Assembly: GCF_963506605.1 (NCBI RefSeq) | Contig: NC_083281.1 | Coordinates: forward strand, 22,940,001 to 23,004,000 | Origin: Zootoca vivipara | Lineage: Eukaryota | Reading direction: 5' to 3' | Length of the DNA: 64,000 nucleotides | Part shown: positions 1 through 64,000 of the stretch, piece by piece | Position numbering within the stretch: position 1 is the first letter of the stretch | Layout of the letters: each line of letters starts with the position of its first letter | The notes under the pieces: model-generated | What the model was told of the DNA's origin: nothing | The model's input: the letters and a program-made list of their open reading frames with translations, nothing else | The model's database searches: none | Program-made: the position numbers and the translations under genes

Positions 1-1899
1 TCTCTTCGTGAATGGGGGAAGCTTGATGGCACTGGATTTGGCTGCAGAGATGGATGAGGGGCTATTTCAGGTGCAGGGGAACCCTTTGACCCTCCAGGTG
101 TTGGCTGAATGGCAACTCTCATCAGCCCCAGCTAGCCAGGGGCCAGGGACAAAGAGAATTGTAACCATCCCTTTCCACTGGCCATGCTGGCTGAGGCTGA
201 TGGGAACTGGAGTCCAACATTATTTAGAGGTCCCCAATCCCTGCTAGAGAAACAACTAGAGCACCATGCATCTTAACATCCAGTTCCTGTTTGAAAGCTG
301 CTTTTGGAGTAGCCAAAAGTACAGGGAGAAGACTCAAGCGAAGGGAAGTTTACATACCACCAATAAAACACTACCATCAATGCATGGAATCTAAGCGACA
401 GAACACAAAAGGGAAAAGAGATGGGGACAGAAGAGGAATAATTCCAACTTGTGCACCAATTCTTAAGTTAATTGTAGCTGGAATTGGGAACAGAAGAGCC
501 AAATGGAACTGGTCTTCCAGCAGAGCTGACGGAGAAGCCCTCATTCCCTTTATTCCATCTGCTGCAGCCTGATGGCATAGCTGCTGCCAGGTGACAGTTG
601 AGGGAGAAGCTAAATAGATCTGTAGTATAGCTTAGCTACAGTTCTGCCATATGTGTGGTTTAGCTCTGTTGGGAAAGATGAACACGCTTGTCTCATGCAC
701 TTGAAGCACATATTAGGAAATAGCTGTGTTGCTTTGGCATAGTTCCCAGGTAGCTCTCGATACAGAATGAATTCACTCCTTTATTTTTAAGTTTTCAAAA
801 AAAGCACTGAAAGTGTTGGGCAAACATTTCCTTCTGTCAGGATCTGATAATTCAGAAGCACATATTTACAGCTCTGTTGGGTGTCATATCTCTCCACTAC
901 TGTGCATCCTTAAATACTATAGCTTATATACTTCCTGTCAAGCAAGTCCCAGTATGTGGGATTTCACAAGTAAATTTGCATAGCTAGGGATTATGGGAGT
1001 TGTAGGCTTTCCTCCTCCCTGCTCTATAGCTGTACCTTGAAAGTTGGCAAGGCTGGCTCAAGAGTGATTTGTTTCTCCAGATTACCCAGATTTTCACGAG
1101 ACGTCCGTCATCCTAGTTCCTTATTCTAGACAGCAACTTCAGTTTCCAGACTAGGTATGACTGGCAAAATACCACTTGCAATATTAGTTTTTATTTTTTT
1201 AATAAAACATTGCTTTTTGGTGCTGCCTCCAATTGTTTTAAACAAACAACCAAACAATGTGTTGTTAATTGTGAACCAAACTGCTCAGTTCTGCCTTCAT
1301 TTAAAAGCATGTTCTGGTTTCATCCATTGCTGGGTAGAACAAGCAGCTAGCTGCAGGCTTACATCAAGAGCCACGTGGTTGGCCACAGTGAGAACAGGAT
1401 GCTGGGCTCCGGTGGACTATTGGCCTGATCCAGCAGAGCTCTTCTGTTAGGAAGTGGACTCTGGCTCCTGGAAGCTCATGCCACAATAAAAAAACACTTG
1501 TTGGTCTTGGCACCACAAGACTTGTTGATTTTGATGCCAACAGTCCTAACACATCAAACCCCTCTGGAAATTGTTTACCATGTAAGACGGGATATAATGA
1601 TGAGGATGACTATTAAATACTTTTCTACTCGCTCCCGAAACGAGCAATCATGCAATTTGTGGAAAGTGTGAGAGCCCTCATCATGATCTCACGGTACACC
1701 CCGTGTGTGTGTGTGTGAATGAAAATAAGGAAAACGGGGGCCAAAATAAGAGAAAGTTGCATGGAAGAGCTGCCCTGCCTTTGGCACGGCAGTAGGAACG
1801 GCCAGGCAGAATTTCAGCCGGTGCAGATTTCCTTCCTATCCGCAGCTTTGGCCAAAGCTTTACCTGCTGAACATCTTCCTGTTATGCTTGCTATTAAAA

Positions 1900-2960
1900 G
1901 AGCAGAGCTAGTCTCGGCTGACGGAGCCAGCGCATGCGCTCCGCCATCTCAGCCCTCCACTTCGCGGCTGGGATCGGAAACAGGAAAGAGCATGCGCATA
2001 AGCCCCCTTTTTTTCAACAAAGCGACGAAATCTATGGTCGGCACCATAGACTTAGACGAATCGGAGGCGGCCTCATGCAGGTGGCTACGCTTGCCCTATA
2101 ACTAACTCTATGGTAGAAGAGCCGTCCCACCTATCGTTAATGTCTTATTTGGGCGCATCGCGCCATTTACGTCGCATCAGGGCTGCCTAATATATTGCCT
2201 GAAAATAATAATCACGGAGTGTGCCCTTCTAGGGACCACAGAGGGGTAACTTCGAGACGGCTTCCTAGTCTCAGTCCATTCCTGTATCCGTGCCGCGAAT
2301 AAAAAGCTGCGGCGGCAACAAGATAAAAGTATGCGTATGGATATTAGTCAGGCGGATGTTTAGTCATCGCTCTACAGGAAATTCGCGAGGAAAGGCCTTG
2401 TTGGAGGAGGAAGGTCCCCGGAAGCAGGAAAAAAAAGTGTGGGGTAAAAAAAACGTAGAGAAAGGTGATGGTTGAGATATTCATTTTAAATTTTTCGTAT
2501 TGACAGGGGAGCCGAGCGGGCCTTTTCGAGAGAGGCTTTTCGTTGTTCCTTAAGGGCCGGGAGTGGAGAGATGGCAGAGGTAAGTGCCTGAGGAGGAGCT
2601 GGAACAGTCGAGGGACTGTCACTGGCGAGAGGTGAAGGTGGGAGACCTGACTGCGGGCGGAGGAAGAGGCTGCTCTGGACCGAGCCGCCGCGTAGGTGCC
2701 GGGGGGGGGGGAGGCGCCGCTAGCCTAGAAGAGGCTATGGTCCCCACAGCAGGCCATTCGGGGACATTAGCTCCCGGCGGCAGCAGCCGGCGTGGCCCAT
2801 GGCTAGGGATTGTGGGAGTTGTAGACCTACGAGGGCTTTCCCCTTCCCGGCTTGGTGGAGGAGGTGATATTGTGGGGCTGGGGGTGAGGTGAGCGCATTT
2901 GTGGGAGGGAGGAGGCTCTTCTTAGGAGACGGTCAGCGAGGAGGAAATGTTGGGGGCGGG
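1900..2960. promoter_or_regulatory. CpG-island promoter of ZNF576
   Basis: CpG-dense relative to its flanks. Contains NRF1-like GCGCATGCGC (1930-1939), YY1-like CGCCATTT (2161-2168), ETS core CCGGAAG (~2418) and repeated TCTATGGT. Includes the first coding exon and donor (ATG GCA GAG|GTAAGT, 2571-2585). Confidence 0.75.
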
Positions 2961-5184
2961 CGCAGATGTGTAGCACTTTATTAGTTAAAATAACCTTTCA
3001 AGCCACGTTGGGTGGTTGTTGTTGTGTTTATTAGCATGTTATATATTTTCACGTTTTTGGTTCATAAAGCACCATGTGATCCTTGAATGAAGTGTTTTAT
3101 AGAAATATAATAAATGATATGATGGTGATGATGATTACAAAAAACCTGGTAACCTGGTCCATGAAACTAGTAGTAGCCTCTTAGAATGTCCACATATACT
3201 TTTGCTAGCACAACGGTGGTCTTAAAAAGGCAACAACTGTACACTTGTGCATGTATTTTTCCTTGGAAGACAACACTTTCTGTTTGGTAATCATTTTGTA
3301 AGATATTCCATAATGTTTGCAAAGAAACAGCAACAACAAGAGTCCATCTGACTTCTAGTTTACAGGTGCCTCTTTGCTTGGTTGACCTGAAACAGTATGT
3401 TGAAAAAAGCTGCTTCGCTAACTGCTGTTTACATTTCCTGGAAGCAGAAGCTATGAGGAGCATCTCCTTTAAAAAGAAGTGCATCACACATGGGCATAAC
3501 CTGAGTTGTGTATGAGGAAGGGAGCCAAGAGGGATTGAGTCTTTTGCTCACAACTTGGTTTCATTCTTACAGGTAGCAATGGCTGATTCTTCTGCAGTTG
3601 GTACGCCACTGTTGACTGAGCAACTTCTTACAAAGGACTGCAATGGGCTTGATGTTTCAAAAGCCCAGGAGCATCTAACAGTCTGTAAGCCAGAGCCTAT
3701 CTGTGTAGAGGTGAGCTCCACAGTGCTGCCCCCTGTCTGCCCAGGCACAAATGACAGAGAAAAAGGACTCCCTAGCAATAGTGCAATCTGTGAGTACTAT
3801 GGTTTTGTTCTTGCTTTTAGAATTTAAACGATTCTCCAGCTGGTGAAAGAGAGTTTCTAGCACCCTGTTATAAACAACTATTAAAAAGTTGCATTAGAAA
3901 TTATAATCTTCTTCCTTTCAGTATGTTTCTCTGCCAGCATTCTGAAATATGAACAAGGATATGACTGCATGACATCATGAGACACAGGTTTTCTGCATGG
4001 CACCATTTGCAGTGCAGAGCGCCAGCTCTAGGTCCATGCATGCAACCCAATGTATTGCCCAGGTTCTGCAGTTTCCTAGCTTTCATTAAAAAAATGAGGG
4101 GAAAGCTTCTAGCTCTCATAATTATAGAGGAAAATCTTTAAAACTATTTAATACTTACTTTCAGGTAAGTAACCACCGCCTTTAGGTGAGGAATGCCTGT
4201 CCACTTCTATTGCCTATGTCACTTTCATCCTGATAGTTTGCATGTGAGGCCCTTCTCCTAATCAACTCTTCATTCTCCCTTTATCCCTGCTGGGGAACAG
4301 CCAAAGTGTTCCACAGCGATTACTTGACTGGAGAAACACAACAGTGTGTAAAGACAGCTGCTGCTTGGTATCTCCCCTCTCCCCACTTCTGCTATCACTC
4401 TTCAACAGTTGCTGAAGGAGGAGTGTAGCTTATGCAACCACCTCAATAGCTTGTTTACAATGCTGACTTAAGCCTACATAGCTTGCGTAGTCCGAAGGTT
4501 GTGAGAATGAATAGTGTCCTGCTGATGAAAAACTGATTGCCAGGAAGGCAGACTTTTCATGGCATTCTATCCACCTGTTTCTCCTTCTCTTCAGGGAGGT
4601 TCTGCAAAGTAAACTGCAGGTTCTGCCAGGCCCTGCTTGATTCCCTGTGTTTCTCTTCATCTCCAGACAGCCTGGGTGCCAATCAGTGTTTTCACTGCCT
4701 GATCACCTTCCCAGATGAGAAGTTCAAGGAGCGGCACATGAAGCGGGAGCACCCGGAGGACTTTGTTCAGGCCAATCTGCGTGATGCTCTTTTTGTCTGC
4801 TTCATATGTAACAAGGCCTTTGAGAGTTCTCGTGCACTCATCTGCCACCAGCGGGGCCATGCGCCAGCCCCGCCTTCTGACTCTACTGACTGCTTGCGCC
4901 CTACCTTTGACTGCCATGACTGTGGCCGCCGCTTCAGCCAGTTGGCCAACTACCAGCGTCACCGCCTGGGCCATGCTGCGGGCCACAGCTTGCCTCACCA
5001 GTGTCCGGACTGTGGCAAGAGCTTCCGACAGCTTTCAAACTTGCGTCGGCACCAGGCTTTCCACCAGCAGACCCAGGAGTTGCTGCCCTCCCTCCCCTAT
5101 TCCTGCATGGAGTGTGGGGAGAGCTTTAACCAGGAGGCTGGGCTGCATGAACACTACATCCGCCATGCCCGTGGGGAGCTCTAA
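2571..5184 (+). CDS. ZNF576: Zinc finger protein 576 (C2H2), 3 coding exons, ~247 aa
   Basis: Exons 2571-2579, 3573-3789 and 4667-5184 join with GT-AG sites in phases 0 and 1 (744 nt). The last exon encodes CLITFPDEKFKERHMKREHPEDF...CMECGESFNQEAGLHEHYIRHARGEL, closely matching recalled human ZNF576 (CLITFADSKFQERHMKREHPADF...HYIRHARGEL). An alternative start at ATG 3579 is possible. Confidence 0.92.
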
Positions 5185-6409
5185 TATAAGCTGTAGCTTC
5201 GTATCTATTCCCTGGATCCAGGTGGAGGCAGGAAGATGACAGGCATTGCTGTGTGAGATGCAGAGCCAGAATGAGGCAAGGAACAGGATTGACGGGTCCT
5301 TTCTGGTTGAGAAACAGAAGGGGGAAGTCGCTGTTTTTAGGAGGTGTTACATCTGGTTTTGCTCCAGCCAGGAAGAATAGTTGGTACAGGGATATAAGCA
5401 AAGCTGTATTTTCCTTATAGGAAGTGCTGTCTCCATAGAGTGAGGATAACTGAAGGGCTGAGGATGGGAATATTCACTTTTAGGAGATGCTGACTTCCAC
5501 CTAGTTCATGGCAAGATTTGCTGCTGGTCAAAGGGGTGGGAAACTTCCATCAGTATTTTGCCTTTTCTAGATGCTCGGCTGTCATGAAGGGCACACTTTT
5601 TGCACTCCCACCTGCCCAAGCTTGGAATTTCTGGGTAGCCTTGCAGAGAACCTGCTTGCTTCCTGCAGAAGGTTGGGAAGAGTTAACTGTTTGAGGGTGC
5701 AGAGTAGAAGTTAAGTCAGCCGATTAAACTTTACAAGTGCTTTTTATAGGGAGAGAATTCAAGTGAGAAGATTCACTTGTTTTTTAAACCTGAACTATAC
5801 ACAGCTTTGGGTTTGAGCCAACCCCTTCATTTGTGAGTATCCTGATTGGATTCTCTACTCAAGTGAGAGATTGGGAGGCAGAAGACCAGTGCTCCCCCCC
5901 GGGGGGTACTGAAGGTTACGCAATACAAGCACCTTTTCTTTTCCTAAAGAAAAGCACTGGTTAAAAACATGGCACTTAATGTAACAACTTCATGGTGAAT
6001 ACTGGCACTTTTTCCTTTTTTTTTTTAGAAGCACTGCAGAAGACAGTATAAATTATGTTCCTCAGCTCTGTGTACAATACCAGAAGCACCTCTTAGGCTC
6101 TCAATAGGCCAGCAGTGGAGAATCTTTTTCCTGTTGATGGCTGCACTCCCTTGAGGGAGGGAGGCAGAGTCAAAAGTGGGCAGGGCCACCTCTCTCCTCT
6201 CCTTCCTTTTCCTTCCCCTCTCAGCAGGCTGCTGGGGGAACTACTTATCTGTGCTTCCCAGAGATCTGAGCCAGTGTATTGCAGTCTCTCTGCTACCTCC
6301 ATCCATTTCAGCCTTCCTTCTGTATTTCCCCCTTCCTGCCCTCTTTCCCCAGACATTAGGCTGCATGATATTCTGCTGAAGTCCGCCGATTACCCACTCC
6401 TGACACAGA

Positions 6410-6532
6410 CATTGCCATTTATGGTGAGGTACCAAACTGCGGGAGGCAGTGGAAGACAGGAGTGCCTGGTGTGCTCTGGTCCATGGGGTCACGAAGAGTC
6501 GGAGATGACTAAATGACTAAACAACAACAACG
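6410..6532 (+). mobile_element. BovB / Sauria-SINE-type 3' tail fragment
   Basis: ...GTCCATGGGGTCACGAAGAGTCGGA...ACTAAACAACAACAAC is the same tail seen in the BovB copies at 37.9 and 43.2 kb. Confidence 0.65.
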
Positions 6533-7399
6533 ATTTCTCCATCCCCCTCCTTGTCCCTCGGGGAAAACATATGCCTTGAAAAGAAAATGGTGGAGCGGTA
6601 TATACTTACACTCCAGTGTGTTTGCTACCCAACATGGAGCAGATTATGCTGGCTCTTCTGGCCAGTGCAATGTGTTAGAAACTTGACAGCCCCATGCTGT
6701 CCACTTGGTGGCACTGCCAGCTAGAAATTGAAAGCATAGTCTCCATTCCAAGGCACCTAACACTAAAAAATAAATCTCCTCTGTACTGAGTCACTATATA
6801 TACTGAGTCATTGGTCTGCTTGGCCCAGTACTGTTTTTGTCAGCTGACATTTGAGAACATTCTCAAATCCCAGATCCTTTTAAACTGGTGATGATGCGGA
6901 TGGAACATGAGACCTTCCGTTCTCCCGAAACTGAGCTGTGAACACTGCTAAACCATGCTGGATCACATGGAAAGGCTTTTGCTCGCCCAAATAGGCACTT
7001 TGGCCCCTCCCGCACTATAACCTGCCGTGTTATATGGCTTTAAATTGTCATGGCTTCCTCCCAAAGGATCCTGGGAACTGCTGTTTATTATGGGTGCTGT
7101 GAGCTGTTAGGAGATCTTTAATCCCCTCACAGAGCTACATTTCCCAGAGTTGACTAGGGGGAGGGATTGATTGTTAAACCACACTGGGAACTGTAGCTTT
7201 GTGAAGGGAATAGGGATCTCCTTACAGCTTTCAGCACCTATAACCAAGTAGGATGTTTGGGGGAAGATCTATGACTGTTTATAGTAGTAAAATACTGCTT
7301 ATGGAGCCTCAAATTCAGTTCCTGGTCCTTTTCATTTTATAATTATTTTTTCCTGATAATAAAACAGCTCATGATTTCTTTATTTCCCCACTAATGCAA

Positions 7400-7507
7400 C
7401 ACTACTACTACTACTACTACTACTAGTTATTAATGATGACTCTTTCCCATTAAAATAATTTTTGTGGGTGTCTTGAGAGAGCTGTATCCCCATTTATATA
7501 ATAATAC

Positions 7508-7539
<32 letters not shown>

Positions 7540-7545
7540 CTAATA
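7400..7545. repeat. (TAC)n and (TAA)n microsatellites
   Basis: Seen directly; the TAA run is the tail of the adjacent L2. Confidence 0.85.
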
Positions 7546-7830
7546 ATTTATTATTTATACCCCGCCCATCTGGCCGGGTTCCCCCAGCCACTCTGGGCGG
7601 CTTCCAACAAAACATTAAAATACAGAAATCCATCAAACATTAAAAGCTTCCCTAAACAGGGCTGCCTTAAGATGCCTTCTAAAGGTCTGGTAATTGTTGT
7701 TCTCTTTGACCTCTGGTGGGAGGGCATTCCACAGGGTGGGTGCCCCTACTGAGAAGGCCCTCTGCCTGGTTCCCTGTAACTTAGCTTCTAGTAGCGAGGG
7801 AACCGCCAGAAGGCCCTCAGCACTGGACCT
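7545..7830 (-). mobile_element. L2-clade LINE 3' fragment
   Basis: The minus strand encodes RAFSVGAPTLWNALPPEVK...FRRHLKAALFREAF, a typical L2 ORF2 C-terminus. Near-identical copies lie at ~32.6, 34.3, 40.3 and 50.8 kb. Confidence 0.8.
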
Positions 7831-8406
7831 CTTGTCATTGCACTTGTCATTGCCATTATTCATATATTACTACAGGGCTATACAAATACCTGTGCTAGAG
7901 GAGCACAGCAGAAAGCTCAGTATGTGAATTCGTAAAATAAAACTGAAAAATGTTAACAGTGATTTGCGTGCACACATCTAATGTGGGGTAATGAGTTGTT
8001 GCTTTTTACTCATTGATTACACAAACACTAGCCAATAGGTGCCTGTCATACTCTCAGCCACATTCCACCCAGCACATAATGGATGTTTTAGCGGGAGGAC
8101 AATTGCTTAGCAATGAAATGTGTCTTAAAAGCAGGGAAGTATGCTATGCCCATAAATAGTAGGGCTACTAGAAGTGTCTGGGTGCACGTCCCAAGTTCTG
8201 TCTTCATCCATCTTCAGGTAGGGCTTGGAGAAGCCCTGTCTGAAATCTTGGAGAGCTGTTTCCCATCCATCTAGGCAAGACTTAACTGAGATGGACCATT
8301 GGTTCTGACTCTGTAGAAGGCAGCTTCCTATGCTCCCCATATTTACCTGCGTGGGACTGTTTTGTTCTCCTTCTGCGCAAGCGAACAAGCCAGGAAGTCA
8401 GTTAGC

Positions 8407-8434
<28 letters not shown>
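8407..8434. repeat. (CA)n microsatellite
   Basis: Seen directly. Confidence 0.9.
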
Positions 8435-8438
<4 letters not shown>

Positions 8439-9039
8439 CCTTTCCAGATCAAAGCACACAACCTGTTTTTTAAAGTGCTTCCTTGATGGCACACATAGCT
8501 AATCAGAAGTACTTAAATAGAACCTTGATCTCCTCCGGAAATAATGATTTATGTTCACCAACAAGAAAATAATGTTTGGATTTGTGTGGTGTCACATTAA
8601 TGTAGGAAAAGACAAGTCTAGCATGCTTTGGGAGGGAGATGGATGGGTAGGAAGTCACCAGTAGCCTGCTCCTATCTGAGCCAAGAGCTACAGTAAGTTT
8701 CCCCAAAGTTTTATGGCAATATTGTGAACTTTTAATCAATAGTGGCTTCTGGGATGTATAAATATAGCTACTGGTCTTTTTAAGTTAAGGGGGCAGGAAC
8801 GTTACTTGTGACAACAATGAATTTGTTCTGGAAGTCATCCAAAGATGACACGGGGGGGGGGTCCCTTCCAATTCTACAGTTCTATGATTTGGTATCTCAA
8901 TACAGCAATGAAAATGTTGCTTGAATTGGTCAGCAAGGCAGGGATGGGGAACCTGGGATTAGACTGCATCTCCCACAATTAAAGACCAGTGGCCATGGCA
9001 GGACTTAGATAGATACCACCCTGTATATGCTAGTGCAGA

Positions 9040-9170
9040 ACAGGGTTTCCGAAACTTGGATCTCCAGCTGTTTTTGGACAACTACATCCCTAGCTAGCAG
9101 GACCAGTGGTTAGGGATGATGGGAATTGTCATCCAAAAGCAGCTGGAGACCCAAGTTTGGGAAACCCTGG
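9040..9170. mobile_element. Palindromic hAT-type MITE
   Basis: Long terminal inverted repeats CAGGGTTTCC...GGAAACCCTG; same family as the copies at 24.8 and 61.7 kb. Confidence 0.75.
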
Positions 9171-11204
9171 TGTAAAATTAATAACCAAGTAAAGATTTCA
9201 ATCTCACCTCCATATAACATCAACATTTCCCACCGTTTCACAACTTTATTTATTGTATAGGTAACAGCAAGCGATGCCACATAAACAACAGTTCTTGCAT
9301 TGGGCTGAGCAAGTGCCGGGTGACAGACTCGCGAATCAACAGCTGTTGGGGCTCCACCCCAGCATCAGCATCCTATTACTGAGCAAGCAATTTATAAGGA
9401 ATTGCAGGCTGATCTGGCAGCAAGTGCTTGCAGCATGACTTAACAAATACATATGAAGCCACAGATAATGAGTGGCTGACTAATCACTCTTCCTAGCGCC
9501 CATCAACAACTTGTGTTTACCTTTAAAACAAAAACAAAAAACCTGGTTTGAACAACGGAAAAGCCTCTGAGACTCCATTCCCAATACAGGCTCGGTGGCT
9601 TTTCTGTTCCTTGAAAGAACAAATACTTCTGAAAAGGAAGAACACATTTCAATCCCTCTGTGTGCATAGGTCAGTGTCCCAGAAGAAAAGAAAAGAGGCA
9701 CACCTAGTTTTGTGCAAACAGAGGTTTTGCACTTTCATTCTCCCACCTCCACTTCCTGTCTGCCATTCAAAGCCAAGCAAGGGTTGGGCTGTGATTTTAG
9801 GTATTTGTTTGTTTCTAAACCAAGGCCAAGTAGTGCTCCTAAGGCAGCATGCTTTTTGCATGTTGAAAGTTACTCTCAATCATAACAATTAGTCAAAAGT
9901 TGCTCGTCAGAGGGTTCTTGAATTCACAAGTTGTGGCTGGTGGTGCCCACTGGGGATAGAAGGCAGCGACACCAGCAGTAGATGGAGCCTGAGCCAATGA
10001 GCACCAAATAAAATTGTCTTCCTCCTCCTCCTTTTGAGTTCCGCAAAGGCAACACTGAAATAGAGGAGAAGGAAGCTGGCAGCCATGGACACACTCGGCA
10101 TTGGTGGGGCAATGCTCCACTTGACCAGTGCCAGCCTCCGCTGTAAGTAAGATTATTGAAACAGCAAGATCACACAGTAAGCAACCAAAGACAAGGAAAC
10201 ACAAGGAGAGGTGGAAGGGAGGGAACAGGAACCCAGCGGGCTCTGCCCTGCGGCTGAGGTTACAATGTGCAACATTTCTGCCTACTTGGTTTGAACTGGG
10301 CAGCAAGGAGCGTTTAGACGACCGTCCTCTCTTCCATTCATTACAGTCCTAAAACAATAACCGGCACACTTGCAGGAGGACATTTTTAAGGCAAGACTAG
10401 TGTGAGCCTAATGGATTGGTAAGCACTGCAAAAGGACAATGAATGACTCTCACAGGCAATGCTTAACTGCATGTGCTGAGTTCAGAAAGGATTTGTTTTC
10501 ATCTGGCTCCATTAAAAAAATAATAATAATGTAAGATGGTAAAGTTGTCTCTGTGTTAGGCTTGCCATATGTCAAGAACATTCAGGACATGTCCTGGTTT
10601 TCAGGTGTAAAAATGGCAAAAATGTTGAATCTGCGAAATGTCAGGGAAAACCTGGATGTATGGCAAAGCAATGGAATAAACAGCAAAAACAGCTCCAAAA
10701 GCTTTAAATCGCTATTTTCGGGGGAGGTTTCCCCAAAGAAGCTCAATAATTCTGGGGTCTCAACAACTTTGTGCATACTATACAACTGGGGGCTTACAGA
10801 ACTGACTCTTCATCCCCTCCCCTGACCAAAAACAGCTCCCTCCCAACAGAAGGCTGGTGTTGTCAAGAAATAGCATAGCCTTCTCAACAGATAGTTATGG
10901 GGAATCGTGTGACACCCATCTTCCATGGCTAAAGTGATGCAACCCAGTGTGTCGCTTCTCATCTCGGCGACTAGACCCCCCTTCTCATAGCCAAGTTCTG
11001 CCACAAGTCTTGGTCTCAGAGGGTCATGATGGGATATAACCAAGGCAGCTGGACGCTCTACTTTTAAAAATCCATCATAACGCCACTGTCCTTGGAGACC
11101 CTTGGCCTTGTTCCTTCTCATCCTCCTTATGCTCTACGTGGATAGGTTATATTGTTAAGGGTGGTGTGCAGTGTCGCACCCTCTAAATCAGTTCCTACCC
11201 AGCT

Positions 11205-14200
11205 CTATTTCTCTGTGTAGGCCAGCAGCAGCACCGCCTCTGCATTCTCAGACAGTTCCACCACAGCTCGCTTCAACATCTGGTAGGTGGACTCAAAGGA
11301 GATTTCGGGCTCTATCTTGACACCCCGCCCCAAATAGGGCACATAGCTCCATGCCCAGCTGGTCAGGGAGGCCGGCTTGGTGATGAGGCTGAGCACATAC
11401 GCAGAGTCCAGTGGTTTAGCAAAGGGGCTCCGGATCACCCCCTGAAGCAGGCGGGGGCTTGTGCTGGTAGCCTGGGCAGTGTGCTCTAAGGAGGCCTCAT
11501 CCAGGCCAAACTCTATGCAGAAGCTGGCAATGGTGGCGGTGAGGTTGTCGACCACAGCCGGCTGAGGATGCTCCACACAGAAGAGGCAGCTCTGAAGGGC
11601 CTTTCCCCACACATCTTTCATCAACACCTTGGCCTTCCGCCTAACCACTCGGGATAGGACGGTCGGCAGGGCTTTCCTCAGAGCTTTTGTCTTCAAATCC
11701 GGAGCGGAGCTGCTGAGGGCTCCCAGGAGGAGCGGCAAGTCGAAGGTGTCTGGCTTGAGGCAGGAGACCAGGAAGACCTGTGGGGAGTCCACGCCATCCT
11801 TCTTCAGAGCTTCCTCGCAGCTCTTCTGCACCTGACCCTGCACTTCCTCTTTGGCGACGGGTTGGCTCCCAGGCCGGGTCTCCACATCCACATCTATCTT
11901 GCTCCTCACAAAGAAGAACTGCTTCCCTGCTGAGGTGATGGCTCTGGCCAGGCAGCTGTGGGTGTGCTTATAGCGCTCGGAGGCCACCAGCAGGAAGAAG
12001 TCGTAGCGGCTGAGATCCAGGTGGCTCACACCTTCCTCTGTCAGCCCCACTCCTGGCAAGTCCCAAAGGTAAAGGTTGGGGACAACTGGGAGTAGGTAGG
12101 GCATGGCTTTCCTCGTCATCTCAGTCACCCCAGTGGGGGCCGCATCCGGTTCCCCACAGCCCACCCCTCTCAGAGCATTAACCAGCGAGGACTTCCCTGA
12201 GCCAACTTCTCCTATCACGGCGACATCCAGTCGTATTTGTGTGGGGTCCGTCAACACGGATGAGATCACAGTTGGGACTTCTGACAAGCTGCCGCCCTGG
12301 CAGATTGCGTACAGCTCCTTAATCTTCTTCTGACTCACCTTGTTCAAATCCTCCAGGTTCCCATCGTGAGTTCTAGAGAGAAGTGAGAACAGAATAATAA
12401 ATATCCACAGTCCGGGGCTGCGTTTCCTCAGGAGTTGCACGCTGGCAGTTGGCAAGGCCGAACTGGGGTCGGAGGGGATAGCCAACCCATTGGTATTTCT
12501 GCAGCAGGGTCCCAGCACACTCCCTGCCTCCAGCTTCCTAGGGCCACCCAATGAGAAGGAAAGGCGAGCTTTTTAGCTACGGTATGTTCCAAAGTGAAGC
12601 GCTTAGGAACACTGAAAAGGTAAGGTGCTCCCATTTCAAGAGAATGGGCTGCAAGTTCTGTTATGCACAATGGGACTTCGAGGAAAACACAACTCCAAAA
12701 GAAGATATTGGAGGACTCCAATTCATTGCCCGTGTAAATAGCAGATCTAGCTAAAAGGTAACACACGGAGATCTGCATTGATTGTTTCAGTGCATCCCTA
12801 ATTATGATTATTATTGTAAAATAATTATAAGATGGTTGGCATGGTCTTAGAAGAAAGCATGGCTGTGAGGGGCCATCTTCAAATATCTAATGGACTGTCA
12901 CATAGAAGAAGATGGAGCAAGCTTGTTTTCTCCTGCTCTGGAGGGCAGGGCTCAAACCAATGGATTCAAGTTCCACGAAAGGAGATTCCAACTAAACATG
13001 GGGGGAAACTCTGATAGTAAGAGCTGTTTGGCAGTGGAAAAGACTCTCTCGGGAGGTGGTAGACTCCTTTCATTGGGGGTAAACAATGCAATATTTGCAA
13101 AGCACAATCTAGTGCAGGTGTGGGGAACTTTCGGTACTCCAGAGTTTGCTGAACTACAGCTCCCATCATCCCTAGCAATCGGCCTTTCCTCCTAGGGATT
13201 ATGGGAGTCGAAGTTCCCCAGATTTGTCACTGACGTATATTATGAGATACCACCAAAACGAAATTTGAGAAGCTTTTCCCCGTCTCCAGAGTTCACAGAA
13301 CTGTATGAAAGGGAACCCTGTTTTCAAGAATTTATCCTATTCTATTCCACCTATTGCTTTTTCACATTCCTGCCTTAGCTAATCCCAGCTGCCACATTCT
13401 GATGTTCCACTGGTCCTATTCTAGAAAGAAAGCTCATGACCCAAAAGCTTTAGCAGCAAGGTCCCCCCCCCCCGCTGTATTTTTTTTTTTGTGCTACTGA
13501 AAAAAGTTAGGGCTCCACCAAGCCTGCTAGTATCTTCGTTTGCAGGCGGCACATAGCCCTAACAACTTGCAGCTTGAACAAACACTTTTGCATGTCTACA
13601 TTCTGAGCAGCTGAATGATCCCTCCTACGGTGCAGCCACACCAGAATTATCTGCCTTTAGAAGAGCCTGGATGAAAGGACAGGACAGCAACTCATTTAGG
13701 GATGCAACAGGCAACCTCCTTTGCAGAAGGACTCTGGACTTACAGGAGCCTTTCATTACCTAATTTCCTTTTTATTTTCCAGGGCTTGTTAGGACCATTC
13801 TTATGGGACACAGCCTCCTCTTTTCAACAGTGGGGGAAAGAACACAGAAGCCAGATACAAACAACACAAACTACCTGTACTTTTTGGAAACAAATGGAGA
13901 AATTTTTGTTTCAACTAGCTTTTCTAGCTAGACGGCAAGGTTTCTGCCTTTTAAAACCAGGGTGGATTTGATTTAAATCAAATCGATTTAAATCACAATT
14001 TAAATCACTAGTCAGTAAGACTTGATTCAAATCATTTTTTTTACAGAAAGACTCATTCTTGCTGGTATAATCTTAATATTTACAACCAGATGAAGGTTTC
14101 ATTTTTGGAATAATAAATTTTCAGAGTTGTTTTTACAGTTATATAAAAAATTACTGATTTGGTTATACTATTAGAAATACATAGACAGATAATTATGAAA

Positions 14201-15700
14201 TTATGGTGAGGTTCAATAAGTTAACTGTTTATATTTGGAAAATTTTCTGCTGTGCTTTATTGGAAGGAGAAAAAAATCATTTCCTTGATAACAATTTATT
14301 TAACTAAAACAATAACATTATAACATATGTATCCATGTTTGTTAAATGATGTGGTTAAACAATTTATTTTTTTTAAATGATGTGGTTTTTTTCAAAAAAT
14401 AGTTTAACCACATCATTTAACAAACATGGATACATATGTTTTAGCACACATGAAAAACTTAAAACTTTATTTCCTGATGGACTACAGTGGTACCTCTGGT
14501 TAAGAAATTAATTCGTTCCGGAGGTCCGTTGTTAACCTGAAACTGTTCTTAACCTGAAGCACCACTTTAGCTAATGGGGCCTCCTGGTGCCACCGCGCTG
14601 CCAGAGCACAATCTCTGTTCTCATCCTGAAGCAAAGTTCTTAACCCAAGGTACTATTTCTGGGTTAGCGGAGTTTGTAACCTTAAGCGTTTGTAACCCGA
14701 GGTACCACTGTATAATGTAACCTAAATAGAAAACTATCTTTAGTAAGATTTTTCCTCCGAAAGTATTTTATTTTAAAAATCTGAATTTTAATAAAAAAAT
14801 CCAAGTTAAATAATTTTTTAATTTTTTTAAAAAAAAACCATTGATTTTTATCTACCGTTTAAAACCCATACTTGGTTGTTCTTGCACTCTTTTTTATTTT
14901 AGCTGTTTTCAAGGATCTCTCTGTAAATTGCTTTGGGGCCTACGTAGATACTGGAGGCAACTCACAAATAAGTAAATCAAGAGAGGCACCCTCTTCCCGA
15001 CTCACCTCTTCAAATTGAGCACCTCTCCTTCCAGGCTGTCTTCAAAGCGTGCAAACTCATATCTGTCCGTCTCCAGCCCTGACACCAGGAATACCTTCTT
15101 GGGGTCCACCCCATGCTTGGTCAAAACACCAGCTAGTTCCTTCCGGATCAGCCCCAGCTGCTCAGCCGGATTGTACCTGGATCTGAGCCGCCGCTCAGCT
15201 GTGTGCAGGTCCAAGTCCACCTTGGTGCGTGCCAGGATGAGGCCTTTCCCCTTCTGCTTGATGGCCTTGAGGACTTGGAGGTGGCTGTCCCTCAAGCCTC
15301 CATCCCCGACCACCACCACAAAGCAGCTGAATTTGCTCAGGTCGCCCAAGCGTTTGAGGTAGGCGGACGGCTTCTCCGACGCCTCGAAGCCCGGCAGGTC
15401 GTGCAGGGTGAGGTCTGGGTAGACAGGGTGAGCGTGGGCAACCGGTTGCTTCGTGGTCTCAGGGGCCTCTCGGAGATATGCCCATGGATCCGTCACCCGG
15501 CGGGGCTTGTCCAGGAGAGCCCCGACCAGGGTGCTCACCCCTGAGCCACGCTCTCCCAGGATCCCGACCTGGATCTTGAGGGTGTTCACACAGTCCACCA
15601 GCGCCTGGATTTGGGAAGCGGCACTGCTGGCGTTTTGGGCCTCATACTGGGCCTTCAGGATCTTCAGGTACGATTCGTCCAGGACGGAGGAACCGGCCAT
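11205..15700 (-). CDS. Immunity-related GTPase (IRG/p47) paralog with tandem GTPase domains, 2 coding exons, ~620 aa
   Basis: Exons 15700-15006 and 12372-11205 join across a phase-2 intron (AG|GTGAG...CTCTAG|A, Arg codon; 1863 nt). Domain 1 motifs: GERGSGVS, DLPG, TKVD. Domain 2 motifs: GEVGSGKS, TGVTEMT, WDLPG, YDFF, SKID, followed by the IRG helical C-terminus. An acceptor at 15709-15710 implies an upstream 5' UTR exon. Confidence 0.9.
12840..13075 (+). mobile_element. CR1 LINE 3' fragment
   Basis: Encodes DCHIEEDGASLFSPALEGRAQTNGFKFHERRFQLN, resembling a CR1 ORF2 C-terminus. Confidence 0.7.
13958..14858. mobile_element. AT-rich non-autonomous DNA transposon carrying a nested MITE
   Basis: Starts CAGGGTGGATTTGATTTAAATC and ends GATTTTTATCTACCG (degenerate inverted termini), with repeated GATTTAAATC motifs. 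Family not identified. Confidence 0.5.
14485..14710. mobile_element. Tc1/mariner(pogo)-type MITE
   Basis: TIRs CAGTGGTACCTC...GAGGTACCACTG flanked by TA on both sides. Confidence 0.85.
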
Positions 15701-16179
15701 GGCTGGAGCTGCAGAGAGGACGGAGGAAGGAAAAAAGAGAATACTATCTGCAGTTCTCAGCGTGCTCTTTAGGGATGCATGAGCAGATGCTTATCTCTGC
15801 CTGCCTCCCTCCTTCCCTTTCTCTCACACACATGTATTGACCATCCATACAGTGAGTTGAGGAAGTAGGGGGTCACCCATTTGATATCTGTCTCAGAGCC
15901 ACTTCCTTTGTTACCTTAATGGCCCATGCTTCGAGGGCCATTACCTCACCAGGAAGCTAGCCTGGGCTATACCAGGAAATGAGTGCCGTGCTGGATCCAG
16001 GAATTAGAAGGGTGCTCAGGCACATATCCTACCCTACGCCCCCAAAGGAAAAAAATCAACACAGTATGCTTATGTCTGTAGTATGGTTGGATTCCTCTTT
16101 GTAGAGTGCTCTCCCCAGGGAGGCTCGCCTGGAGCCTTCGTTCCATATCTTTAGGTGCCAAGCAAATAACGTTCCTGTA

Positions 16180-16545
16180 CAAGGTAAAGGACCCCTGGAT
16201 GGTTAAGTCCAGTCAAAGGCAACAATGGGGTTGCGGCACTCATCTCGCTTTCAGGCCGAAGGAGCCCGCGTTTGTCCACAGACAGCTTTCCGGGTCATGT
16301 GGTGAACATGACTAAACCGCTTCTGGCGCAACAGGACACTGTGATGGAAACCAGAGCACACAGAAACGCCATTTACCTTCCCGCCACAGCAATACCTATT
16401 TATCTATGTGCACTGGCGTGCTTTCAAACTGCTAGGTTGGCAAGAGGTGGGAAAGAGCAACAAGAGCTCACCCCGTTGCTGACCTTCTATTTGGTAAGCC
16501 CAAGAGACTCACTGGTTTAGACCACAGCGATGCCCACGTCCCTGT
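16180..16545 (-). mobile_element. Sauria SINE
   Basis: Characteristic GGTAAAGGACCCCTG...TTTCAAACTGCTAGGTTGGCA...GAGCTCACCCC...TTAGACCACAGCG; the reverse complement matches the copy at 32.8 kb. Confidence 0.8.
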
Positions 16546-18649
16546 ACAACCAGGCCTTTGGCTAATTAAACACTCTATGGTCTTTAAAACTGTGAGGGGT
16601 ATCTATTGTTTTTGCTTGTTGCTATGTTATGTATTTTTTGGTGTTTTTTATATTGTAAGCTGCCTTGTAGTCCTCGGATGAAGGAGAGGAAGAAAGGCAA
16701 ATTTATAAAAGTGAAAATAACAACAACAACAGAGAGTTGCTAGGCACTGTCTGCAGTTAAAAGCTCTGCCTGCAGGATTACTATCTAATAGCAACCAGAG
16801 TCAAAAGGGAGGGAACTGGATAGTAAGGGATCACCAGTCCCCAAACGACAGGGAAAAGGTGCCTAGAAAAAGAACCCAGTAAGGCAGCCTGTATAAAGAA
16901 AGACGACTTTGGCTCCAGCATCAGACCACTAAAAATATGTCCCAGCCAGGAGTCCTGTTTCCAAAGCAAAGCCACCTCTGCCCACTTTAAACAAACAAAG
17001 CCAGCCCATGACCCCAACAGAGAAAAATCAAATATTTGGTTTCTTTTTTTCCTGTCAAAAACTAAGGGCTGCATCCAACCTCTACTCAGAGCAGTTCGGA
17101 TGAAATCAATGGGCCTCAGTTAGCTACGTCCTATTAATTTCAATGGGTCTACTTCTGAGCAAAGCAGCATTGGCTAGAACTCTAAATTTTGTTAAAGGAA
17201 CACTCTTAGCCGTTGGGGAAAACCTAGAGTTTATTAGAGAAGAACTAAGAACTACTCTCCTGGATCAGACCATGAAAGGCCTACCTAGTCCAGAAGCCTG
17301 TTCCCACATTGGCCAACCAGACACCAAAGGGAAGCCTGGAAGGGTGAACTGAGCACAATAAGCACAAGAACGGGCCTTCTCAGTCGTGGCTCCCCAGTTA
17401 TGGAACGCTCCCCCCATCATTACCTATATTTAGGCACAAGGCCACAAACCTTTCTCTTCTGCCAGGCTTTTAATTATCCACGGTCTCCATCAGTGGGTGG
17501 GATGCCTTTTAAATAAATAATAAATATGTACGTGTTTTCAGCTTTTACTAAAGTTTGTGCAGTTGGCTTTAAAAAGGGGGTTAGACAAATTAATGGAGGA
17601 GAAAACTCTCAGCGGTCATGATGGTTATATGCAACTTTCAGGATCAGCAGCAGAATATCAGTTCTATGAGGACAGTTATTGTTATTATTATAATTATTAT
17701 TGGTTGATTTAGTTATCGAACTTATCACTTAAAAAGCAACAAATGAAAAGCAACTCAAAAAGCAACTTGTATATTGAACCTAATCAACCACTAAAAGCCT
17801 TATTTCTTAACTGGTGCAAACAGAATGTTATGTCACTTGGCACCTGCAAGAGTGCCAGTTCTGCAGATCAAAGCATTTATGGGATGAGGTTGATCCTGCA
17901 GGTAAACTGGCCCCAAGCTGTTAAGGGGCTTTTTATGCTAATAGTAACATGTCAAAACCAACCACTAGCAAACTGATCACCAGTGCAGATCTCAGAGAAC
18001 ATTCTGAGTTGGTGGCCACATCACGGCACCACGCTTGGAGCTGCTGGTTCATAGCTCGTACTGCCTACGCTGACTGGCAGCAGCTATCCAGAGGACATTC
18101 CCAGGCCTACCTGAATATGTTGCCAGGCATTGAACCTGGTAACTTCTGCCTGCAAAGCAGATGCTCTTACCTCTGAGCTACAAGCCCTTCCCCTTGACAG
18201 CAAATCCCTTAAGAACAAGTGTGTTTTGCTGGAGGCAGATCTGGGGAACTGCTGGACTTTCCCAAATATGGGGGTCAGCCAATGGCTTCTTTGTCACAGA
18301 ATTGTGGTTGTAAACCAAGACCTTCAGAGAAACGTTTAATAATCAAAACAAGCCTGCCGGCTTCCATCTTGATAGGTGGAGGCCTTTCTGAGCACAACAC
18401 ACCGTCAATAATTGCCCTTGTTCGTTAAACTGCCCTTTTCCGTTTGTTTTTGAACATCAAGCCTGATGCGGAACAACGCCGAAGAGCTCAAAAGCTTGCT
18501 CACTATTTTGTGATCTTTTGCGGGATTGGTCCTAATACAGGTACAAATAAAGTAAAATCCAAGTGAGGATTTTGGACCCTGGACAAACGCGGCTAACTAT
18601 GATTTTTATATTTTAATTTATTTTAAAATAAATGTGTCTCTTTTGCGTG

Positions 18650-19400
18650 TCCCGGATCCCCACCCCCGACTCCGGTTCTTGTCTTACAGGTTAGGGAGAA
18701 TGCCAGCCACAAAAGGAACCCAGGAGTCCTGGATGACTGCCAGCCAGCCAACCCCACCCGGCCGCCCCCCAAAATGAAAAGGTTTCGGGAAGGGAGGTGT
18801 CCCAGGGGCAAAACCTACCCGTCCGTCGCCCGCCTGTCTGGGTCTTCTGTGCGCGGCGAGGCTTGGATACTGCTGCGCCCCTGCGCCCTGGCCCCAGATG
18901 ACGCGCAAAGCAAAATCTGGGAAACAGAAACCTCTTGGACGGGGGCGGAGACGGCGGCTCCTCCTCTTCCTCCCGGCTGGCTGTGCTTGGCAGGCGGAAA
19001 GGCTCCTCTGACGTCTCTGGGATGCGAAGGGAAAACAGATCAGAGCGCATCGGCAGGCGGGTGGGATGAGGAAGCAGCCAAAGGGGGACAACGCCAGGAA
19101 GCCGAGCGAGCGGTCCCGGGGCGCTGCCTTGTAAGCGGGTAAGCAAGCCCAGCCCGGCGGGTGTCTCCCCATCTTCTTCAGCCTCCATAAAACGAATTCG
19201 TTCTGCCTGCCTGAAGATCTTCCCGGCCTGATGGAAAAGGCAAAAATACTCTCCGGCCTCTTTCCGCATTAGTGCGCCGCTGTGTCTGCCAGATCGCTTA
19301 ATCAACCTGTTTTCTTGCCTAAGAATCAGCGGCCCTCTTATGCCATAGGCTCAACCCTTACGCCAAAACGTAGGAGAAGGGTCGCGGGCGATGACCGACT
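18650..19400. promoter_or_regulatory. Bidirectional CpG-island promoter of the two IRG genes, with an ISRE
   Basis: CpG island between the divergent genes. Candidate first-exon donors on both strands: minus GG|GTAGGT at 18818, plus GTAAGC at 19131 or 19139. ISRE-like GGAAACAGAAACC at 18920-18932; CRE-like TGACGTC at ~19009. Confidence 0.7.
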
Positions 19401-19883
19401 TCAGGGGCTGGTGGCTTCAAGGCTGGATTAATGCAATGCTTTTTTTGTGAGGCTTCTCTTGCAAATTGATCTGGAAGCTGCAGGATGAGGCCATGTTAGC
19501 ATATAGCACTCCTGCTCGGAGATCTGCACCAGCTGCCCGTTTGGGGTGAAAACCTCCCCGCCAGCATATAACACCTTGCTTGCGGGGGTTGTACCGTACT
19601 GCTTGCCGATCTGCTACCCAGGTTCAATATTATACCAGGTTATACCATTCAGGACCAGGTTACCTGGGAGATACACCATGGCTGCGGTCCTCAGCTTGAG
19701 GCCAGACTCATTCCATTTTGGTGGTTTGTGTGTGTGTGTGGACTTAACATATATACAGCCAAGCTCATTGCGTTTAATCACAGCCTCTAAGTAATGTTGT
19801 TGTTTCTCTCTCTCTTTCCACCTCTCCCCTTTCCTTATGTTTCCGCAGCATCTCTTGAGAAGCCCTGTTTCCCTGCATCCAAC

Positions 19884-22800
19884 ATGGCTCTAAAGACCCC
19901 CCAGGGCTCTGTGCTGAGCTCCCCAGAGCAAGGGGATGTCTCCGTGGTCCTTGTGGGAAAATCAGGGGTGGGAAAATCGGCTCTCCTCAATGCCCTGCGT
20001 GGGATGACCGAAAACGATGTCGGATGTGCTCCGTTGGATGCCCCACCTAAATCCGGGGGCCCTGTCATGTACCCCGACCCATCCCATCCCAATTTACTGA
20101 TCTGGGAACTAGCTCTGGATTGTGAGGGGCAGGCCGACCGGTGGCTGAAGGAGGCTGACGTTTTTGTCGTGGCGACAGATGGCAAGTTTGACGAGACTCA
20201 TGCCCACCTGGCCAGGGAGGCCCGGGCGGCTGGCAAGAAGGTCTATTTTGCCCGCACCAAGGCTGATTTGGATCTTCATACCCTCAAGCGGTTGATGGGG
20301 GAGCACTACAACCGGCCCGAGGCCCTGCAGGCCCTGCGGGGTGTCTGTGCTGAGTCGCTGGGGGCCCACGGTCTCGGGGAGCCCTTTGTCTTCCTGATCT
20401 CTGCTTTTGAACCCTTCGCCCTGGACTGCCCCCAGCTGCGAAAAGTGTTGCTGGACGACGTCCACACGTACGAGAGGTAAGTCAGGCAACCAGCTCAAGC
20501 GAGCCGTAGGAACATAGAATCATATCAATGAATGAACATGACTAAGATTCATAATGACGATAATAATATTGTGGAACTAGAAAAGGGTTGCCGGAAGTGA
20601 TCAAGGGGATGAAGCCGCTCCCCTATGAGGCTCAGGGCTTTTCAGTTTAGAAAAAAGGTGATTAAAGGGAGAGGACACTATAGAGGTGTGTAAAATTACG
20701 TGTGACACAGAGAAAGTGGATAGTCATAATCAGGCATCCCCAAACTGCGGCCCTCCAGATGTTTTGGCCTACAACTCCCATGATCCCTAGCTAACAGGAC
20801 CAGTGGTCAGGGATGGTGGGAATTGTAGTCCAAAACATCTGGAGGGCCGAAGTTTGGGGATGCCTGGTCATAATACAGTCGTATCTTGGTTGTCAAACGC
20901 CTTGGTACTTGGACGTTTTGGCTCCCGAACGCCGCAAACCCGGAAGTCAGTGTTCCAGTTTGTGAGCGTATTTTGGAAGCCAAATGTCTGTTTCTGCTGT
21001 CAGAATTGTTTCTGGGGCCAATCAGCCAATCGGAAGCCACGCCTTGGTTTGCGAACGTTTTGGGAAGCCAATAGGGGTCTCCCAACAACTCTCATTGTAA
21101 CTGGCTGGCCACTGTGAGAATCGGATGCAGGATTGGACAAACCTTTGATCTGATCCACCAGGGCTCTTACGTTCTTAAGTTTAATGGAAGAAAACCTACA
21201 GGGACTTCATGAACAGAGTTCTGAGACCAGGTGCCTGTGGGCATGGGCACGTCGCTCATAAGGACAAGGGCCTTTGGCTGATGTTCTTGTGGAGCGACAA
21301 GGAATGTAAATTACAAGCGCAGGCCGATATTTATATCCTGGTGGCCTTTGCTCGAGTGTCATCAGGACTTTTGCTCAGAGCAAAGCAACCAGAGAAGTGG
21401 CCTTGTTGGTCTCTGTTTGTGCCTCCCCTGTGGAGAAAACAGTGTTTGTTTACAAGCAACAACCCCCACCTCCAAGATGCTCCTGCTACCCCGAGTTGCA
21501 ATCAAATGAAGCTGTGTCAATCCAGTGTAGTGCAGTGTTAACTTTCTCGGAATTCCAAACGGGTCCACTGGTCCAAAAAGGGTGGCAACCTTTTAATAAG
21601 TCGACCACATATGAAAAAACGTTCCCTCTACCTCTTTGGACTTGTAAAAGGGTAAAAAGGGTGTTGGGAAATGATCACATAATGAATTGAATTTTGTTTT
21701 TCAAATGTCCCCCCCGCCCCAAACAACAACAACAACAACAACAACCAGAGTGCTTCCTGTTGGGGATAATTTAGACTGAAATTCCCAGGTGTCAAAAAAG
21801 GATACCATATTTATGGATGCAACAACTGTGGCCCATGTTTTGTTAGCTCCCATATGGAAATCGAGTGAGGTCCCAGCCAAAGAAGAATGGCATCTTAAGT
21901 TGACAGAATATGCACAACTTGGAGACTTAATATATAAAATAAGAGAACAAGAAGAACATACGTTTAGAGAAGATTGGAAAATGTTTATTGAATATATGGG
22001 AAATAATTGTGTACAGCTGAAAATGCTGGCAGCATTAAGATACATTCAACAGTGCAAATAAGTTTTGATGGATGCAATAATGGAATACTGAATGGTATAG
22101 TTTTTTGTAAAATATGCAGGGATTTATGATATGTAAAATGAACCAGGGAAGAAGGGAAGTTATTGATATCTTTAGGATGCAAAAATGAGTACTGTATTTT
22201 TCGCTCCATAGGACGCACCTGACCATATGACGCACCTAGTTTTTAGAGGAGGAAAACAAGATTTTTCTTTCTTTCTTGAATTGTCCTAGGCATAGCAGCC
22301 AACTCCTAGAGGCCTACGTGCCTTTGCCCCCCCCATTAAATATTTGAGGAAGCTTCTTTTGCAAAGGGGGAAAGCTCCATTTTTGAGGATCAGCTCAAAG
22401 TTGTGCAGCTTTTTTTGCAAATGGGAAAAGCCCCTTTTTTGTGGGGGGGTGGTGTGTCAGCTCAGAGTTGTCCATCTTTTTTGCAAAGGGGGAAAGCTCC
22501 ATTTTTTAGGATCAGCTCAAAGTTGCTGAGTTTCCTTGCAAAGGGAAAAAAATTCCTGTTTTTATGGGGTTCAACTCACAGTTCTGCAGCTTCTTCTATA
22601 GGAAAGGAAAGAGGCCCATTTCTACAGTTTCCAGACAGATAATCTAACCAGTCAGTTACATGTCTCCCTCTGCAGACAATAATTGAGGCCTAGGCAAGGG
22701 GCCGGGAAGGGAGCTAGCTCTCTTATCTCCCTTCCCGATCTCTTGCAATCAGCTGCTGAGCGGGTTCCTTTCTGCTCATTCCCTCTTGTTAGCCTTTAGC

Positions 22801-24444
22801 TCTTTCTTAAAAAAAAACCAAAACAACAACCATGATCTGCCTTTAGCCCCTGGGCAATTCAGCTCCAGGGACCATGCATTCGCTCCATAAGACGCACAGA
22901 ACCTCCTCTTACTTTTTAGGAGGAAAAAAGTGTGTCTTATGGAATGAAAAATACGGTAATTTAAATTGTAAAATGAAAAATTTAATAAAAATTGTATAGA
23001 AATAACAAAAAGTGTGGCCACCTTTGAATGAGCTTAGTTGCTGTGGAATGCCTGCTGACCAATGGGGTGGGAAATGGGAACTGGAATGGAGGGCTCCACA
23101 ATACAACATTAATTTCATATGATATTAATTCTAGCCATTGGATACCAATGATGTTAATATAATAGGAGATCAACTATAGTTACACTATTAATCCCAGTTC
23201 TTGCTCCCTCTCCCTTGCTGTGTCCTGTTTGCCCCCACAGGGTCCTAAAGCCCACTCGCTTGGACTACGAGGTGATCAGCGAGCAGGAGATTGCAGAGAT
23301 CCAGGAGGCCTATGAGCTGGGAGGCCTCTCGGAAGTGGTGACCCGCATTCAGTGCAGCCTGGAGACCCTCTGGAATGCCCATCTTGACATTGGCATCACG
23401 GGGGAGTCGGGCGCTGGGAAATCCACCTTTGTCAACGCCTTGAGGGGTGTGGGCGATGAGGATGAGGGAGCTGCGGAGACGGGCGTGACAGAGACCACAG
23501 CCCAGCCTACGCCATATCCTTACCCCGCCCACCCCAATGTCATCCTGTGGGATCTCCCTGGCATTGGCACACCCAACTTCCAGGCTGAACGCTACCTAGA
23601 AGCGGTGGAGTTTTCTCGCTACGACTTCTTCATCATCCTGGCCTCGGAGAGGTTTAAGGAGAACCACGTCCGTTTGGCCAAGGCCATTGTCAAAGAAGGC
23701 AAGCGGTTCTATTTCGTGCGCACCAAGCTGGACAATGACCTGGAGTCCATGAGGAGGCGGAGGAACCCTCCAGCCGACGAGGAAGTCCTGGAGCAGATCC
23801 GGACTGACTGCCGGGAGAAGCTCGCCAAGGCCGGGCTGGCAGACACCAAGGTTTTCTTGCTCAGCAGCTTCGAGATGGACAAGTTTGACTTCCAAGTCTT
23901 CGAGGAAACCCTGGAGCAAGAACTTCCGAGCCACAAGCGCCACGCCTTCCTGCTGTCGCTGCCCAACGTCTCCTCGGTCATCATAGACAAGAAGAGGCAG
24001 CTCCTTCACCAGGAGGTTTGGAAGGTAGCTCTTATCTCCAGCTTGGTGGCCGCCGTCCCTTTGCCGGGCCTGGCCTTCACCTGCGATGTCTCCATTTTGC
24101 TGAGGAAGCTGTCCACCTACCGGCAGGACTTTGGCCTCGATGCAGCGTCCTTGACCCGTCTGGCCGAGCGGTCGGGGAAACCACTGGAGGTCCTGAGGGC
24201 CGAAGTCCACAGCACTCTAGGCCGGAGCATCAACAGGGAAGTGGTCATTGGGTTGCTGGGGAAGGCCACTGGGACAGGCTTGGTGGTGGCCAATTTCTTC
24301 ATCCACCGGATTCCGATTTACGGAGCCCTGGCATCCGGCGGGATTTCCTTCCACACCACTTACTACATGTTGAGCCAGTGCTTGGAAGAGCTGGCTAATG
24401 ACTCCCAAAGGGTCCTCATGAAGGCCTTTGAAAGCGAGGTCTGA
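19884..24444 (+). CDS. IRGQ: Immunity-related GTPase Q orthologue (tandem GTPase domains; second domain IRGC/IIGP-like and intact), 2 coding exons, ~598 aa
   Basis: Exons 19884-20476 and 23241-24444 join across a phase-2 intron (AG|GTAAGT...CACAG|G; 1797 nt). N-terminal QGDVSVVLVGKSGVGKSAL matches recalled human IRGQ QGDVTALFLGPPGLGKSAL. RLDYEVISEQEIAEIQEAYELGGL matches QDGFEVLGAAELEAVREAFETGGL, and VPLPGLAFTCDV matches APLPGLGWACDV. The gene lies near ZNF576. IRG family membership is certain; the symbol is by inference. Confidence 0.85.
20731..20866. mobile_element. hAT MITE with 8-bp TSD
   Basis: TIRs CAGGCATCCCC...GGGGATGCCTG; perfect TSD GTCATAAT. Confidence 0.9.
21750..23010 (+). mobile_element. 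Decayed L1-clade LINE 3' end, interrupted by a DNA transposon
   Basis: Encodes VAHVLLAPIWKSSEVPAKEEWHLKLTEYAQL..., like an L1 ORF2 C-terminus. The 3' UTR resumes after 22958 and matches the copy at 28.7-29.0 kb. Confidence 0.75.
22192..22956. mobile_element. Tigger/pogo-like non-autonomous element nested in L1
   Basis: Imperfect TIRs CTGTATTTTTCGCTCCATAGGACGCAC / GTGTGTCTTATGGAATGAAAAATACGG with TA on both sides; internal ~60-bp tandem units. Confidence 0.8.
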
Positions 24445-24764
24445 GGCAGCTGGAACAAGGCCGCAGTCCCTAGGCGCCTCTGTGACTTTTCCTCAGATGC
24501 CTTAGCACTGTTACGTTCCTGCTTTAGCTTTAACATGGCTGATCTACTTGTTGATGTTTATGGAGTCATGGGACCATGATCTTGTTTTGGAACCTGGTTT
24601 TGACAAACGGGAATTGCATGAGGCCGCCATCCCCCATTGGAATGAGAGCAAGATTTAGACGAGCAATTTCTGTGCAGTGTTCCAGAAGGCTCCACAGTTC
24701 CCTGTTACTCAGGGGCGGCCAACCCCTCCAGATGTTGCTGAACCCATCACCCCTGCATGTAAGC

Positions 24765-24899
24765 CAGTGTTTCCCAAACTTGGGTCTCCTGCTGTTTTTG
24801 GACTACAACACCCATCATCCCTTGCCAGCAGGACCAGTGGTCAGGCATAATGGGAATTGTAGTCCAAAACTGCTGGAGACCCAGGTTTGGGAAACCCTG
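24765..24899. mobile_element. hAT MITE downstream of the IRGQ stop codon (probable 3' UTR)
   Basis: Palindromic element with near-perfect TSD (A/G)TGTAAGC. Confidence 0.8.
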
Positions 24900-25697
24900 G
24901 TGTAAGCCATGCTGACTTGGGCTGATGGGAGCTGTAACCCAACACCTGGAAGGCAATTGGATCCCCGTTCCTGTTTTATAATAATGTCACGTGACTAACC
25001 TGTGGCCTTCTGGATGCTGCTGAACCACAACTCCCATCTTCCCTTTCTATTGGCCATGTTGACTTGGGGTGATGGAAGTTGTAGTCCTTCGACACTGTAG
25101 TCCATCAACATCTGGAGGACCAAAGACTTGTCTGTCATGTGCCATTAAGCATTCAGTGGCAGGTTTAGTAACTGATGTGGTAGCTTCAGCTTTTGGAAAC
25201 CGGAGCTCACTTTGCCTCAGATACGTGACGTAATTTGGAATGCTTCCTAGAGATAAATCCACGGACATAAGTGGAGAAGGGTGTGTAGGAAAGGAAACTA
25301 ATGTATTATCAAACTTTCTACACTGTCTCATGCAGCTGATAGAATCGGAGTCTGGGACTCACATGCTTTTTTCCTAATGTATTAGGTGCTGTGATGCTGC
25401 TATGTTTTTAGCTATTCTTACTTTTGTCTGTAAGCCGCCTTGAGTCCCCGTCAGGGAACAAGGTGGGGTATAAATAAACATACAACAAAAACGATACTTT
25501 TTGCAGATTTCAAAAGTGGCAAACGTCACACCGTTAACACTTTTGGGATTTTCTTATGCGGTTGTCCTTATAAATGCGCATGATTGAAACAGGGGCAGAA
25601 GTTAAGCCTGGTGGAATTGGAGGGATGCGGCCTGGCTCTTTAAGAACAAAGGGCTGGTGTCTATGTGTTTTACTTCCTTCGAAGCAGTGGAGTCAGA

Positions 25698-25711
25698 GCG
25701 CCACCTGGTGG
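25698..25711 (-). promoter_or_regulatory. CTCF consensus motif
   Basis: The minus strand reads CCACCAGGTGGCGC, an exact match to CCASYAGRKGGCRS. Confidence 0.55.
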
Positions 25712-26060
25712 AGGGGAGCTCCATGGCACTTGAGACAATGCAGCAGCCCAGTCCACTTGCTGGTGGAATCGAAAGAGCAGCTTGATGGAAGTATGGAGCC
25801 CCATGAAGCCTGGTCGCTTAGGGTAGGGTGACTGGCACACTGCCCTGCTCACCTCAAATCAGCACCCTGTTGGTCACCACCTTATTCTTATTTATTTATT
25901 TATTAAATTTGTTTACCCGTGGATCTCAGGGCAGTTCACAACCCAGTCTGTCGGGTGACGCGGGCTGTCAGCTGCCTCCTCTTTAGTTTTCAGGGGTTCC
26001 CTGGTACAACTCGGCAGGGAGGTTGGTGTGGGGCAGACCTGGGATTAGTCGGCTCCACCT

Positions 26061-26156
26061 CAGCTGGATAGCTCAGTTGGTTAGAGCGTGGTGCCGATAA
26101 CACTGAGGTTGCAGGTTCGTTTCCCCCTAAGGGACAGCTGCATATTCCTGCATTGC
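26061..26156 (+). mobile_element. tRNA-derived SINE head (Ile-like)
   Basis: A box TAGCTCAGTTGG and a degenerate B box, followed by the SINE body ATATTCCTGCATTGC. Confidence 0.65.
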
Positions 26157-26657
26157 GATGAACATAAGCTGTACACGTGTTCCTTATTAGGAAGCTGCTA
26201 TAGGCTCTGGTTTTGCCTACTGCTGGGCTTCCTTCCTCCTGCCCTACCAATCCCAGTCATTACTGGATGGAGCGATCTGTCTCTCCTCCACCTTGCCTGG
26301 TCACTCGATCTGCATGCAATTCCCGGTCACTTGCGGCGACCAGGCTAGCACTGAATTAGAAGGCTGGGCTAGAAGATCCTGGGCAGCGAAGCGCCCAGTG
26401 GCCTCTGTCTTAATACCTTGCAAAGGAGCTACCCATTGGGGTAGGTAGTACTAGTGGCCCATATGGTTGGAGTCCAGCTCTCATTATCCCTGACCATTTA
26501 CTGGGATCGCAATCTAACAATGCAGTCAGTTTGGTAGAGCACGCAACTCTTAATCTCGGGGCTGTGGGTACCAATCCAAGGTATGGGCTGGAGGTGGAGG
26601 TGGAGGAGGAGGAGGAGAAAGTCATGTTGTGCCTCTAACAGCAGTTTCCCCAGCATG

Positions 26658-26671
26658 CCACTAGAGGGCAG
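26658..26671 (+). promoter_or_regulatory. CTCF consensus motif
   Basis: CCACTAGAGGGCAG is an exact match to the consensus. Confidence 0.55.
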
Positions 26672-27893
26672 GGCCATGCAGTTTCTGAAATAACACCTGC
26701 AAAATTTGCACTTGCAATCCTATTGCTGCATTGGAAGGAGAGGAAATTGCCAAACGAGGCAGTTTCTAATTACGCAGCTCCCCCTTCCACATTTTCTTCT
26801 GTGGTGTAACACTCATATTTCCCTTCTACCATTAATAAAGTTGTTAAGGCATTAACTGTTGTCCTCATGCTCTTGCGAAGTCTCTTGAATATTTCATCTG
26901 GTTTCTTTGGAGCCGTTTAGGTGTGGAAAGCTTTTCTAAAACCCTCAGTTACAAATGGCCATTTATAACCAAGCAAAACACTTTAGCCTGTGAATAACTC
27001 CGTGAAAATTAGTAGCTCACAGCAAAACATAATGCTTAGAATTGAGCCAGTTTGGGGTGTGCTGATTCCAAGGAGGGGGACAAAAATCCCCTGGGAATCG
27101 CATCAGCCATCATTTGGGAGGGTTGCAGATCTGTGTGAAAATGTTCTTTTCAAAATGGGGATAGAAAGCATGGCTCACTCATCTGATCTGATTTGGTGGT
27201 GCTGTCATATTGCAAACCCTAATGGGTCACATGATTCCTGACTGGGCCACTTAGTAAAGAAGAATTTTTCCTTTAAAAAATGTACACAAAGCAGAGAGAG
27301 GCAGCCAAACGAGTGAAAATAAAATAAATGCCCCTGGAAACTTGGCTAGGCTCCAGTTATTCACCTGCCTATGCTGAATCAGTGGCCTCAAAGAATCACC
27401 TACAATTTCCATAGTTCCCTTCATGGAGGAATTCATGGTTAAACTGCTCGGGGAATGGGAAACGGGTATCTCCTGACAACTCTCGGCACTCATAACAAAC
27501 TACAAGCCCCATGATTCTTTGGGCAAAGCCATGTCTGCTTAAAAGTGGTATGAGAATGCTTTAACTGTAACTGCTTCTGTCTGAGGAATTCAGGCAAGGC
27601 ACTATTTTGTCCTTCACCTCAGATACCAAATAGTTCTGTGAAGGCCCTTTTCATCACAGATGAGCTAAACACGCTACTTTTTGCTGTCATTTATTTGTAG
27701 ATGACATAGGGCACACACGCCAAAAGTGATTAAGAACATCTTTTACAAATTGGTTTATTGGTGTTACGTGATCTACGCTACCTGCACCAGGGGCCTCCCA
27801 CCCAGCTTACATTTTTGGGGGACTTTAACTTCTGCCTCTGCTGTAATACCGTCGGCACTGACGAGGCCCTAATTTTAGACACAACCACTAGAG

Positions 27894-28560
27894 CAGGGGT
27901 TCCCAACAAAATTTTCTCGAGGACCCCTCATCAAGCCACTATTGTGACAAGGACCCCCATTAATTCCTAATCCTAAAATTAAAAAGTGAGAGCCAAATTA
28001 AGTCTTTTTATATTTTATATTTATACGTTTTTTACAGTTACAACAGAGTACTCCATCAGTATACAGTTAGTTTTAATTTTCAGTTCTTAATGAGATGAAC
28101 CACTTTTTAACCAACGGTCCATTTTTAACTACGCGAACTGTAGCTTCAGCAAAAAACAACGCTTTGTTTGTAAACACTACTGTTTTGCAAGGAGGCAGCG
28201 CGCGCCAGGGAGGAGGGAGGGGAATGGAGAAGACAGGGTACCTGCGCAGTAGCACACAAATGAAGCTGACGCGTGCAAAGCATCTTGGGGAGGTGAGTGT
28301 TAGTAGAATGTGCGCGCTGCCTCTTTGCAAAATAGTAGTGTTTGTAAAGCGCCACCTAACGGCATACAGCAGAACTACTGCCTCTATCTAATTCTAGTTT
28401 TGCGCTAGACTCTGCTCATGCAGGAAGCGACCAAAACAAAAAATCTGTTATCATACGAAATATATTTAATATATTTTTTATTCTAATAGCATCTTGCGGA
28501 CCCCTCTGGCATAGCTCGCGGACCCCTGGGGGTCCCCGGACCACCTGTTGGGAACCACTG
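27894..28560. mobile_element. Non-autonomous hAT transposon (667 bp)
   Basis: TIRs CAGGGGTTCCCAAC / GTTGGGAACCACTG; perfect 8-bp TSD CACTAGAG. Confidence 0.9.
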
Positions 28561-28694
28561 CACTAGAGCAAAAACTGTGATGGTGACAGAAGCACTTACA
28601 TGGCCGCCGCGCCCCGATTGCCTCCCTCTGAGGACCCCGTTGCTCCTTCCTAGAGCAGCGGAGGAGCTGGACGTGGAGGGCCTCACCTCTGGAT

Positions 28695-29060
28695 TAAATT
28701 TTCTGTTTTTTTCAATTTCAAATACACATTTTACACCCTTAAGATATCAATGACATCGCTTCTTCTCTTTCCATGGTTTATTTTACATATCTCAAATCCT
28801 TGCATATTTTACAAAAACTATACCAATCAGTTTTCCATTATTGCATCCATCAAAACTTACGGTATTTGCACTGTTGAATTTATCTTAATGCTGCCAGTGT
28901 TTTCAGGTGTATACAATTATTTTCCATATATTCAATAAATGACACTTGGGGATTTCAGTCTGAATTATCCCCAAAGTACTTTTTTTTTTTGGGAAAGTAC
29001 TTTTAAATATATTTTTTTCAATCCATTTTAGATCATTTCCCAATACCCTTTTACATGTCC
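28695..29060 (-). mobile_element. L1-clade LINE 3' fragment
   Basis: Reverse-complement similarity to 21.6-22.2 kb. Confidence 0.7.
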
Positions 29061-30927
29061 ACCCCACTGCCTGAGGTCTTTGTCTCAGTCTGCCTAATAG
29101 AAGGGCCGGCCAACTTCTGTAATCCTGCAAGACCACAAGACCCTGCACTGGGTCCCTGACCTGGGTTTACATTTTAAGGCCGCTAGAAAGTGAGTTGGAT
29201 AATTAATGACTGTTGGTCTGTGGCTGCTAAACAGAAACTGTTCTGATGAGGTTTTTCAAGATTGCCCAGACTTCCCAATCCTCGTGTGTTGGCCATGTCG
29301 CAACAATCCAGTTCCTCAGAAATGACATGTTCCAACTTGGTACGGTGAACTCAGTCGTATTTGGATATGATAAACGTTCTCGATTCATGGAAGTGGCATT
29401 GATGACGGGGAGGAAGGGGTGTTGGCCAGATACCCAGGCCCCTGTGTGGATAAGCACATAACAGCATATGAACCACAAGGCAATGAGACTAACCTGCAGG
29501 GAGATCCATTTGTGCCTCTGCAAAAATCAACCACAACTGGTAAGTGTTGGGGTAGAGCTGATCAGCGCTTAAGTCATTTTCAGTAGCATTGGATCGTATC
29601 CTGTTAGGTTTTACTCAGAGCAGACCACTGAAATTAATTTGCATGATTATATTAAGCCCGTTAATTTCAATGGTCTGTTCTGGATAAAACTTAGAAGAAA
29701 TCACCTTCTTTGTTTAATTTAAACCCTGCAAGTGGGGATTTGCAAACTGGCCAATTACAGTTTTCCCGTTTTCCCATTTTTAAATTCAGTTCTCCACATT
29801 TCCACAATGGCCTGCAATTAGAAAACCCAGCAGCATTTTAGTATGTTAGCTTCACTAATAAGCGCATTAGTGAATGTACACTTTAGCATATATGCATTTT
29901 TGTAGAATCGCACTTCAAAATCAAAATGTGGAAGGATGATTGGTTTCCTCAGAGGGTGATTAGTTTTGCCTTCAAATGCAAACTGAATCCAATTTCTCCC
30001 GCTTCCCAAAGCCTTAAGTGAACAGGTACCAGCTGAGTCTGAAATGGACGGCTGTTGCTAGATCAATGTCTTTTATAGATAGCAACTGCTGGGAACTTTC
30101 TCCATGCCAAGTTCTGTAAGGACGGTGATGAAAATTAGCTGGGAAACGGGATTTCCCAGTTGGGGGTGCTGTTAGAGGCTGACCCCCTGGGTCATTTCCA
30201 TGGACTCTCCCTGTTGTAAAACGTAAAAAAAAACAAAAGTTTTATTTTGCTTACAGAGTGTCTGGGGGCACTGCAGATAGGCAAGACCTCAGCAATCCGG
30301 TATCTTAATTTGTCCAGACGCATCTATGCATCTAAAAGGCCCTTTACACTGGTGGTTCCCCTGTTGTGGAATGACCTCCCTAGTGCAGTGTACCTGTTTC
30401 CATTATTACCAACTTCCAGGAGGAATCTGAAAACAGTCCTTTTTACCCAGGCATATTGCTGGCAACCTCGAGATCATTGATTGGAAGCATGTTTTTAATT
30501 GTAACTGCTTTGAGATGTTTTTAACTGCAATTGTTTTTAGAATGTCATCAACTGTTCTAAAAAAATTTTTTTGCATTGTTTTTAAATTGTATATCTGCTT
30601 GCCACCATGGGCTCCTTGGATTGGAAGAGCAGGATATAATTGCAATCATTCAATAAATCGGCGCTTGAATGCAAATTGGTATCATTCGCTTACGGACAGA
30701 GTCATCTGTGCATCTTTGCAGTGCTCTTCCTTCCCATAATAAAAGACCTAACATGCCGGTTTCCCCCTGTTCTTCTCAGCTCTTCCCTTCATCATCTCCT
30801 GTTCTGAAGGTTTCAAACACCCCCTTGCCCAAGCTTCATTCTATGTTTCCGAAGTCAGCTTCCTGACAAGCCCTCACCTCTGAAGCAAGCCAGGTTTGCT
30901 CCTCCTCATCTGAACATCAAAGCTGCC

Positions 30928-33900
30928 ATGAAGTTTCAGTTGTCCCTTGTGATCTTCATATTCTGCCTTGGCGCAGGTAAGTCTCAGGTGTATCTGGCTG
31001 CATGTGCACATTGTGTGATGTGGGAACTGAGTGGGTTGGTCTCTAGAGAGCATCTCTTGGGCCAAGCCCTGCTAACTCCAGCAAGGCTTGCACAGAGGGC
31101 AATTCAGGTGGATGGGGACTAAAATGTCTGAAAGATATGCAGCTATGTAATATATTGCAATTAATTTTCTAGCCCTCTAGAAGTGGACTTTTGTGGTACT
31201 TAGATCACAGGGGAAGGGGCAGAATAGCTTTATCCCCATTACCTTTTGTGTTGTCTCGCTTAGGCTGAAATCCTATATACATTGAAATGAGAGTATGTCC
31301 CATTGAACTCAATAGGACTTCCTGTGTCACCAGCTATAGGAGGGGGTCATAAATATGGCTAAAACTCGTGGGCTGGAGAAAGGGGCTGTTGGGTTTTATT
31401 AAGGGCTCCTCAATTCTGGCTCTCCCCACTCACAACAAAATTTGAGCTTTCAAATTTAGTTTGCAAAAGCCACAGTGAATTTGTTCAACCGCCATATAGC
31501 TAACTTTACAATGCAATCATATGCATGTTACTTTTTTTCTTTTCCCGAAGTAGCACTTACAGTGCTTCCACTTACAGTGCATAAGATTGAAGCCGTCGTT
31601 GAGCCCAGATCCCACCGAGATCAGAGGGGTGGGGTTGAAACATTAGTCGAAGCAGAAGTGGTGGTTGGTTTGCATTGGACTGGTAGGGCAGAAGGCAAGG
31701 AGCCCAACAGTAGGTGGCGCTAGAGCCCAATACAGGAAGAGTCAGAGGCAATGACAGGCAGAGGCAACTAAGTCTGCTTTTGTCCATACCTTTCTTCCTT
31801 CTTAGAGGAATTTGAGACTAAGGAGGAAGAAACTGACAAGCAGTTCAGCTCTCTAGACTGGTTGTACCCTCCGTCTTACCCAGAGCCCTGAAACTGTCCT
31901 CCCTTCCTCCTTACTGTACATCCCATTCCTCCAAATGCCACTTTTAACCCAGTTCCACCTGCCTCTTCCCCCAGTTCCTCCCTTCGCTTCCCCCCCTGTC
32001 CATGGAAGACTACAACTGTCACACGCACACAGGGACCTTTCTTCCTCTCCAAGTCACTTACTACAGATATGGATCATCCAACTTTTTCTTCCTGCCCCTC
32101 TTCCTTTCCCCACCTTTAGAACCTTGGGAGACAGCCCATGAAAGCAGGGTGATGGCAGACCGGTGCAAATATTGTATAAAGAGAAATGTGTCCCTTCAGA
32201 TGCCACAAGCTTATACCGCGATGAAATCAGTTACTGTACCTATATGAACAAGCTACTACTGTACTAGCTATTCTTATGACTTAACATCTCAAAAGCTGGA
32301 AGTGGCCTCTCTGGGCCTCTGAGAGGGCCTGAGCACCCCCACTGCAGGTTAATGTAGCATGGAAAAAGCAGACACTGTCTTTGTGTCTTTCTGCAGCCGA
32401 CAGCTTGACATGCCAGAAGTGCTTGAGCAAGAATGGGAAGTGTGCACAGAACGAAGTGGAGGTTTGTGGCCAGTCTCAAGACGCTTGCTTCATTGAGACC
32501 AAGGACTACGCTGGTTGTAAGTACATACCCTCCATCTTTCCTCCAGTGAAAATAGGGATTTCCCATTCAATACTAATACTAATACTAATAATTGTTTATT
32601 TATACCCCACCCACCTGACTGGGTTGTTCCAGCCACTCTGGGCAGCTTTCAACATATAAACATAATAAAAAAATGTTAAACATTTTTTAAAAGAAAACCC
32701 TTCCCTATAGAGGGCTGCCTTCAGATGCCTTCTAAAGGTTGTATAGTTACTTGGCTTGGGGATCGCATCACCCCATGTCCTCCAACATTTCTCCAATGAA
32801 AATAAGGACATGGTGGCGCTGTGGGTTAAACCACAGAGCCTAGGGCATGCCAATCAGAAGGTCGGCGGTTCGAATCCCCGCAATGGGGTGAGCTCCCGTT
32901 GCTCGGTCCCAGCTCCTGCCAACCTAGCAGTTTGAAAGCATGTCAAAGTGCAAGTAGATAAATACGTACCCATAATTTAAATACTTGCTATAACATAAAA
33001 AATCCCTGTACTTTAAAGTATATCTCATCACAGAGGTGAAAATTGACATGGGGACCTGTGCACCTGCCAGACTGCTCACCAGCGGTGGGGAATTTCAAGG
33101 CCCTACTTATTCTTCTTCTTTGAGTTTATTTACAAAATGATTTGCACTGGACCTGGACCAGACATAACATCCTTTGCATATCTAAAATGATGCTTGCAAT
33201 AGTGCCCTGCTCTGGCAATGGGTTAACTCCTTTCTTTGATCTTCTGTTTGCAGTGGATGCAGGAACGGTGAAACTGGGCTGCGGCGACTCGAATTTGTGC
33301 CGCCGCTATCAGAAAGGGAACAGGGGATCTTTAAGCTGGTCGATGTATTGTTGCTCCTTCGATCTATGCCAGCCTCTGACACGTGATGGTATGTGGTACA
33401 GAATGACCGCTCCCTGCATTAACTGGGGGGTGGTGGCTTTTGTGTGGTCACACGCAGCCCCCCCGGAGACGACTAGACCCCCGTCAAGGTAGCCGGCTTC
33501 GCTGTCCCCCCCCCAAGCTGGATACCTGGAGGTTCCCGCCTAGCCTCGTCGATTAGCCAAACCCGGCTGGGGGGGGGGCCTTGCCAAGGGAGTTGGCCAG
33601 GTAGAGTTAGGACCGCCCACACTCACAATAGAGGGTGTGTCAGGTGTCATTATTCCTCCCGGGGGTCGCCTGGGGCTTGGGGGGTCTCAGCCTGTCCACG
33701 CAAATGGTGCATGCACATGTTGATGTGAACAGAATTTAGCTGTGAGGCTATGTTGGGGGCAGTGATAAACACTTTCATGAAAAAATCACCTCAGTGCTTT
33801 GCCAGTACAGTCATACCTCAGTTTAAGTATGCCTCGGTTTGAGTATTTTTGGTTTAAGTACTCCGCGAACCCGTCTGGAACGGATTAATCCACTTTCCAT

Positions 33901-36900
33901 TTCTTTCAATGGGAAAGTTCGCTTCAGGTTAAGTACAGACTTCCGGAACCAATTGTGTTTCTAAACCGAGGTACCACTGTAACAAACAAACAAACAAACA
34001 AACAAACAAACAAACAAACAAACAAAAATAAATAAGCCTATTCAACTAATTAGTCCTGCTAGTGGACGTCCATGCGAGGACTTCTGCTAGCAGAGTGGGG
34101 CTTCCCTCTCCTCTCCCCTCGTGTGCCCCCTGAAATTGGCTTGGAGCTTGGGGGGTGGGGGAGAGACCCTCAGAATAATATGCAGGGGCAGGAGAGGGAA
34201 TAATGTTCTGTCAGGGGGAGCTGGAATAATAATATAATAATAATTTATAATAATGATATAATATAATGATTTATACCCCACCCATCTGGCTGAGTCTCCC
34301 CAGCCACTCTGGGCGGCTCCCAATCGAACATTAAAACAATACAGCATTAAATATTAAAAGCTTCCCTAAACAGGGCTGCCTTCAGATATCTTTTAAAATT
34401 AGGATAGCTGCTTATTTCCTTGACATTTGATGGAAGGGTGTCCACAGGGTGGGTGCTGCTACCGAGAAGGCCCTCTGTCTGGTTCCCTGTAACCTCGCAA
34501 TGAGGGAACCGCCAGAAGGCGCTCGGAATACTTGTGTTGATGGAAAATTTCCTTAATGAATTCCTAATAATAAAAAGTTGTTGTTGTTGTTATTTTGTTC
34601 TACTTTTTGCACAAGTGTCTCAAAGCAACACACCAATCAGCGTAAAGCAACCTATACAGTAAATGGAAAACAAAACAATTGAAAGCCGAAACCTAATGTG
34701 TTGTATCCGATGCCAGTCCTACTCTGAGTAGACACGCTGAAATTAATGGAGAACTTGCAACCCAACCTCTCCATCCCCCTAACATGCTGTAGGTCTGGCC
34801 ACCACAGAACAGCTCCCCAAGGAAAAAGAAACCGATCACCAACTGCTGCAAAGAAAAAGGTTAACCCTGAAAAGTTATCAGTGTTGGTGCCCGGCAAGCC
34901 TTCATGGGGTTAGCATTCCTTTTTTAAAATTTTTTTAAAAATAGACTTTATTAGAAAGTTTTAAAAAGGTATACACACACTAGAAAATTTAAAGTAACTT
35001 AATAACATAAGATAACTTAGCAACTTAAATAGCATAGCATAACAAAGGTAACATAAATAACCTAACTGCATATTTAAGCCACCCAACATAAATTAATCAA
35101 CATAAATAAACAAATCAAGGTTGATCTAAATAGATTAACTCAATCAAACTACAAATAATAAACAAGATCAACTTAGATAAGCATAACATAACGTAACATA
35201 ACATGACATAACATAACATAACATAACAACATAACGTAATATAACATAACAAAAAAAGAAAAAGAAAATTATCCCCAGATCAGATCTTAACACATGGGCC
35301 TATCTCCATGAAATCCATTCATTTTAGATTAAAATTGGCTTCCAATCGCCAATATATCGCTTCCCTTACTATTGTTTTCCTCTTTAGTTTGCTTTCCCTC
35401 TTATTAAATCCAACTGAATTATTCCTACATGTTTTCTCTATTCCAGACAAATCACTAGCTCTGTTTTGATATTTTCTTTTTAAAAATACTCTTCCACGTA
35501 TCTCCATTCTGTTTTTATTCTCTGTTTTGATATGTTCCTAATTACCGCCGTCATTCTTGCTAGGTTCATGAACTCTACTACTTTAATTTGCCACTCTTGG
35601 ATTGTTGGTATTTCTGTTCCTTTCCATTTCTGAGCTAATACTAATCTCACCGCGGCACACGCATATAAGAAAATATTAATTCTATCTCTAGGTATATTTT
35701 CTGGGATTAGGCTTAGTAGAAAATATTCAGGTTTCTTTTCAAACGTAATTTTTATCATTCTCTTCATTTTTTCATATATATCATTCCAAAATTTATATAT
35801 TTTTTTACATTCCCACCAACAGTGAAAATACGTACCAGTTTTTTCCTGGCACTTCCAGCATTCTTTTGTTTCTGTCTTGTAGATTTTAGCTAGTTTTTCT
35901 GGCGTCAGGTGCCATCTATATACAAGCTTCATCATGTTTTCTTTGATTCCTGAACACGCTGTAAATCTCATTGTCGATCTCCACAATTTATCCCACTGCG
36001 TTTTATAAATTGGTCTTCCTACATCCTGAGCCCATTTTGTCATCACAGATTTTATCTCCTCGTCTTTTAATTCCCATTCTAACAAAAATTTATACATCTT
36101 AGACAATGATTTAGCCGTATTATCAATCAAAATTTCTTGTAATTTAGATTTCCCCTCATTAAATCCTATTTCTTTATGTTTTTTAAATAAACTTTGTATT
36201 TGTAGGTAATGTAGCCAGCTCATGGGGTTAGCATTCCATAGACTACAGAAAAGGCCTATTCTCTCATCATCACACATCATCTGCCAGAGGGAACACACAG
36301 AGAAGGGCCTCCAATTAGGGGATGTGACAGAGCCGGCCCACCCATGAGGCAGGGTGAAGAGTCCGCCTCAGGTGGCAGAAGTGCAAGAGGCGGCATTCTG
36401 CCCTCCCCACCTCTTCTGCTGCCAAGAGGGAGGTGTTACAGCGCACAGTGTTGCTGCTTATCTTCCCCAGGTGGAATGCTCTGAGGAGCACCCTGGCTCC
36501 TGCTGAGTTTGGTGACAGCCAGGGTGTTCCTGCACGCCATGTTGCTGATCAGCTGACCCCTCCGGGGGGGGGGGGAGGAGCCAAATGGCAATGCTCTGAG
36601 GAGTGCTCTGGCTTTTGCCAAGTTTGCTGAGAGCTGGGAAGAGGCGGCAGAAGTGGTGGGCATATGGGTGAGAGGGGGCGGTAGGCGGCAATTCCCATTT
36701 TGCCTCAGGTGGTGAAATGGACTGGAATCTGATGATCTGTGTCTCTCTCCCTGCTACTCACTGTTGCTTCCAACAGTTCACGGAAATGGATCAAAGAATG
36801 GAGTGCAGTGTCAAACCTGCATCGGGAGCGCAGCTGAATGTGGCCGCAATGCGCCCACAGGGCCATGCTATGGGAGTGAAGACCACTGTGTGCAGATCTC

Positions 36901-39900
36901 CCAGCGCTTCCTGCCAGGTATTGCCAAGTGGGTACCAAAGCATTCAAAGCACAGAGGCACGGGGATAGGAGAGACTAAGGCATCGCTAAGGGTGTGATGG
37001 TCACTAGCCAATAGGTGCAGGGGAACCTGTGCAACCGCAACCTGCAGAGTAATCACCGTTGCAATGGATGCACATGGTGTTGGTGGTGGGAAAACGTATT
37101 TCAAGGTTTTCTGAGTTGCTCTCCTATGTTTTTAAGACTGTGTATGTTTTGCAATAAAATACAATTGCAGAGCTGGTCTTTCTAGGCTAGACAGGCAAAG
37201 CACTCCAAAAACCTTTAGAGGCAACAGTTCCTTTAATTAAATGCTATCTGTTTTTTTGTTCTGACCATGTTACTTCTTCCTGCTGGATTCGTGATAAATT
37301 GCCTCTTGTTTGAGGGCTTCTGTTTCCTGCTTGGTGGGTCAGTAGGTTAATTACTAATTTCCTTGCATATTTTAATACTCCTTTTATAGTGAAAGAGAGC
37401 TATTTAGCCATAAAGGAAAGGAAAGGAAAAAACACGAAGGAAATAATTTGCTACTCTCCTCCGCTACAGTGGGGAACGGAAACTGACTAATATGGGGCAA
37501 TTAAGGGGCAATGCACCACTAACCCATATCCATGCAATAAAATGAGTGGAGCCAGCTAACTGGAAACTTCAAATTACAAGAGACCTTTGCTGAAAGGGGC
37601 TTACTTTTGAGTAGACATAGATGGATCTTGGCCATTGGCATCGCTGGATAATATAGAACTATATTAAGTTCTGTGTGAAATCTGTTTTAATTGCGCTTCC
37701 AGCTAATTGCAAAAAAAGGAACAGTGCCTCAATGCTAAAGGGCAGTGGATACTGTGGAAGCTATTCCACAGAACAGCAAAATAACACCCGCCATGCAAAT
37801 TTAAACATACACAGTGTATGGAGAAGCTGTAATATGTATTTAGTGAGATAATTTGTTGTTGTTTAGTCGTTTAGTCGTGTCCGACTCTTCGTGACCCCAT
37901 GGACCATAGCACGCCAGGCACTCCTGTCTTGCACTCCCTCCCGCAGTTTGGTCAAACTCATGTTCGTAGCTTCGAGAACACTGTCCAACCATCTTGTCCT
38001 CTGTCGTCCCCTTCTCCTAGTGCCCTCAATCTTTCCCAACATCAGGGTCTTTTCCAAGGATTCTTCTCTTCTCATGAGGTGGCCAAAGTATTGGAGCCTC
38101 AGCTTCACAATCTGTCCTTCCAGGGAGCACTCAGGGCTGATTTCCTTAAGAATGGATAGGTTTGATCTTCTTGCAGTCCATGGGACTCTCAAGAGTCCCA
38201 TGGACTGCAAGTTGGAGTTTAAAAGTTGGAGTTAAAAGTGGAGTAGTGTCCATTGGAAAACAATCTACAGTACTAGCTGCATTTCTTAGATCCAAAAATG
38301 GTCCTGTTGTGCATGGACATCACCTGATGATTGCTTCTCCAGGTGAAGAAACAGAACCCATCATAAAGGGGTGTGGAGGCAGTTCTTTTAAGGACACATT
38401 GGTGGCGTACCAGATCGGGAGAGATTTTGCCTTTGTTGAGCAAAAGGTCTGCAGCAGTTCCAACTGCAACAACAGGAGCTTCCCAGGTAAATGACAATTG
38501 CCGTGCTCTGATAACCTTCTGTCAGGTAGGTATAGGATCCTGCCTGTATGCCAAATAATAACAATCTAGGACACAGTCTGCAGGGAAGTTCCCCAGCACA
38601 AGCCCCATGGGAATGAACAGGAGAGCTGCAGGAGAGTCGTCGCGCCTCTTCCAAATTCATATTTTGAAAAATAGGAAATTCACGGAATGTTTAATTTCGG
38701 TAAAAATTGGATTTCACTGTTGTACTCATTTTTCAGAAGATAGAGGTCCTGTCTTGCGCCCAAGATTGAGGGGGTCCAGCGCATGGCACAAATGGGTGCA
38801 CATTGCATGCACTATTCTGTAAGGGATGCTTTAGCTGAGATTCCTGCATTGGCAGGGGGTTGGACTAGGTGACCCGTGGGCTCCTTTCCAACTCTATGAT
38901 TCTATGACTTCATGTGTATGATGTTGCATCATTGGAGGGGGGAGTCTGAGTGCGGAGCCCGGCGCAGAGGAGAGGGCCAGCAGAACTCCACTGGTGCAGC
39001 ATTGCGTAAAACTCAGCATTTCTGTAAGTCGCCTTGAGGCATTTTGGAGAAAAGTGACTTAAGAAATTGAATAGATCATCATCACTAAAGTCTCTCCCCC
39101 CCTTTTCTTTACTCTACAGTCATCACTTCCGGACAGCCCAATGGGCTGCAATGCTACACCTGCCAGGAGTCTGGGCATGGGGAGTGCACTCAGGACAGAC
39201 TGCAAGTTTTAAATTGCACAGGAGTCATGGATCAGTGTGTACATGTCTTCGACAGAGGTAAGGAAGCGGCAAGGGTGCGTATACAGAGGTGGCTGAGGAC
39301 TGGGATGCATGCCTGTTAGCCCGATCAGATGCTAAAGAGGGCACAGCTCCTTATCTCAAAGAGTTACAGAGAAGCATGGATCAGAAAAACTGCTGCTACA
39401 GGAATCCATCCTTTGGGACACACTGCTTGAGGGCCATGTGAAATTACCTTAAACAAGGAGGTTATTTGTTACATCTTTGTTCTGGCTTTGATCCCTCCCA
39501 ACCAGCATCTACAGTGACAGTGGTACCTCGGTTTTTTATTGTCTCGGAAGCTGAATGCCGAGTTTTGAATGCCAAAAACCCAGAAGTAAATGCTTCCGTT
39601 TTTGAACGCGCCTTGGAAGTCGAATGGCTTCCGCTGAGTTTTTTTCTCCATTGAATTTGCAGGCTGCCCTTTGCGCCTCGGTTTTCGAACACTTCAGAAG
39701 TCGAACGATCTTCCGGAACGGATTATGTTTGAAAACCGAGGGACCACTGTGCCAGGAGCAATTAATTCTGCAGCACCTCTCCGTCAGGTAGGAAATAACT
39801 CCTGACAGAGAGGATGCAGCCAAGTGACCTGTTCTCAGGGAAGGTGCCCCATTGCTTCTCTGTGTGAGTCGCTGTTCTTGGTGTTCCCTCTTTTAGGCAC

Positions 39901-42328
39901 ATCTGAACTCTGTTATTCATGCAGACACACAAGGAGCTGGGTTCCTTTGAGGACAGGAGATTCTTGCTTTTGTACCATCTCCACACCATAGACTTGAAAG
40001 TGGTTTTAACAACCAACCCTTTTACAGTGGTACCTCAGGTTACAGACAACTCAGGTTACATACCCCGGTAACCCAGAAATAGTACCTCGGGTTAAGAACT
40101 TTGCTTTAGGATGAGAACAGAAATTGTGCTGTGGTGGCGCAGTGGCAGCGGGAGGCCCCATTAGCTAAAGTGGTACCTCAGGTTAAGAAGAGTTTCAGGT
40201 TAAGAACGGACCTCCAGAACGAATTAAGTTCTTAACCTGAACTTGCAGGGAACCAGGCAGAGGGCCTTCTCGGTGGTGGCGCCTACCCTGTGGAACACCC
40301 TCCCATCAGATGTCAAAGAGAAAAACAGCTACCAGATTTTTAGACGACACCTGAAGGCAGCCCTGTTTAGGGAGGCTTTTAATGTTTAATTGATTATTTT
40401 ATTTCATTTTTCTGTTGGAAGCCGCCCAGAGTGGCTGGGGAAAACACTCCGGGAATTGTAGTGCTGTGAGGGTGGTAGGAGGGGGGGTCTCCTAACAATT
40501 CTCAGTACCCGTAAAAAACTACAGTTCCCTGGATTTTCGGCGGGTGAGGGGGAAACCTTGATAGTTAAAGTGTTATAAAAGTGTGGGTAAGCAAACATTC
40601 TGCAGTCTTCCTGTTTGGATGGATTAAGTGTGCCTCTCCAGCTTCAGAAATGTAGAAAGTGCCAAAGCAAAGGGTTTAGGTCGCCCTGATCCCAGATAAG
40701 TTTCCCACAGTGAAGCCTGCAGATTCTGGTCAATTTCACGCCCCCTGAAGACATCCTTTTAATTGCACCTCTGTATTGATTTGTGCTCCTGATGCTATCA
40801 AGGTGTTTGCACACGCTATCCCGTTTTCAATAGATTGAGCACACACTGCTTCACTTCCAATGAGTGCCTATCTCCGTAACTATTTCTGCCACAAATGTTT
40901 TTGTCCTGCTTTGGTTGAGCTTTAAAGCCCCTCCGGACAGCAAGGATGTGGCAGCATTGGGGAGGCATCACAGGGCAAATCCACCACAGATGCACCATCC
41001 TTGTGTTAAGAACATGTTGCAGAATACACCTGCAATAAAACACCGTTTCTTGGAGGGACCCTCAATTTCTCACTCATTCTTTACGTGTAGGAAATGGCTT
41101 AATATAAGAGGACCATTTCGCCCTCTATTGGCCATAGGTGGAATGTGATGCAGGTTTTACGCTGCTCTAAAATGCAGTGGGGAGCCATCAGTACCTTGGT
41201 TTTCGAACAGCTTAGTTCCTGAAAGTTTTGGCTCCCGAACATCACAAACCCGGACGTGACTGTTCCAGTTTGCGAACTATTTTTGGCAGTGCTTCCCCCC
41301 CCAAAAAAAATGTTTAGGGGTACTCTCCTTTCCCTACTCATATTGAAATACTTCATTCATTATAGACATAAGAAGAATTTATCTTGATCTGATGTAACCT
41401 ATATTACTGTTTTTACTTTTTGGATGAATTTTTGTTCATTATTTCTTTTTAATTTCAATAAAGCATGAAAGAAAGAAAGAAATACTGCCCCTCGATGAGG
41501 CCAAAGTTAGATTCACAAAATGTTTAGGGGTATGTGTCCCTCCGCATCCCCCAAGAAAAAAAGCACTGATTTTTGGAAGCTGAACAGCCGACGAGGCTTC
41601 TGAGGTTTCTGATTGGCTGCAGGAGATTCCTGCAGCCAATCAGAAGCTGCACTTTGGTTTTCAAATGTTTTGGAAGTCGAACGACTTTTGGAACAGATTC
41701 CGTTCGACTTCCAAGGTACGACTGTATCTCTATTTGGCCTTCATAGAATCATAGAATTCTAAAGTTGGAAGGGACCACAAGGGTCATTTAGTCCAACCCC
41801 CCCCGCGCCGCAATGCAGAAATTTTCTCATTGTGGGACTCGAACCCATGACCCTGAGGTTAAGAGTCTCAAGCTCTGCAGAACTATCCCCAGGCTACGTC
41901 TCTCTCTCTTTGGCTTGTCCTTGAACTCTTATAATGGAGAGGGTTGTTTAAGTGTGGGTAGAAACTACTGTAGCCTACCCTACAAGGCGAAGCTTCCATT
42001 AGTTGCCCCGCCCACTTTCCCCTCTGGCTCCACCCACTGCTGCCATGCGACCCTCAGAAGATTGCCCAGAAGGGAATGTGGCCCTCGAAAAATCCCCAAA
42101 ACCTGTCTTCCTTCTTTTCCAGAGAACAGAACTGTGACCTTTCAGAAAGGCTGTGCCACCGAGACCATGTGCAGCAGCTACAAGGATATCTATTCCAAAC
42201 TGATGGGGCTGGATTCCTTTGTCGAGTGTTGCAAAACGTCCCTCTGCAACCAAGCCAGAGAGCATTCTGGTCCAGAAATGCTACTAATGGTGTCTGCTTC
42301 TGCCTGGTGGCTGGCATGGATGGCTTGA
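30928..42328 (+). CDS. uPAR/PLAUR-like GPI-anchored protein with three Ly6/uPAR domains (gene A), 7 exons, ~310 aa
   Basis: Exons 30928-30976 (signal peptide MKFQLSLVIFIFCLGA), 32397-32516, 33254-33388, 36777-36917, 38343-38486, 39120-39257 and 42123-42328. All introns are phase 1 GT-AG; 933 nt open. LU cysteine patterns are present (10/8/10 Cys) and the C-terminus is hydrophobic (MLLMVSASAWWLAWMA). The exon plan is that of PLAUR. Confidence 0.88.
32808..32970 (+). mobile_element. Sauria SINE 5' portion
   Basis: tRNA-like head GGTGGCGCTGTGGGTTAAACC...GGTTCGAATCCC, then GGGGTGAGCTCCCG...GTGCAAGTAGATAAATA. Confidence 0.8.
33809..33979. mobile_element. Tc1/pogo-type MITE followed by (AAAC)n
   Basis: TA-CAGTCATACCTC...GAGGTACCACTG-TA. 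Confidence 0.8.
34268..34525 (-). mobile_element. L2 3' fragment
   Basis: Same family as 7545-7830. Confidence 0.75.
34920..36225 (-). mobile_element. 5'-truncated L1/Tx1-clade LINE (ORF2 C-terminus plus 3' UTR)
   Basis: An uninterrupted frame encodes RWHLTPEKL...CWKCQEKTGTYFHCWWEC (CCHC zinc knuckle). The 3' UTR has (GTTAT)n, AATAAA and an A-rich tail at ~34920-34950. Confidence 0.88.
37854..38195 (-). mobile_element. BovB (RTE) LINE 3' fragment
   Basis: Encodes VPWTARRSNLSILKEISPECSLEGQIVKLRLQYFGHLMRR...RGRQRTRWLD; (CAA)n tail. Confidence 0.92.
39518..39749. mobile_element. Tc1/pogo-type MITE
   Basis: CAGTGGTACCTCGG...CCGAGGGACCACTG termini. Confidence 0.7.
40025..40441. mobile_element. 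Truncated Tc1/pogo MITE joined to an L2 3' fragment
   Basis: 40025-40240 matches the 14485 MITE family; 40241-40441 is L2 on the + strand. Confidence 0.7.
41741..41890 (-). mobile_element. tRNA(Lys)-derived SINE with CR1-type tail
   Basis: Minus strand: GAGACTCTTAACCTCAGGGTCATGGGTTCGAGTCCCAC...GGTCCCTTCCAAC...ATTCTATGATTCTATG. Confidence 0.75.
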
Positions 42329-43241
42329 CAATAATGGCAGCTGTCTAGGTGAGCCTTCAAAAAAGGATCGGGCCAGTCTTTGAAGGTTGGTTGTATACAT
42401 GGGAAGAGGTCTCGCTGGCTACTGGGGCTCCTTTATCTGCTTGGAAGTAGGTGGCACTGAAGCACTGCTCCCCTACTGTCTATATGCCATGCCAAGACTG
42501 GATTACTGCAATGTGCAGCATGTGGGGCTTTCCTTGTGCTTGATCTGGAAGCTGCAGTGAGTGCAGAATGCTGCGGCAAAAGACTTAAGACCCCGGTCAG
42601 CAGAGGACACCTTTGTTCAGAGGCCTGCAGTGGTTGCCAATTTGCTGCTGGGCCAAGTTCAAAGAGTTACTATTGGTATATAAAGCCCTTAACAAATTGG
42701 AACAAATTGGAACCAGTTTACCTGTGAAATCGTCTTACCCCACATCTTGTATGCCTGCTTGACTGCTTCGATTACAGATGCCACAAAATATTTGTAAGAA
42801 ATCGACCTTTTTCTGTGGCAGCATCCCTGCCTATTGACATCAGCTAGCAGCCTTCATTGTTCTATTTTCAGTGCCTGCTAAGACCCTTTTTGCTTAAGCA
42901 AGCCTACCCAGATATGTAGATATGTGTTTTAATCTTTTTTTTAGCTCATTGTTGATTTTATTATTTTTTGAATATTTTAAATAGCTGTTTTTACTGATAA
43001 TTTTTTTTTAACAATCAAGTGGTATGGAAATTTTATGAACTAAATAAACAATAAATAAAACATACAATGTCAAAATAGGGTGCTTTGGGAGGGGCGGCTC
43101 CCACACCTACAGTTCACATGCAATGCCGTTTCTTGGCTAGAGTGGGCATTTGATTTCTAAGCGTCTCATCTTCTCACTGCCTGCATGAGGGACATCCATG
43201 CAGGCTCACAGATACAAGTCTCAAATGTGGCTGTGTTAAGG

Positions 43242-43508
43242 GTTGTTGTTGTTTAGTCGTTTAGCCATGTCCGACTCTTCGTGACCCCATGAACCAGAGC
43301 ATACCAGGCACTCCTGTCTTGCACTGCCTCCCGCAGTTTGGTCAGACTCATGTTGGTAGCTTCGAGAACACTGTCCAACCATCTCGTCCTCTGTCGTCCC
43401 CTTCTCCTAGTGCCCTCAATCTTTCCCAACATCAGGGTCTTTTCCAGGGAGTCTTCTCTTCTCATGAGGTGGCCAAAGTATTGGAGCTTCAGCTTCACGA
43501 TCTGTCCT
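43242..43508 (-). mobile_element. BovB (RTE) LINE 3' fragment
   Basis: Encodes GQIVKLKLQYFGHLMRREDSLEKTLMLGKIEG...; nearly identical to the 37.9-kb copy. Confidence 0.92.
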
Positions 43509-44167
43509 TGTGTTAAGGGACACCTCAACAAAAACCAAAGCCTGTAGGTTGGGAAGACAAAATATTACCTTTTCCAGGTTCACAATCATTCTCATGATTT
43601 CTGCTGGATGTTTCCACACTATATTTCTATTGGATGATTCTGCACCATGGGAAGGACGGTTTGCTTAACTCCAGATTATTAGAAATCTGGAAAGTTGCTA
43701 TTCCACAGGCCAAAAGCAGAACAGCAGATGTGTCATCCACATCTAGAAGGACCCGCTGTTCAATATTGCCAACAATTAAGAGATTTAGATCCTGATAAAA
43801 AAAAAACCTTCAAGTTGTCAGAGAGCACCATTCTGAGTGCAGCGTTGCTTGTCATTACGGCAAGTCCCGTTTTTTGGAGAGGCTTCAACCATTCAGCCCC
43901 CCCCCCCCCCGGAACTGAAGGCCACTTGAAAGAAGGAACACTGGTGGCAGTGTTTACTTTTACCTCTTATTAAACAAGTTGCTTTAGTTTTTAATTTTGC
44001 TGCTCTAAAACCCTGCAAAACCAGTTTGGCCACAGTGACAGTGAGCCTAAGGAATTATGCATATATATTATGGCAAGCGAAACCTGACGGAGACGCCAGC
44101 CCAATAAATTAGTTCTGCAAGTGTTTGTGTGTATGAGGTAAGATATAAGTGTGTGTGCGTGCACGTG

Positions 44168-44171
44168 CACA

Positions 44172-44229
<58 letters not shown>
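44168..44229. repeat. Compound (CA)n(GA)n microsatellite
   Basis: Seen directly. Confidence 0.9.
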
Positions 44230-44234
<5 letters not shown>

Positions 44235-44967
44235 TGTGTGTGTGGAACACGGGAGGTTGCTTATGCCACAAGACAAACTATTGACTTATCTGTGTTTTCT
44301 GTGGCTCTGACTGGCAGCAGTTATCTAGGGCTTCAGGTAAGCATAGCTGCCAAGTTTTCCCTTTTCTCGTGAGGAAGCCTATTCAGCATAAGGGAATTTC
44401 CCTTAAAAAAAGAGAGAACTTGGCAGCTATGGGTAAGTGACTTTCCCAACTCCACCTGGAGATGCCAGGAATTGAACCTGCGATATTTTGTATGCAAAGT
44501 AGATGCTCAGTCACTGAGCTGCAGCCCTTACATTTCTTAAATGTGCGCGCGCACGCACAGGCCTGCTCCATCCCTCCTAACATTTGGCAGTGGGAAATAA
44601 TTACGACTTGTTTGTGTTAGCAAGCCACTGGTGGATGAAGAGGAGTGAGAGGGGAGCACACCGCCCCCAGCAGCGCGATCCCTGCCTGCTCTCCGCCCCC
44701 CCCCCCCGGTGCCGGAGCATGAAGCTCCGCCACTGTAGCAAGCCAAGACAATGATGTGTTCCTATGGGATCCGATGCCAGCTTTTGGCAAAGACCGTCAG
44801 AAGTATTAGTTTCAAAATAGGCTCACTTACGGCTACAAATGCACACCTCCCTCCTGTTTAGCATTTGCTTTGCATGCAGAAGGTCTCAGGTTCAGTCCTT
44901 GCCATTTCTCGGTAGGTCTGGGAGAAAATATTGCCTGAGATCCCGGACAGCTGCTGCAGAATTATCA

Positions 44968-45112
44968 AGTTATAGAACTGCAGCGTTGGAAGGGACCATG
45001 AAGATCATCTCGTCCAACTGCCTGCAATGCAGGAATTTTTTTGCCCAACATGGGGCTTGAACCCACAACGCTGAGATTAAGAGTCTCATGCTCTACTGGC
45101 TGAGCTATTCCA
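44968..45112 (-). mobile_element. tRNA(Lys)-derived SINE with CR1-type tail
   Basis: Minus strand: GGAATAGCTCAGCCAGTAGAGCATGAGACTCTTAATCTCAG...GGTTCAAGCCCC...GGTCCCTTCCAAC. Confidence 0.75.
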
Positions 45113-47723
45113 ACATACTAAGCTAGATGGATCAGTAATTTGACTCAATATAAAGCAGCTTCCTATATTCCTATTTTATTAAATGATGTCTCTCTCCCCC
45201 ACTCCCACCCAAAAGGCATGTTTTTGGATTTTCAAAACCCAAAGCGCACAGGGACTCTCCTAAATCTCTGGCGGAGCTCTTTCCCTGCCTTGTCACTTGG
45301 GATCCTTTCTAACTGGCCGAGAGAGAAGAATGATGGTAAGGAGAGAGACCCAAGGGCCAGAAAGAGACATGGCAGGTTGCATTCCACACACACCCTGGGT
45401 GTGAGGTTCTCCTCCCCAGCAATAGGACATAAGGAGAGTTTTGCTGGATCAAACCAAAGGCCCATCTAATCCATTGCTGTTCTCACAGTGCCCAACCAGA
45501 TGCCTATGGGGAGCCAGGAAGCCGGGCCTGAGCACAACTGCATTCTCCGCACCTGTGCATCTCAGAAGCTGGCTTTCAGAGGCATACTGTGGGTGTAGAA
45601 CAGTCACCTTGGCTAGCAGCCATTCTTAAAAGGGTGAGAGAAGTTGGTTGGGAGTTCCTGCGTAACAAACCCACTTTGGGTTGTGCAAGAAGGAAAGTGA
45701 TGGGAAGATGTGCTGGAAAGTGTCTGACACTTCCTGTGATGCAACGGCATCTCACCTCCGCACAGAAAGGAGGCTCATTAAGCAGCCAACACAGTCTCCA
45801 ACCTCCCTGCAAACAAATCAGGGTGGATGATCGACGAACAACTTCTCTGGAAGTTCGGCACCTAACCACGGCGTAGTCTTTGTGCAAGCAAGACAGGGAA
45901 GAGCCTTAGTGCATTGTCTCCCAACCCCCTTTGGAAGCTGCTCCTTCGCTTACAGATGTGGATTAAAACCATCAGGGCTGAGCTGCAGCCAAACAGCATG
46001 TTTCATAAAAAGGCTGTACCCTCCCATGATGCAAGGTAATTAGGATAATAATGAGGCACAGCAACCTACTGGGTTTGGGGGAGGGCCCTCGTTAACTCTG
46101 GAAGATGAAAAAATGACTGTGGGAACTGTGCCGAGAGCTTGGAATCAGAGTGGTGTTTTTTGGCAAAGCAGAGCGGAGTTGGCTCCGGAACAGTCGCTGG
46201 CATCTGGTTATTTTTAGGGCGGTTTCAGCCCTTCCTCCTCAAAGGAGGAAGGAATGCAGGGAAGTGGGAAACTGAGTCACTCCTGAAGAGAAGAGGATGG
46301 TATCTCCAGCCAGAAAGCCTTGCATCTCAAAGCAGAGTCCAAGGTAAGAGAGAGACCTTGGTTAGGGAGGAACCTAGGGCACCGCTTCCCCCAAAGAATT
46401 GTGGGAACTGTAGTTTCTTAAGGGTTCTGAGAGCTGCTAGGAGGCCCTTTATTCCTCTCACAGAGCTACAATTCCCAGAGTCCTCTGTGAAGATGGGTAT
46501 GGTCTCTTTGGGAGGGGAACAGTTCTCAGTACCCTTAATCGACGACAGCTCCCTAAATGCTTTGGGGGAAGCCATGGCTAATTTAAAGCTCTATCAAAGC
46601 AATGTAAACGTATGGTGTGAATGTGGCCCTTGTTTGCCCTTCTTGATCTTAACAAGGAACTATTGACAAGCTTATGAGGACCCCCACCCCCCAGTTCTGA
46701 GGAACAGACACAGAAAACTCTAAACCTTCAAAGCCAAGATCCACCCGTCAACTTGCAATATAGCAACTGTTTTAAATATTGTTACTCCATGTGCTGTTTT
46801 GGGCTTAACTGGTCACCCCCACCCCCCTTTCTCTCTGGGTGCTTCCAGATACCGTAGGTATCTATCATGGGGGCACTTCAAGTGTGCAACACTTTTTAAA
46901 AAACAGCATCTGCAGGGCATTGTTGGCAATTTAATTTGAATTTACCCTTTCCGGGAGAAATCAAGCAAGGGACCCTTGAGGCTGGCGTCTTACTGTGGAT
47001 GTATTCTGCAACACAGTCTTGACACAACAATAGTGCATTCATGCTGAATTTATTATTGCTGTCCAGAAGGGCTATGGTGCAACAAATAGCAGAAGGAAAG
47101 CAAACCAGAACATTTGTGGTGTAAAAAGTTATGGGATTTCACTAGGAAGTTGCGGGCTAGGCACTGATTGGATAGGAAGCTGTATGATCACCCCAAAACC
47201 TTTGCAGGCACAACCAGTGTTGAAATCACGATTGCGCATGACCATCCCAATAGCAACATGAGCGCAAGTTGTCATGCATGTGCATGGATATCCTGGGACC
47301 TTCAGTTAAAAAGAAACAAACTGTTGCCAACACCCTACTCGCAATATGTGAATGGCCCTTTTACTATAAGTTGTCTTAAGCCATTTTTAATGTTGCATGT
47401 TAAATTATTGCAAATCATCACCATCCCCTGCCTGGAAGTGACCTCTGGGATCATCCAGAATTCTGCTTGTCGTGTCTCTTCCCCCCTGGGAAAAACCACT
47501 CTTTACTGCTCAACATTTGCTCCGATTCTGCGCTAAAGAGAGGGCTTTCCCGGGAAAGCAGCAGGGCAAACAAAAAACTGCTCAGACACATGCCTATAAA
47601 GCACGGGACAATTGGAGAACTACTTGGACCCAAGCTTTCAAGGCATGGGACAAGCAGGAGTGTGGATGCGCCCTTAGTCAGCCTCCTTTCTGTATTTCGC
47701 CATCCATCTTCATTCATTTATGC

Positions 47724-47859
47724 CAGGCACCCCCAAACTTGGCCCTCCAGATGTTTTAGAACTACAATTCCCATCATCCTTGACCACTGGTCCTGTTAGC
47801 TAGGGATGGTGGGAGTTGTAGTTCCAAAACATCTGGAGGGCCGAGTTTGGGGATGCCTG
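47724..47859. mobile_element. hAT MITE with 8-bp TSD
   Basis: CAGGCACCCC...GGGGATGCCTG; TSD ATTTATGC. Confidence 0.88.
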
Positions 47860-48064
47860 ATTTATGCAGTTATATTTTTCCCCTGTCCTCCCTCCTGTTT
47901 TATCATTTCAACAACCCTATGGGGTAGGCTGGGTTGAAAGTGAGAATCTGGCCCAACATCACCAAATTTGCTTTCAGGATGAGCAGGAATTTGAACCTGG
48001 ATTGCCCTGGGACTCCCCAATCCTCCCCACTTTTCCTTTGTCCCAAAGATGCTTTTATGATGTA

Positions 48065-48314
48065 CAGTCGTACCTTGGTTTGCAAACGCCTTGCGAGTCA
48101 AACATTTTGGCTCCCAAATGCCACAAACTCGGAAGTGATTGTTGCAGTCTGCAAACGTTCTTTGGAACCCGAACATCGGGCGCGGCTTCTGTGGCTTCTG
48201 ATTGGCTGCAGGAGCTTCCTGCAGCCAATCGGAAGCCATGCCTTGGTTTCCGAATGTTTTGGAAGTCAAACGGACTTCCAGAACGGACTCCGTTTGACTT
48301 CCGAGGTACCATTG
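48065..48314. mobile_element. Tc1/pogo-type MITE
   Basis: TA-CAGTCGTACCTTGG...CCGAGGTACCATTG-TA. Related copies lie at ~20876, 41190-41724, 53503-53742, 55694-55943 and 59607-59851. Confidence 0.8.
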
Positions 48315-49213
48315 TATTGGGATGACCCATCTTCAGTCAGATTGCAGCTCATTTGCCTGTGCAACCCCTCATCCGAATAATAATAATAATAATAATAATA
48401 TTATTTCTACCCCATCCATCTGGGGTTATAACGAATGTTAGAAAGTTTTTTTTTTGGGGTGGGGAAAAGTAGGGGGGAAATCTTCCAGGGAGAGTGTATT
48501 TAAAGCCTTGCCTTTTCTGGCCAAACTAGAGACACTGCAAGGTTGGAGCTTGCAATCTGCTACTGCCGAAGATGGTCCTGCCAAGAAACAGACCAGCCGC
48601 TGGCGTGAAATCTGCAGAAATGAATTAGAAATTAATCTCCCTGGATCCGAGGCTGGAACTAACCCAGCTGTGCCACTGATTTCCAAGCCATTTATTTGGT
48701 TTTCTGCCTGCTTATTCCCCTCCCTCCCTCCCAACTTTCTGAAATGAGTTGAGAGAGGCAGCCGCTACAAAAAAGGGAAATACAAAACGTGACGTTAAAA
48801 GTCCTTTTCACACTCAAGGGGGTGGCTCAGGGGCCATGAGAGATGGCCTGGTTTTTCCATCACATAATCTTATTAAAGCTCCCGGAGCAAGTAATCCCGA
48901 GTGGTTGCACCGGACGTGGGTGGAAATTTAAGGAAGCAAACAGCTTGACCTCTTGTGGGCTGCGTCCTTTTGAGTTGTTGTGGGAGGGTTGGCGAAGTTC
49001 ATTGAAACCTGGCAGGGCTAAGAAGGACGGCCTTATGGGTAGGAAGAGTTCCAGAAGTCCTGCTCCCATCACGTTACCAAAGAAAGACACACCTGGGTGA
49101 TGCAGGTGGGGCACTGCTAACCTGGGACAGAGCAATTGCCTTTCTGCGGCAGCTGATCTAAAGGAGTTTGGCATTTGGGACGGGGGCAGACGGGCGAAGA
49201 AGGCATTTGTGGT

Positions 49214-52200
49214 TTAGTTCAGGGCTATGAACAGTGGGGCTGCCAGCAGGGCGATGAGGATGCCTTTGCCTCTCCTTTCACCCTGGCCTGGCGCTCCATT
49301 GCAGAAGGGGCCCTGGCAGCAGGTCACGTAGCTGACGGGAAGCTTGGGCAGCAGTGTTCCATAGAAGACCATATCCTGGCAGAGCTGCTGGTTGGCGCAG
49401 CCAGCTCGGAGGGTGGCGCCGCGGACGTAATCTGCGTTGGAAGAGAGGAGAGGAGGGAAGGGAGTTGCATTGCCAATTATCTTCCCAGGACGAGGGATCA
49501 GATCATATGAGTAGGGATAGGAGTGTTGGTCAATTTAATTTCTCTCTGTTACTCATTCCCCCAATCTTAAATTCAGTTCTTACATTTCTGCTGCCTATAT
49601 ATACTGGTATATATGGTATATATGATATATAGGTCGTTTATTATCATGCTGTGTATTAATTGGTGTGCATGTATGCTTACGTTCTTAAACCATTTGGGCT
49701 TTCCAGTGCTGCAAGTAAGCCATCTCGAGAACTGACCTTGGCTAGTACCGTGATTGGTACACGTGATTCTGTTTCTAGTGTATCTGAAGAAGTGTGCATG
49801 CACACGAAAGCTCATACCAAAATATAAACTTAGTTGGTCTTTAAGGTGCTACTGAAGGAATTTTTTTATTTTGGTACATGTGAGTTGGACCTAATATACA
49901 TGAATATATATATTCATGGAAATTCACCAGCATTTCAGGGCAATTTTCTCCTAACAAAAACATTGTTCCAGGCATTTTTTTTACTAATGTGACACATTTT
50001 AGGCAAGCAATTCTCTACAATCTAATGCATTTTTGTATCCAATGATCAAGGTGTCTCCCCTGACAGGTAAGTATCCAATGCATTTTATAGCTTCATTTTA
50101 ATGCACACTCTCCCCTAATTCATGTATTCTTATAAACATTACTTGATTGGAGAACTGCACTGCAAAATTCAGATAAGTATGAATTTTGTAGGATGGCTGT
50201 GTTTCGGTTTGCATATTGTTTCAGAAAGTGCGGATTTGATTGATTCGGCTTTAAATGCATCCTGAATCAAATTTCTCATCCATCCTTTGTCTTGAATCCT
50301 AATCATGCATTCCTTGTGTTTGGGGAAAATGAACTTACTCGTAGCTTCCTGTAACCAGAAGCTGGAAGGGCCAGGATGTGACAGGACTGTGAGGAAGGGC
50401 CGTAACTCATCAGCTTTGAATGCTGAAGGTCTCAGGTTCAACCTTTGACATCTTCAGGTAGAGCTGGGAATGTCTCCTGGCTGCCCCATGGGCTCTCCTG
50501 GGCTCTGTACCTGCCTGGCATGATTCAGAATGGGCCCATTTCCCTGCTGTGAAACCCTTTGACTCCCATGTCCCCCACTGGATAAGGTTGATTTGTCTCC
50601 CCGATTGCTCCTGATGTAGATCTTCACTCACACTTCCTTCCCTGGGCAGGGGGTGGGGAGTACCATTTTGTGGTTTGCTTCAGGTGCCAAAATATCTTGG
50701 GCTGGCCCTGGCTGTGGGATCATCATCACCATAATAAGTTATTATTTATACTTCGCCCATCTGGCTGGGTTTCCCCAGCCGCTCTGGTTGGCTTCCAACA
50801 GAATATTAAAAACACGATAAAACATCAAACATTAAAACCTAAACAGGGCTGCCTTCAGATGTATTCTAAAATTCAGGTAGTTGTTTATCTCTTTGACATC
50901 TGACGGGAGGGCCCTCTCCCTGGTTCTCTGTAACCTCACCTCTCACAGTGAGGGAATCACCAGAAGGCCCCCGGAGCTGGACGTGATTGTCCGGGCTGAA
51001 TGATGGGGGTGGAGATGCTCCTTCAGGTATACTGGGCCAAGGTAGTTTATTATCATGCTGTGTATTAATTGGTGTGCATGTATGCTTGCATTCTTAAACC
51101 ATTTGGGCTTTCCAGTGCTGCAAGTAAGCCATCTTGAGAACTGACCTTGGCTAGTACCGTGATTGGTACATGTGAGGTGGACCTCAGAAGGTATTTTAGG
51201 ATCACAACAAAGAGGAAACCAACCTGGCCCCATCCACTAGCAAGTGAAGGCACACCTGCTCTGGTGCTTGCTTTCCTTTACCCTCCCCATTCCCTTTTCC
51301 TTTCGTATCATGCCTATCAGATTGTGTGCCTGTGGGCAGGGACAGCCCTATCTTTTAATATAGATACAACACTTAGAAAATGTTAGGCACTTTAGAAGTG
51401 TAAGATAATTATCATTACTACCACCTGAGGAGGCACTGCCTACTCAAAAGCCTCCTCCACCTATTGCCATAAATCTTGCACCATCTCTTACCTATGACAT
51501 TCATGCAATGGTCCATGTTTCCCATGCAGTTCATGAGTTGCAGATTCTCTGCGCTGCATTCATCATTTCCTGCATCTAGGCAGCTGTAACACACCAGCCC
51601 GTTGAGTTCCCTCACGGAAAATCCTGAAAGGTAGGAGACAAAAGTCTTTTTCAGTAAGGGCCAAATTAGGTGTGACAATTAGCATGATTTTGTTTATTTG
51701 CTCTGCAAATAGCAGCTGTTAGGAGAGCTGAGCAGCCTCTGGACTGTGGGAATGAGGAGTTTAACTCTGTCTCTTCCAGCCCCAACACAAACCTCATCTC
51801 CCCACAGCTGCTATTTGCATTTTTTGAGGCCAGAATGACATGTGGGACAAAATTAGGAACCAGAAATTCCTGGATTCCATTTCTGACACAGTCATACAGA
51901 GAGAGTGAGAGTGGAGGAGTTTTGATGTAATGCAGGGGCAAATTCATGGCTATTATTCAGGGATGACCATATACTATTTCCAGGATCAGAGATGCTGGGG
52001 GGGGGGGAGGGGGAGAGAGAGCGAGAGCGAGAGAGAGAGAGAGCGAGAGAGAGAGCAAGAGAGAGAGAGAGCGAAAGCTATTGTGTTGGATTCTTGCCTG
52101 TGTGCTTACTTGTAGGGGGGTAGTTAATCCACATTTGGGGAAACTGCTTTGCCCCCCAAGTTTTCTGGCCCTTGTGGGATACAAATTTATTATTATTATT

Positions 52201-55200
52201 AAATATAATAACAAATATTGCCCAGTCTTGTTCACAGATATTTACTGCCTAATAATGCTGCTTTTTGTGAGTGGGATATTTTTATATGGGGTGGGGGGAA
52301 TATGGACGGACGGACATGTGAGCCAAAAGGACTTTAAAAATACATCTATGCAATCCAGGGATATTCTTTTTTAAAAAAACTGGACTTCTGAGTTTTTGCA
52401 ATTTTCAAATTTTGGTTTCAAAGTCCTCAGTGATGCATGAATATACGGGGATGAAATTTTAAACACAAAGCACCCAAAGTTTCATTTTAGTTTTGGCATG
52501 CACATTTGAGTCGAAATTGGCTGAAGACTCCTGCCGCTCCAGTTTGGGTCATCCCAGTAAACCTGCAACCCAGAGTTACCTGTGAAAGAGCTGTTGTTGC
52601 ACCTGGAACCTTCACAGACACGGATGGCCACGTAGCTGATTTTGCCTCCTATGCTGTATGCCAAGAGCGTTTCCTCTTTGGGGTAATTCCCACAGCCTTT
52701 GATGATGGGCTCCACCAGACCTGTTCCTGTGGAAACAGAGGAGGGTGTCAAAGATCATTGCCAATGGCTGTTGGGGAGTGTATTTGAGTGAAGGGCTGGG
52801 TTATTCTGTATGCCAAGCACACTATAGAGGAGCTCAATGGCATTCAGGCTGCATTCGCAGTGAGTTGACAACCACGCAGGACTCCTTGATTTTCTCCTGC
52901 AGTGCAATGCACACTTACAACCAGCCAGGGGATGCCTCCGCCTCTCAATGGCTCTGGTTCCACTTTCCATTGGTCTCCTCTCCTTCTGCTCCTCCAGTTC
53001 CAGTAGGCACCACCAGCACACCGCCAGTTCACATGGGACACTGGAGAGGCCAGGCCATTGCCCCACATGAACTGAGAGTGCGCCCTAGAATCCACCTGAG
53101 ATCTTTTGCAATGTACACATGGCTTCTGCCACCAAAACCAGCAGGGGTTCTTAAGCAGACACACCTCTGTTTCTATCAGAGGTGGCTAAGCATTTTTGGG
53201 GCCAAGGGCTGGGGCCCGCTGCCCCCATGCCAAAGTGGGCAGGGCCAACATACCAAAGTGCAAAGTGAGTGTGGCTTTCCCTTCCTTTATTTCTACACTC
53301 TGGGGAGTCGGGGAATCGCAAAAACCTTTCGGCATCCCAGAACCACAGCTGAGGATCTACAGAAGTGCTTGGTAAAACTTGTACACACACACAATTATTA
53401 TTTTTTTAACGGCAAATTTTGGGAGTCCCACAAAAACAAACAAACACCTTTTGGCATCACAGTGGGGTACCGATGGGGGCAGTTTAGTAATTATTATTAT
53501 TACAGTGGAACCTTGGTTCTTGAACATAATCTGTTCCGGAAGTCCTTTCGACTCCCGGAATGTTCGAAAACCAAGACGCGGCTTCTGATTGGTGCAGCTG
53601 CCCCGGCTACAATGGCCAACAACCACATTGGGTGTTCGGCTTCCAAAGTTTTTTCAAAAACTGGAACACTTACTTCCGGGTTTCCGGCGTCCGGGAGCCG
53701 ATTTGTTCATCAACTAAGCCCTTTGAGAACCAAGGTTCCACTGTATTATTATTTTAAATGGATTTTTCCCCCCAGCAGGGCTTGAGGAGGTACAAAAAGC
53801 CTTTTGACATCAAAGCGGGGGAACCATAGAAGCAGTTATAGCTTTGGGGCAACTGTGGGGGGGGGGCTGAATTTTGAAAGAAGTGACAAATTGGAAGGGC
53901 ACAAAAACACCTCTCAGATAGTTTACCTGGCAGCCACTGGCGAGAGATTTCCACGCAGCGGTTCTCTTTACCCCTGCACTGGGCTGTGGGAATTCTGGTC
54001 CCATTACACTCCTCCAAACTGCCTATGCAACTGTAACACTCCACTCCGTTGCGTTCAGTGCTGTACGTGACTGTGGGAAGGCAAGAAAAAAGAAGGGTCA
54101 CCAATTCTGAGGCCCACGAGCACTGCTTGTGGAAGGCTTCAGTAAATAGCACCTCAAAATCTACATTCTGAGAGGCCCTCCTGGTGGTTGCACCTCCCTC
54201 AGGAGCTTGGGTGGCAGCAGTAGTCCAGAAGGTGGTCAAGGAGCCCATGCCAATGTTTAAAGCCCTAAAAACAATGTAGGCCCCAAATATCTAAAAGGCC
54301 ACTTCCTTTCACGCAGACCCTCTTGGTGGTTCCACCTCCCTCAGAGGTTTGGGGTGAGTGTGACCCGGCAGAGGGCCTTCTCTGCAGAAGTTCCTGAGTT
54401 GTGGAGTTCCCTCACCAGAGAGGTGTGGCTGGCACCTTCATTATACATATTTTGGTCATTTGCAGAGGACACTCGTGCTTGCATTGGCCTTTGACCCTTG
54501 ACAGATATATATATTTGGGACCCACCTTAATTTGTTTCAAACTGTTTTAAGTGTTGTTGTATTAAACGGCTGTGACCCATTTGGGGACTCCTGATCAAGG
54601 ATGGGTAATAAACCAAAATAACAATAAACATTTGACACCACTGACTGTCCCATACAGAGAGCAGGAGATAGGCCACATTCACACCATAAATCTAAAGCAT
54701 TATGATACCAGTTTAATCATCCAAGGCTTCTCCCACAGAATTCTGGGAGCTGTAGTTTGTTAAGGGTGCCGAGAGTTGTTAGGAGACTGCTATTTCCCTC
54801 CCTGAGCTACAGTTCCCAGAGTTTCCTGTGAAGAGGGAATGATGCTAGCTCTGTGAGGGAATCAAGGGTCACCTCTTGGCACTTTTAAATCACAGCTCCC
54901 AGAATTCTTTGGGTGAAGCCATGAAAGCAAAAAGCAGTATCATATTGCTTTAAATTATGGTGTGAACGTGGCCATAGTTAGTGGCTCATGAAAGTGAGCA
55001 AGGCAGCTCTTTCCAGTGTGTCGCACATGTCTCTGGAGAGCTCAGAGGTGTGATAATTTCCACTTCAGGGCTGACCATACTCCAGGGACTCTTACCATTG
55101 TAGGGGACATCGTTGCACAGGTCTTCGGAACAGCAGTAGATGCTTCGCGATACGAAGCCCCTGCGGGTGGAGAAGTAGGACTGGCAGTGCTGGGATGTGG

Positions 55201-58200
55201 TGCACCCTCTCTTCAGGGTCTCACTTATAGGGCCTAGGGAAGGGAAGGCACAGCAAGATGGTAGCTAAGATTCATGATGAGGCTTACAAACAGCAAGTAA
55301 CCCACTGGTCACTAGGGAGGGGGCTAAATGTGAGCTTATGAAATCCACTCTTTTTTTAAAAAGGAGACGAAACACAGCCACCCTTCAGAATTTGCAGTTA
55401 TCCGAATTTTGCAATGCAGTTACCTAACGGAACAATACTTATAAAAAGGCATATATTAGGTAGGGTTGCCATATTAGGTAGGTTTTCCCAGACACATCCT
55501 GGATTGCAGTGGCAAAATTAACTTCCAGGGGGATTTTGTTTTCAAAAATAGGCAAAATGTCTAGGTTTTTTGAAAACAGAATCAGGAAATGTTGTTTTTG
55601 GGCGATTTCCCCCAAACAACTTTTTGGGCGATTCCCCCCCCCCCAAAAAAACCTCAACAACTTTTTGTGTCCAGATTTTTGCTTTTTGAAATACAGTCGT
55701 GCCTCAGCTCCCGAACGCCTTGGGAGTCGAACGTTCCGGCTCCTGAATGATTGAAAACCAGAAGTGACTGTTCTGGTCTCCGAATGTTCTTTTGGAAGCC
55801 GAACGTCTGATGGGGGTTCTGCGTCTTCTGATTGGCTGCAGGAGCTTCCTGCAGCCAATCAAAAGCCGCACTTCGGAAGTCGAACGTTTCGGAAGTCAGA
55901 TGGTCTTCCAGAATGGGTTCTGTTTGACTTCTGAGGTATGACTGTATGGCAACCCTATATTAGGGGTAAATATGCATAGCAGTAAGCTGCAAAACAAGAT
56001 GCGCCATCCCAGCAGGGAAACCAACAATCGGCGAAGCCAGAGCCAATGACAGGCAGAGCCAGCTGATTCTGCTTTTGCACCCATCCTCCTCCTCCTCCCT
56101 GTTGAGTTCTGCAAAGAGAAATGTTCCAAAAGGTGGTGATCTAGGGCTCTAGGCTTCTCAGAACTGACCTCTGTTTTCCTGCCCGATGTTAACCTACAGG
56201 AGCACCTTCTCCTACTTAGTCATATGCTTCCTTTAAACAAACACATAAACCTCTGAAGCAGCAAATTGAATGTTAAACGCCAGGCCAGGGAGCCCTTAAA
56301 TGGGCAGCTAATGACCCTTCTTGCCTGGAGACAAAGCTAACCAGCCAAGGTCACACATGGATTTTTTTTTTTTAAGTGATAGAGATCTGAGATAAGACTA
56401 CAGTCATACTTCATGTTGCGTCTGTTTCAGGTTGTGTCTTTTCAGCTCACGAACGCGGCAAACCCGCAAGTGTTTGCTTCCGGGTTTCGCCACGCGCGCA
56501 TGCGCAGAAGCGTTCTGCGTGCTTCGCGCATGCGCAGAAGCATCGCTCTGGCTGCAGACTTTTTGGGGTGCGAACGTCACCCTGGAACGGATCGTGACCG
56601 CAACCAGAGGTGACGCACCGGGCAAAACACAGCCCAAACACAGGCTTGATGAACCCCAGTTCATTAAGGCTAGCGGGGCACCTAGAGGGAATGGTGATCG
56701 ATCAACTTTTCCTGTTGGGACAGCAAAGGGCTGCTACTTTTTCAGTGTGTCACTGTGCCTGTGCTTTTGACTGTGCAGTGGCTGGATTTATTTTATATAT
56801 TATTGTATTTATGCCTTCTTCACGGCTGAGTGGGGATTTGAACTCTGGTCTTGCAGGTCCTAGTCCCACACTCTGACCACATTGCAGGCAGGTGGTGACG
56901 CACAACTCTCTGCAAAAATGTTTTGTTTTTTTAAAAAAGAATCCCCTGACAATTTCTGCAGATCAAGGGACATGCACAGGCCAGGTCAGTTGGCAACCCC
57001 TTCCCTGGGCCACGTACCATAGGTAGCTCGTGTTTCCTCCATGCAAAGGGTCTCGTTGCTGCCACAGAGTTGCTGCTGGTTTGTGCAATTCTCACGTGTC
57101 CCCAGGCACTTGTGGCAAGACAGGCCACAAGCTTCAGGAAGCAAAGCTGAAATGACATTTGGCAAAGGAGTCTTTTTCACCCCCTTCAAGGACATATTTC
57201 CCCACCCGAGTGCTTGGATAAGATGCCCCTGTGGAACTGGGCACCCCTTAAATCTGGGGATGGGGAACCTTCCTGGGGCAACATTGGAAGGAACCTCAGG
57301 GGCCATCTAGCCGAGCCCCTGCAAAGCAGGAATTGCAGCTGAAAAAAAATCCCTGATGGATGGGCACCCAACCTCTGTTGAAAGCCCTCCTTCAGATCAG
57401 CTACCAGCCACAAGGTTGCCTTTCTTTGGGATACTTTGCCTTCCCTCCCTTTTAGAAAAGCAAAAATGAATATAAAACCCCCGCATGCCTGTGGTGGGTG
57501 AGGCCAGAGGCAAACGAGGGTGAAGCAGTAAATGCCTTTGTTTAGAAGGTGGATTTGCGCACACACAAACATACTCCCACCCGCCTCCCTCCAGCCAAGA
57601 AAGAAGTGTGATCAGAGTTCAAGGACAGATTCCAACCAGGAAAAAAAAATACAAGGAGGGTGTGAAGCAGGGACAGTGAGGGTGGGCCTGGGGAGGGAGG
57701 GTGGCTTGGAGAGAGTTGTGAGGGCCAGACAGAAAGTGCTTCAAGTGCCACATTTGGTACCCAGGCCTCAGTTTCCCCACCTCTGCCTTAAATGTACAGG
57801 GGCCTTCTCGATGTCTGGACATGCCTACCTTAAAAAAAATAATGAACAAGGATTTTCTCATCTCTCTGTGTTTTATTGAAGGCAAGGATTGGGTTGTTTT
57901 CAAATTAATTAATTATTTTTTAAAAAAACACACATTTGATTAACTTTTAAAATTTTATTTTAAAAAAGCATATGCTCCTCTTCATAGAAGAAGTTTCACA
58001 AAGGAGTTCAGAATGATACGCACAAGCAAATAAATCACAACTCAGTTTTAAAGCAAAACGGAAGCAAGCACTCCAAACAGCACCAAAATGCTACTAAAAC
58101 TAGTATAGTACCTAGTAGGACAGTGATGGGCAACCTTTTGAGCTTGGTGTGTCAAAATTCGCCAAAAAACCGAGCATAACTTGGGTGGTATGTCACTTCG

Positions 58201-61017
58201 AGAAAAAAACCATAATTTCGCGATATTTATAGTTTAAATAATAAAAATGTATAATTCTAATATATAACTGTATTTAATAAACCAAAAACTAATTATTTAA
58301 CCAAACCAAACAAAAGAACCCTTATTTATCACAGAGTGCCCAGAGTTGTTGAGCTTTTTCGGGGGAGCTGCTGACCAAAGTTTTGGAGGTTTTGTTTGGG
58401 GTGAGTGTGCAAAAGTTGCTTTGCTTTTTTGGGAAGGATGCCCGAAAGCTGCTGCGCTTTTAGGGGGGGGGGGAAAGAGAACAGAAATAAATGACGAATA
58501 ATACCTTCACTGGAACTAACACGCAACACCAACATAGTCTGCCAAAACGCCAAAACCCCCAGCACAGAACGGGTTAAAAAACCAATCTCTGGCTACCAGC
58601 AACAATAACAACAACAAAGGATCCGGGTTTTAACAGCAGAGACAAGCTGTCGCGTGAGGAGGAGCTGGAGAACAAATGGGGGGAAAACAACAACAACAAC
58701 AAAAACGACAACAACAGCGTGAATGGGCCGATGGGGCGCGTGCCAGCAGTGAGGGCTCTGCGTGTCACGTCTGACATGCGTGTCATAGGTTTGCCATCAC
58801 TGTAGTAGGATGATGGGACCGTAGCAAAAAAACCAAGCAATACCCGTGGAATAGGCACTTCAAGCAACAATAAAAAGCAAGTAGTTCTTTAACAGCATGA
58901 TCCTAGCTATGTCCACTCAGAATTAAATTGGCTTTGCTGCCAGGCATGTGGGGCTCGTATCACAGCCTAAGACCCATTGAAAAGTGTTGATGGACTTTGT
59001 GCAAATCAAGAAACCATGTATATTAAATAAGCACCAAGCTGACCAATAAGCCCATTTCAGCCCAGGGCAGTGGAGGAACGGAGGAGGAAGAGTTAACATC
59101 TCCCACTGACTTGTGTGGGTAGGTTGGTGTTTCTGAGGTTGTACTGCGATGTGTTCATATGCTGGTCTCTGCAAGGCAGGATGCAAGCTGAGATTCCAGA
59201 GTTGCCTCCCTGAAACCATTCGGCAAGAGAAGCGACTGGAGCAGGTAAAGCTAGGAATCCTGGATTTTAATTCCATGATGGTACCATTCGAAAGTTTGGT
59301 GTGTGTGTGTGTTTGTGGTGGGGTGTGTGTGACTCTGTGGCAAGGCACTTGTAGGGAGTCCTGCAGGGGGCTTCTTTCCACCTGGTCTGTTTTTGTGCAT
59401 TTATATGTGTTCTGCAACATGTCGTTTGTGCAACAATAACAGTTGCATGAATGGTGGATTTATCCCGAACTGTCCACATATCATTCTGCTTTAGTAGTCA
59501 CCTTGTGATTCTTCCCCAGTTTTATTGCATTATTTCTTTCTGGAGGGCTGCTCTTCTGATGTAGAGCAACAAAAGTAGGATGGAGAAACAAATCAGAGAG
59601 CGATTGCAGTACAAACGTACCCCGGAAGTCGAATGGAATCCGTTCCGGAAGTCCGTTCGACTTCTGAAAAGTTCGGAAACCAAGGCGCGGCTTCTGATTG
59701 CGCAGGCACACCGGAAGCAATAGCGGAAGCCGTGCCGGATGTTCAGCTTCCAAAAAAATGTTCGAAAACTAGAACACTCACTTCGGGTTTTCAGTCGTTT
59801 GGGAGCTGGAATGTTTGACTCCCAAGGCATTTGGGAGCCAAGGTACAACTGTATAAAGAGTTTCAGGATATCAGAAGGAAGTTCTGAAACATGTACTGGT
59901 TTGGAAGCCATGCTGCGTGTCTGCCCTGAAAACTCGGAAGGCACAACCTGTATTGAAAACTGGATGGATAACTACATTGTTGATACCACCATGAGCACAA
60001 ATAATCTTGAATGCACAATGAATAGGCAGGCAGTGAAAATTAAGAATTTTCACACATCATCTTTAACTATTTTGAATGCTCTGTGTCAGAAGAGAGAATG
60101 CAAATGAATTTTTTTTGGGGGGGGGGTAGTGACCCTTTGCTGATTTTGGCGCCCCTCGGCAAATGCCTGACCTTACCAAGCTCCAGAGCTGGCCCTATTC
60201 CCCACCTGCTTTTGAGGGAAAGAACTGTGGGTCAGAACCAATTTGGGTCCACTTTCCACCTGGAGGAAAGGAGCAGTAGAATCGAATGCTGCGAACAGGG
60301 TCAATGATGGGTGTTGCTAAAAGCCAGGAATACACGTTACTTTTTCCAACTTGGAAAGGGTGCGGTAGATGATAATTAGGAGATGAGCCTGTGGCTGATC
60401 GGATTCCAGTACATGATGTGGGAGAGAAACAGTGTGGTTAAAATTGGAGGAACGGGAACCACAGGTTGCCATATTTCAATTTGAGAATTAGGCGAAGGAA
60501 TAATTAAGGCGCTGATACAAAGAATGCCCCTTACTAAGGGTGGAACCATTAATACTGGAATGGAAGAGGGAATTTTGTGGGGGACAGCTTTTCTCCACTC
60601 TGTAGCACTGAGAGAGGACAAGCTAATGCCCACCAAAATTCTGTCTTCAGTGCAATTGTTTTAGGTGCAGGAGCCTTCGTTCCTGTTGCTCTCAAGCTGC
60701 ACATATGCCATACTTTTAAAGCATATCTGCCCCAAAGAATCCTGGAAACTGTAGTTTGTTAAGGGTGCTGAGAAGAGGTAAGCCACAGTTCCCAGGATTC
60801 TTGGAAGGGGGGGCGGCGGAGAGATTGTGCTTTAAGTCCATGGTGTGTACGCAGCCTTGGTTACTCTACCTAAGGGAGTCGGGAGTCAGAACGACTGCCT
60901 TCTCTCTTGGGTGTAAGGAGAAGAAAGGTTATTCGCAGCAGCAGGGAGTTCCCCTGTTGGCAACCCACCTGTGGCCAACAAGGCAATCGGGATGGTGAGC
61001 TCTATGGCCGCCTTCAT
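49214..61017 (-). CDS. uPAR/PLAUR-like GPI-anchored protein with three Ly6/uPAR domains (gene B), 7 exons, ~313 aa
   Basis: Exons 61017-60969 (signal peptide MKAAIELTIPIALLAT, 49 nt as in gene A), 57131-57018, 55233-55096, 54070-53927, 52726-52580, 51623-51492 and 49431-49214. All introns are phase 1; 942 nt open. Domains have 10/8/10 Cys and the C-terminus is hydrophobic (GILIALLAAPLFIALN). Three of these exons are absent from the supplied ORF track in the correct frame. Alternative in-phase acceptors exist near 57146 and 52720. Confidence 0.86.
49770..49870 (+). mobile_element. Penelope-like element terminal fragment
   Basis: CTGAAGAAGTGTGCATGCACACGAAAGCTCATACC...GTTGGTCTTTAAGGTGCTAC resembles the Penelope end motif; it interrupts one copy of a local duplication. 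Confidence 0.6.
50738..51040 (-). mobile_element. L2 3' fragment
   Basis: Same family as 7545-7830. Confidence 0.75.
52012..52073. repeat. (GA)n microsatellite
   Basis: Seen directly. Confidence 0.85.
54670..54970. repeat. Interspersed quasi-palindromic repeat family
   Basis: The CTGGGAGCTGTAGTTTGTTAAGGGTGC...GAGCTACAGTTCCCAGAG core recurs at ~7040-7300, 40450-40580, 46385-46620 and 60700-60850. Probably an old non-autonomous DNA element. Confidence 0.6.
58121..58802. mobile_element. Non-autonomous hAT transposon (682 bp)
   Basis: TIRs CAGTGATGGGCAACC / GGTTTGCCATCACTG; perfect TSD TAGTAGGA; CpGs retained. Confidence 0.9.
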
Positions 61018-61742
61018 TGTCTTCCCCCCCTTTTTAATCACTTCTCCGGTCTGTCCTGTTCTCCGGCTTGGCTTGGCGAGGTGTACACTCCCAGCTCTCT
61101 GTCCTGATTGCCTCTGGTTGGGAAAGGCAGCTTGGTCCTAAAACCTGCTCAGCAGGGGAGAGGACAGGGTGATGCAACCCATCCATTCATCAACAAGATG
61201 CTGCCTTGGGAACCTTGGCCAGTTCCCTCCGGACCAGATGAAATCAGCACTCTCAGGGATGGGACAGAATGGACGAGCCAAAGTGAGAAAAGGGGGAAGA
61301 GCAGATCTCAAGATGGGCTGCAGGGCTCCTAGGGAAGTGCTTCGGAAGAAAGGGAAAGGTGGAAGGTGCAGCCAGACCTCAGTGTTAGAGCATCTGCTTG
61401 ACATGGAGAAGGTCCCAGGTTTGATCCCCACCTGCCATCTCCAGGGAACACCTGAAATCCTGGAGAGATGTTGAAAGCAGTGGAGGCTGGTCTACAGTGT
61501 CCCCTAACCAGCCTCTCATCTGCCTACATATCTACTTACAACCTGGCCAGAAGATGGTCCTGGCTGTCAGTTGCCTCCTCCCTCCCCCCTTCTTTAGTTT
61601 CCTTGTTGCCCTGGTAGGACTCAGCAGGGAGGAGGATGGCTCCAAAACTGGAGCCTGCCATTGGCTCTGGCTCCCCTTACTGTTTGGGCTCCCAATGGGC
61701 AACAGCCAACACTGGGTGCCACTCAGTGTAAAGAGTGTAGAC

Positions 61743-61878
61743 CAGGGTTTCCCAAACTTGGGTCTCCATCTGTTTCTGGACTACAACCCCCATCATCCCT
61801 GTCCACTGGTCCTGCTAGCTAGGGATGATGGGAGTTGTAGTCCAAAAACAGCTGGAGACCCAAGTTTGGGAAACCCTG
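61743..61878. mobile_element. Palindromic hAT-type MITE
   Basis: CAGGGTTTCCCAAACTTGGGTCTCCA...TGGAGACCCAAGTTTGGGAAACCCTG. Confidence 0.8.
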
Positions 61879-64000
61879 GAATGCTGAACTAGATGGTCCA
61901 ATAGTTAAGAGTATTCTGACTTTCCAGGTTGACAGCAGTGCAAGGGGCTTATAAGGCCAGTGTTTTAAAAAAGAAGGCTGGAATCATAGTTTGTGAACAT
62001 AGGAAATCTGTAGCCATTGCATAATGCAACGCACTTTAGTTGCAGACTGATTTGTTTTCCCATCACACAGTTGCAGAATTTCGGCTTCCCGGTGGCATGA
62101 ATTGCAGTAGCAAATAATAACAGCGCAGCTCTCGGAAAACACTGGGCAGGTGGGTACAGCAATAACAGCAAGCAGACTGAGTGGAAAATTTTGGTCACCG
62201 AAGGTTAGGGAGTGCAGCCTCAGTGTGGGAGCTGGCTGGTTTCCAATTGAAGCTTGTTAAAACTTATGAGGCATAACTTCAGAAATATACTGAAACACCT
62301 AAGGTTATGTCTCACTTCATCACCCACATGGCCTCCTCATAAATGGAGTGTTTTTCATGCACTGGATGGCATTGCCCAATTTTGCTCAGGCTTCCAAGGA
62401 GGCGTGTTGTGTTGGGAGGCAGTTTTTTTTTAAAGTTGCTACAAACAGTCATATTTGCTTTAATAGTTAATAACATAAGAAGAGCCTGCTGGATCAGGCC
62501 AGTGGTCCTTCTAGTCTAGCATCCTGTTCCCACAGTGGCTAACCTATGGGCTTATGAGCTCACAAGCATGACCTGAATGCAACGAAACTTTCCCTACTAG
62601 TGAATCCCAGCAACTTTTATTCAGGGGCATATTTCCATTGTTGTTGTGTGCTAGCCTCAATAAACAGCCTCTTGTTCTGGGCCGACAAAGTGAGTAACCT
62701 TGCCATATCTATCTATATAATGAATTGTAAGGATGCCATCACGCTGAGGACTGCGTAGTTGCCGATTGGTGAACGAAGCAAGGACAGGCAGCAGCCCCTA
62801 GTAATAAATAAGAACTTAACAGGGAACTCTCCTTCCCTGGAAGAATTTAAGCAGAAATTGGATATCCATCTGTTGGGAGTTCAGGGGGGGGACCTTTCCA
62901 GCCTGGGGTCAGCCTGGAGGTCTGGGAACCCTATGTTGTATCCTTGATGTGAGAATAGGGTGCTATTCTGTTTTTGTTTTGTGAAATGTCGAAGGGCATG
63001 TGCTTGTGTGTACAACAGTATTTCTTAAATGGGAGGCTGACCAACCCCAGAGGTGGAGCATGAGAGACCTTCATGAAAGGTCAGGTGTGAATAATTTCAG
63101 TTGGACCATCAGTGGTTGGGCAGCTGCAGTGTTCCTTACCTGAGCGGCTAGCTTGGGGTTGTGCTGGCCTTCTCGGCTTGGGAGCAGAAGGAGAAGGGGA
63201 AAAAGCTTTCTTTCTTGCAGCCTCCAGTGTGGGCTGGCAGCATATCCATTTGCCCCCTGACTCCAGTACAACTGATTTGATACTTTCATCCCAGCGAAAA
63301 CCTATTCCAGAGCACTCTTTGGAGGATAGCAGTGGGAAGGGTGTCCCCAGAAGCCCCACTGCACTGTGGTTCTCTGAACTCACTTTTTGACTCTCTTCCT
63401 GGTGGGGTACCCAGAAATTAGACTGTGTTCAGAAGGGGCCAGCAAGTCAGGAGAACAGAAATCCTGAAGAGCAGCGGTGCATTGCATGGAAAGTTAATGG
63501 GCTCTTATTTTTCTGCCATATCTTGTCAGGGAGATTCACAATTGTAAGTTTCTCTTACGCTTTCATTCATGTCCGTTTTACCTAATTCCATTCAGGTTTG
63601 CATTAATTCCTTTTTTATTTCATCCCATTTTTTTAAAAAAAACATTTTCATTTGAAATACCTTTTTGTTTAAAGGGACATGCTACGATCATCCAGGAAAC
63701 ACTAGCACTTTAAGCTCGTTTACGACACAGTCTGTTTGGGTCTGAGTTGACTTCTGTCGATGTCACCTTTGTGTTACTTTTGCACTGTCAAAATCTTTTG
63801 CCCTGTGACGACCTGATGTCTACATATACAGATGAATGAATCTAAATCTTACTTTTCTGTTGATTTTCCAGGGGATGAAAGGAGGCTGCTTGGGGAATAT
63901 CTCCGGAGTCTGAAGTCCGCCGAAAGAACCCTTCTGTTTGCTATGCAGTTAAAAAGCCCCCAAAGGTTGTGTTAAGCTGGGATCTCCCAACAAGCCTCCT

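Follow-up and report, generated by a model that had tools for sequence, protein, structure and literature searches.

Two head-to-head IRG genes at one CpG island in the lizard Zootoca vivipara: an IRGQ orthologue and its probable ancient paralogue

Introduction

IRGQ has been viewed as a 'quasi-GTPase' of mammals with an unclear origin, and there it is linked to IRGC ('cinema'), a conserved single-exon IRG gene. Mammalian IRGQ (FKSG27) is an autophagy receptor (PMC13172515) that consists of an N-terminal G-only domain (human residues 1-189, PDB 8Q6Q), a LIR motif following this domain (LIR1, human residues 186-189; PMC13172515) and an IRG unit on one long exon (PMC13172515, PMC1297648). It also has an acidic, glycine-rich insertion with a second motif, LIR2 (human residues 421-424). 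Bekpen et al. (2005) regarded the IRGQ genes of different vertebrate groups as probably not monophyletic (PMC1297648). In zebrafish, too, irgg-irgq1 is a single spliced transcript with two IRG-derived modules, of which one has an altered nucleotide-binding site; its N-terminal module is canonical, its C-terminal module is a quasi-GTPase, and both are truncated (PMC1297648). Finally, mouse Irgb2-b1 and the tandem 'IIGP5-like' proteins of fish, gecko and turtle (580-680 aa) combine two G domains in a single protein chain that is at least around 600 aa long. A literature search on IRGQ evolution and on reptile IRGQ returned nothing relevant. Here we describe a pair of IRG genes from the lizard Zootoca vivipara and compare them with these systems.

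Results

Two divergent genes built from four open reading frames

The window analysed here is a 64,000-nucleotide stretch of the Zootoca vivipara genome. It contains two divergent two-domain IRG genes, arranged head-to-head and built from four open reading frames (ORFs). Domains were assigned by matches to the Pfam IIGP profile (PF05049, cut-off 24 bits), and all four exons score far above this cut-off (E from 8e-24 to 2e-104). On the minus strand there are a long ORF at 11205-12551 (E 5e-69) and an N-exon ORF at 15002-15700 (E 8e-24, profile positions 9-222 of 375), and on the plus strand an N-exon ORF at 19794-20480 (E 2e-29, profile positions 27-221) and a long ORF at 23215-24444 that matches the profile over its full length (E 2e-104). 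Since the N domains end at profile positions 221 (plus) and 222 (minus), their match is confined to roughly the first 220 positions out of 375, and they are without the C-terminal helical domain. The two genes are 31% identical in their N exons and 36% in their C exons. The preliminary description, made from the DNA sequence, had called this architecture easy to miss; the ORF list does show four ORFs, but two-domain models of 598-631 aa have already been predicted for both genes in many reptiles, where they are mostly annotated as "interferon-inducible GTPase 5-like". We searched the gene models exon by exon and made full-length comparisons through database orthologues.

The same description had predicted that each gene splices an N-terminal exon to an IRG exon, at 15006/12372 and at 20476/23241, and RNA bears out both junctions. 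The minus-gene junction (donor AG/gtgagt at 15006, acceptor ttctctctag/A at 12372) is spanned by spliced contigs in X1 and X2 and by eight raw reads in X19, and the plus-gene junction (donor AG/gtaagt at 20476, with a loose end at 20477; acceptor with a pyrimidine tract, ...cccccacag/G, at 23241) by contigs in X1 and X2 and by 19 raw reads in X20. Read at these splice sites, the intron is in phase 2 within an Arg codon in both genes, as had been proposed, and the codon is rebuilt as AGG in the plus gene and AGA in the minus gene. Stranded raw reads of the two genes fall on opposite strands, and transcripts of both are present in the same four RNA runs.

The plus gene begins with a 5'UTR exon of at least 19017-19138, joined from 19137 to 19848 (GT..AG ends, cut shifted by +1) in an X1 contig and five raw reads in X19. 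Exon 2 (19849-20476), placed by its IIGP match, donor site and RNA joints, encodes the N-terminal pseudo-G domain from an ATG at 19884 (197 codons plus 2 nt). We rejected the ORF's own ATG at 19794 as the start, as it lies inside intron 1; the start at 19884 gives a protein of 598 aa, equal in length to its orthologues. In this N domain the P-loop is retained (GKSGVGKS), DxxG is gone (WELAL) and RTKAD is retained. The last coding exon (23241-24444; IIGP match, acceptor and RNA junction) encodes a full IRG unit of 400 aa plus stop, with the G motifs GESGAGKST, WDLPG and RTKLD, and the 3'UTR reaches to about 26090 as estimated from transcript contig size. Just past the exon junction, DYEVI (23263-23277, plus strand) is a LIR1-like motif, matched in the alignment by GFEVV/GFEVL in the IRGQ of koala and tenrec. 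The N exon matches human IRGQ residues 1-189 (PDB 8q6q_C) at E 4.8e-4; a profile of the plus gene and its orthologues ('group A') matches the same chain, and sequences of the minus-gene group ('group B') do not. A 52-aa P-loop piece searched against PDB gave IRGQ 19.8 bits, slightly above classical IRGs and level with generic P-loop proteins, and a protein atlas search with the plus N domain returned only generic IIGP/MMR_HSR1 clusters.

The minus gene has a 5'UTR exon of at least 18819-18888, whose joint to 15708 is seen in one X2 contig only and implies an intron of 3110 nt, bounded by GT..AG when read on the minus strand. Exon 2 (15006-15708, acceptor 15708 and donor 15006 from RNA, ATG at 15700) encodes the N-terminal pseudo-G domain in 231 codons plus 2 nt; here the P-loop lysine is gone (GERGSGVST) and DLPG and RTKVD are retained. 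The last coding exon (11205-12372; IIGP match, acceptor and RNA junction from 15006) encodes a full IRG unit of 388 aa plus stop, with canonical G1, G3 and G4 motifs (GEVGSGKSS, WDLPG, RSKID). The protein has 620 aa, compared with 611-631 aa in group B orthologues, and contains no LIR1-like motif, HDGxLEDL standing in its place. The 3'UTR reaches to about 10000, again as estimated from contig size (3064 nt in X1). A highly covered element at 16143-16540 gave no family match in an Rfam scan.

A shared CpG island and the neighbourhood of the locus

The single CpG island described between the genes was also found: it extends over 18501-19500 (GC 0.54-0.62), with a CpG observed/expected ratio of 0.73-0.76 against 0.37 in the window background, and it holds the 5'UTR exon of each gene. 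The known 5' ends, 18888 (minus) and 19017 (plus), are contig ends rather than mapped transcription start sites and lie 128 bp apart; this distance indicates a bidirectional promoter, and the opposite-strand first exons are less than 1 kb apart within one island, as in a bidirectional CpG-island pair. Between the two 5'UTR exons there is a candidate ISRE/IRF-like core, GAAACAGAAAC (18921-18931, plus strand). Across the window this 11-mer matches twice, where 0.83 matches would be expected, and a count of two is reached in 25 of 100 shuffles.

A C2H2 ORF lies at 4537-5181 of the window (E 1.8e-18), UPAR_LY6 exons at 39-55 kb are weak, sub-threshold matches, and in gene models of Gekko and Anolis the A gene is fused to a uPAR/Ly6 domain. 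Human IRGQ, at 19q13.31, is presumably flanked by a zinc-finger gene on one side and a Ly6/uPAR-type gene on the other. The A and B genes lie on one 10,383-bp contig in Alligator (A, KYO47945; B, KYO47943/4) and their models on one 666-kb scaffold in Gekko japonicus, linkage here meaning equal-sized source sequences and consecutive accessions only, and orientation being read in the lizard window alone.

The plus gene is the orthologue of mammalian IRGQ

In domain trees, the N domains of groups A and B are each monophyletic and are sisters of one another (support 99/90), separate from every other IRG G domain, with caecilians present in both clades; the old duplication proposed for the pair is thereby upheld. 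Koala and tenrec IRGQ fall inside the amniote A clade both in the N-domain tree (96/94, with 100/99 for the A lineage as a whole) and in that of the C unit (100/100). The Anolis protein P0185, named IRGQ by NCBI, likewise belongs to A. The minus gene falls in another clade, B (support 100/98 and 100/100), which contains caecilians, turtles, crocodilians and lepidosaurs and does not include mammalian IRGQ. In the C-unit tree mammalian IRGQ pairs with Anolis inside clade A, so that the exact placement of these rows is difficult; the pairing is probably a long-branch or composition artefact. Among the matches obtained in a search that was not exhaustive, the minus-gene lineage has no mammal, bird or frog member, and mammals retain the IRGQ side only, in agreement with the earlier account.

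The A and B C units are not sisters in free trees, and we weighed an independent origin of the C exons. Their sisterhood is, however, not rejected by an AU test (p 0.126), and together with the shared position and phase of the intron this argues for duplication of the whole gene. The plus protein is co-linear with mammalian IRGQ from end to end, LIR1 included, and these comparisons support the view that one-to-one orthologues of mammalian IRGQ, alike in exon structure and LIR1, would reach back to lungfish. Across reptiles, where both genes have been retained, C units are 79-89% identical in group A and 56-78% in group B, the minus gene evolving about twice as fast. The match lists hold one orthologue per species, with no copy-number expansion of either gene; B is the faster, but it stays one-to-one, and the rapid evolution and expansion of interferon-inducible effector IRGs are not seen here.

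G motifs and LIR motifs across lineages

Canonical G1 (GxxxxGKS), G3 (DxxG) and G4 ([NT]KxD) motifs are complete in both lizard C units and in neither N domain. Those of the plus C unit are invariant or near-invariant in 17 aligned reptile and caecilian orthologues, the exceptions being a T for A in the G1 of Python and RAKVD at G4 in turtles. The claim that the IRG exons are intact thus stands for this species but not beyond it, given that C-domain motifs of one gene or the other have been lost in several groups: G1 of A in mammals, crocodilians, Anolis and the frog Bombina, and G1 of B in snakes, agamids, iguanids and the alligator. As the loss in mammals, crocodilians, Anolis and Bombina is derived, it is not a defining trait of the IRGQ orthologous group, and the alignments support an ancestral IRGQ protein that probably had a canonical GTP-binding IRG unit, decaying independently in several lineages. 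LIR1 ([WFY]xx[LIV]), as a predicted motif after the N-terminal G domain, is conserved in group A from lungfish to mammals, colubroid snakes having FEEP/FEEF instead of the canonical form. In the alignment, LIR2 is absent from the reptile, frog and window sequences, as GWEVL/TWEVL sits in a mammal-specific insertion.

Comparison with described systems

Mammalian IRGQ is laid out like the plus gene, with an N-terminal G-only domain, LIR1 and a long IRG-unit exon, and in both the N-domain P-loop is retained and DxxG lost; the combination of a G-only domain and an IRG unit on one long exon holds for both lizard genes. The lizard plus gene differs in that its C unit has canonical G1, G3 and G4 motifs, which mammalian IRGQ lacks, so the 'quasi-GTPase' trait does not apply to it; in that it is without the acidic, glycine-rich LIR2 insertion, present in mammalian IRGQ only; and in having a head-to-head paralogue, none of which was found in mammals. 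Compared with zebrafish irgg-irgq1, as described, the lizard genes have the degenerate module at the N-terminus and a complete IRG unit at the C-terminus. The preliminary description had likened them to tandem IRGs of the mouse Irgb2-b1 type, a comparison that we do not retain: in tandem IRGs the N and C domains of one lineage group most closely with one another, which points to recent, independent origins, whereas the lizard N unit consists of a G domain alone and belongs to an ancient clade of its own. IRGC is likewise a slowly evolving GKS-type IRG unit, and reptile IRGC (about 412 aa) is 55% identical to the plus C unit, but it has a single domain, without the N pseudo-G exon or LIR1, and forms a separate clade. 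IRGC is not present in the 64-kb window.

Discussion

We consider the locus to be best explained, with a probability of about 0.78, as two IRGQ-type paralogues diverging from one CpG-island promoter, the plus gene being the IRGQ orthologue and the minus gene an old paralogue. The reading suggested by a mechanical ORF list, in which four independent IRG genes of one exon each, or pieces of pseudogenes, have apparent splice sites that arose by chance, has practically no likelihood left: it is refuted by the junction-spanning contigs and raw reads for both genes, and opposed by the lack of any ATG ahead of the G domain in the long exons, by full-length two-domain orthologues in dozens of species and by Logan contigs of down to 1944 nt, too short to hold an intron in addition to the 624-aa group B proteins that they encode. 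The preliminary description had favoured a module of cell-autonomous immunity, with the two pseudo-G/active-G tandems as a hetero-oligomeric sensor and effector. Taken as an interferon-driven system, such a pair would assemble at pathogen vacuoles by way of G-G interfaces. Both genes are indeed members of the IRG family whose C-domain G motifs are intact in this lizard; a common promoter and transcripts in the same runs fit co-regulation; the N domains have lost complementary motifs, a pattern that is conserved; the minus gene is the faster-evolving one; and an ISRE-like core is found between the 5'UTR exons. That site is nevertheless the only one there, and its window-wide count is not above chance. 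The plus gene is moreover the orthologue of IRGQ, whose role is in autophagy and proteostasis and not in the disruption of vacuoles; its C unit is conserved across reptiles to a degree unlike arms-race effectors; each gene is apparently single-copy in each species; and G motifs have repeatedly been lost elsewhere while the genes persist. A complex prediction for the C units (23242-24441, plus; 11208-12371, minus) scored 0.20, 0.32 and 0.17, all below the mark of 0.34, and returned no verdict, speaking neither for nor against binding. We therefore consider an immunity module very unlikely.

An obligate co-functioning pair, for example a heterodimer in which decay of one partner relaxes constraint on the other, would account for a bidirectional promoter presumably kept since at least the crocodilian-lepidosaur split, with the genes adjacent in Alligator, and for the conserved pattern by which A N domains keep G1 and lose G3 and amniote B N domains lose the G1 lysine and keep G3. 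Decay also tends to coincide: C-domain motifs are degenerate in both genes of Alligator, pleurodont iguanians have a degenerate B and Anolis a degenerate A as well, and in mammals A is degenerate, with B not found. Adjacent genes, however, share regional mutation and GC-biased conversion, which alone could explain joint acceleration, and the alligator A and B proteins are alanine-rich (15-18% against 8% in Rhineura). Snakes and agamids have lost the B C-domain P-loop lysine with A intact, motif states are shared by related species so that the few lineage counts are not independent, and the inconclusive complex prediction lends no help. On balance such an obligate pair seems unlikely. We regard as unlikely, too, a broader version, by which IRGQ would ancestrally have been half of a co-transcribed two-domain GTPase pair with complementary pseudo-G defects, possibly a heterodimeric GTP-gated autophagy adaptor, and loss of the partner in the mammalian stem would have accompanied the change to a nucleotide-free scaffold with a second LIR.

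Under the preferred reading of two IRGQ-type paralogues, the two-part architecture would have arisen once, and the minus gene would derive from a whole-gene inverted duplication before the amniote-amphibian split. For the reptile genes, MHC-I quality control and the binding of ATG8 and GTP are extrapolated from mammals; like its mammalian orthologue, the plus protein may serve autophagy as a receptor or scaffold that binds ATG8. GTP binding by its C unit would be an ancestral regulatory feature, and a dispensable one, since the C-domain G motifs have repeatedly been lost in both genes in other lineages. The minus protein may be a co-expressed adaptor with a related but distinct function.

The locus offers comparative context for IRGQ rather than a new kind of system, and it corrects the generic interferon-inducible naming of both reptile genes. 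A sister gene that shares the promoter of IRGQ persists in reptiles and caecilians, and the pair offers experiments natural versions of IRGQ that are predicted to be GTP-competent, together with a candidate partner or antagonist.

Two divergent two-domain IRG genes

Four long open reading frames (ORFs), two per strand, lie within 11205-24444, and all four match PF05049, the IRG family profile. The outer ORFs, at 11205-12551 on the minus strand and 23215-24444 on the plus strand, each hold a complete IRG unit (the C unit), and the inner ones, at 15002-15700 (minus) and 19794-20480 (plus), hold the G-domain part only (the N domain), matching profile positions 9-222 and 27-221 of 375, respectively. 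Identity is 31% between the inner ORFs and 36% between the outer ones. Since no ATG precedes the G domain in either outer ORF, neither could be translated alone. The splice sites named in the preliminary description are present and of good quality when read directly in the sequence: in the plus gene (A), donor AG/gtaagt at 20476 and acceptor cacag/G at 23241, after a long pyrimidine tract; in the minus gene (B), donor AG/gtgagt at 15006 and acceptor ttctctctag/A at 12372. Both introns are phase 2 and in each gene splicing rebuilds an Arg codon, invariant in the alignments of plus-gene (A1, R198) and minus-gene (A2, R232) orthologues. No third IRG-like gene was found within the window.

We compared 14750-20700 with RNA from the same species, namely contig runs from two studies (X1 and X2) and stranded raw RNA-seq runs (X19 and X20). 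Sequences that end at 15006 run on into the reverse complement of the minus last-exon start at 12372 (X1, X2 and 8 X19 raw reads), and those that end at 20477 run on into the plus last-exon start (X1, X2 and 19 X20 raw reads). With both proposed joints (15006/12372 and 20476/23241) seen in the X1 and X2 contigs and in raw reads of X19 or X20, and with the splice sites in place, the earlier view of two divergent two-domain genes stands. In X19 and X20, read pairs over the minus exon all have their first mate on the plus strand, and those over the plus exon are all of the opposite orientation, so both genes are transcribed from the predicted strands. The RNA is mostly only 95-99% identical to the window over the compared stretch, with many fixed exon differences, and the samples may come from another population or subspecies than the assembly.

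A CpG island as bidirectional promoter

Two further joints reveal a 5'UTR exon in each gene. One X2 contig joins 15708 to 18819, with GT..AG on the minus strand, and one X1 contig together with 5 X19 raw reads joins 19137/8 to 19848/9, again with GT..AG. The resulting exons, at 18819-18888 on the minus strand (from the single X2 contig) and 19017-19138 on the plus strand, both lie inside a CpG island at 18501-19500, the sole clear one of the region (CpG o/e 0.73-0.76 vs 0.37 in the window). Because the 5' ends of the two transcripts, as known from contigs and reads, lie 128 bp apart, the data indicate that this island is a bidirectional promoter. Each of the four runs covers the exon sets of both genes (the raw runs at low depth), which shows that the genes are co-expressed. 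The first ATG of the plus ORF (19794) is intronic; translation starts at the ATG at 19884, giving a protein of 598 aa, and the minus-gene protein has 620 aa. An element in the first intron of the minus gene (16143-16540) reaches a summed depth of ~3700 in contigs, with many differing flanks in all four runs; it has no Rfam family match, and its sequence suggests a reverse-oriented, degraded lizard SINE of tRNA origin.

Orthologues in other vertebrates

The gene models were searched against databases exon by exon. Proteins of 598-620 aa match the plus last exon: those of squamates, tuatara and turtles are 79-89% identical to it and that of a caecilian 62%. The minus last exon matches proteins of 611-631 aa, whose identity to it is 93% for Podarcis raffonei, 67-80% for other lizards, 57-60% for snakes, 56-59% for turtles and 44-45% for caecilians. 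To both plus exons, P0183 of Podarcis muralis shows 97% identity. Several contigs from Logan, 1.9-2.5 kb long, encode a whole protein of 618-643 aa and thus represent spliced mRNAs. Two-domain models of both genes are therefore already in the databases under a generic name, 'interferon-inducible GTPase 5-like' for nearly all orthologues. The closest-relative models carry N-terminal extensions, of 11 aa in P0121 (P. raffonei isoform X1, 631 aa) and 127 aa in P0183 (725 aa), and neither has support in the transcripts examined: the minus 5'UTR exon has no ATG and the upstream plus ATG is intronic.

Clade B extends to the alligator, whose LOC109283767 falls within it with branch supports of 100/98 and 100/100. 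The alligator B records KYO47943/4 share one 10,383-bp contig with the A protein KYO47945, so that A and B are adjacent in crocodilians too, as a matter of linkage, orientation having been read in the window only. Our searches, which were not exhaustive, returned no mammalian member of clade B.

The plus gene as the IRGQ orthologue

In human IRGQ, residues 1-189 make up the N-terminal G domain (PDB 8Q6Q), LIR1 follows at 186-189, and the C-terminal part is IRG-like (PMC13172515). The plus N exon and the A profile match 8q6q_C co-linearly (E 4.8e-4 and 1.8e-4), weak evidence by itself; the minus N exon gives no match at E<=1, and the B profile none among the 60 matches listed. Anolis P0185, named IRGQ by NCBI and found by a region-restricted search, lies inside clade A for both domains. 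Used as query against a representative library, with name look-up, it returned koala (P0287), tenrec (P0317) and Crocodylus IRGQ, as well as newt and lungfish 'IRGQ-like' proteins. Mammalian IRGQ falls within amniote A in the trees of the N domain (96/94; 100/99 for A as a whole, lungfish included) and of the C unit (100/100). In the latter it pairs with Anolis sagrei, probably through attraction of two degenerate, compositionally odd sequences. The multiple alignment with mammalian IRGQ stays co-linear between the N-terminal RGDV..G.PG.GKS and the C-terminal PLPGL..CDV blocks, and places DYEVI of the window against GFEVV/GFEVL; mammalian LIR2 lies within an acidic insertion specific to mammals. 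Judged from the trees of both domains and this co-linearity, DYEVI included, the plus gene is the orthologue of IRGQ.

The surroundings presumably resemble the human ZNF576-IRGQ-PINLYP/PLAUR neighbourhood. Beyond the 3' end of the minus gene, a plus-strand ORF at 4537-5181 encodes three C2H2 zinc fingers (PF00096, E 1.8e-18), possibly the counterpart of the zinc-finger genes beside human IRGQ, and Cys-rich Ly6/uPAR-type exons (weak, sub-threshold Pfam matches) lie on both strands at 36700-55300. Such a neighbour of the plus gene fits models of Gekko japonicus (P0184) and Anolis carolinensis (P0185, 'IRGQ isoform X3') in which A is fused to a uPAR/Ly6 domain, either by read-through transcription or by mis-annotation.

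An old duplication with diverging G domains

In a tree of 66 individual IRG G domains, the N domains form an A clade (100/99) and a B clade (100/97), united at 99/90 apart from every other IRG G domain. As a caecilian is present in both sets, the pseudo-G exon was gained once and the A/B duplication is older than the amniote-amphibian split. The many further 'tandem' IRGs that fish, geckos and turtles possess have two domains that are mutual nearest relatives within a lineage, the pattern that recent tandems such as mouse Irgb2-b1 should give. The likening of the present genes to such tandems fails, since their N domains stand in an old clade of their own. Sisterhood of the A and B C units is not recovered in the free tree and is not rejected by the AU test (p 0.126); given this, and with intron position and phase in common, the simplest history is a whole-gene inverted duplication. 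The old inverted duplication suggested earlier is thus borne out by the sister N-domain clades, with caecilians in both, and by the shared intron.

The 'complementary degeneration' of the N domains is likewise real and conserved. The A N domain invariably has GxxxxGK[ST] and invariably lacks DxxG (WE[LR]xx). In B, DLPG is kept, and the P-loop lysine is gone from every amniote N domain (GxGV[ST]), with GK[ST] still present in caecilians. In the A C unit, GESGAGK and WDLPG are nearly unchanged and G4 is R[TA]KxD across lepidosaurs except Anolis, turtles, a caecilian, a newt and a lungfish. Of all parts this unit evolves most slowly (79-89% identity across reptiles), and that of B is about twice as divergent. 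The C-unit G1 has disappeared from A in mammals, crocodilians, Anolis and Bombina, and from B in snakes, agamids, pleurodont iguanians and alligator. Such repeated loss suggests that C-unit nucleotide binding is evidently dispensable for whatever retains both genes.

The IRGQs with independent loss of C-domain GTP motifs differ in Ala content: 17-20% in crocodilians (P0300, P0237, P0328) and mammals, 12% in Anolis (P0186/P0185) and 6% in the frog Bombina (P0199), vs 8% in Rhineura. This might be a hint of GC-biased drift in crocodilians and mammals. Newt (Lissotriton, P0193/P0334, 802 aa) and lungfish (Protopterus, P0196, 831 aa) proteins carry ~200-240 extra residues before the A-type N domain, and this stretch, with its P-loop-like motif, may be a third G domain.

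Functional reading

A and B decay together in alligator and iguanians. Functional coupling could explain this, and a common regional bias could equally do so, the alligator proteins of both genes being Ala-rich. A single, well-placed ISRE-like 11-mer sits between the two first exons; the window holds 2 such matches vs 0.83 expected, and 25 of 100 shuffles reach as many. All functional statements on the reptile genes are carried over from mammals. The data do not lead to the proposed cell-autonomous immunity module. Autophagy-receptor orthology and strong conservation of the plus gene, together with one-to-one orthology of both genes and repeated G-motif loss, set the pair apart from arms-race effector IRGs.

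Follow-up and report, generated by a model that had tools for sequence, protein, structure and literature searches.

A LIR-type motif of a lizard IRGQ ortholog falls on human LIR1 and recurs at the N-terminus of single-domain IRG proteins

The window analysed here, i.e., a whole stretch of 64,000 nucleotides of Zootoca vivipara DNA, contains two tandem IRG genes, and the one on the plus strand encodes a short motif, DYEVI, at the place of the GABARAPL2-binding motif LIR1 of human IRGQ. Judging from sequence comparison, the motif probably binds the LIR-docking site of GABARAPL2, and the same motif is carried by non-mammalian single-domain IRGs, from which IRGQ would have inherited it. The parts of this reading differ in strength. 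By analogy with human LIR1, it is quite likely that the lizard IRGQ motif binds GABARAPL2 in the same way. That the motif of the single-domain IRGs binds ATG8 proteins alone is close to an even question, with the balance slightly against it.

The plus-strand gene encodes 598 aa in two coding exons (Table 1). Its splice joint is present in RNA reads (19 in X20, 5 in X21 and 0 in X19) and in 1 contig of X2; the joint of the minus-strand gene (15006/12372) is also supported by RNA reads. In the translation of the spliced gene, the letters GACTACGAGGTGATC read DYEVI in frame. An earlier note on this DNA had described a LIR consensus directly after the splice junction; LDYEVI does fit this consensus, and DYEVI begins 22 nt (7 codons) 3' of the acceptor rather than right at it. 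The two genes stand head to head with a CpG-rich stretch between them (window 18400-19600), the first exon of the minus-strand gene extending down to 18819; this stretch is likely a promoter shared by both. An ISRE-like element, GAAANNGAAA at 18921, was set aside, as it gives no evidence of interferon induction.

Table 1. Features of the window (positions counted from its first letter)
Feature	Position	Strand	Basis or remark
ZNF576-like exon, synteny marker	4537..5184	+	Atlas first match 'Zinc finger protein 576 family', 0.98
Minus-strand paralog, last coding exon	11205..12372	-	
EDLNKV, decayed counterpart of the motif, Leu for the aromatic residue	12336..12353	-	Sequence and alignment
Minus-strand paralog, first coding exon	15006..15708	-	Whole protein 620 aa
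IRGQ ortholog, coding exon 1: N-terminal G domain, G1 GKSGVGKS, degenerate G3 (WELA), G4 TKAD	19884..20476	+	ATG at 19884, GT after 20476
Glu90, likely equivalent of human Glu74	20151..20153	+	Invariant in 22/22; end-offset alignment
IRGQ ortholog, intron	20477..23240	+	GT-AG, phase 2
IRGQ ortholog, coding exon 2: linker end, motif, complete GKS-type IRG domain	23241..24444	+	AG before 23241, stop at 24444
LIR-type motif D206-Y207-E208-V209-I210	23263..23277	+	Sequence, ortholog and profile comparison, AF2 model of P0003
SEQEI: S-x-x-E cap and first turn of helix A, acidic residues after the core	23278..23292	+	Sequence; model helix starts at 212
Exon 2, G1	23401..23424	+	
Exon 2, switch I T-E-T	23479..23499	+	
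Exon 2, G3	23551..23562	+	
Exon 2, G4	23722..23733	+	

The identity of the plus-strand gene rests first on its N-terminal domain, which matches human IRGQ (8Q6Q, chain C) in profile searches with E values of 3.5e-4 to 8.7e-4. Profile positions 14-209 match human residues 3-188 (E 3.5e-4), and since the match ends at 209 on one side and at 188 on the other, Tyr207 falls on human position 186, a placement given by profile coordinates rather than residue by residue, the human sequence compared comprising the residues up to 192. Human LIR1 is located at aa 186-189 (PMC13172515), in agreement with the earlier alignment of the motif with the human GABARAPL2-binding LIR. Two other queries gave no match to 8Q6Q, namely the first domain of the minus-strand paralog (at E<=1) and a 44-residue linker. 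Lizard residues 14-100 also align with human IRGQ 3-84, and with the end offset of 16, Glu90, which is invariant in the 22 aligned orthologs, lies on human Glu74. According to PMC13172515, this human residue is a GABARAPL2-specific second contact outside the docking site, and binding requires it as well. The second domain forms a clade with newt and lungfish proteins named IRGQ-like by NCBI (100/97, in a tree without mammalian IRGQ). Both window genes lie between ZNF576-like and Ly6-type exons, so synteny cannot tell the two paralogs apart; ZNF576 and PLA2-inhibitor/Ly6 genes are presumably also the neighbours of human IRGQ. An Atlas search with the IRGQ ortholog P0003 was not discriminating, as its best matches were IIGP clusters, with the IRGQ cluster following at rank 15 (0.96). 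By its first-domain match, its clade and its flanking genes, the plus-strand gene is identified as an IRGQ ortholog, and the comparisons support DYEVI as the lizard homolog of human LIR1, Tyr207 standing on Phe186.

Elsewhere in the window, two convergent multi-exon genes (~32400-42330 on the plus strand and 49300-57120 on the minus strand) are of the Ly6/uPAR, PLA2-inhibitor type by their cysteine pattern; two of their exons were searched against Pfam and gave no match. An AT-rich stretch at 35480-36367 (minus strand) holds an open frame of 295 aa, also without a match in Pfam, which we take to resemble the end of a LINE ORF2.

The pattern on its own says little. The LIR core [WFY]-x-x-[LIV] is present in YEVI, but as a bare core it has 8 matches in the 598-aa protein. 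LDYEVI is the sole match to the stricter xLIR pattern (xLIR and strict cLIR as in PMC5119064), and at least one xLIR match appears in 67% of 2000 shuffles of the protein. The xLIR pattern being thus at chance level, it is conservation, and not the pattern, that establishes DYEVI as real. The strict cLIR, with two acidic residues upstream, is found in 0/24 IRGQ orthologs; however, it recovers just 11/27 proven LIRs in the data given by PMC5119064, so its failure is no bar to LIR membership. As to other sites, YERV at residues 196-199 was dropped, being helical in the AF2 model. EEVL at residues 378-381 (23779-23790, plus strand) is one residue off the WEVL that the earlier note had mentioned; it lies at about the presumed place of human LIR2 (aa 421-424) and may be its precursor, so that the statement of the earlier note that this second LIR falls in an insert missing from the lizard may be wrong.

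Conservation among reptiles, which had been proposed as a check, holds in the alignment: an aromatic residue (Tyr or Phe) stands at the motif in 25/25 orthologs (P0001-P0025; the site lies outside the coverage of P0026, P0027 and P0029), and the full core in 20/25. The five exceptions are advanced snakes (P0016, P0017, P0019, P0020 and P0022), with Phe or Pro as the fourth residue (FEEF, FEEP, YEEF). The three residues preceding the aromatic one vary, and Tyr and Phe interchange freely. Outside reptiles, the core is kept in a caecilian (P0030, YYII), a newt (P0312, FEVI) and a lungfish (P0309, FDII); two sharks differ at this position, with FDRI in one and IERV in the other. No bird or crocodilian ortholog was found among the 120 matches listed, which is no evidence of absence. 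The IRGQ-like proteins of newt (P0312/P0444), lungfish (P0309) and catshark (P0310) have three G-domain modules in 783-833 aa, and the reptile and caecilian orthologs two.

This interchange of residues bears on whether the motif could be a linear motif for another partner, i.e., a tyrosine-based sorting signal, a phosphotyrosine site of the form Y-x-x-hydrophobic or a FIP200-interacting region. By the definitions of these families, YEVI and YDII do match Y-x-x-hydrophobic, and Tyr is present in 40 of the 50 rows of our alignment set A3. On the other hand, Phe takes its place in 16/22 IRGQ orthologs and in 8/50 A3 rows, which is incompatible with Tyr-dependent motifs, and the structure of the human homolog has been solved as a LIR. 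We hold another partner of this kind to be quite improbable, while a role of the FIP200 type could coexist with a LIR.

In the second domain of the lizard protein, and in all 22 aligned orthologs, the key residues of G1 (K/S), G3 (D/G) and G4 (K/D) are invariant; the first domain of lizard IRGQ is already degenerate at G3. Human IRGQ does not have these GTP-binding motifs, and their loss in the long C-terminal exon is what defines a 'quasi' GTPase in the account of PMC1297648. As they are intact in the lizard and lost in human, the LIR-type motif predates that loss, as had been suggested before. We regard the lizard gene as IRGQ by descent and probably not as a quasi-GTPase, its intact motifs predicting GTP hydrolysis.

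The motif lies 45 residues N-terminal of G1, just before helix A, a position that corresponds to the N-terminus of a single-domain IRG. The earlier note had held the motif to be specific to IRGQ and its inter-domain linker, and here it fails: two single-domain paralogs of the same genome, L016 and L017, 1.7-2 Mb away, carry the more acidic EEYDII at this position, and the 'linker' motif equals the N-terminal motif of a single-domain IRG, the source of the second domain. Among the own-genome IIGP matches (30, 28 of them parsed), L020 and L022 have the bare core without acidic flank, and the rest, except the plus-strand gene, have none. The stretch G000:C6:24.13-24.93 Mb (L016-L043) is itself a cluster of ~25 IRG copies, several of them identical, most without the motif and one with an internal stop. 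Across species, the single-domain matches that cover the site show the core in 47/55, xLIR in 36/55 and the strict cLIR in 31/55; these are matches listed by likeness to the query, i.e., those covering the site among the 57 of at most 460 aa in P0052-P0120. They span bichir, sturgeon, coelacanth, lungfish, amphibians, turtles and squamates, and the teleost single-domain IRGs P0332 and P0364 also carry the core. In a broader sample of 150 representatives of 50% clusters (133 domains), the core stands 45 residues before G1 in 13/133 domains, versus 0-6 at 20 other offsets. The other 120 diverged IRG domains are without it, and two of the 13 appear to be chance matches; among the species with the core are a loach and a gharial, and one distant protein has it too. 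The aromatic residue is absent from the IRGs of marmot, hamster, deer-mouse, chinchilla and echidna, from rabbit IRGC and from the mouse structures, with the Ile and the helix cap mostly kept.

These distributions have to be read on a tree. Our more careful tree, built from 38 of 294 C-terminal domains with the motif columns removed and rooted on three distant proteins, places the tandem genes in one clade (98/98) and groups them with the motif-bearing single-domain proteins (91/89, unstarred), and the motif needs 7 changes of state on it. A FastTree of 110 rows places the tandem and the single-domain groups apart, and the deep branches are poorly settled, with the 91/89 grouping on one side and this separation on the other. 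On sequence evidence, the motif appears to date back at least to the common ancestor that the second domain of IRGQ shares with these single-domain genes, and its repeated loss, rather than gain, would be the simpler reading. It is likely an ancestral N-terminal motif of IRGs, of LIR nature, inherited by IRGQ.

The minus-strand paralog has EDLNKV at the equivalent place, as noted before, and this had led to the proposal that the LIR is specific to IRGQ and that labour was divided between the two paralogs. In the window, the core is indeed in the plus-strand gene only, and 32 of the 41 parsed minus-strand orthologs are without the aromatic residue. As to sequence, specificity to IRGQ is nevertheless refuted by L016 and L017 and by the single-domain matches. 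At the motif position, the readable minus-strand orthologs (41/46) have Leu in 28, Phe in 9 and another residue in 4. A division of labour is further opposed by the full FxxV core of 7/41 of them, all snakes where named, and by the aromatic residue of the salamander and lungfish orthologs (Trp in lungfish). Moreover, lungfish, salamander and caecilian all possess the minus-strand paralog; the duplication must therefore be old, and the two window genes split before lungfish and tetrapods parted. We therefore consider this proposal very improbable. In the minus-strand lineage, the motif seems to have decayed rather than to have been always absent, and to have been restored to FxxV in snakes. Advanced snakes reverse the lizard pattern, the fourth residue being lost in their IRGQ and FxxV being present in snake minus-strand proteins within P0259-P0279; a hand-over of the motif from IRGQ to its paralog is possible. 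A match to xLIR and cLIR at residues 9-14 of the minus-strand paralog was rejected, as it lies in helix A and its Tyr is missing from most orthologs.

The motif could also be an old structural element, i.e., a helix A cap and hydrophobic staple with the aromatic residue packed on the helical domain, acting as a LIR only in IRGQ through the second contact, the single-domain IRGs then not being ATG8 binders. Several observations go in this direction. An I-I-S helix cap is common to mouse Irga6, Irgb6 and Irgb10, which do not have the aromatic residue, and Ile is invariant in the 50 rows of A3, rows chosen as motif bearers. Since the cap Ile210-Ser211-x-x-Glu is kept in IRGs without the aromatic residue, the conservation of Ile is explicable without a binding partner, and Ile210 may pack on helix A. 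The minus-strand lineage retains a hydrophobic residue at the motif (Leu or Phe in 28 and 9 of 41), which hints at a packing role, and human binding requires E74 besides LIR1. Against this, the solved mouse Irgb10 and Irgb6 structures have Ser at the aromatic position, so this residue is dispensable for the fold, and the motif falls within coil of low confidence in the AF2 models: just ahead of helix A for the IRGQ ortholog P0003 (pLDDT <50 at 197-209, helix from 212), and at the N-terminus in L016 (pLDDT <50 at residues 1-20, the motif Tyr being Tyr20). A structural role also leaves unexplained the two acidic residues that precede the Tyr of single-domain proteins in the 31 cLIR matches. We judge the structural reading rather unlikely, and a docking motif the better account.

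A complex model bears on the same question. L016 residues 8-58 modelled with bird GABARAPL2 (P0188) scored 0.37, the best of 3 controls scoring 0.02, with a run-to-run contact agreement of at least 49% and a partner pLDDT of at least 56. This is a low score, which favours the structural reading: in calibration, the mark was reached by 51/78 solved and 2/108 mismatched pairs (in eukaryotes, 39/65 solved and 2/126 unrelated), and scores up to 0.60 comprised only 5/78 solved pairs, yet all 4 mismatches that passed. The model was run without alignments, its calibration set holds no peptides, and it outputs no contacts, so the interface may bypass the motif. It lends weak support to a complex of the L016 N-terminus with GABARAPL2, and its pass possibly reflects memory of solved LIR-ATG8 structures.

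If the docking reading holds, the mechanism would be as follows. LIR cores fill two pockets of ATG8 proteins, and acidic flanks assist. Hydrophobic pocket 1 would take up Tyr207, and pocket 2 Ile210, while the Asp and Glu flanking the core would face the basic rim; the N-terminal pseudo-G domain, with Glu90, would provide the second contact, which would be the basis of the GABARAPL2 preference of human IRGQ. The EEYDII of single-domain IRGs would work by itself, recruiting an active GTPase to ATG8-decorated membranes. By gene fusion, this N-terminal motif would have become a 'linker' motif; in mammalian IRGQ it would then have survived the decay of the GTPase motifs, and in IRGC and the interferon-induced IRGs of mammals the GTPase would have been retained and the aromatic residue lost. 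Tentatively, then, direct binding of ATG8s by active single-domain IRGs of fish, amphibians and reptiles, through a canonical N-terminal LIR, might be the ancestral route of IRGs to ATG8-marked membranes, and IRGQ would be a mammalian relic that has the LIR without the enzyme.

Interest lies mostly in this wider reading, by which a LIR would be an ancestral feature of active IRG GTPases, and which we entertain seriously without favouring it. Such an N-terminal LIR on active non-mammalian IRGs would explain the origin of IRGQ LIR1, and single-domain IRGs may once have docked directly on autophagy-tagged membranes. If so, rodent effectors would have kept the enzyme and lost the LIR, hence their need for ATG8 conjugation together with weak ATG8 binding at best. 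If the IRGQ copy alone works, the lizard motif would simply be the expected ortholog of a known one. Reptile IRGQ combines LIR1 and a Glu74 equivalent with GTPase motifs that are still intact, which would make it a suitable intermediate in which to study nucleotide control of ATG8 binding. LIR1 was reportedly defined in Herhaus 2024 (Cell), whose alignments may show it outside mammals; our literature searches listed none that deals with reptile IRGQ or describes an N-terminal LIR for IRGs outside mammals. Among LC3-type genes of the same genome, L001 (G000:C7:62.02 Mb) and L002 (C6:48.46 Mb) are intronless open copies matching the exons of L005/L015 and L009, and are likely young retrocopies.

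Several known systems can be set beside the lizard proteins. IRGC and the fish irge/irgf proteins have the single-domain architecture of L016 and L017; rabbit IRGC has TILM at the motif position, and the literature searched holds no description of a LIR in IRGC or irge/irgf. The mouse GKS effectors Irga6, Irgb6 and Irgb10 share fold and catalytic motifs with the lizard second domain (E 1e-74 to 1e-87; Foldseek), but are without an aromatic residue where the motif would lie, Irgb10 and Irgb6 having Ser there. To arrive at vacuoles, mouse GKS IRGs depend on the LC3/GABARAP conjugation system according to PMC4990996, which reports only occasional weak interaction, proposes a candidate motif FFII inside the G domain and names, in its Discussion, the targeting of IRGs to LC3/GABARAP-marked vacuoles as an open question. 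In the AF2 models of P0003 and L016, the FFII region is a core strand. IRGM, an IRG-family member of the GMS subfamily, is reported to interact with mammalian ATG8s (PMC5839791), apparently not through this motif. The closest comparison is human IRGQ LIR1, solved with GABARAPL2 (8Q6Q), with which the lizard motif shares its position after an N-terminal degenerate G domain, its aromatic-x-x-aliphatic core and the Glu74 equivalent. Two differences stand out. Unlike human IRGQ, the lizard protein has a second domain with intact G1-G4 and switch I residues. Residue 10 of GABARAPL2, Ser in the mammal and fish matches, is Ala in lizard (L046:6976-7010, G000:C6, about 56.741 Mb), bird and turtle. In human, phosphorylation of Ser10 by TBK1 breaks the IRGQ-GABARAPL2 complex, and S10A keeps most partners (PMC13172515); with Ala10, reptiles and birds would be without such an off-switch.

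What the first reader, a model, noticed from the sequence alone, without database searches (positions are those of the whole stretch)
23241..24444. IRGQ orthologue that still looks like an active GTPase
Seen: domain 2 has G1 GESGAGKS (23401-23424), switch I AETGVTETT (23473-23499), G3 DLPG, G4 TKLD and a G5-position SSF. Known (recalled): mammalian IRGQ is a 'quasi' GTPase with these motifs destroyed. In mouse Irga6 the switch I KTGVVEVT carries catalytic E106 and the Toxoplasma ROP18 targets T102 and T108; all three equivalents are conserved here and in the paralog (PTGVTEMT). Inference: this is the ancestral enzymatically competent state, and mammalian IRGQ became a pseudoenzyme later.
Basis: partly seen in the sequence, partly recalled or inferred. 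Interest (0 to 1): 0.8.

Follow-up and report, generated by a model that had tools for sequence, protein, structure and literature searches.

The report
Lizard IRGQ with intact GTPase motifs
This lizard gene is the counterpart of mammalian IRGQ, an autophagy receptor that is a dead GTPase in mammals. Here its main domain keeps every residue known to be needed for binding and splitting GTP, so mammals (and apparently alligators and a frog) lost the enzyme later.

Summary
Exon 2 (23241-24444, + strand) encodes a complete IRG module (Pfam IIGP, 350 bits). G1, switch I, G3, G4 and G5 lie at the stated coordinates. The Irga6 equivalents K82, S83, T102, E106 and T108 are all present.

RNA reads confirm that exon 2 is spliced to an upstream exon (19884-20476). 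That exon encodes a truncated, half-degenerate G domain.

IRGQ orthology is well supported by six lines of evidence:
- The gene lies near ZNF576, as IRGQ does in mammals.
- Its N-domain hits the solved human IRGQ N-domain; the paralog's N-domain and its own C-domain do not.
- The structural alignment places lizard YEVI on human LIR1 (residues 186-189).
- The published start of the mammalian long exon matches the exon 2 start and a motif found only in this lineage.
- The gene does not group with reptile IRGC.
- The motifs are invariant or nearly so in 28 orthologues from lungfish to squamates.

By contrast, a frog and an alligator orthologue have lost the motifs, as mammals have.

No tree with mammalian IRGQ could be built, and enzyme activity is untested. 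The first scan pass had already noted this gene pair on this same window. I found no publication describing a motif-intact IRGQ orthologue.

The parts
19848..20476 (+). Gene B (IRGQ orthologue), first coding exon. ATG at 19884, donor AG|GTAAGT after 20476 (phase 2). Encodes a 197-aa truncated G domain (domain 1).
   Evidence: Sequence; Pfam IIGP 104 bits, model positions 27-221 only; RNA contig X1 covers 19848-20474; AF2 model pLDDT 84.
19956..19979 (+). Domain 1 P-loop GKSGVGKS (kept). The G3 position of this domain reads WELAL (DxxG lost) and switch I is degenerate.
   Evidence: G25, G30 and K31 are invariant in 30 sequences.
20477..23240 (+). Intron (2764 nt, GT..AG) containing high-copy repeat sequence.
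   Evidence: Splice joint seen in 19 RNA reads from 15 start sites in run X20, and in contigs of X1 and X2.
23241..24444 (+). Gene B terminal coding exon: linker with LIR-like motif plus a complete IRG module (domain 2). Stop TGA at 24442-24444; the 3' UTR runs past 24700.
23266..23277 (+). YEVI, a LIR-like motif at the position of human IRGQ LIR1 (aa 186-189).
   Evidence: VIA-align offset of 21 between the exon-1 model and 8q6q_D; LIR1 position from PMC13172515; human/mouse sequence GFEVLG at exon start; lineage-specific regex.
23401..23424 (+). Domain 2 G1 / P-loop GESGAGKS (K60 = Irga6 K82, S61 = S83).
   Evidence: the Lys and the Ser are each present in 27 of 28 orthologues.
23473..23499 (+). 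Domain 2 switch I AETGVTETT (T80 = T102, E84 = catalytic E106, T86 = T108).
23551..23562 (+). Domain 2 G3 DLPG.
   Evidence: D in 27 of 28, G in 27 of 28.
23722..23733 (+). Domain 2 G4 TKLD.
   Evidence: K in 27 of 28, D in 28 of 28.
23863..23871 (+). Domain 2 G5-position SSF (mouse Irgb10 also has SSF; Irga6 has SNK).
   Evidence: Alignments.
11205..15700 (-). Gene A, the head-to-head paralog with the same two-exon plan (exon 1 15700-15006, exon 2 12372-11205). Domain 1 G1 lysine is lost (GERGSGVS); domain 2 is GEVGSGKS / PTGVTEMT. It has no LIR-linker motif.
4600..5184 (+). ZNF576 coding exon, used as the synteny marker.
   Evidence: All 63 hits are ZNF576-type; nearly all are named zinc finger protein 576, including mammals at 42-50% identity.

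Best explanation
Gene B (19884-20476 spliced to 23241-24444) is the squamate orthologue of mammalian IRGQ. It encodes a 598-residue protein with two G domains.

The N-terminal part is a truncated G domain. It keeps the P-loop and G4 but has lost G3 and switch I. It corresponds to the human IRGQ N-domain that docks GABARAPL2. An ATG8-interaction-type motif (YEVI) follows at the position of human LIR1.

The rest is a full IRG module with N-terminal helices, G domain and C-terminal helical domain. Unlike in mammals, this module retains G1 to G5 and the Irga6-type catalytic glutamate.

The most likely working mode is inferred, not shown. Domain 2 binds GTP and hydrolyses it by the Irga6 mechanism: the switch I Glu activates the water molecule, and activation occurs through G-domain dimerisation. 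The nucleotide state would then gate oligomerisation or partner and membrane binding of a protein that also engages ATG8 proteins.

The intact state is ancestral, because shark, lungfish, caecilian, salamander, turtle, tuatara and squamate relatives all have it. Mammals lost the motifs. Apparently independently, so did an alligator and the frog Bombina, while the N-domain and the C-terminal scaffold were kept in both (the LIR-linker motif is seen in Bombina; the alligator model breaks off inside it).
For: Gene model. The splice 20476|23241 is read in RNA. Orthologues annotated as 598-aa proteins occur in squamates, tuatara and turtles at 79-89% identity over exon 2, and in a caecilian at 62%.

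IRG module. Pfam IIGP 350 bits over the full model. E-values of 7.6e-87 to 4.4e-74 against the mouse Irgb10, Irgb6 and Irga6 structures.

Catalytic residues. Mapping to Irga6 is ungapped. Glu106 is essential in Irga6. In 28 orthologues the counts are E77 28, K82 27, S83 27, G103 27, E106 26, T108 27, G3 Asp 27, G4 Lys 27, G4 Asp 28, R159 27.

Orthology:
- ZNF576 lies 6 kb from gene A. Mammalian loci list IRGQ together with XRCC1/ZNF576, and with XRCC1, PINLYP, SRRM5, ZNF428, CADM4 and PLAUR.
- 8q6q_C is hit by exon 1 at E 3.4e-4. Gene A exon 1 and gene B exon 2 do not hit it even at E<=10.
- VIA-align gives Z 15.4, rmsd 2.6 A, 146 residues aligned, 27% identity, model 15-197 = chain 4-176. This places Y207-I210 on human 186-189, which is LIR1.
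- The published human and mouse long exon begins R-L-L-P-P-A-Q-D-G-F-E-V-L-G-A-A-E-L-E-A-V-R-E-A-F-E-T-G-G. The lizard exon begins R|V-L-K-P-T-R-L-D-Y-E-V-I-S-E-Q-E-I-A-E-I-Q-E-A-Y-E-L-G-G.
- A regex for this motif hits 25 of 338 IRG proteins held, all of gene-B type.
- In the trees, gene B domains 1 and 2 each form starred clades with newt, caecilian and lungfish (and, for domain 1 only, alligator) sequences. These clades are separate from reptile IRGC and from gene A.
- NCBI names the newt and lungfish members 'IRGQ-like'.
Against: - No mammalian IRGQ sequence could be handled by reference. The comparison with the mammalian long exon was made by eye from a paper's supplement, so there is no tree or reciprocal best hit that includes mammals.
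- In a whole-library HMMER search with the C-terminal 170 residues, 20 of the 150 best clusters were given names; none of those was a mammalian IRGQ, and no unnamed hit had IRGQ's length and match position. Mammalian IRGQ is therefore very diverged.
- Intact motifs do not prove activity. Two Irga6 catalytic-interface positions differ: D164->H and N191->S. However, H is as common as D among 211 other IRG domains.
- The AF2 model of domain 2 superposes poorly as a whole on the crystal structures (TM 0.44, pTM 0.68).
- The LIR core is altered in colubroid snakes (FEEP, FEEF).
- Human LIR2 (WEVL, aa 421-424) lies in a mammal-specific insertion and has no evident counterpart here (by eye).
Confidence: 0.7

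Rival explanations
1. Gene B is not the IRGQ orthologue. It would instead belong to a sauropsid/amphibian tandem-IRG lineage that resembles IRGQ only through shared IRG ancestry, with mammalian IRGQ arising separately from a mammalian IRG such as IRGC. Bekpen et al. considered this likely for the mammalian versus fish IRGQ genes.
For: Bekpen 2005 states that IRGQ genes of different taxa are unlikely to be monophyletic and stresses IRGQ-IRGC linkage and colinearity. The PGLxxxCDV motif shared with mammalian IRGQ also occurs in other IRG clades. No named hit among the best 150 clusters is a mammalian IRGQ. Truncated-plus-full tandem architectures are common in fish, geckos and turtles.
Against: The ZNF576 neighbourhood. 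A specific hit of domain 1, but not of the paralog or of domain 2, to the human IRGQ N-domain. LIR1 falls at the identical structural position. The exon start and the lineage-exclusive linker motif are shared with the published mammalian exon. An alligator orthologue with degenerate motifs shows that the same kind of decay happens within this lineage.
Confidence: 0.1
2. Gene B is the IRGQ orthologue, but domain 2 is already non-catalytic. It would be a nucleotide-binding switch or scaffold whose motifs are conserved for binding only, or which acts only as a regulatory partner of other IRGs.
For: The D164 and N191 equivalents of the Irga6 catalytic interface differ, and D164H is deleterious in Irga6. 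Three lineages dispensed with the motifs while keeping the rest of the protein, which suggests the core function does not need hydrolysis. Domain 1 is already half-degenerate.
Against: The catalytic Glu106 equivalent is kept in 26 of 28 orthologues, and T102, G103 and T108 are also kept. That pattern is expected for hydrolysis, not only for binding. H at the D164 position is as frequent as D across other IRG domains. Domain 2 has the shortest branches in the family tree.
Confidence: 0.18
3. The paralog gene A, not gene B, is the true counterpart of mammalian IRGQ.
For: Gene A lies nearer to ZNF576 in the window. Its domain 1 has lost the P-loop lysine, which gives it a 'quasi' character. It evolves faster than gene B.
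Against: Gene A exon 1 does not hit 8q6q even at E<=10. It has no LIR-linker motif: 0 of 45 gene A proteins match the regex. The start of its exon 2 (THDGNLEDLNKVSQKK) does not resemble the mammalian exon start.
Confidence: 0.02

Closest known systems
Mammalian IRGQ (FKSG27), a quasi-GTPase and selective-autophagy receptor for MHC class I with two LIRs (PDB 8Q6Q; PMC1297648, PMC13172515)
   Same: - Two-module plan: a truncated N-terminal G-like domain, then LIR1, then an IRG-like module encoded on one long terminal exon.
- N-domain similarity: E 3.4e-4; Z 15.4; 27% identity.
- LIR1 at the same position.
- The same first residues of the long exon.
- Shared C-terminal stretches (W[KR]xAL..SL.AA.P.PGL...CDV; GG[IL].[FY]) seen by eye.
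- ZNF576 in the neighbourhood.
   Different: - Domain 2 here has GESGAGKS, TGVTETT, DLPG and TKLD, where mammals have AGKADVGLV, WTVPLG and no G4.
- There is no Gly/Ser/acidic insertion in the G domain.
- There is no evident LIR2.
- Domain 1 keeps a GKS P-loop.
- A head-to-head paralog is present.
Mouse GKS IRG effectors Irga6, Irgb6 (Tgtp2) and Irgb10
   Same: Full colinear IRG fold by sequence, at roughly 50% identity by eye in the Irgb10, Irgb6 and Irga6 alignments (Foldseek reports 30-37%). G1 to G5 are identical in type. The catalytic Glu106 and switch I threonines are kept. G5 reads SSF as in Irgb10.
   Different: - An extra N-terminal G domain and a LIR.
- No N-terminal myristoylation context, because domain 2 is internal.
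- The gene is highly conserved and stays at a fixed, conserved locus, rather than being a rapidly diversifying family.
- Positions D164 and N191 differ.
IRGC ('cinema', interferon-inducible GTPase 5), the name that annotation pipelines give to this gene's orthologues
   Same: An IRG module with intact motifs; 54-55% identity to reptile IRGC-type proteins; same chromosomal region in mammals.
   Different: Reptile IRGC orthologues are separate single-domain genes of about 412 aa that form their own 100* clade. IRGC has no N-terminal G domain and no LIR-linker motif.
Zebrafish irgg1-irgq1 tandem transcript and mouse tandem Irgb genes (Bekpen 2005)
   Same: Two IRG-type G domains in one polypeptide, with one more degenerate than the other.
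   Different: In zebrafish the N-terminal half is canonical and the C-terminal half is the quasi-GTPase. Here the N-terminal half is the degenerate, truncated one and the C-terminal half is complete.

Membership tests
IRG / p47 immunity-related GTPases (Pfam PF05049 IIGP) | Significant full-length match to the IIGP profile and to solved IRG structures | tested here: met
   350.5 bits, model positions 1-374 of 375. E 7.6e-87 to Irgb10 and 1.5e-74 to Irga6.
IRG / p47 immunity-related GTPases (Pfam PF05049 IIGP) | Canonical G1 GX4GKS, G3 DXXG and G4 (N/T)KXD motifs | tested here: met
   GESGAGKS, DLPG and TKLD. They are conserved in 27-28 of 28 orthologues.
IRG / p47 immunity-related GTPases (Pfam PF05049 IIGP) | Switch I catalytic glutamate (Irga6 Glu106) and interface residues T102, G103 and T108 | tested here: met
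   E84, T80, G81 and T86 by ungapped alignment. Their roles are described in PMC3042988.
IRG / p47 immunity-related GTPases (Pfam PF05049 IIGP) | GTP binding and cooperative hydrolysis | not testable with these tools
   Requires recombinant protein.
IRGQ orthologue group (by descent) | N-terminal G-like domain homologous to human IRGQ 1-189 | tested here: met
   phmmer E 3.4e-4, absent for the paralog and for domain 2. VIA-align Z 15.4, 27% identity.
IRGQ orthologue group (by descent) | LIR1 immediately after the N-domain (human aa 186-189) | tested here: met
   YEVI at residues 207-210, which equals human 186-189 by the structural offset. The human and mouse sequence there is FEVL.
IRGQ orthologue group (by descent) | Long terminal exon that starts at the same codon and encodes the whole IRG-like module | tested here: met
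   Phase-2 junction AG|G gives R, followed by VLKP.... The published mammalian exon begins agg ctc ctg = RLLPP.... This comparison was made by eye.
IRGQ orthologue group (by descent) | Chromosomal neighbourhood (ZNF576, PINLYP) | tested here: met
   ZNF576 at 4600-5184. Mammalian neighbours come from the literature. The identity of the Ly6/uPAR-like ORFs as PINLYP was not confirmed.
IRGQ orthologue group (by descent) | Groups with mammalian IRGQ in a tree / reciprocal best hit | not testable with these tools
What was shown is that the gene is separate from reptile IRGC.
IRGQ orthologue group (by descent) | LIR2 (human aa 421-424, WEVL) | tested here: inconclusive
   By eye, WEVL lies in the mammal-specific insertion just before the G5-equivalent strand. 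The lizard sequence there (GLADTKVFLL) has no such motif.
'Quasi-GTPase' (the functional meaning of the Q in IRGQ) | GTP-binding motifs of the IRG module radically modified or absent | tested here: not met
   All motifs are intact. The gene is therefore an IRGQ orthologue by descent but not a quasi-GTPase.

The most novel reading that the evidence does not exclude
IRGQ began as a two-G-domain IRG carrying an ATG8-binding motif, with a GTP-competent C-terminal module, at or before the origin of bony vertebrates. The enzyme was then discarded independently at least three times (mammals, crocodilians, at least one frog), while the N-domain and the C-terminal helical scaffold were kept (and the LIR-linker motif at least in mammals and the frog). 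That would make living reptiles and salamanders a natural 'before' state for studying how a GTPase became a nucleotide-independent autophagy receptor. It would also imply that in these animals selective autophagy, or another IRGQ function, is gated by GTP.
Probability: 0.45. Interest if true: 0.65.

Novelty: new variant of a known kind. Interest (0 to 1): 0.55.

Why it matters
IRGQ has been treated as a pseudo-GTPase of obscure origin. Bekpen et al. could not place it in the IRG tree and doubted that IRGQ genes of different taxa were related. It has recently become important as an autophagy receptor that controls MHC class I quality and tumour immune evasion.

A clearly orthologous and highly conserved form with a complete catalytic apparatus does three things:
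- It fixes the direction of evolution as enzyme first, pseudoenzyme later, and repeatedly so.
- It shows that the N-domain and LIR1 unit, which docks GABARAPL2 in humans, predates the loss of the enzyme.
- It supplies natural proteins for testing what GTP binding contributed to the ancestral function.

It also corrects a systematic annotation error, since these genes are labelled 'interferon-inducible GTPase 5-like', that is IRGC-like.

Tried and rejected
- **Retrieving mammalian IRGQ by similarity.** Two word-indexed searches and a full HMMER scan with the C-terminal 170 residues returned only non-mammalian IRGs among the hits that were named. The ESM Atlas returned generic IIGP clusters without ids.
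- **Using the human and mouse IRGQ exon sequences from Bekpen's supplement.** The comparison is by eye only.
- **Searching the joined (spliced) protein.** The exons were searched separately, and natural full-length orthologues were used where a whole protein was needed.
- **PGLxxxCDV as an IRGQ-specific signature.** Rejected, because it occurs in other IRG clades.
- **Foldseek ranking of 8q6q for the domain 1 model.** Uninformative, since it did not appear in the Foldseek list shown, which ran to rank 50. VIA-align was needed.
- **D164->H as a sign of inactivity.** Rejected, because H is as common as D in other IRGs.
- **Pfam on the raw Ly6/uPAR-like ORFs.** No hits, so PINLYP synteny is not claimed from the window.
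- **A strict ISRE pattern.** It found nothing in the promoter.
Full report
**What is at the coordinates**

The window comes from a squamate. The paralog is 93% identical to a Podarcis protein. An ORF at 23215-24444 (+) contains an exon that begins at 23241, behind a pyrimidine-rich ...cccccacag acceptor.

Its 400-residue translation matches Pfam IIGP end to end (350.5 bits). It matches the solved mouse IRG structures Irgb10, Irgb6/Tgtp2 and Irga6 with E-values of 7.6e-87 to 4.4e-74.

- G1 GESGAGKS, 23401-23424
- switch I AETGVTETT, 23473-23499
- G3 DLPG, 23551-23562
- G4 TKLD, 23722-23733
- SSF at the G5 position, 23863-23871

The HMMER alignment to Irga6 has no gaps over this stretch, so exon-2 residue n equals Irga6 residue n+22. 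This gives K60=K82, S61=S83, T80=T102, E84=E106 and T86=T108.

Pawlowski et al. (PMC3042988) show that no Glu106 mutant activates hydrolysis. They list E77, T102, G103, E106, T108, S132, R159, K161, D164, N191 and K196 as the catalytic interface. Here nine of these eleven positions are identical or conservatively replaced.

**Gene model**

Upstream, an exon with ATG at 19884 ends in AG|GTAAGT after 20476. It joins the G at 23241 to form an Arg codon.

RNA confirms the splice. Nineteen reads from 15 start sites in a raw RNA-seq run cross the joint 20476|23241 (GT..AG). So do contigs from two other runs, one of them 3.6 kb long. Read orientation fits a + strand mRNA.

The first coding exon encodes a 197-residue G domain without the helical domains (IIGP positions 27-221). 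It keeps the P-loop (GKSGVGKS) and G4 (TKAD). It has WELAL in place of DxxG, and its switch I is degenerate.

Each exon was searched by reference, and natural full-length orthologues were used where a whole protein was needed.

**The paralog**

A second gene with the same two-exon plan and the same intron phase lies head to head on the minus strand (15700-15006 and 12372-11205).

**Is it IRGQ?**

Annotation pipelines call the orthologues 'interferon-inducible GTPase 5-like', that is IRGC-like. True reptile IRGC ('cinema') proteins are separate single-domain genes of about 412 aa. They form their own clade with 100% support, away from gene B.

Six independent observations tie gene B to mammalian IRGQ.

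1. *Synteny.* The ORF at 4600-5184 is ZNF576. All 63 hits are ZNF576-type, nearly all named so, mammals included. In pig and cattle, IRGQ is listed together with XRCC1, PINLYP, ZNF576, SRRM5, ZNF428, CADM4 and PLAUR.
2. *N-domain.* The solved human IRGQ N-domain (8Q6Q, residues 1-189) is hit by gene B exon 1 at E 3.4e-4. It is not hit, even at E<=10, by the paralog's exon 1 or by gene B's own and far more canonical domain 2.
3. *Structure and LIR1.* An AF2 model of exon 1 (pLDDT 84) aligns to 8q6q_D with Z 15.4, rmsd 2.6 A, 146 residues and 27% identity. Model residues 15-197 correspond to chain residues 4-176. This offset of 21 puts lizard Y207-E-V-I210 on human residues 186-189, and those residues are LIR1 (PMC13172515).
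4. *Exon start.* Bekpen et al. printed the long coding exon of human and mouse IRGQ (PMC1297648, Additional file 10). It starts RLLPPAQDGFEVLGAAELEAVREAFETGGLEAA. Lizard exon 2 starts R|VLKPTRLDYEVISEQEIAEIQEAYELGGLSEVV. The junction codon, the LIR and the E-[IL]-x-x-[IV]-[QR]-x-A-[FY]-E-x-G-G helix are all shared. Counting along the printed human exon puts WEVL at residues 421-424. That is the published LIR2 position, which validates the numbering.
All 25 are gene-B-type proteins, from squamates, tuatara, turtles, newt, Bombina and lungfish. None of the 45 gene A proteins matches, and neither do the IRGC-type or other tandem IRGs.
6. *Independent naming.* NCBI names the newt and lungfish members of the clade 'immunity-related GTPase family Q protein-like'.

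The C-terminal halves also resemble each other by eye. For example, mammals have AWRPALLASLAAAAAPVPGLGWACDVALL and the lizard has VWKVALISSLVAAVPLPGLAFTCDVSILL. The PGLxxxCDV core also occurs in other IRG clades, so I do not count it as specific.

**What could not be done**

No mammalian IRGQ sequence was available under a reference id. It is too diverged to show up among the hits that were named.

A tree and a reciprocal best hit including mammals are therefore missing. The comparison with the printed exon is by eye only.

**Age and constraint**

Trees of full domains and of G domains show three things:
- Gene B domain 2 forms a starred clade with newt, caecilian and lungfish sequences.
- Gene B domain 1 forms a starred clade with the corresponding domains of Bombina, newt, caecilian, turtle and alligator.
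- Gene A forms its own clade, which includes caecilians.

The A/B duplication therefore predates amniotes. Gene A, gene B and shark tandem genes share a 96* clade.

Gene B domain 2 has the shortest branches in the family: 79-89% identity across lepidosaurs and turtles, and 62% to a caecilian. In 28 orthologues the nucleotide-binding and catalytic positions are invariant or nearly so.

Gene A is looser. Its domain 1 lost the P-loop lysine in amniotes (caecilians keep it), and the Glu106 equivalent of its domain 2 is replaced in 22 of 36 sequences.

**Polarity of the loss**

Shark, lungfish, caecilian, newt, turtle, tuatara and squamate members all carry intact domain 2 motifs. The other lineages examined do not:
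- Mammalian IRGQ has AGKADVGLV / WTVPLG / no G4.
- The Bombina orthologue (593 aa) has GGNPDIRHS at G1 and no TKxD, but keeps the linker motif and the C-terminal scaffold.
- The alligator protein (491 aa) groups with turtle gene B in domain 1. Its contig length equals that of alligator ZNF576. It lacks the G1/switch I segment, has DLPT at G3 and has no G4. Part of this could be a gene-model artefact.

The loss seems to have happened more than once.

**Mechanism (inferred)**

Domain 2 most likely binds and hydrolyses GTP as Irga6 does, with E84 activating the water and the G-domain interface mediating activation. The N-domain plus YEVI probably dock an ATG8-family protein, as human IRGQ docks GABARAPL2.

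None of this is shown. The global AF2 model of domain 2 is only moderately confident (pTM 0.68) and superposes poorly as a whole on the crystal structures (TM about 0.44). I draw no conclusion from its helical-domain arrangement.

**Novelty**

In the searchable literature only Bekpen 2005 discusses the origin of IRGQ, and it doubted common descent of IRGQ genes across taxa. I found no description of a motif-intact IRGQ orthologue.

The genes themselves are already predicted in public annotations, under an IRGC-like name.

Noticed in passing
window 11205-15700 (-): The paralog gene A has lost the domain 1 P-loop lysine (GERGSGVS) in all amniote orthologues, while caecilian orthologues keep GKS/GKT. 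Its domain 2 catalytic Glu equivalent is replaced (A/G/T/Q) in 22 of 36 orthologues, although it is kept in this window.
   Followed up: partly
window 18920-18932: A near-consensus ISRE (GGGAAACAGAAACC) lies in the region between the two divergently oriented IRG genes. The RNA contig shows that gene B has a further 5' exon upstream of 19300.
   Followed up: partly
window 20731-20866: A repeat of about 135 bp inside the gene B intron attracts very high RNA-seq depth (about 1000x against 5-18x on the exons), with hundreds of loose ends. It looks like a high-copy transcribed interspersed repeat (SINE-like).
   Followed up: no
P0335 (newt, 802 aa) and P0191 (lungfish, 831 aa): The salamander and lungfish IRGQ-type proteins carry a third, strongly degenerate G domain in front of the two found in reptiles.
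   Followed up: partly
P0190 (alligator) and P0189 (Bombina): These orthologues have destroyed domain 2 motifs. No bird orthologue appeared in any list. The alligator model lacks about 100 residues, which could be a deletion or a prediction artefact.
   Followed up: partly
window 41813-42328 (+) and 53754-54248 (-): These ORFs have Ly6/uPAR-like cysteine patterns (e.g. CCKTSLCN), which might be PINLYP- or PLAUR-type exons. The raw ORFs gave no Pfam hit.
   Followed up: partly
window 35480-36298 (-): A 272-aa ORF in an AT-rich stretch (GC 0.37) looks like the tail of a retrotransposon ORF. It was not examined.
   Followed up: no
gene B orthologues of colubroid snakes (P0016, P0017, P0019, P0020, P0022): The LIR core reads FEEP or FEEF instead of [FY]-[ED]-x-[ILV], so ATG8 binding may have been lost or altered in these snakes even though the GTPase motifs are kept.
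   Followed up: no

Follow-up and report, generated by a model that had tools for sequence, protein, structure and literature searches.

The urokinase receptor uPAR (PLAUR) is built of three LU domains encoded by seven phase-1 exons, begins with a signal peptide and ends in an anchor-like tail, and the bond between cysteines 7 and 8 (the 7-8 bond) is missing from its domain I. In two reviews (PMC6600238 and PMC8417595), putting this bond back into uPAR domain I is reported to impair urokinase (uPA) binding. Several proteins of the same gene cluster, C4.4A (LYPD3), Haldisin (LYPD5), TEX101 and CD177, are likewise multi-LU proteins that lost a 7-8 bond, but they have two or four domains and lost the bond in the N-terminal one. 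Snake gamma-type phospholipase A2 (PLA2) inhibitors (gamma-PLI) and proteins of the PINLYP type have two LU domains and are secreted. The uPAR-like proteins of lungfish (Protopterus XP_043937068.1; 10-10-10, for the cysteines in domains I-II-III) and amphibians (Ambystoma, Spea and Pseudophryne; 10-10-10/11) keep Cys7 and Cys8 in domain II.

A three-LU class of 10-8-10 type was tabulated by Chana-Munoz 2019 (PMC6337849), with Python XP_007427343.1 and Alligator XP_019342558.1. That paper gives one such gene per species and none in the lizards surveyed there, and states that the proteins are without GPI signal. It was the one relevant publication found for the pattern. The statement on the GPI signal concerns two gene models and is not part of the definition of the class. 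As far as literature searches go, the class is published yet unstudied functionally: no functional study was found in searches that left out the primary bond-restoration paper, which possibly treats reptile paralogues, and a search with six RefSeq accessions of these proteins found no paper.

Here we compare with these systems two genes, A and B, lying in a window of 64,000 nucleotides from the lizard Zootoca vivipara. We give a probability of about 65% to the reading that A and B are 10-8-10 three-LU proteins whose domain II bond was lost in place, independently of uPAR, and whose ligand is not urokinase. Beyond the published class, the additions are a likely in-place origin, an old division into two paralogues and what is probably a correction of the published view of GPI anchoring. 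Their importance is modest, A and B being a comparison protein for uPAR structural biology and not a new system.

Two convergent genes with eight cysteines in domain II

Genes A and B are convergent and have seven exons each (A on the + strand, 30928-42328; B on the - strand, 61017-49214; window coordinates), all of them in phase 1, with canonical AG/GT splice sites and open frames. The assembled proteins, of 310 and 318 residues, are identical throughout (310/310 and 318/318) to the RefSeq Zootoca vivipara models XP_034977045.1 and XP_034976566.2, respectively. A sequence-only reading had placed the pair at 36777..54070; the genes are real, but this span covers merely exons 4-7 of each. Their features are:

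Gene A exon 1, 30928..30976, +: signal peptide, phase-1 end; matches the start of XP_034977045.1
Gene A exon 2, 32397..32516, +: LU domain I first half, Cys1-5
Gene A exon 3, 33254..33388, +: LU domain I second half, Cys6-10; 7-8 pair present; Gln after Cys10 in place of the usual Asn
Gene A exon 4, 36777..36917, +: LU domain II first half, Cys1-5; spliced in X1 and X4 contigs
Gene A exon 5, 38343..38486, +: LU domain II second half, only Cys6, 9 and 10; Lys (38390) at Cys7, Val (38447) at Cys8
Gene A exon 6, 39120..39257, +: LU domain III first half; splicing seen in contigs
Gene A exon 7, 42123..42328, +: second half of LU domain III, then a GPI-signal-like tail of 26 residues and the stop
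Gene A AATAAA, 43043 and 43050: 3' of exon 7
Gene B exon 1, 60969..61017, -: signal peptide; whole protein equals XP_034976566.2
Gene B exon 2, 57018..57146, -: last part of the signal peptide, then first half of LU domain I
Gene B exon 3, 55096..55233, -: LU domain I second half; 7-8 pair present
Gene B exon 4, 53927..54070, -: LU domain II first half
Gene B exon 5, 52580..52726, -: LU domain II second half, only Cys6, 9 and 10; Glu (52676) at Cys7, Val (52619) at Cys8
Gene B exon 6, 51492..51623, -: LU domain III first half
Gene B exon 7, 49214..49431, -: second half of LU domain III, then a GPI-signal-like tail of 28 residues and the stop
Gene B AATAAA, 48691, -: 3' of exon 7

The 10-8-10 cysteines that had been read from the DNA were borne out in both assembled proteins, and the two peptides quoted for them are present in the window, that of A at 38366 (+) and that of B at 52700 (-). 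At the Cys7 position of domain II the codons are AAG (K) in gene A and GAG (E) in gene B, and at the Cys8 position GTC (V) in both. Each protein contains three PF00021 stretches of 54-55 bits (cut-off 24.8) and the three-finger fold by fold searches, as members of the LU superfamily do. Five of the six domains have an Asn after the tenth cysteine, the exception being domain I of gene A; in this domain, the residue following Cys10 is other than Asn in 36 of 37 non-B rows. A pseudogene or a chance pattern is ruled out by the open frames, the canonical splice sites and conservation.

Junctions 36917>38343 and 38486>39120 of gene A were joined at GT..AG in one contig each from runs X1 and X4 (two studies), which are guessed to be RNA, none of the runs found to contain the sequence being recorded as such, and whose read support covers exons 4-6 of gene A. 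Transcripts using other exons that restore Cys7/8, named beforehand as the case that would overturn the pattern, were seen neither between exons 4-6 in these two contigs, which span gene A domain II, nor among 50 parsed relatives. Two of the four runs examined gave depth on gene A exons, so that expression of gene A looks restricted on these data, guessed to be RNA. For runs X19 and X20, some 6% of the raw reads were compared, and they yielded no depth on its three exons.

Conservation in squamates and the published class

Conservation extends to geckos, skinks, lacertids, agamids, anguimorphs and snakes. Relatives formed a set of 55 proteins (P0001-P0055), redundant in that isoforms and nearly identical members of clusters are included. 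Fifty of them, all squamate, fit the domain II pattern, and all 50 are without cysteine at positions 7 and 8 of this domain. Of the other five, two are fragments in which the segment is missing, one is an odd model, and two are divergent but parse with eight cysteines in domain II. Domain II is the most conserved domain, non-cysteine identity being 67% between A proteins, 79% between B proteins and 41% between A and B. In the ectodomain tree, A and B each form their own clade; they are two old paralogues across squamates.

The printed python 10-8-10 sequence is, by eye, a gene B orthologue, and gene B matches the python model P0036, whose C-terminus is that of the printed sequence, at 196 of 266 positions. 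The novelty of the pattern is largely refuted, because the same 10-8-10 arrangement with the same missing pair stands in the table of PMC6337849 for python and alligator, a finding that the sequence-only reading itself had named as a refutation that would lower its novelty. A and B differ from the class as described there in being two squamate paralogues, instead of one gene per species, and in their anchor-like tails. Among the matches, of which most were unnamed in one search (20 looked up), none could be recognised as a 10-8-10 protein of a turtle or the tuatara.

Hydrophobic C-terminal tails of 25-32 residues are present in 33 of 35 squamate proteins, as judged by a hydropathy heuristic. 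A and B are thus predicted to be lipid-anchored (GPI) surface receptors. At its C-terminus the python model is longer by 11 residues, and the published remark on the absence of a GPI signal is likely an artefact of two gene models.

Relationship to uPAR

A true 8-10-10 uPAR orthologue lies at G000:C6:24.02-24.03 Mb, 1 Mb from A and B and in the same chromosome region. The fold of A and B is also that of uPAR (PDB match with E 2e-24, Z 12-14), but identity is only about 25%. Among the marks of a uPAR orthologue, A and B contain three LU domains in a row and, by the heuristic above, a GPI signal; their domain I, however, has all ten cysteines, and they form no clade with mammalian or reptile uPAR.

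In the ectodomain tree without cysteine columns, which like the domain tree left out mammalian LYPD3, LYPD5, TEX101, CD177 and named gamma-PLI, the 10-8-10 proteins formed a clade with support of 100/100, and a clade uniting them with uPAR was rejected (p-AU 0.006). The idea of a distinct three-LU subfamily, separate from uPAR, therefore stood. Rejection of a clade of 10-8-10 with uPAR plus the long class was borderline (p 0.045). The best non-squamate single-stretch match of A and B was the lungfish/amphibian uPAR-like group (E 2e-47), whose domains II and III are collinear with and closest to those of A and B; the branch joining it to the 10-8-10 proteins has only 87/78. In the domain tree, which has 82 rows, A/B domain II falls outside the branch of domain I (26 rows, 95/90) as well as that of domain III (27 rows, 100/98). 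It is joined there by the alligator domain II (97/80), and A/B domain III is nested with its lungfish/amphibian counterpart (99/99).

Origin of domain II

The second half of domain II had been likened to uPAR domain I, and phase-1 exon shuffling, or addition of an N-terminal domain to a two-domain unit, had been named as a possible origin. The likeness is real at a glance: A/B domain II has a weak PDB match to mouse uPAR 39-77 (E 1.8), and the Cys6-Cys9 spacing is 25 residues in both, as it is in lungfish and amphibian domain II. The latter, however, fits far better. With a cysteine-masked profile of the second exon of domain II (15 A/B queries), lungfish and amphibian domain II scored 18.4 bits on average (5.3-26.5; shuffled maximum 6.0), versus -1.2 bits, which is shuffle level, for uPAR domain I. 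In ungapped comparisons, topped by lungfish and amphibian domain II, this exon of either gene had 12/32 identities with lungfish domain II, while A/B domain II had at most 7/34 with any uPAR domain I. Lungfish Cys7 and Cys8 align with the A/B positions reading K/E and V. For the first half of domain II, masked pairwise scores do not single out domain II cleanly.

That domain II, or at least its second exon, came from uPAR domain I by shuffling, or that a C4.4A-type 8-10 unit received a front domain, is very unlikely. Since all exons are in phase 1, shuffling is mechanically possible, but phase-1 exons are general for LU genes according to PMC6600238. A single-domain AU test (87 columns) left a clade of A/B domain II with uPAR domain I unrejected (p 0.18 and 0.26), which neither supports nor rejects shuffling, and the spacing and the mouse uPAR match are points in its favour; against it stand the masked scores, the ungapped ranking, a modelled II-III unit closer to uPAR II-III than to C4.4A, and the domain and ectodomain trees (mammalian LYPD3, LYPD5, TEX101 and CD177 being absent from both), which leaves shuffling unsupported. 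Given the masked profile scores and the trees, which keep the domains collinear, in-place loss of the bond is the most likely course. From these comparisons, the three domains would have been inherited collinearly from a three-LU ancestor, and the 7-8 bond of domain II would have been lost independently of uPAR, before the squamate-crocodilian split.

Predicted structure and ligand

AlphaFold models of A and B (pLDDT 82 and 79), which may echo known uPAR structures, align with uPAR domain for domain. Residues 110-289 of the A model align to uPAR 92-276 with Z 12.4 and an rmsd of 4.0 over 173 residues, whereas the two-domain packing of C4.4A fits the A and B models worse (Z 8.3-8.7, rmsd about 7.6-8.2 versus about 4). 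On these models, domains II and III would pack as in uPAR, the third finger of domain II, devoid of its 7-8 bond, would be a long unbroken hairpin, and domain I, with its bond kept, is predicted to be stiffer than that of uPAR. A loop of gene A domain II aligns with the ligand-loading loop of uPAR (130-140), and a ligand would touch fingers two and three of domain II, which are conserved, at this position.

A different ligand is plausible for A and B, and they likely bind something other than urokinase, as far as can be judged from their sequences. That they serve as reserve urokinase receptors, with the flexibility that the binding cavity needs transferred from domain I to domain II, is unlikely. 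They do have three LU domains, a uPAR-like fold and the loading-loop alignment, and Table 3 of PMC6337849 lists an intact uPA growth-factor domain in several squamates; but their domain I keeps the very bond whose restoration in uPAR impairs uPA binding, grouping with uPAR is rejected, a separate 8-10-10 uPAR is encoded in the genome, and identity to uPAR is low.

It is improbable, too, that A and B inhibit PLA2 as snake gamma-PLI or PINLYP do, whether at the cell surface or once shed. In Podarcis muralis, the orthologue of A is automatically named 'phospholipase A2 inhibitor NAI-like', but nearly all other named orthologues are labelled uPAR-like. PINLYP belongs to the same gene cluster (PMC6337849), but the 10-8-10 class is present in alligator and geckos too. 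Unlike the secreted two-domain gamma-PLIs, A and B have three domains and an anchor-like tail.

For the preferred reading of loss in place with a non-urokinase ligand, one extension is doubtful: the second, independent loss of a 7-8 bond, in domain II, may have built a differently hinged three-domain cavity, with which anchored A and B, kept since the base of squamates, might bind a conserved protease or growth-factor-like ligand absent from mammals and birds. If true, A and B would be a natural experiment on 7-8 bond loss as a general route to a multi-domain binding cavity.

Finally, A and B could be epithelial surface or adhesion proteins devoid of a soluble ligand, like C4.4A and Haldisin in stratified epithelia, which we consider quite improbable. 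According to PMC6600238, paralogues from this cluster are markers of epidermal layers, and their knock-outs have mild effects; A and B carry 4 and 6 N-glycosylation sequons. The seemingly restricted expression might also fit. On the other hand, the fingers of domain II are strongly conserved in both paralogues, which points to a defined partner.

Two convergent genes encode three-LU proteins with an eight-cysteine domain II

A scan for phase-1 exons revealed six LU half-domain exons in each of two convergent genes, with signal-peptide exons upstream.

30928-42328, + strand: gene A, 310 residues
61017-49214, - strand: gene B, 318 residues

The peptides quoted in the sequence-only reading mapped to 38366 (+) in A and 52700 (-) in B. 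The assembled proteins, identical to one another at 125/305 positions, are letter for letter the Zootoca vivipara RefSeq models. Ten, eight and ten cysteines (10-8-10) were counted in domains I, II and III of both, so that the absence of Cys7 and Cys8 from domain II, first noticed in the sequence-only reading, holds for both genes; the two sites are occupied by Lys and Val in A, and by Glu and Val in B. In two runs, which come from different studies, one contig apiece joined exons 4-5-6 of A at GT..AG, and approximately 6% of the raw reads from two further runs showed zero depth over exons 4-6. A 1121-base assembly record (P0014) encodes a full 313-residue relative of B, implying a spliced transcript. 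In domain I of A (exon 33254-33388, +), the Asn following the tenth cysteine, though said to be invariant, is replaced by Gln, Glu, Leu, Arg, Lys or Val across the A family (36/37 non-B rows); it is kept in 16/16 B rows.

Distribution and prior description

When the domain II exon and the full alignment served as queries, relatives of A and B were recovered in lacertids, amphisbaenians, cordylids, skinks, geckos, agamids, iguanians, anguimorphs and snakes, and crocodilian relatives were present among the 50%-identity representatives. Among 55 redundant proteins, Cys7 and Cys8 were absent from all 50 that matched the domain II pattern, and conservation was highest in this domain. Two colubroid A orthologues (P0016, P0019) also lack Cys2 and Cys3 of domain III, giving 10-8-8.

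The 10-8-10 class was tabulated for Python bivittatus and Alligator mississippiensis by Chana-Munoz et al. 2019 (PMC6337849), who print a python sequence that is plainly orthologous to B. The pattern was thus already documented in reptiles, which the sequence-only reading had itself said would lower its novelty. In the sections of that paper available to us, the class is stated to have no GPI signal and is given no function; no functional study was found in the literature searched. The 10-8-10 proteins are real, well conserved and already catalogued as a cysteine class; what we add is a probable origin, another paralogue and what is likely a correction regarding the anchor.

The locus and the true uPAR

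A and B are paralogues and not the lizard's uPAR, because a separate 8-10-10 uPAR orthologue lies further along the same contig (G000:C6). The RefSeq label of the A model is 'urokinase plasminogen activator surface receptor'.

Window 4597-5181, +: C2H2 zinc-finger frame, upstream of A
Window 11208-12380, -: interferon-inducible GTPase frame (PF05049), upstream of A
Window 15005-15712, -: same type, upstream of A
Window 19884-20477, +: same type, upstream of A
Window 23242-24441, +: same type, upstream of A
G000:C6 about 23,006,700-23,014,000 (L001:2712-9960), +: third three-LU gene, just beyond the window end, head to head with B
L001:218-284: candidate signal exon of the third gene
G000:C6:24,024,582-24,033,679 (L004), -: 8-10-10 uPAR orthologue, ~1.0 Mb beyond the window
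About G000:C6:24,065,000-24,072,000 (L006-L007), -: 8-10-10-long gene, ~1.0 Mb beyond the window

The four PF05049 frames apparently form two two-part genes in divergent orientation. In a gecko model (P0050), a gene of this type is fused with A, which is likely an annotation artefact. Zinc-finger and GTPase frames upstream of A presumably recall, at the family level, the human IRGQ-ZNF576-PLAUR-IRGC region.

The third three-LU gene lacks the Cys7-Cys8 (7-8) pair in domain I, has ten cysteines plus one behind in domain II and eleven in domain III, and its domains II and III both resemble domain III types. Its orthologues occur in alligator (XP_059575103) and Crotalus (KAL7981041), and Table 3 of PMC6337849 does not list its pattern. 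At L002:4815 (-) lies an 877-codon open frame of retrotransposon-like look.

Origin of the eight-cysteine domain II

The second half of domain II had been likened to uPAR domain I, and exon shuffling proposed. The cysteine spacing is indeed the same and uPAR domain I was matched, though weakly (E 1.8, two-sequence profile), but the ten-cysteine domain II of lungfish and amphibians shares this spacing and is closer. Ungapped non-cysteine identities were 12/32 to the latter for both genes, versus at most 7/34 to uPAR domain I. Fifteen cysteine-masked A/B exons scored on average 18.4 bits on a profile built from nine domain II halves of lungfish and amphibians, where shuffled sequences reached at most 6.0, and averaged -1.2 bits on one built from seven domain I halves of uPAR.

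A tree was built from 82 domains (113 before thinning), mis-parsed and partial ones being excluded. In it, domain II of A/B fell outside the domain I branch (26 rows, 95/90) and the domain III branch (27 rows, 100/98), and their domain III fell inside that of lungfish/amphibians (99/99), apart from uPAR domain III. When the ectodomains of 27 proteins were placed in a tree without the cysteine columns, the 10-8-10 proteins formed a single clade (100/100) divided into A and B, and joined the lungfish/amphibian proteins with 87/78 support. A clade with uPAR was rejected (p-AU 0.006), in agreement with the proposed distinct three-LU group; a clade that took in both uPAR and the long class was rejected only narrowly (p-AU 0.045). 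These trees were built without mammalian LYPD3, LYPD5, TEX101, CD177, PINLYP and gamma-PLI. Masked scores, ungapped identities and trees thus disfavour shuffling from uPAR domain I, whereas a single-domain AU test (45 rows) did not reject it (p 0.26 and 0.18). For the first half of domain II, pairwise scores failed to distinguish domain II from domain III. On balance, these comparisons give good support to loss of the 7-8 bond in place, probably separately from the loss in uPAR.

Further apparent losses of the domain II pair were seen in the uPAR and long classes, in P0100 (axolotl) and P0094 (the frog Hyperolius); the axolotl case is already published as 8-8-10 (PMC6337849). A three-LU amphibian group (P0088, with P0063, P0203 and P0205, named as caecilian and salamanders) lacks Cys2 and Cys3 in domain I, a pattern not in Table 3 of that paper; its short tail past domain III suggests that it is possibly secreted.

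Predicted structure, anchor and ligand

AlphaFold models of A and B (pLDDT 82 and 79) matched uPAR best, each domain with its counterpart (A 110-289 with uPAR 92-276: Z 12.4, rmsd 4.0), and C4.4A less well (Z 8.3-8.9, rmsd 7.6-8.2). Whole-chain Foldseek comparison with uPAR gave rmsd 13-14 and TM-scores around 0.4. Domain I is accordingly predicted to be placed otherwise than in closed uPAR, inter-domain placement being uncertain in such models. The models show finger 3 of domain II as a continuous hairpin; in domains I and III a short helix occupies this place.

In 33/35 squamate proteins (chosen from the 55, without isoform duplicates and most fragments), 25-32 residues follow the last cysteine: Asn first, a short polar spacer, then a hydrophobic stretch at the end. 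Two models depart from this: the tail of a Sceloporus model is 182 residues long, and the python B model carries an additional 11 residues. Hydrophobic ends were likewise seen in two partial crocodilian-type models. By this tail heuristic, the 'no GPI' remark in PMC6337849 seems to reflect its two models.

A and B would most likely be GPI-anchored surface receptors, the anchor being predicted, whose three fingers-and-sheet domains would hold an extracellular protein. Contacts with this putative ligand may be made by fingers 2 and 3 of domain II, which are conserved; finger 2 aligns with the uPAR ligand-loading loop 130-140. The sequence-only reading had proposed a ligand different from uPA, and by analogy uPA is indeed unlikely: uPAR lacks the 7-8 bond in domain I, whereas A and B keep it there and lack it in domain II, and a true uPAR exists. 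Restoring this bond in uPAR impairs uPA binding, and it is absent from N-terminal domains only, according to two reviews (PMC6600238 and PMC8417595).

In two B orthologues, P0014 and P0017 (the skink Lerista), finger 3 of domain II has a new, unpaired cysteine that could permit dimers.
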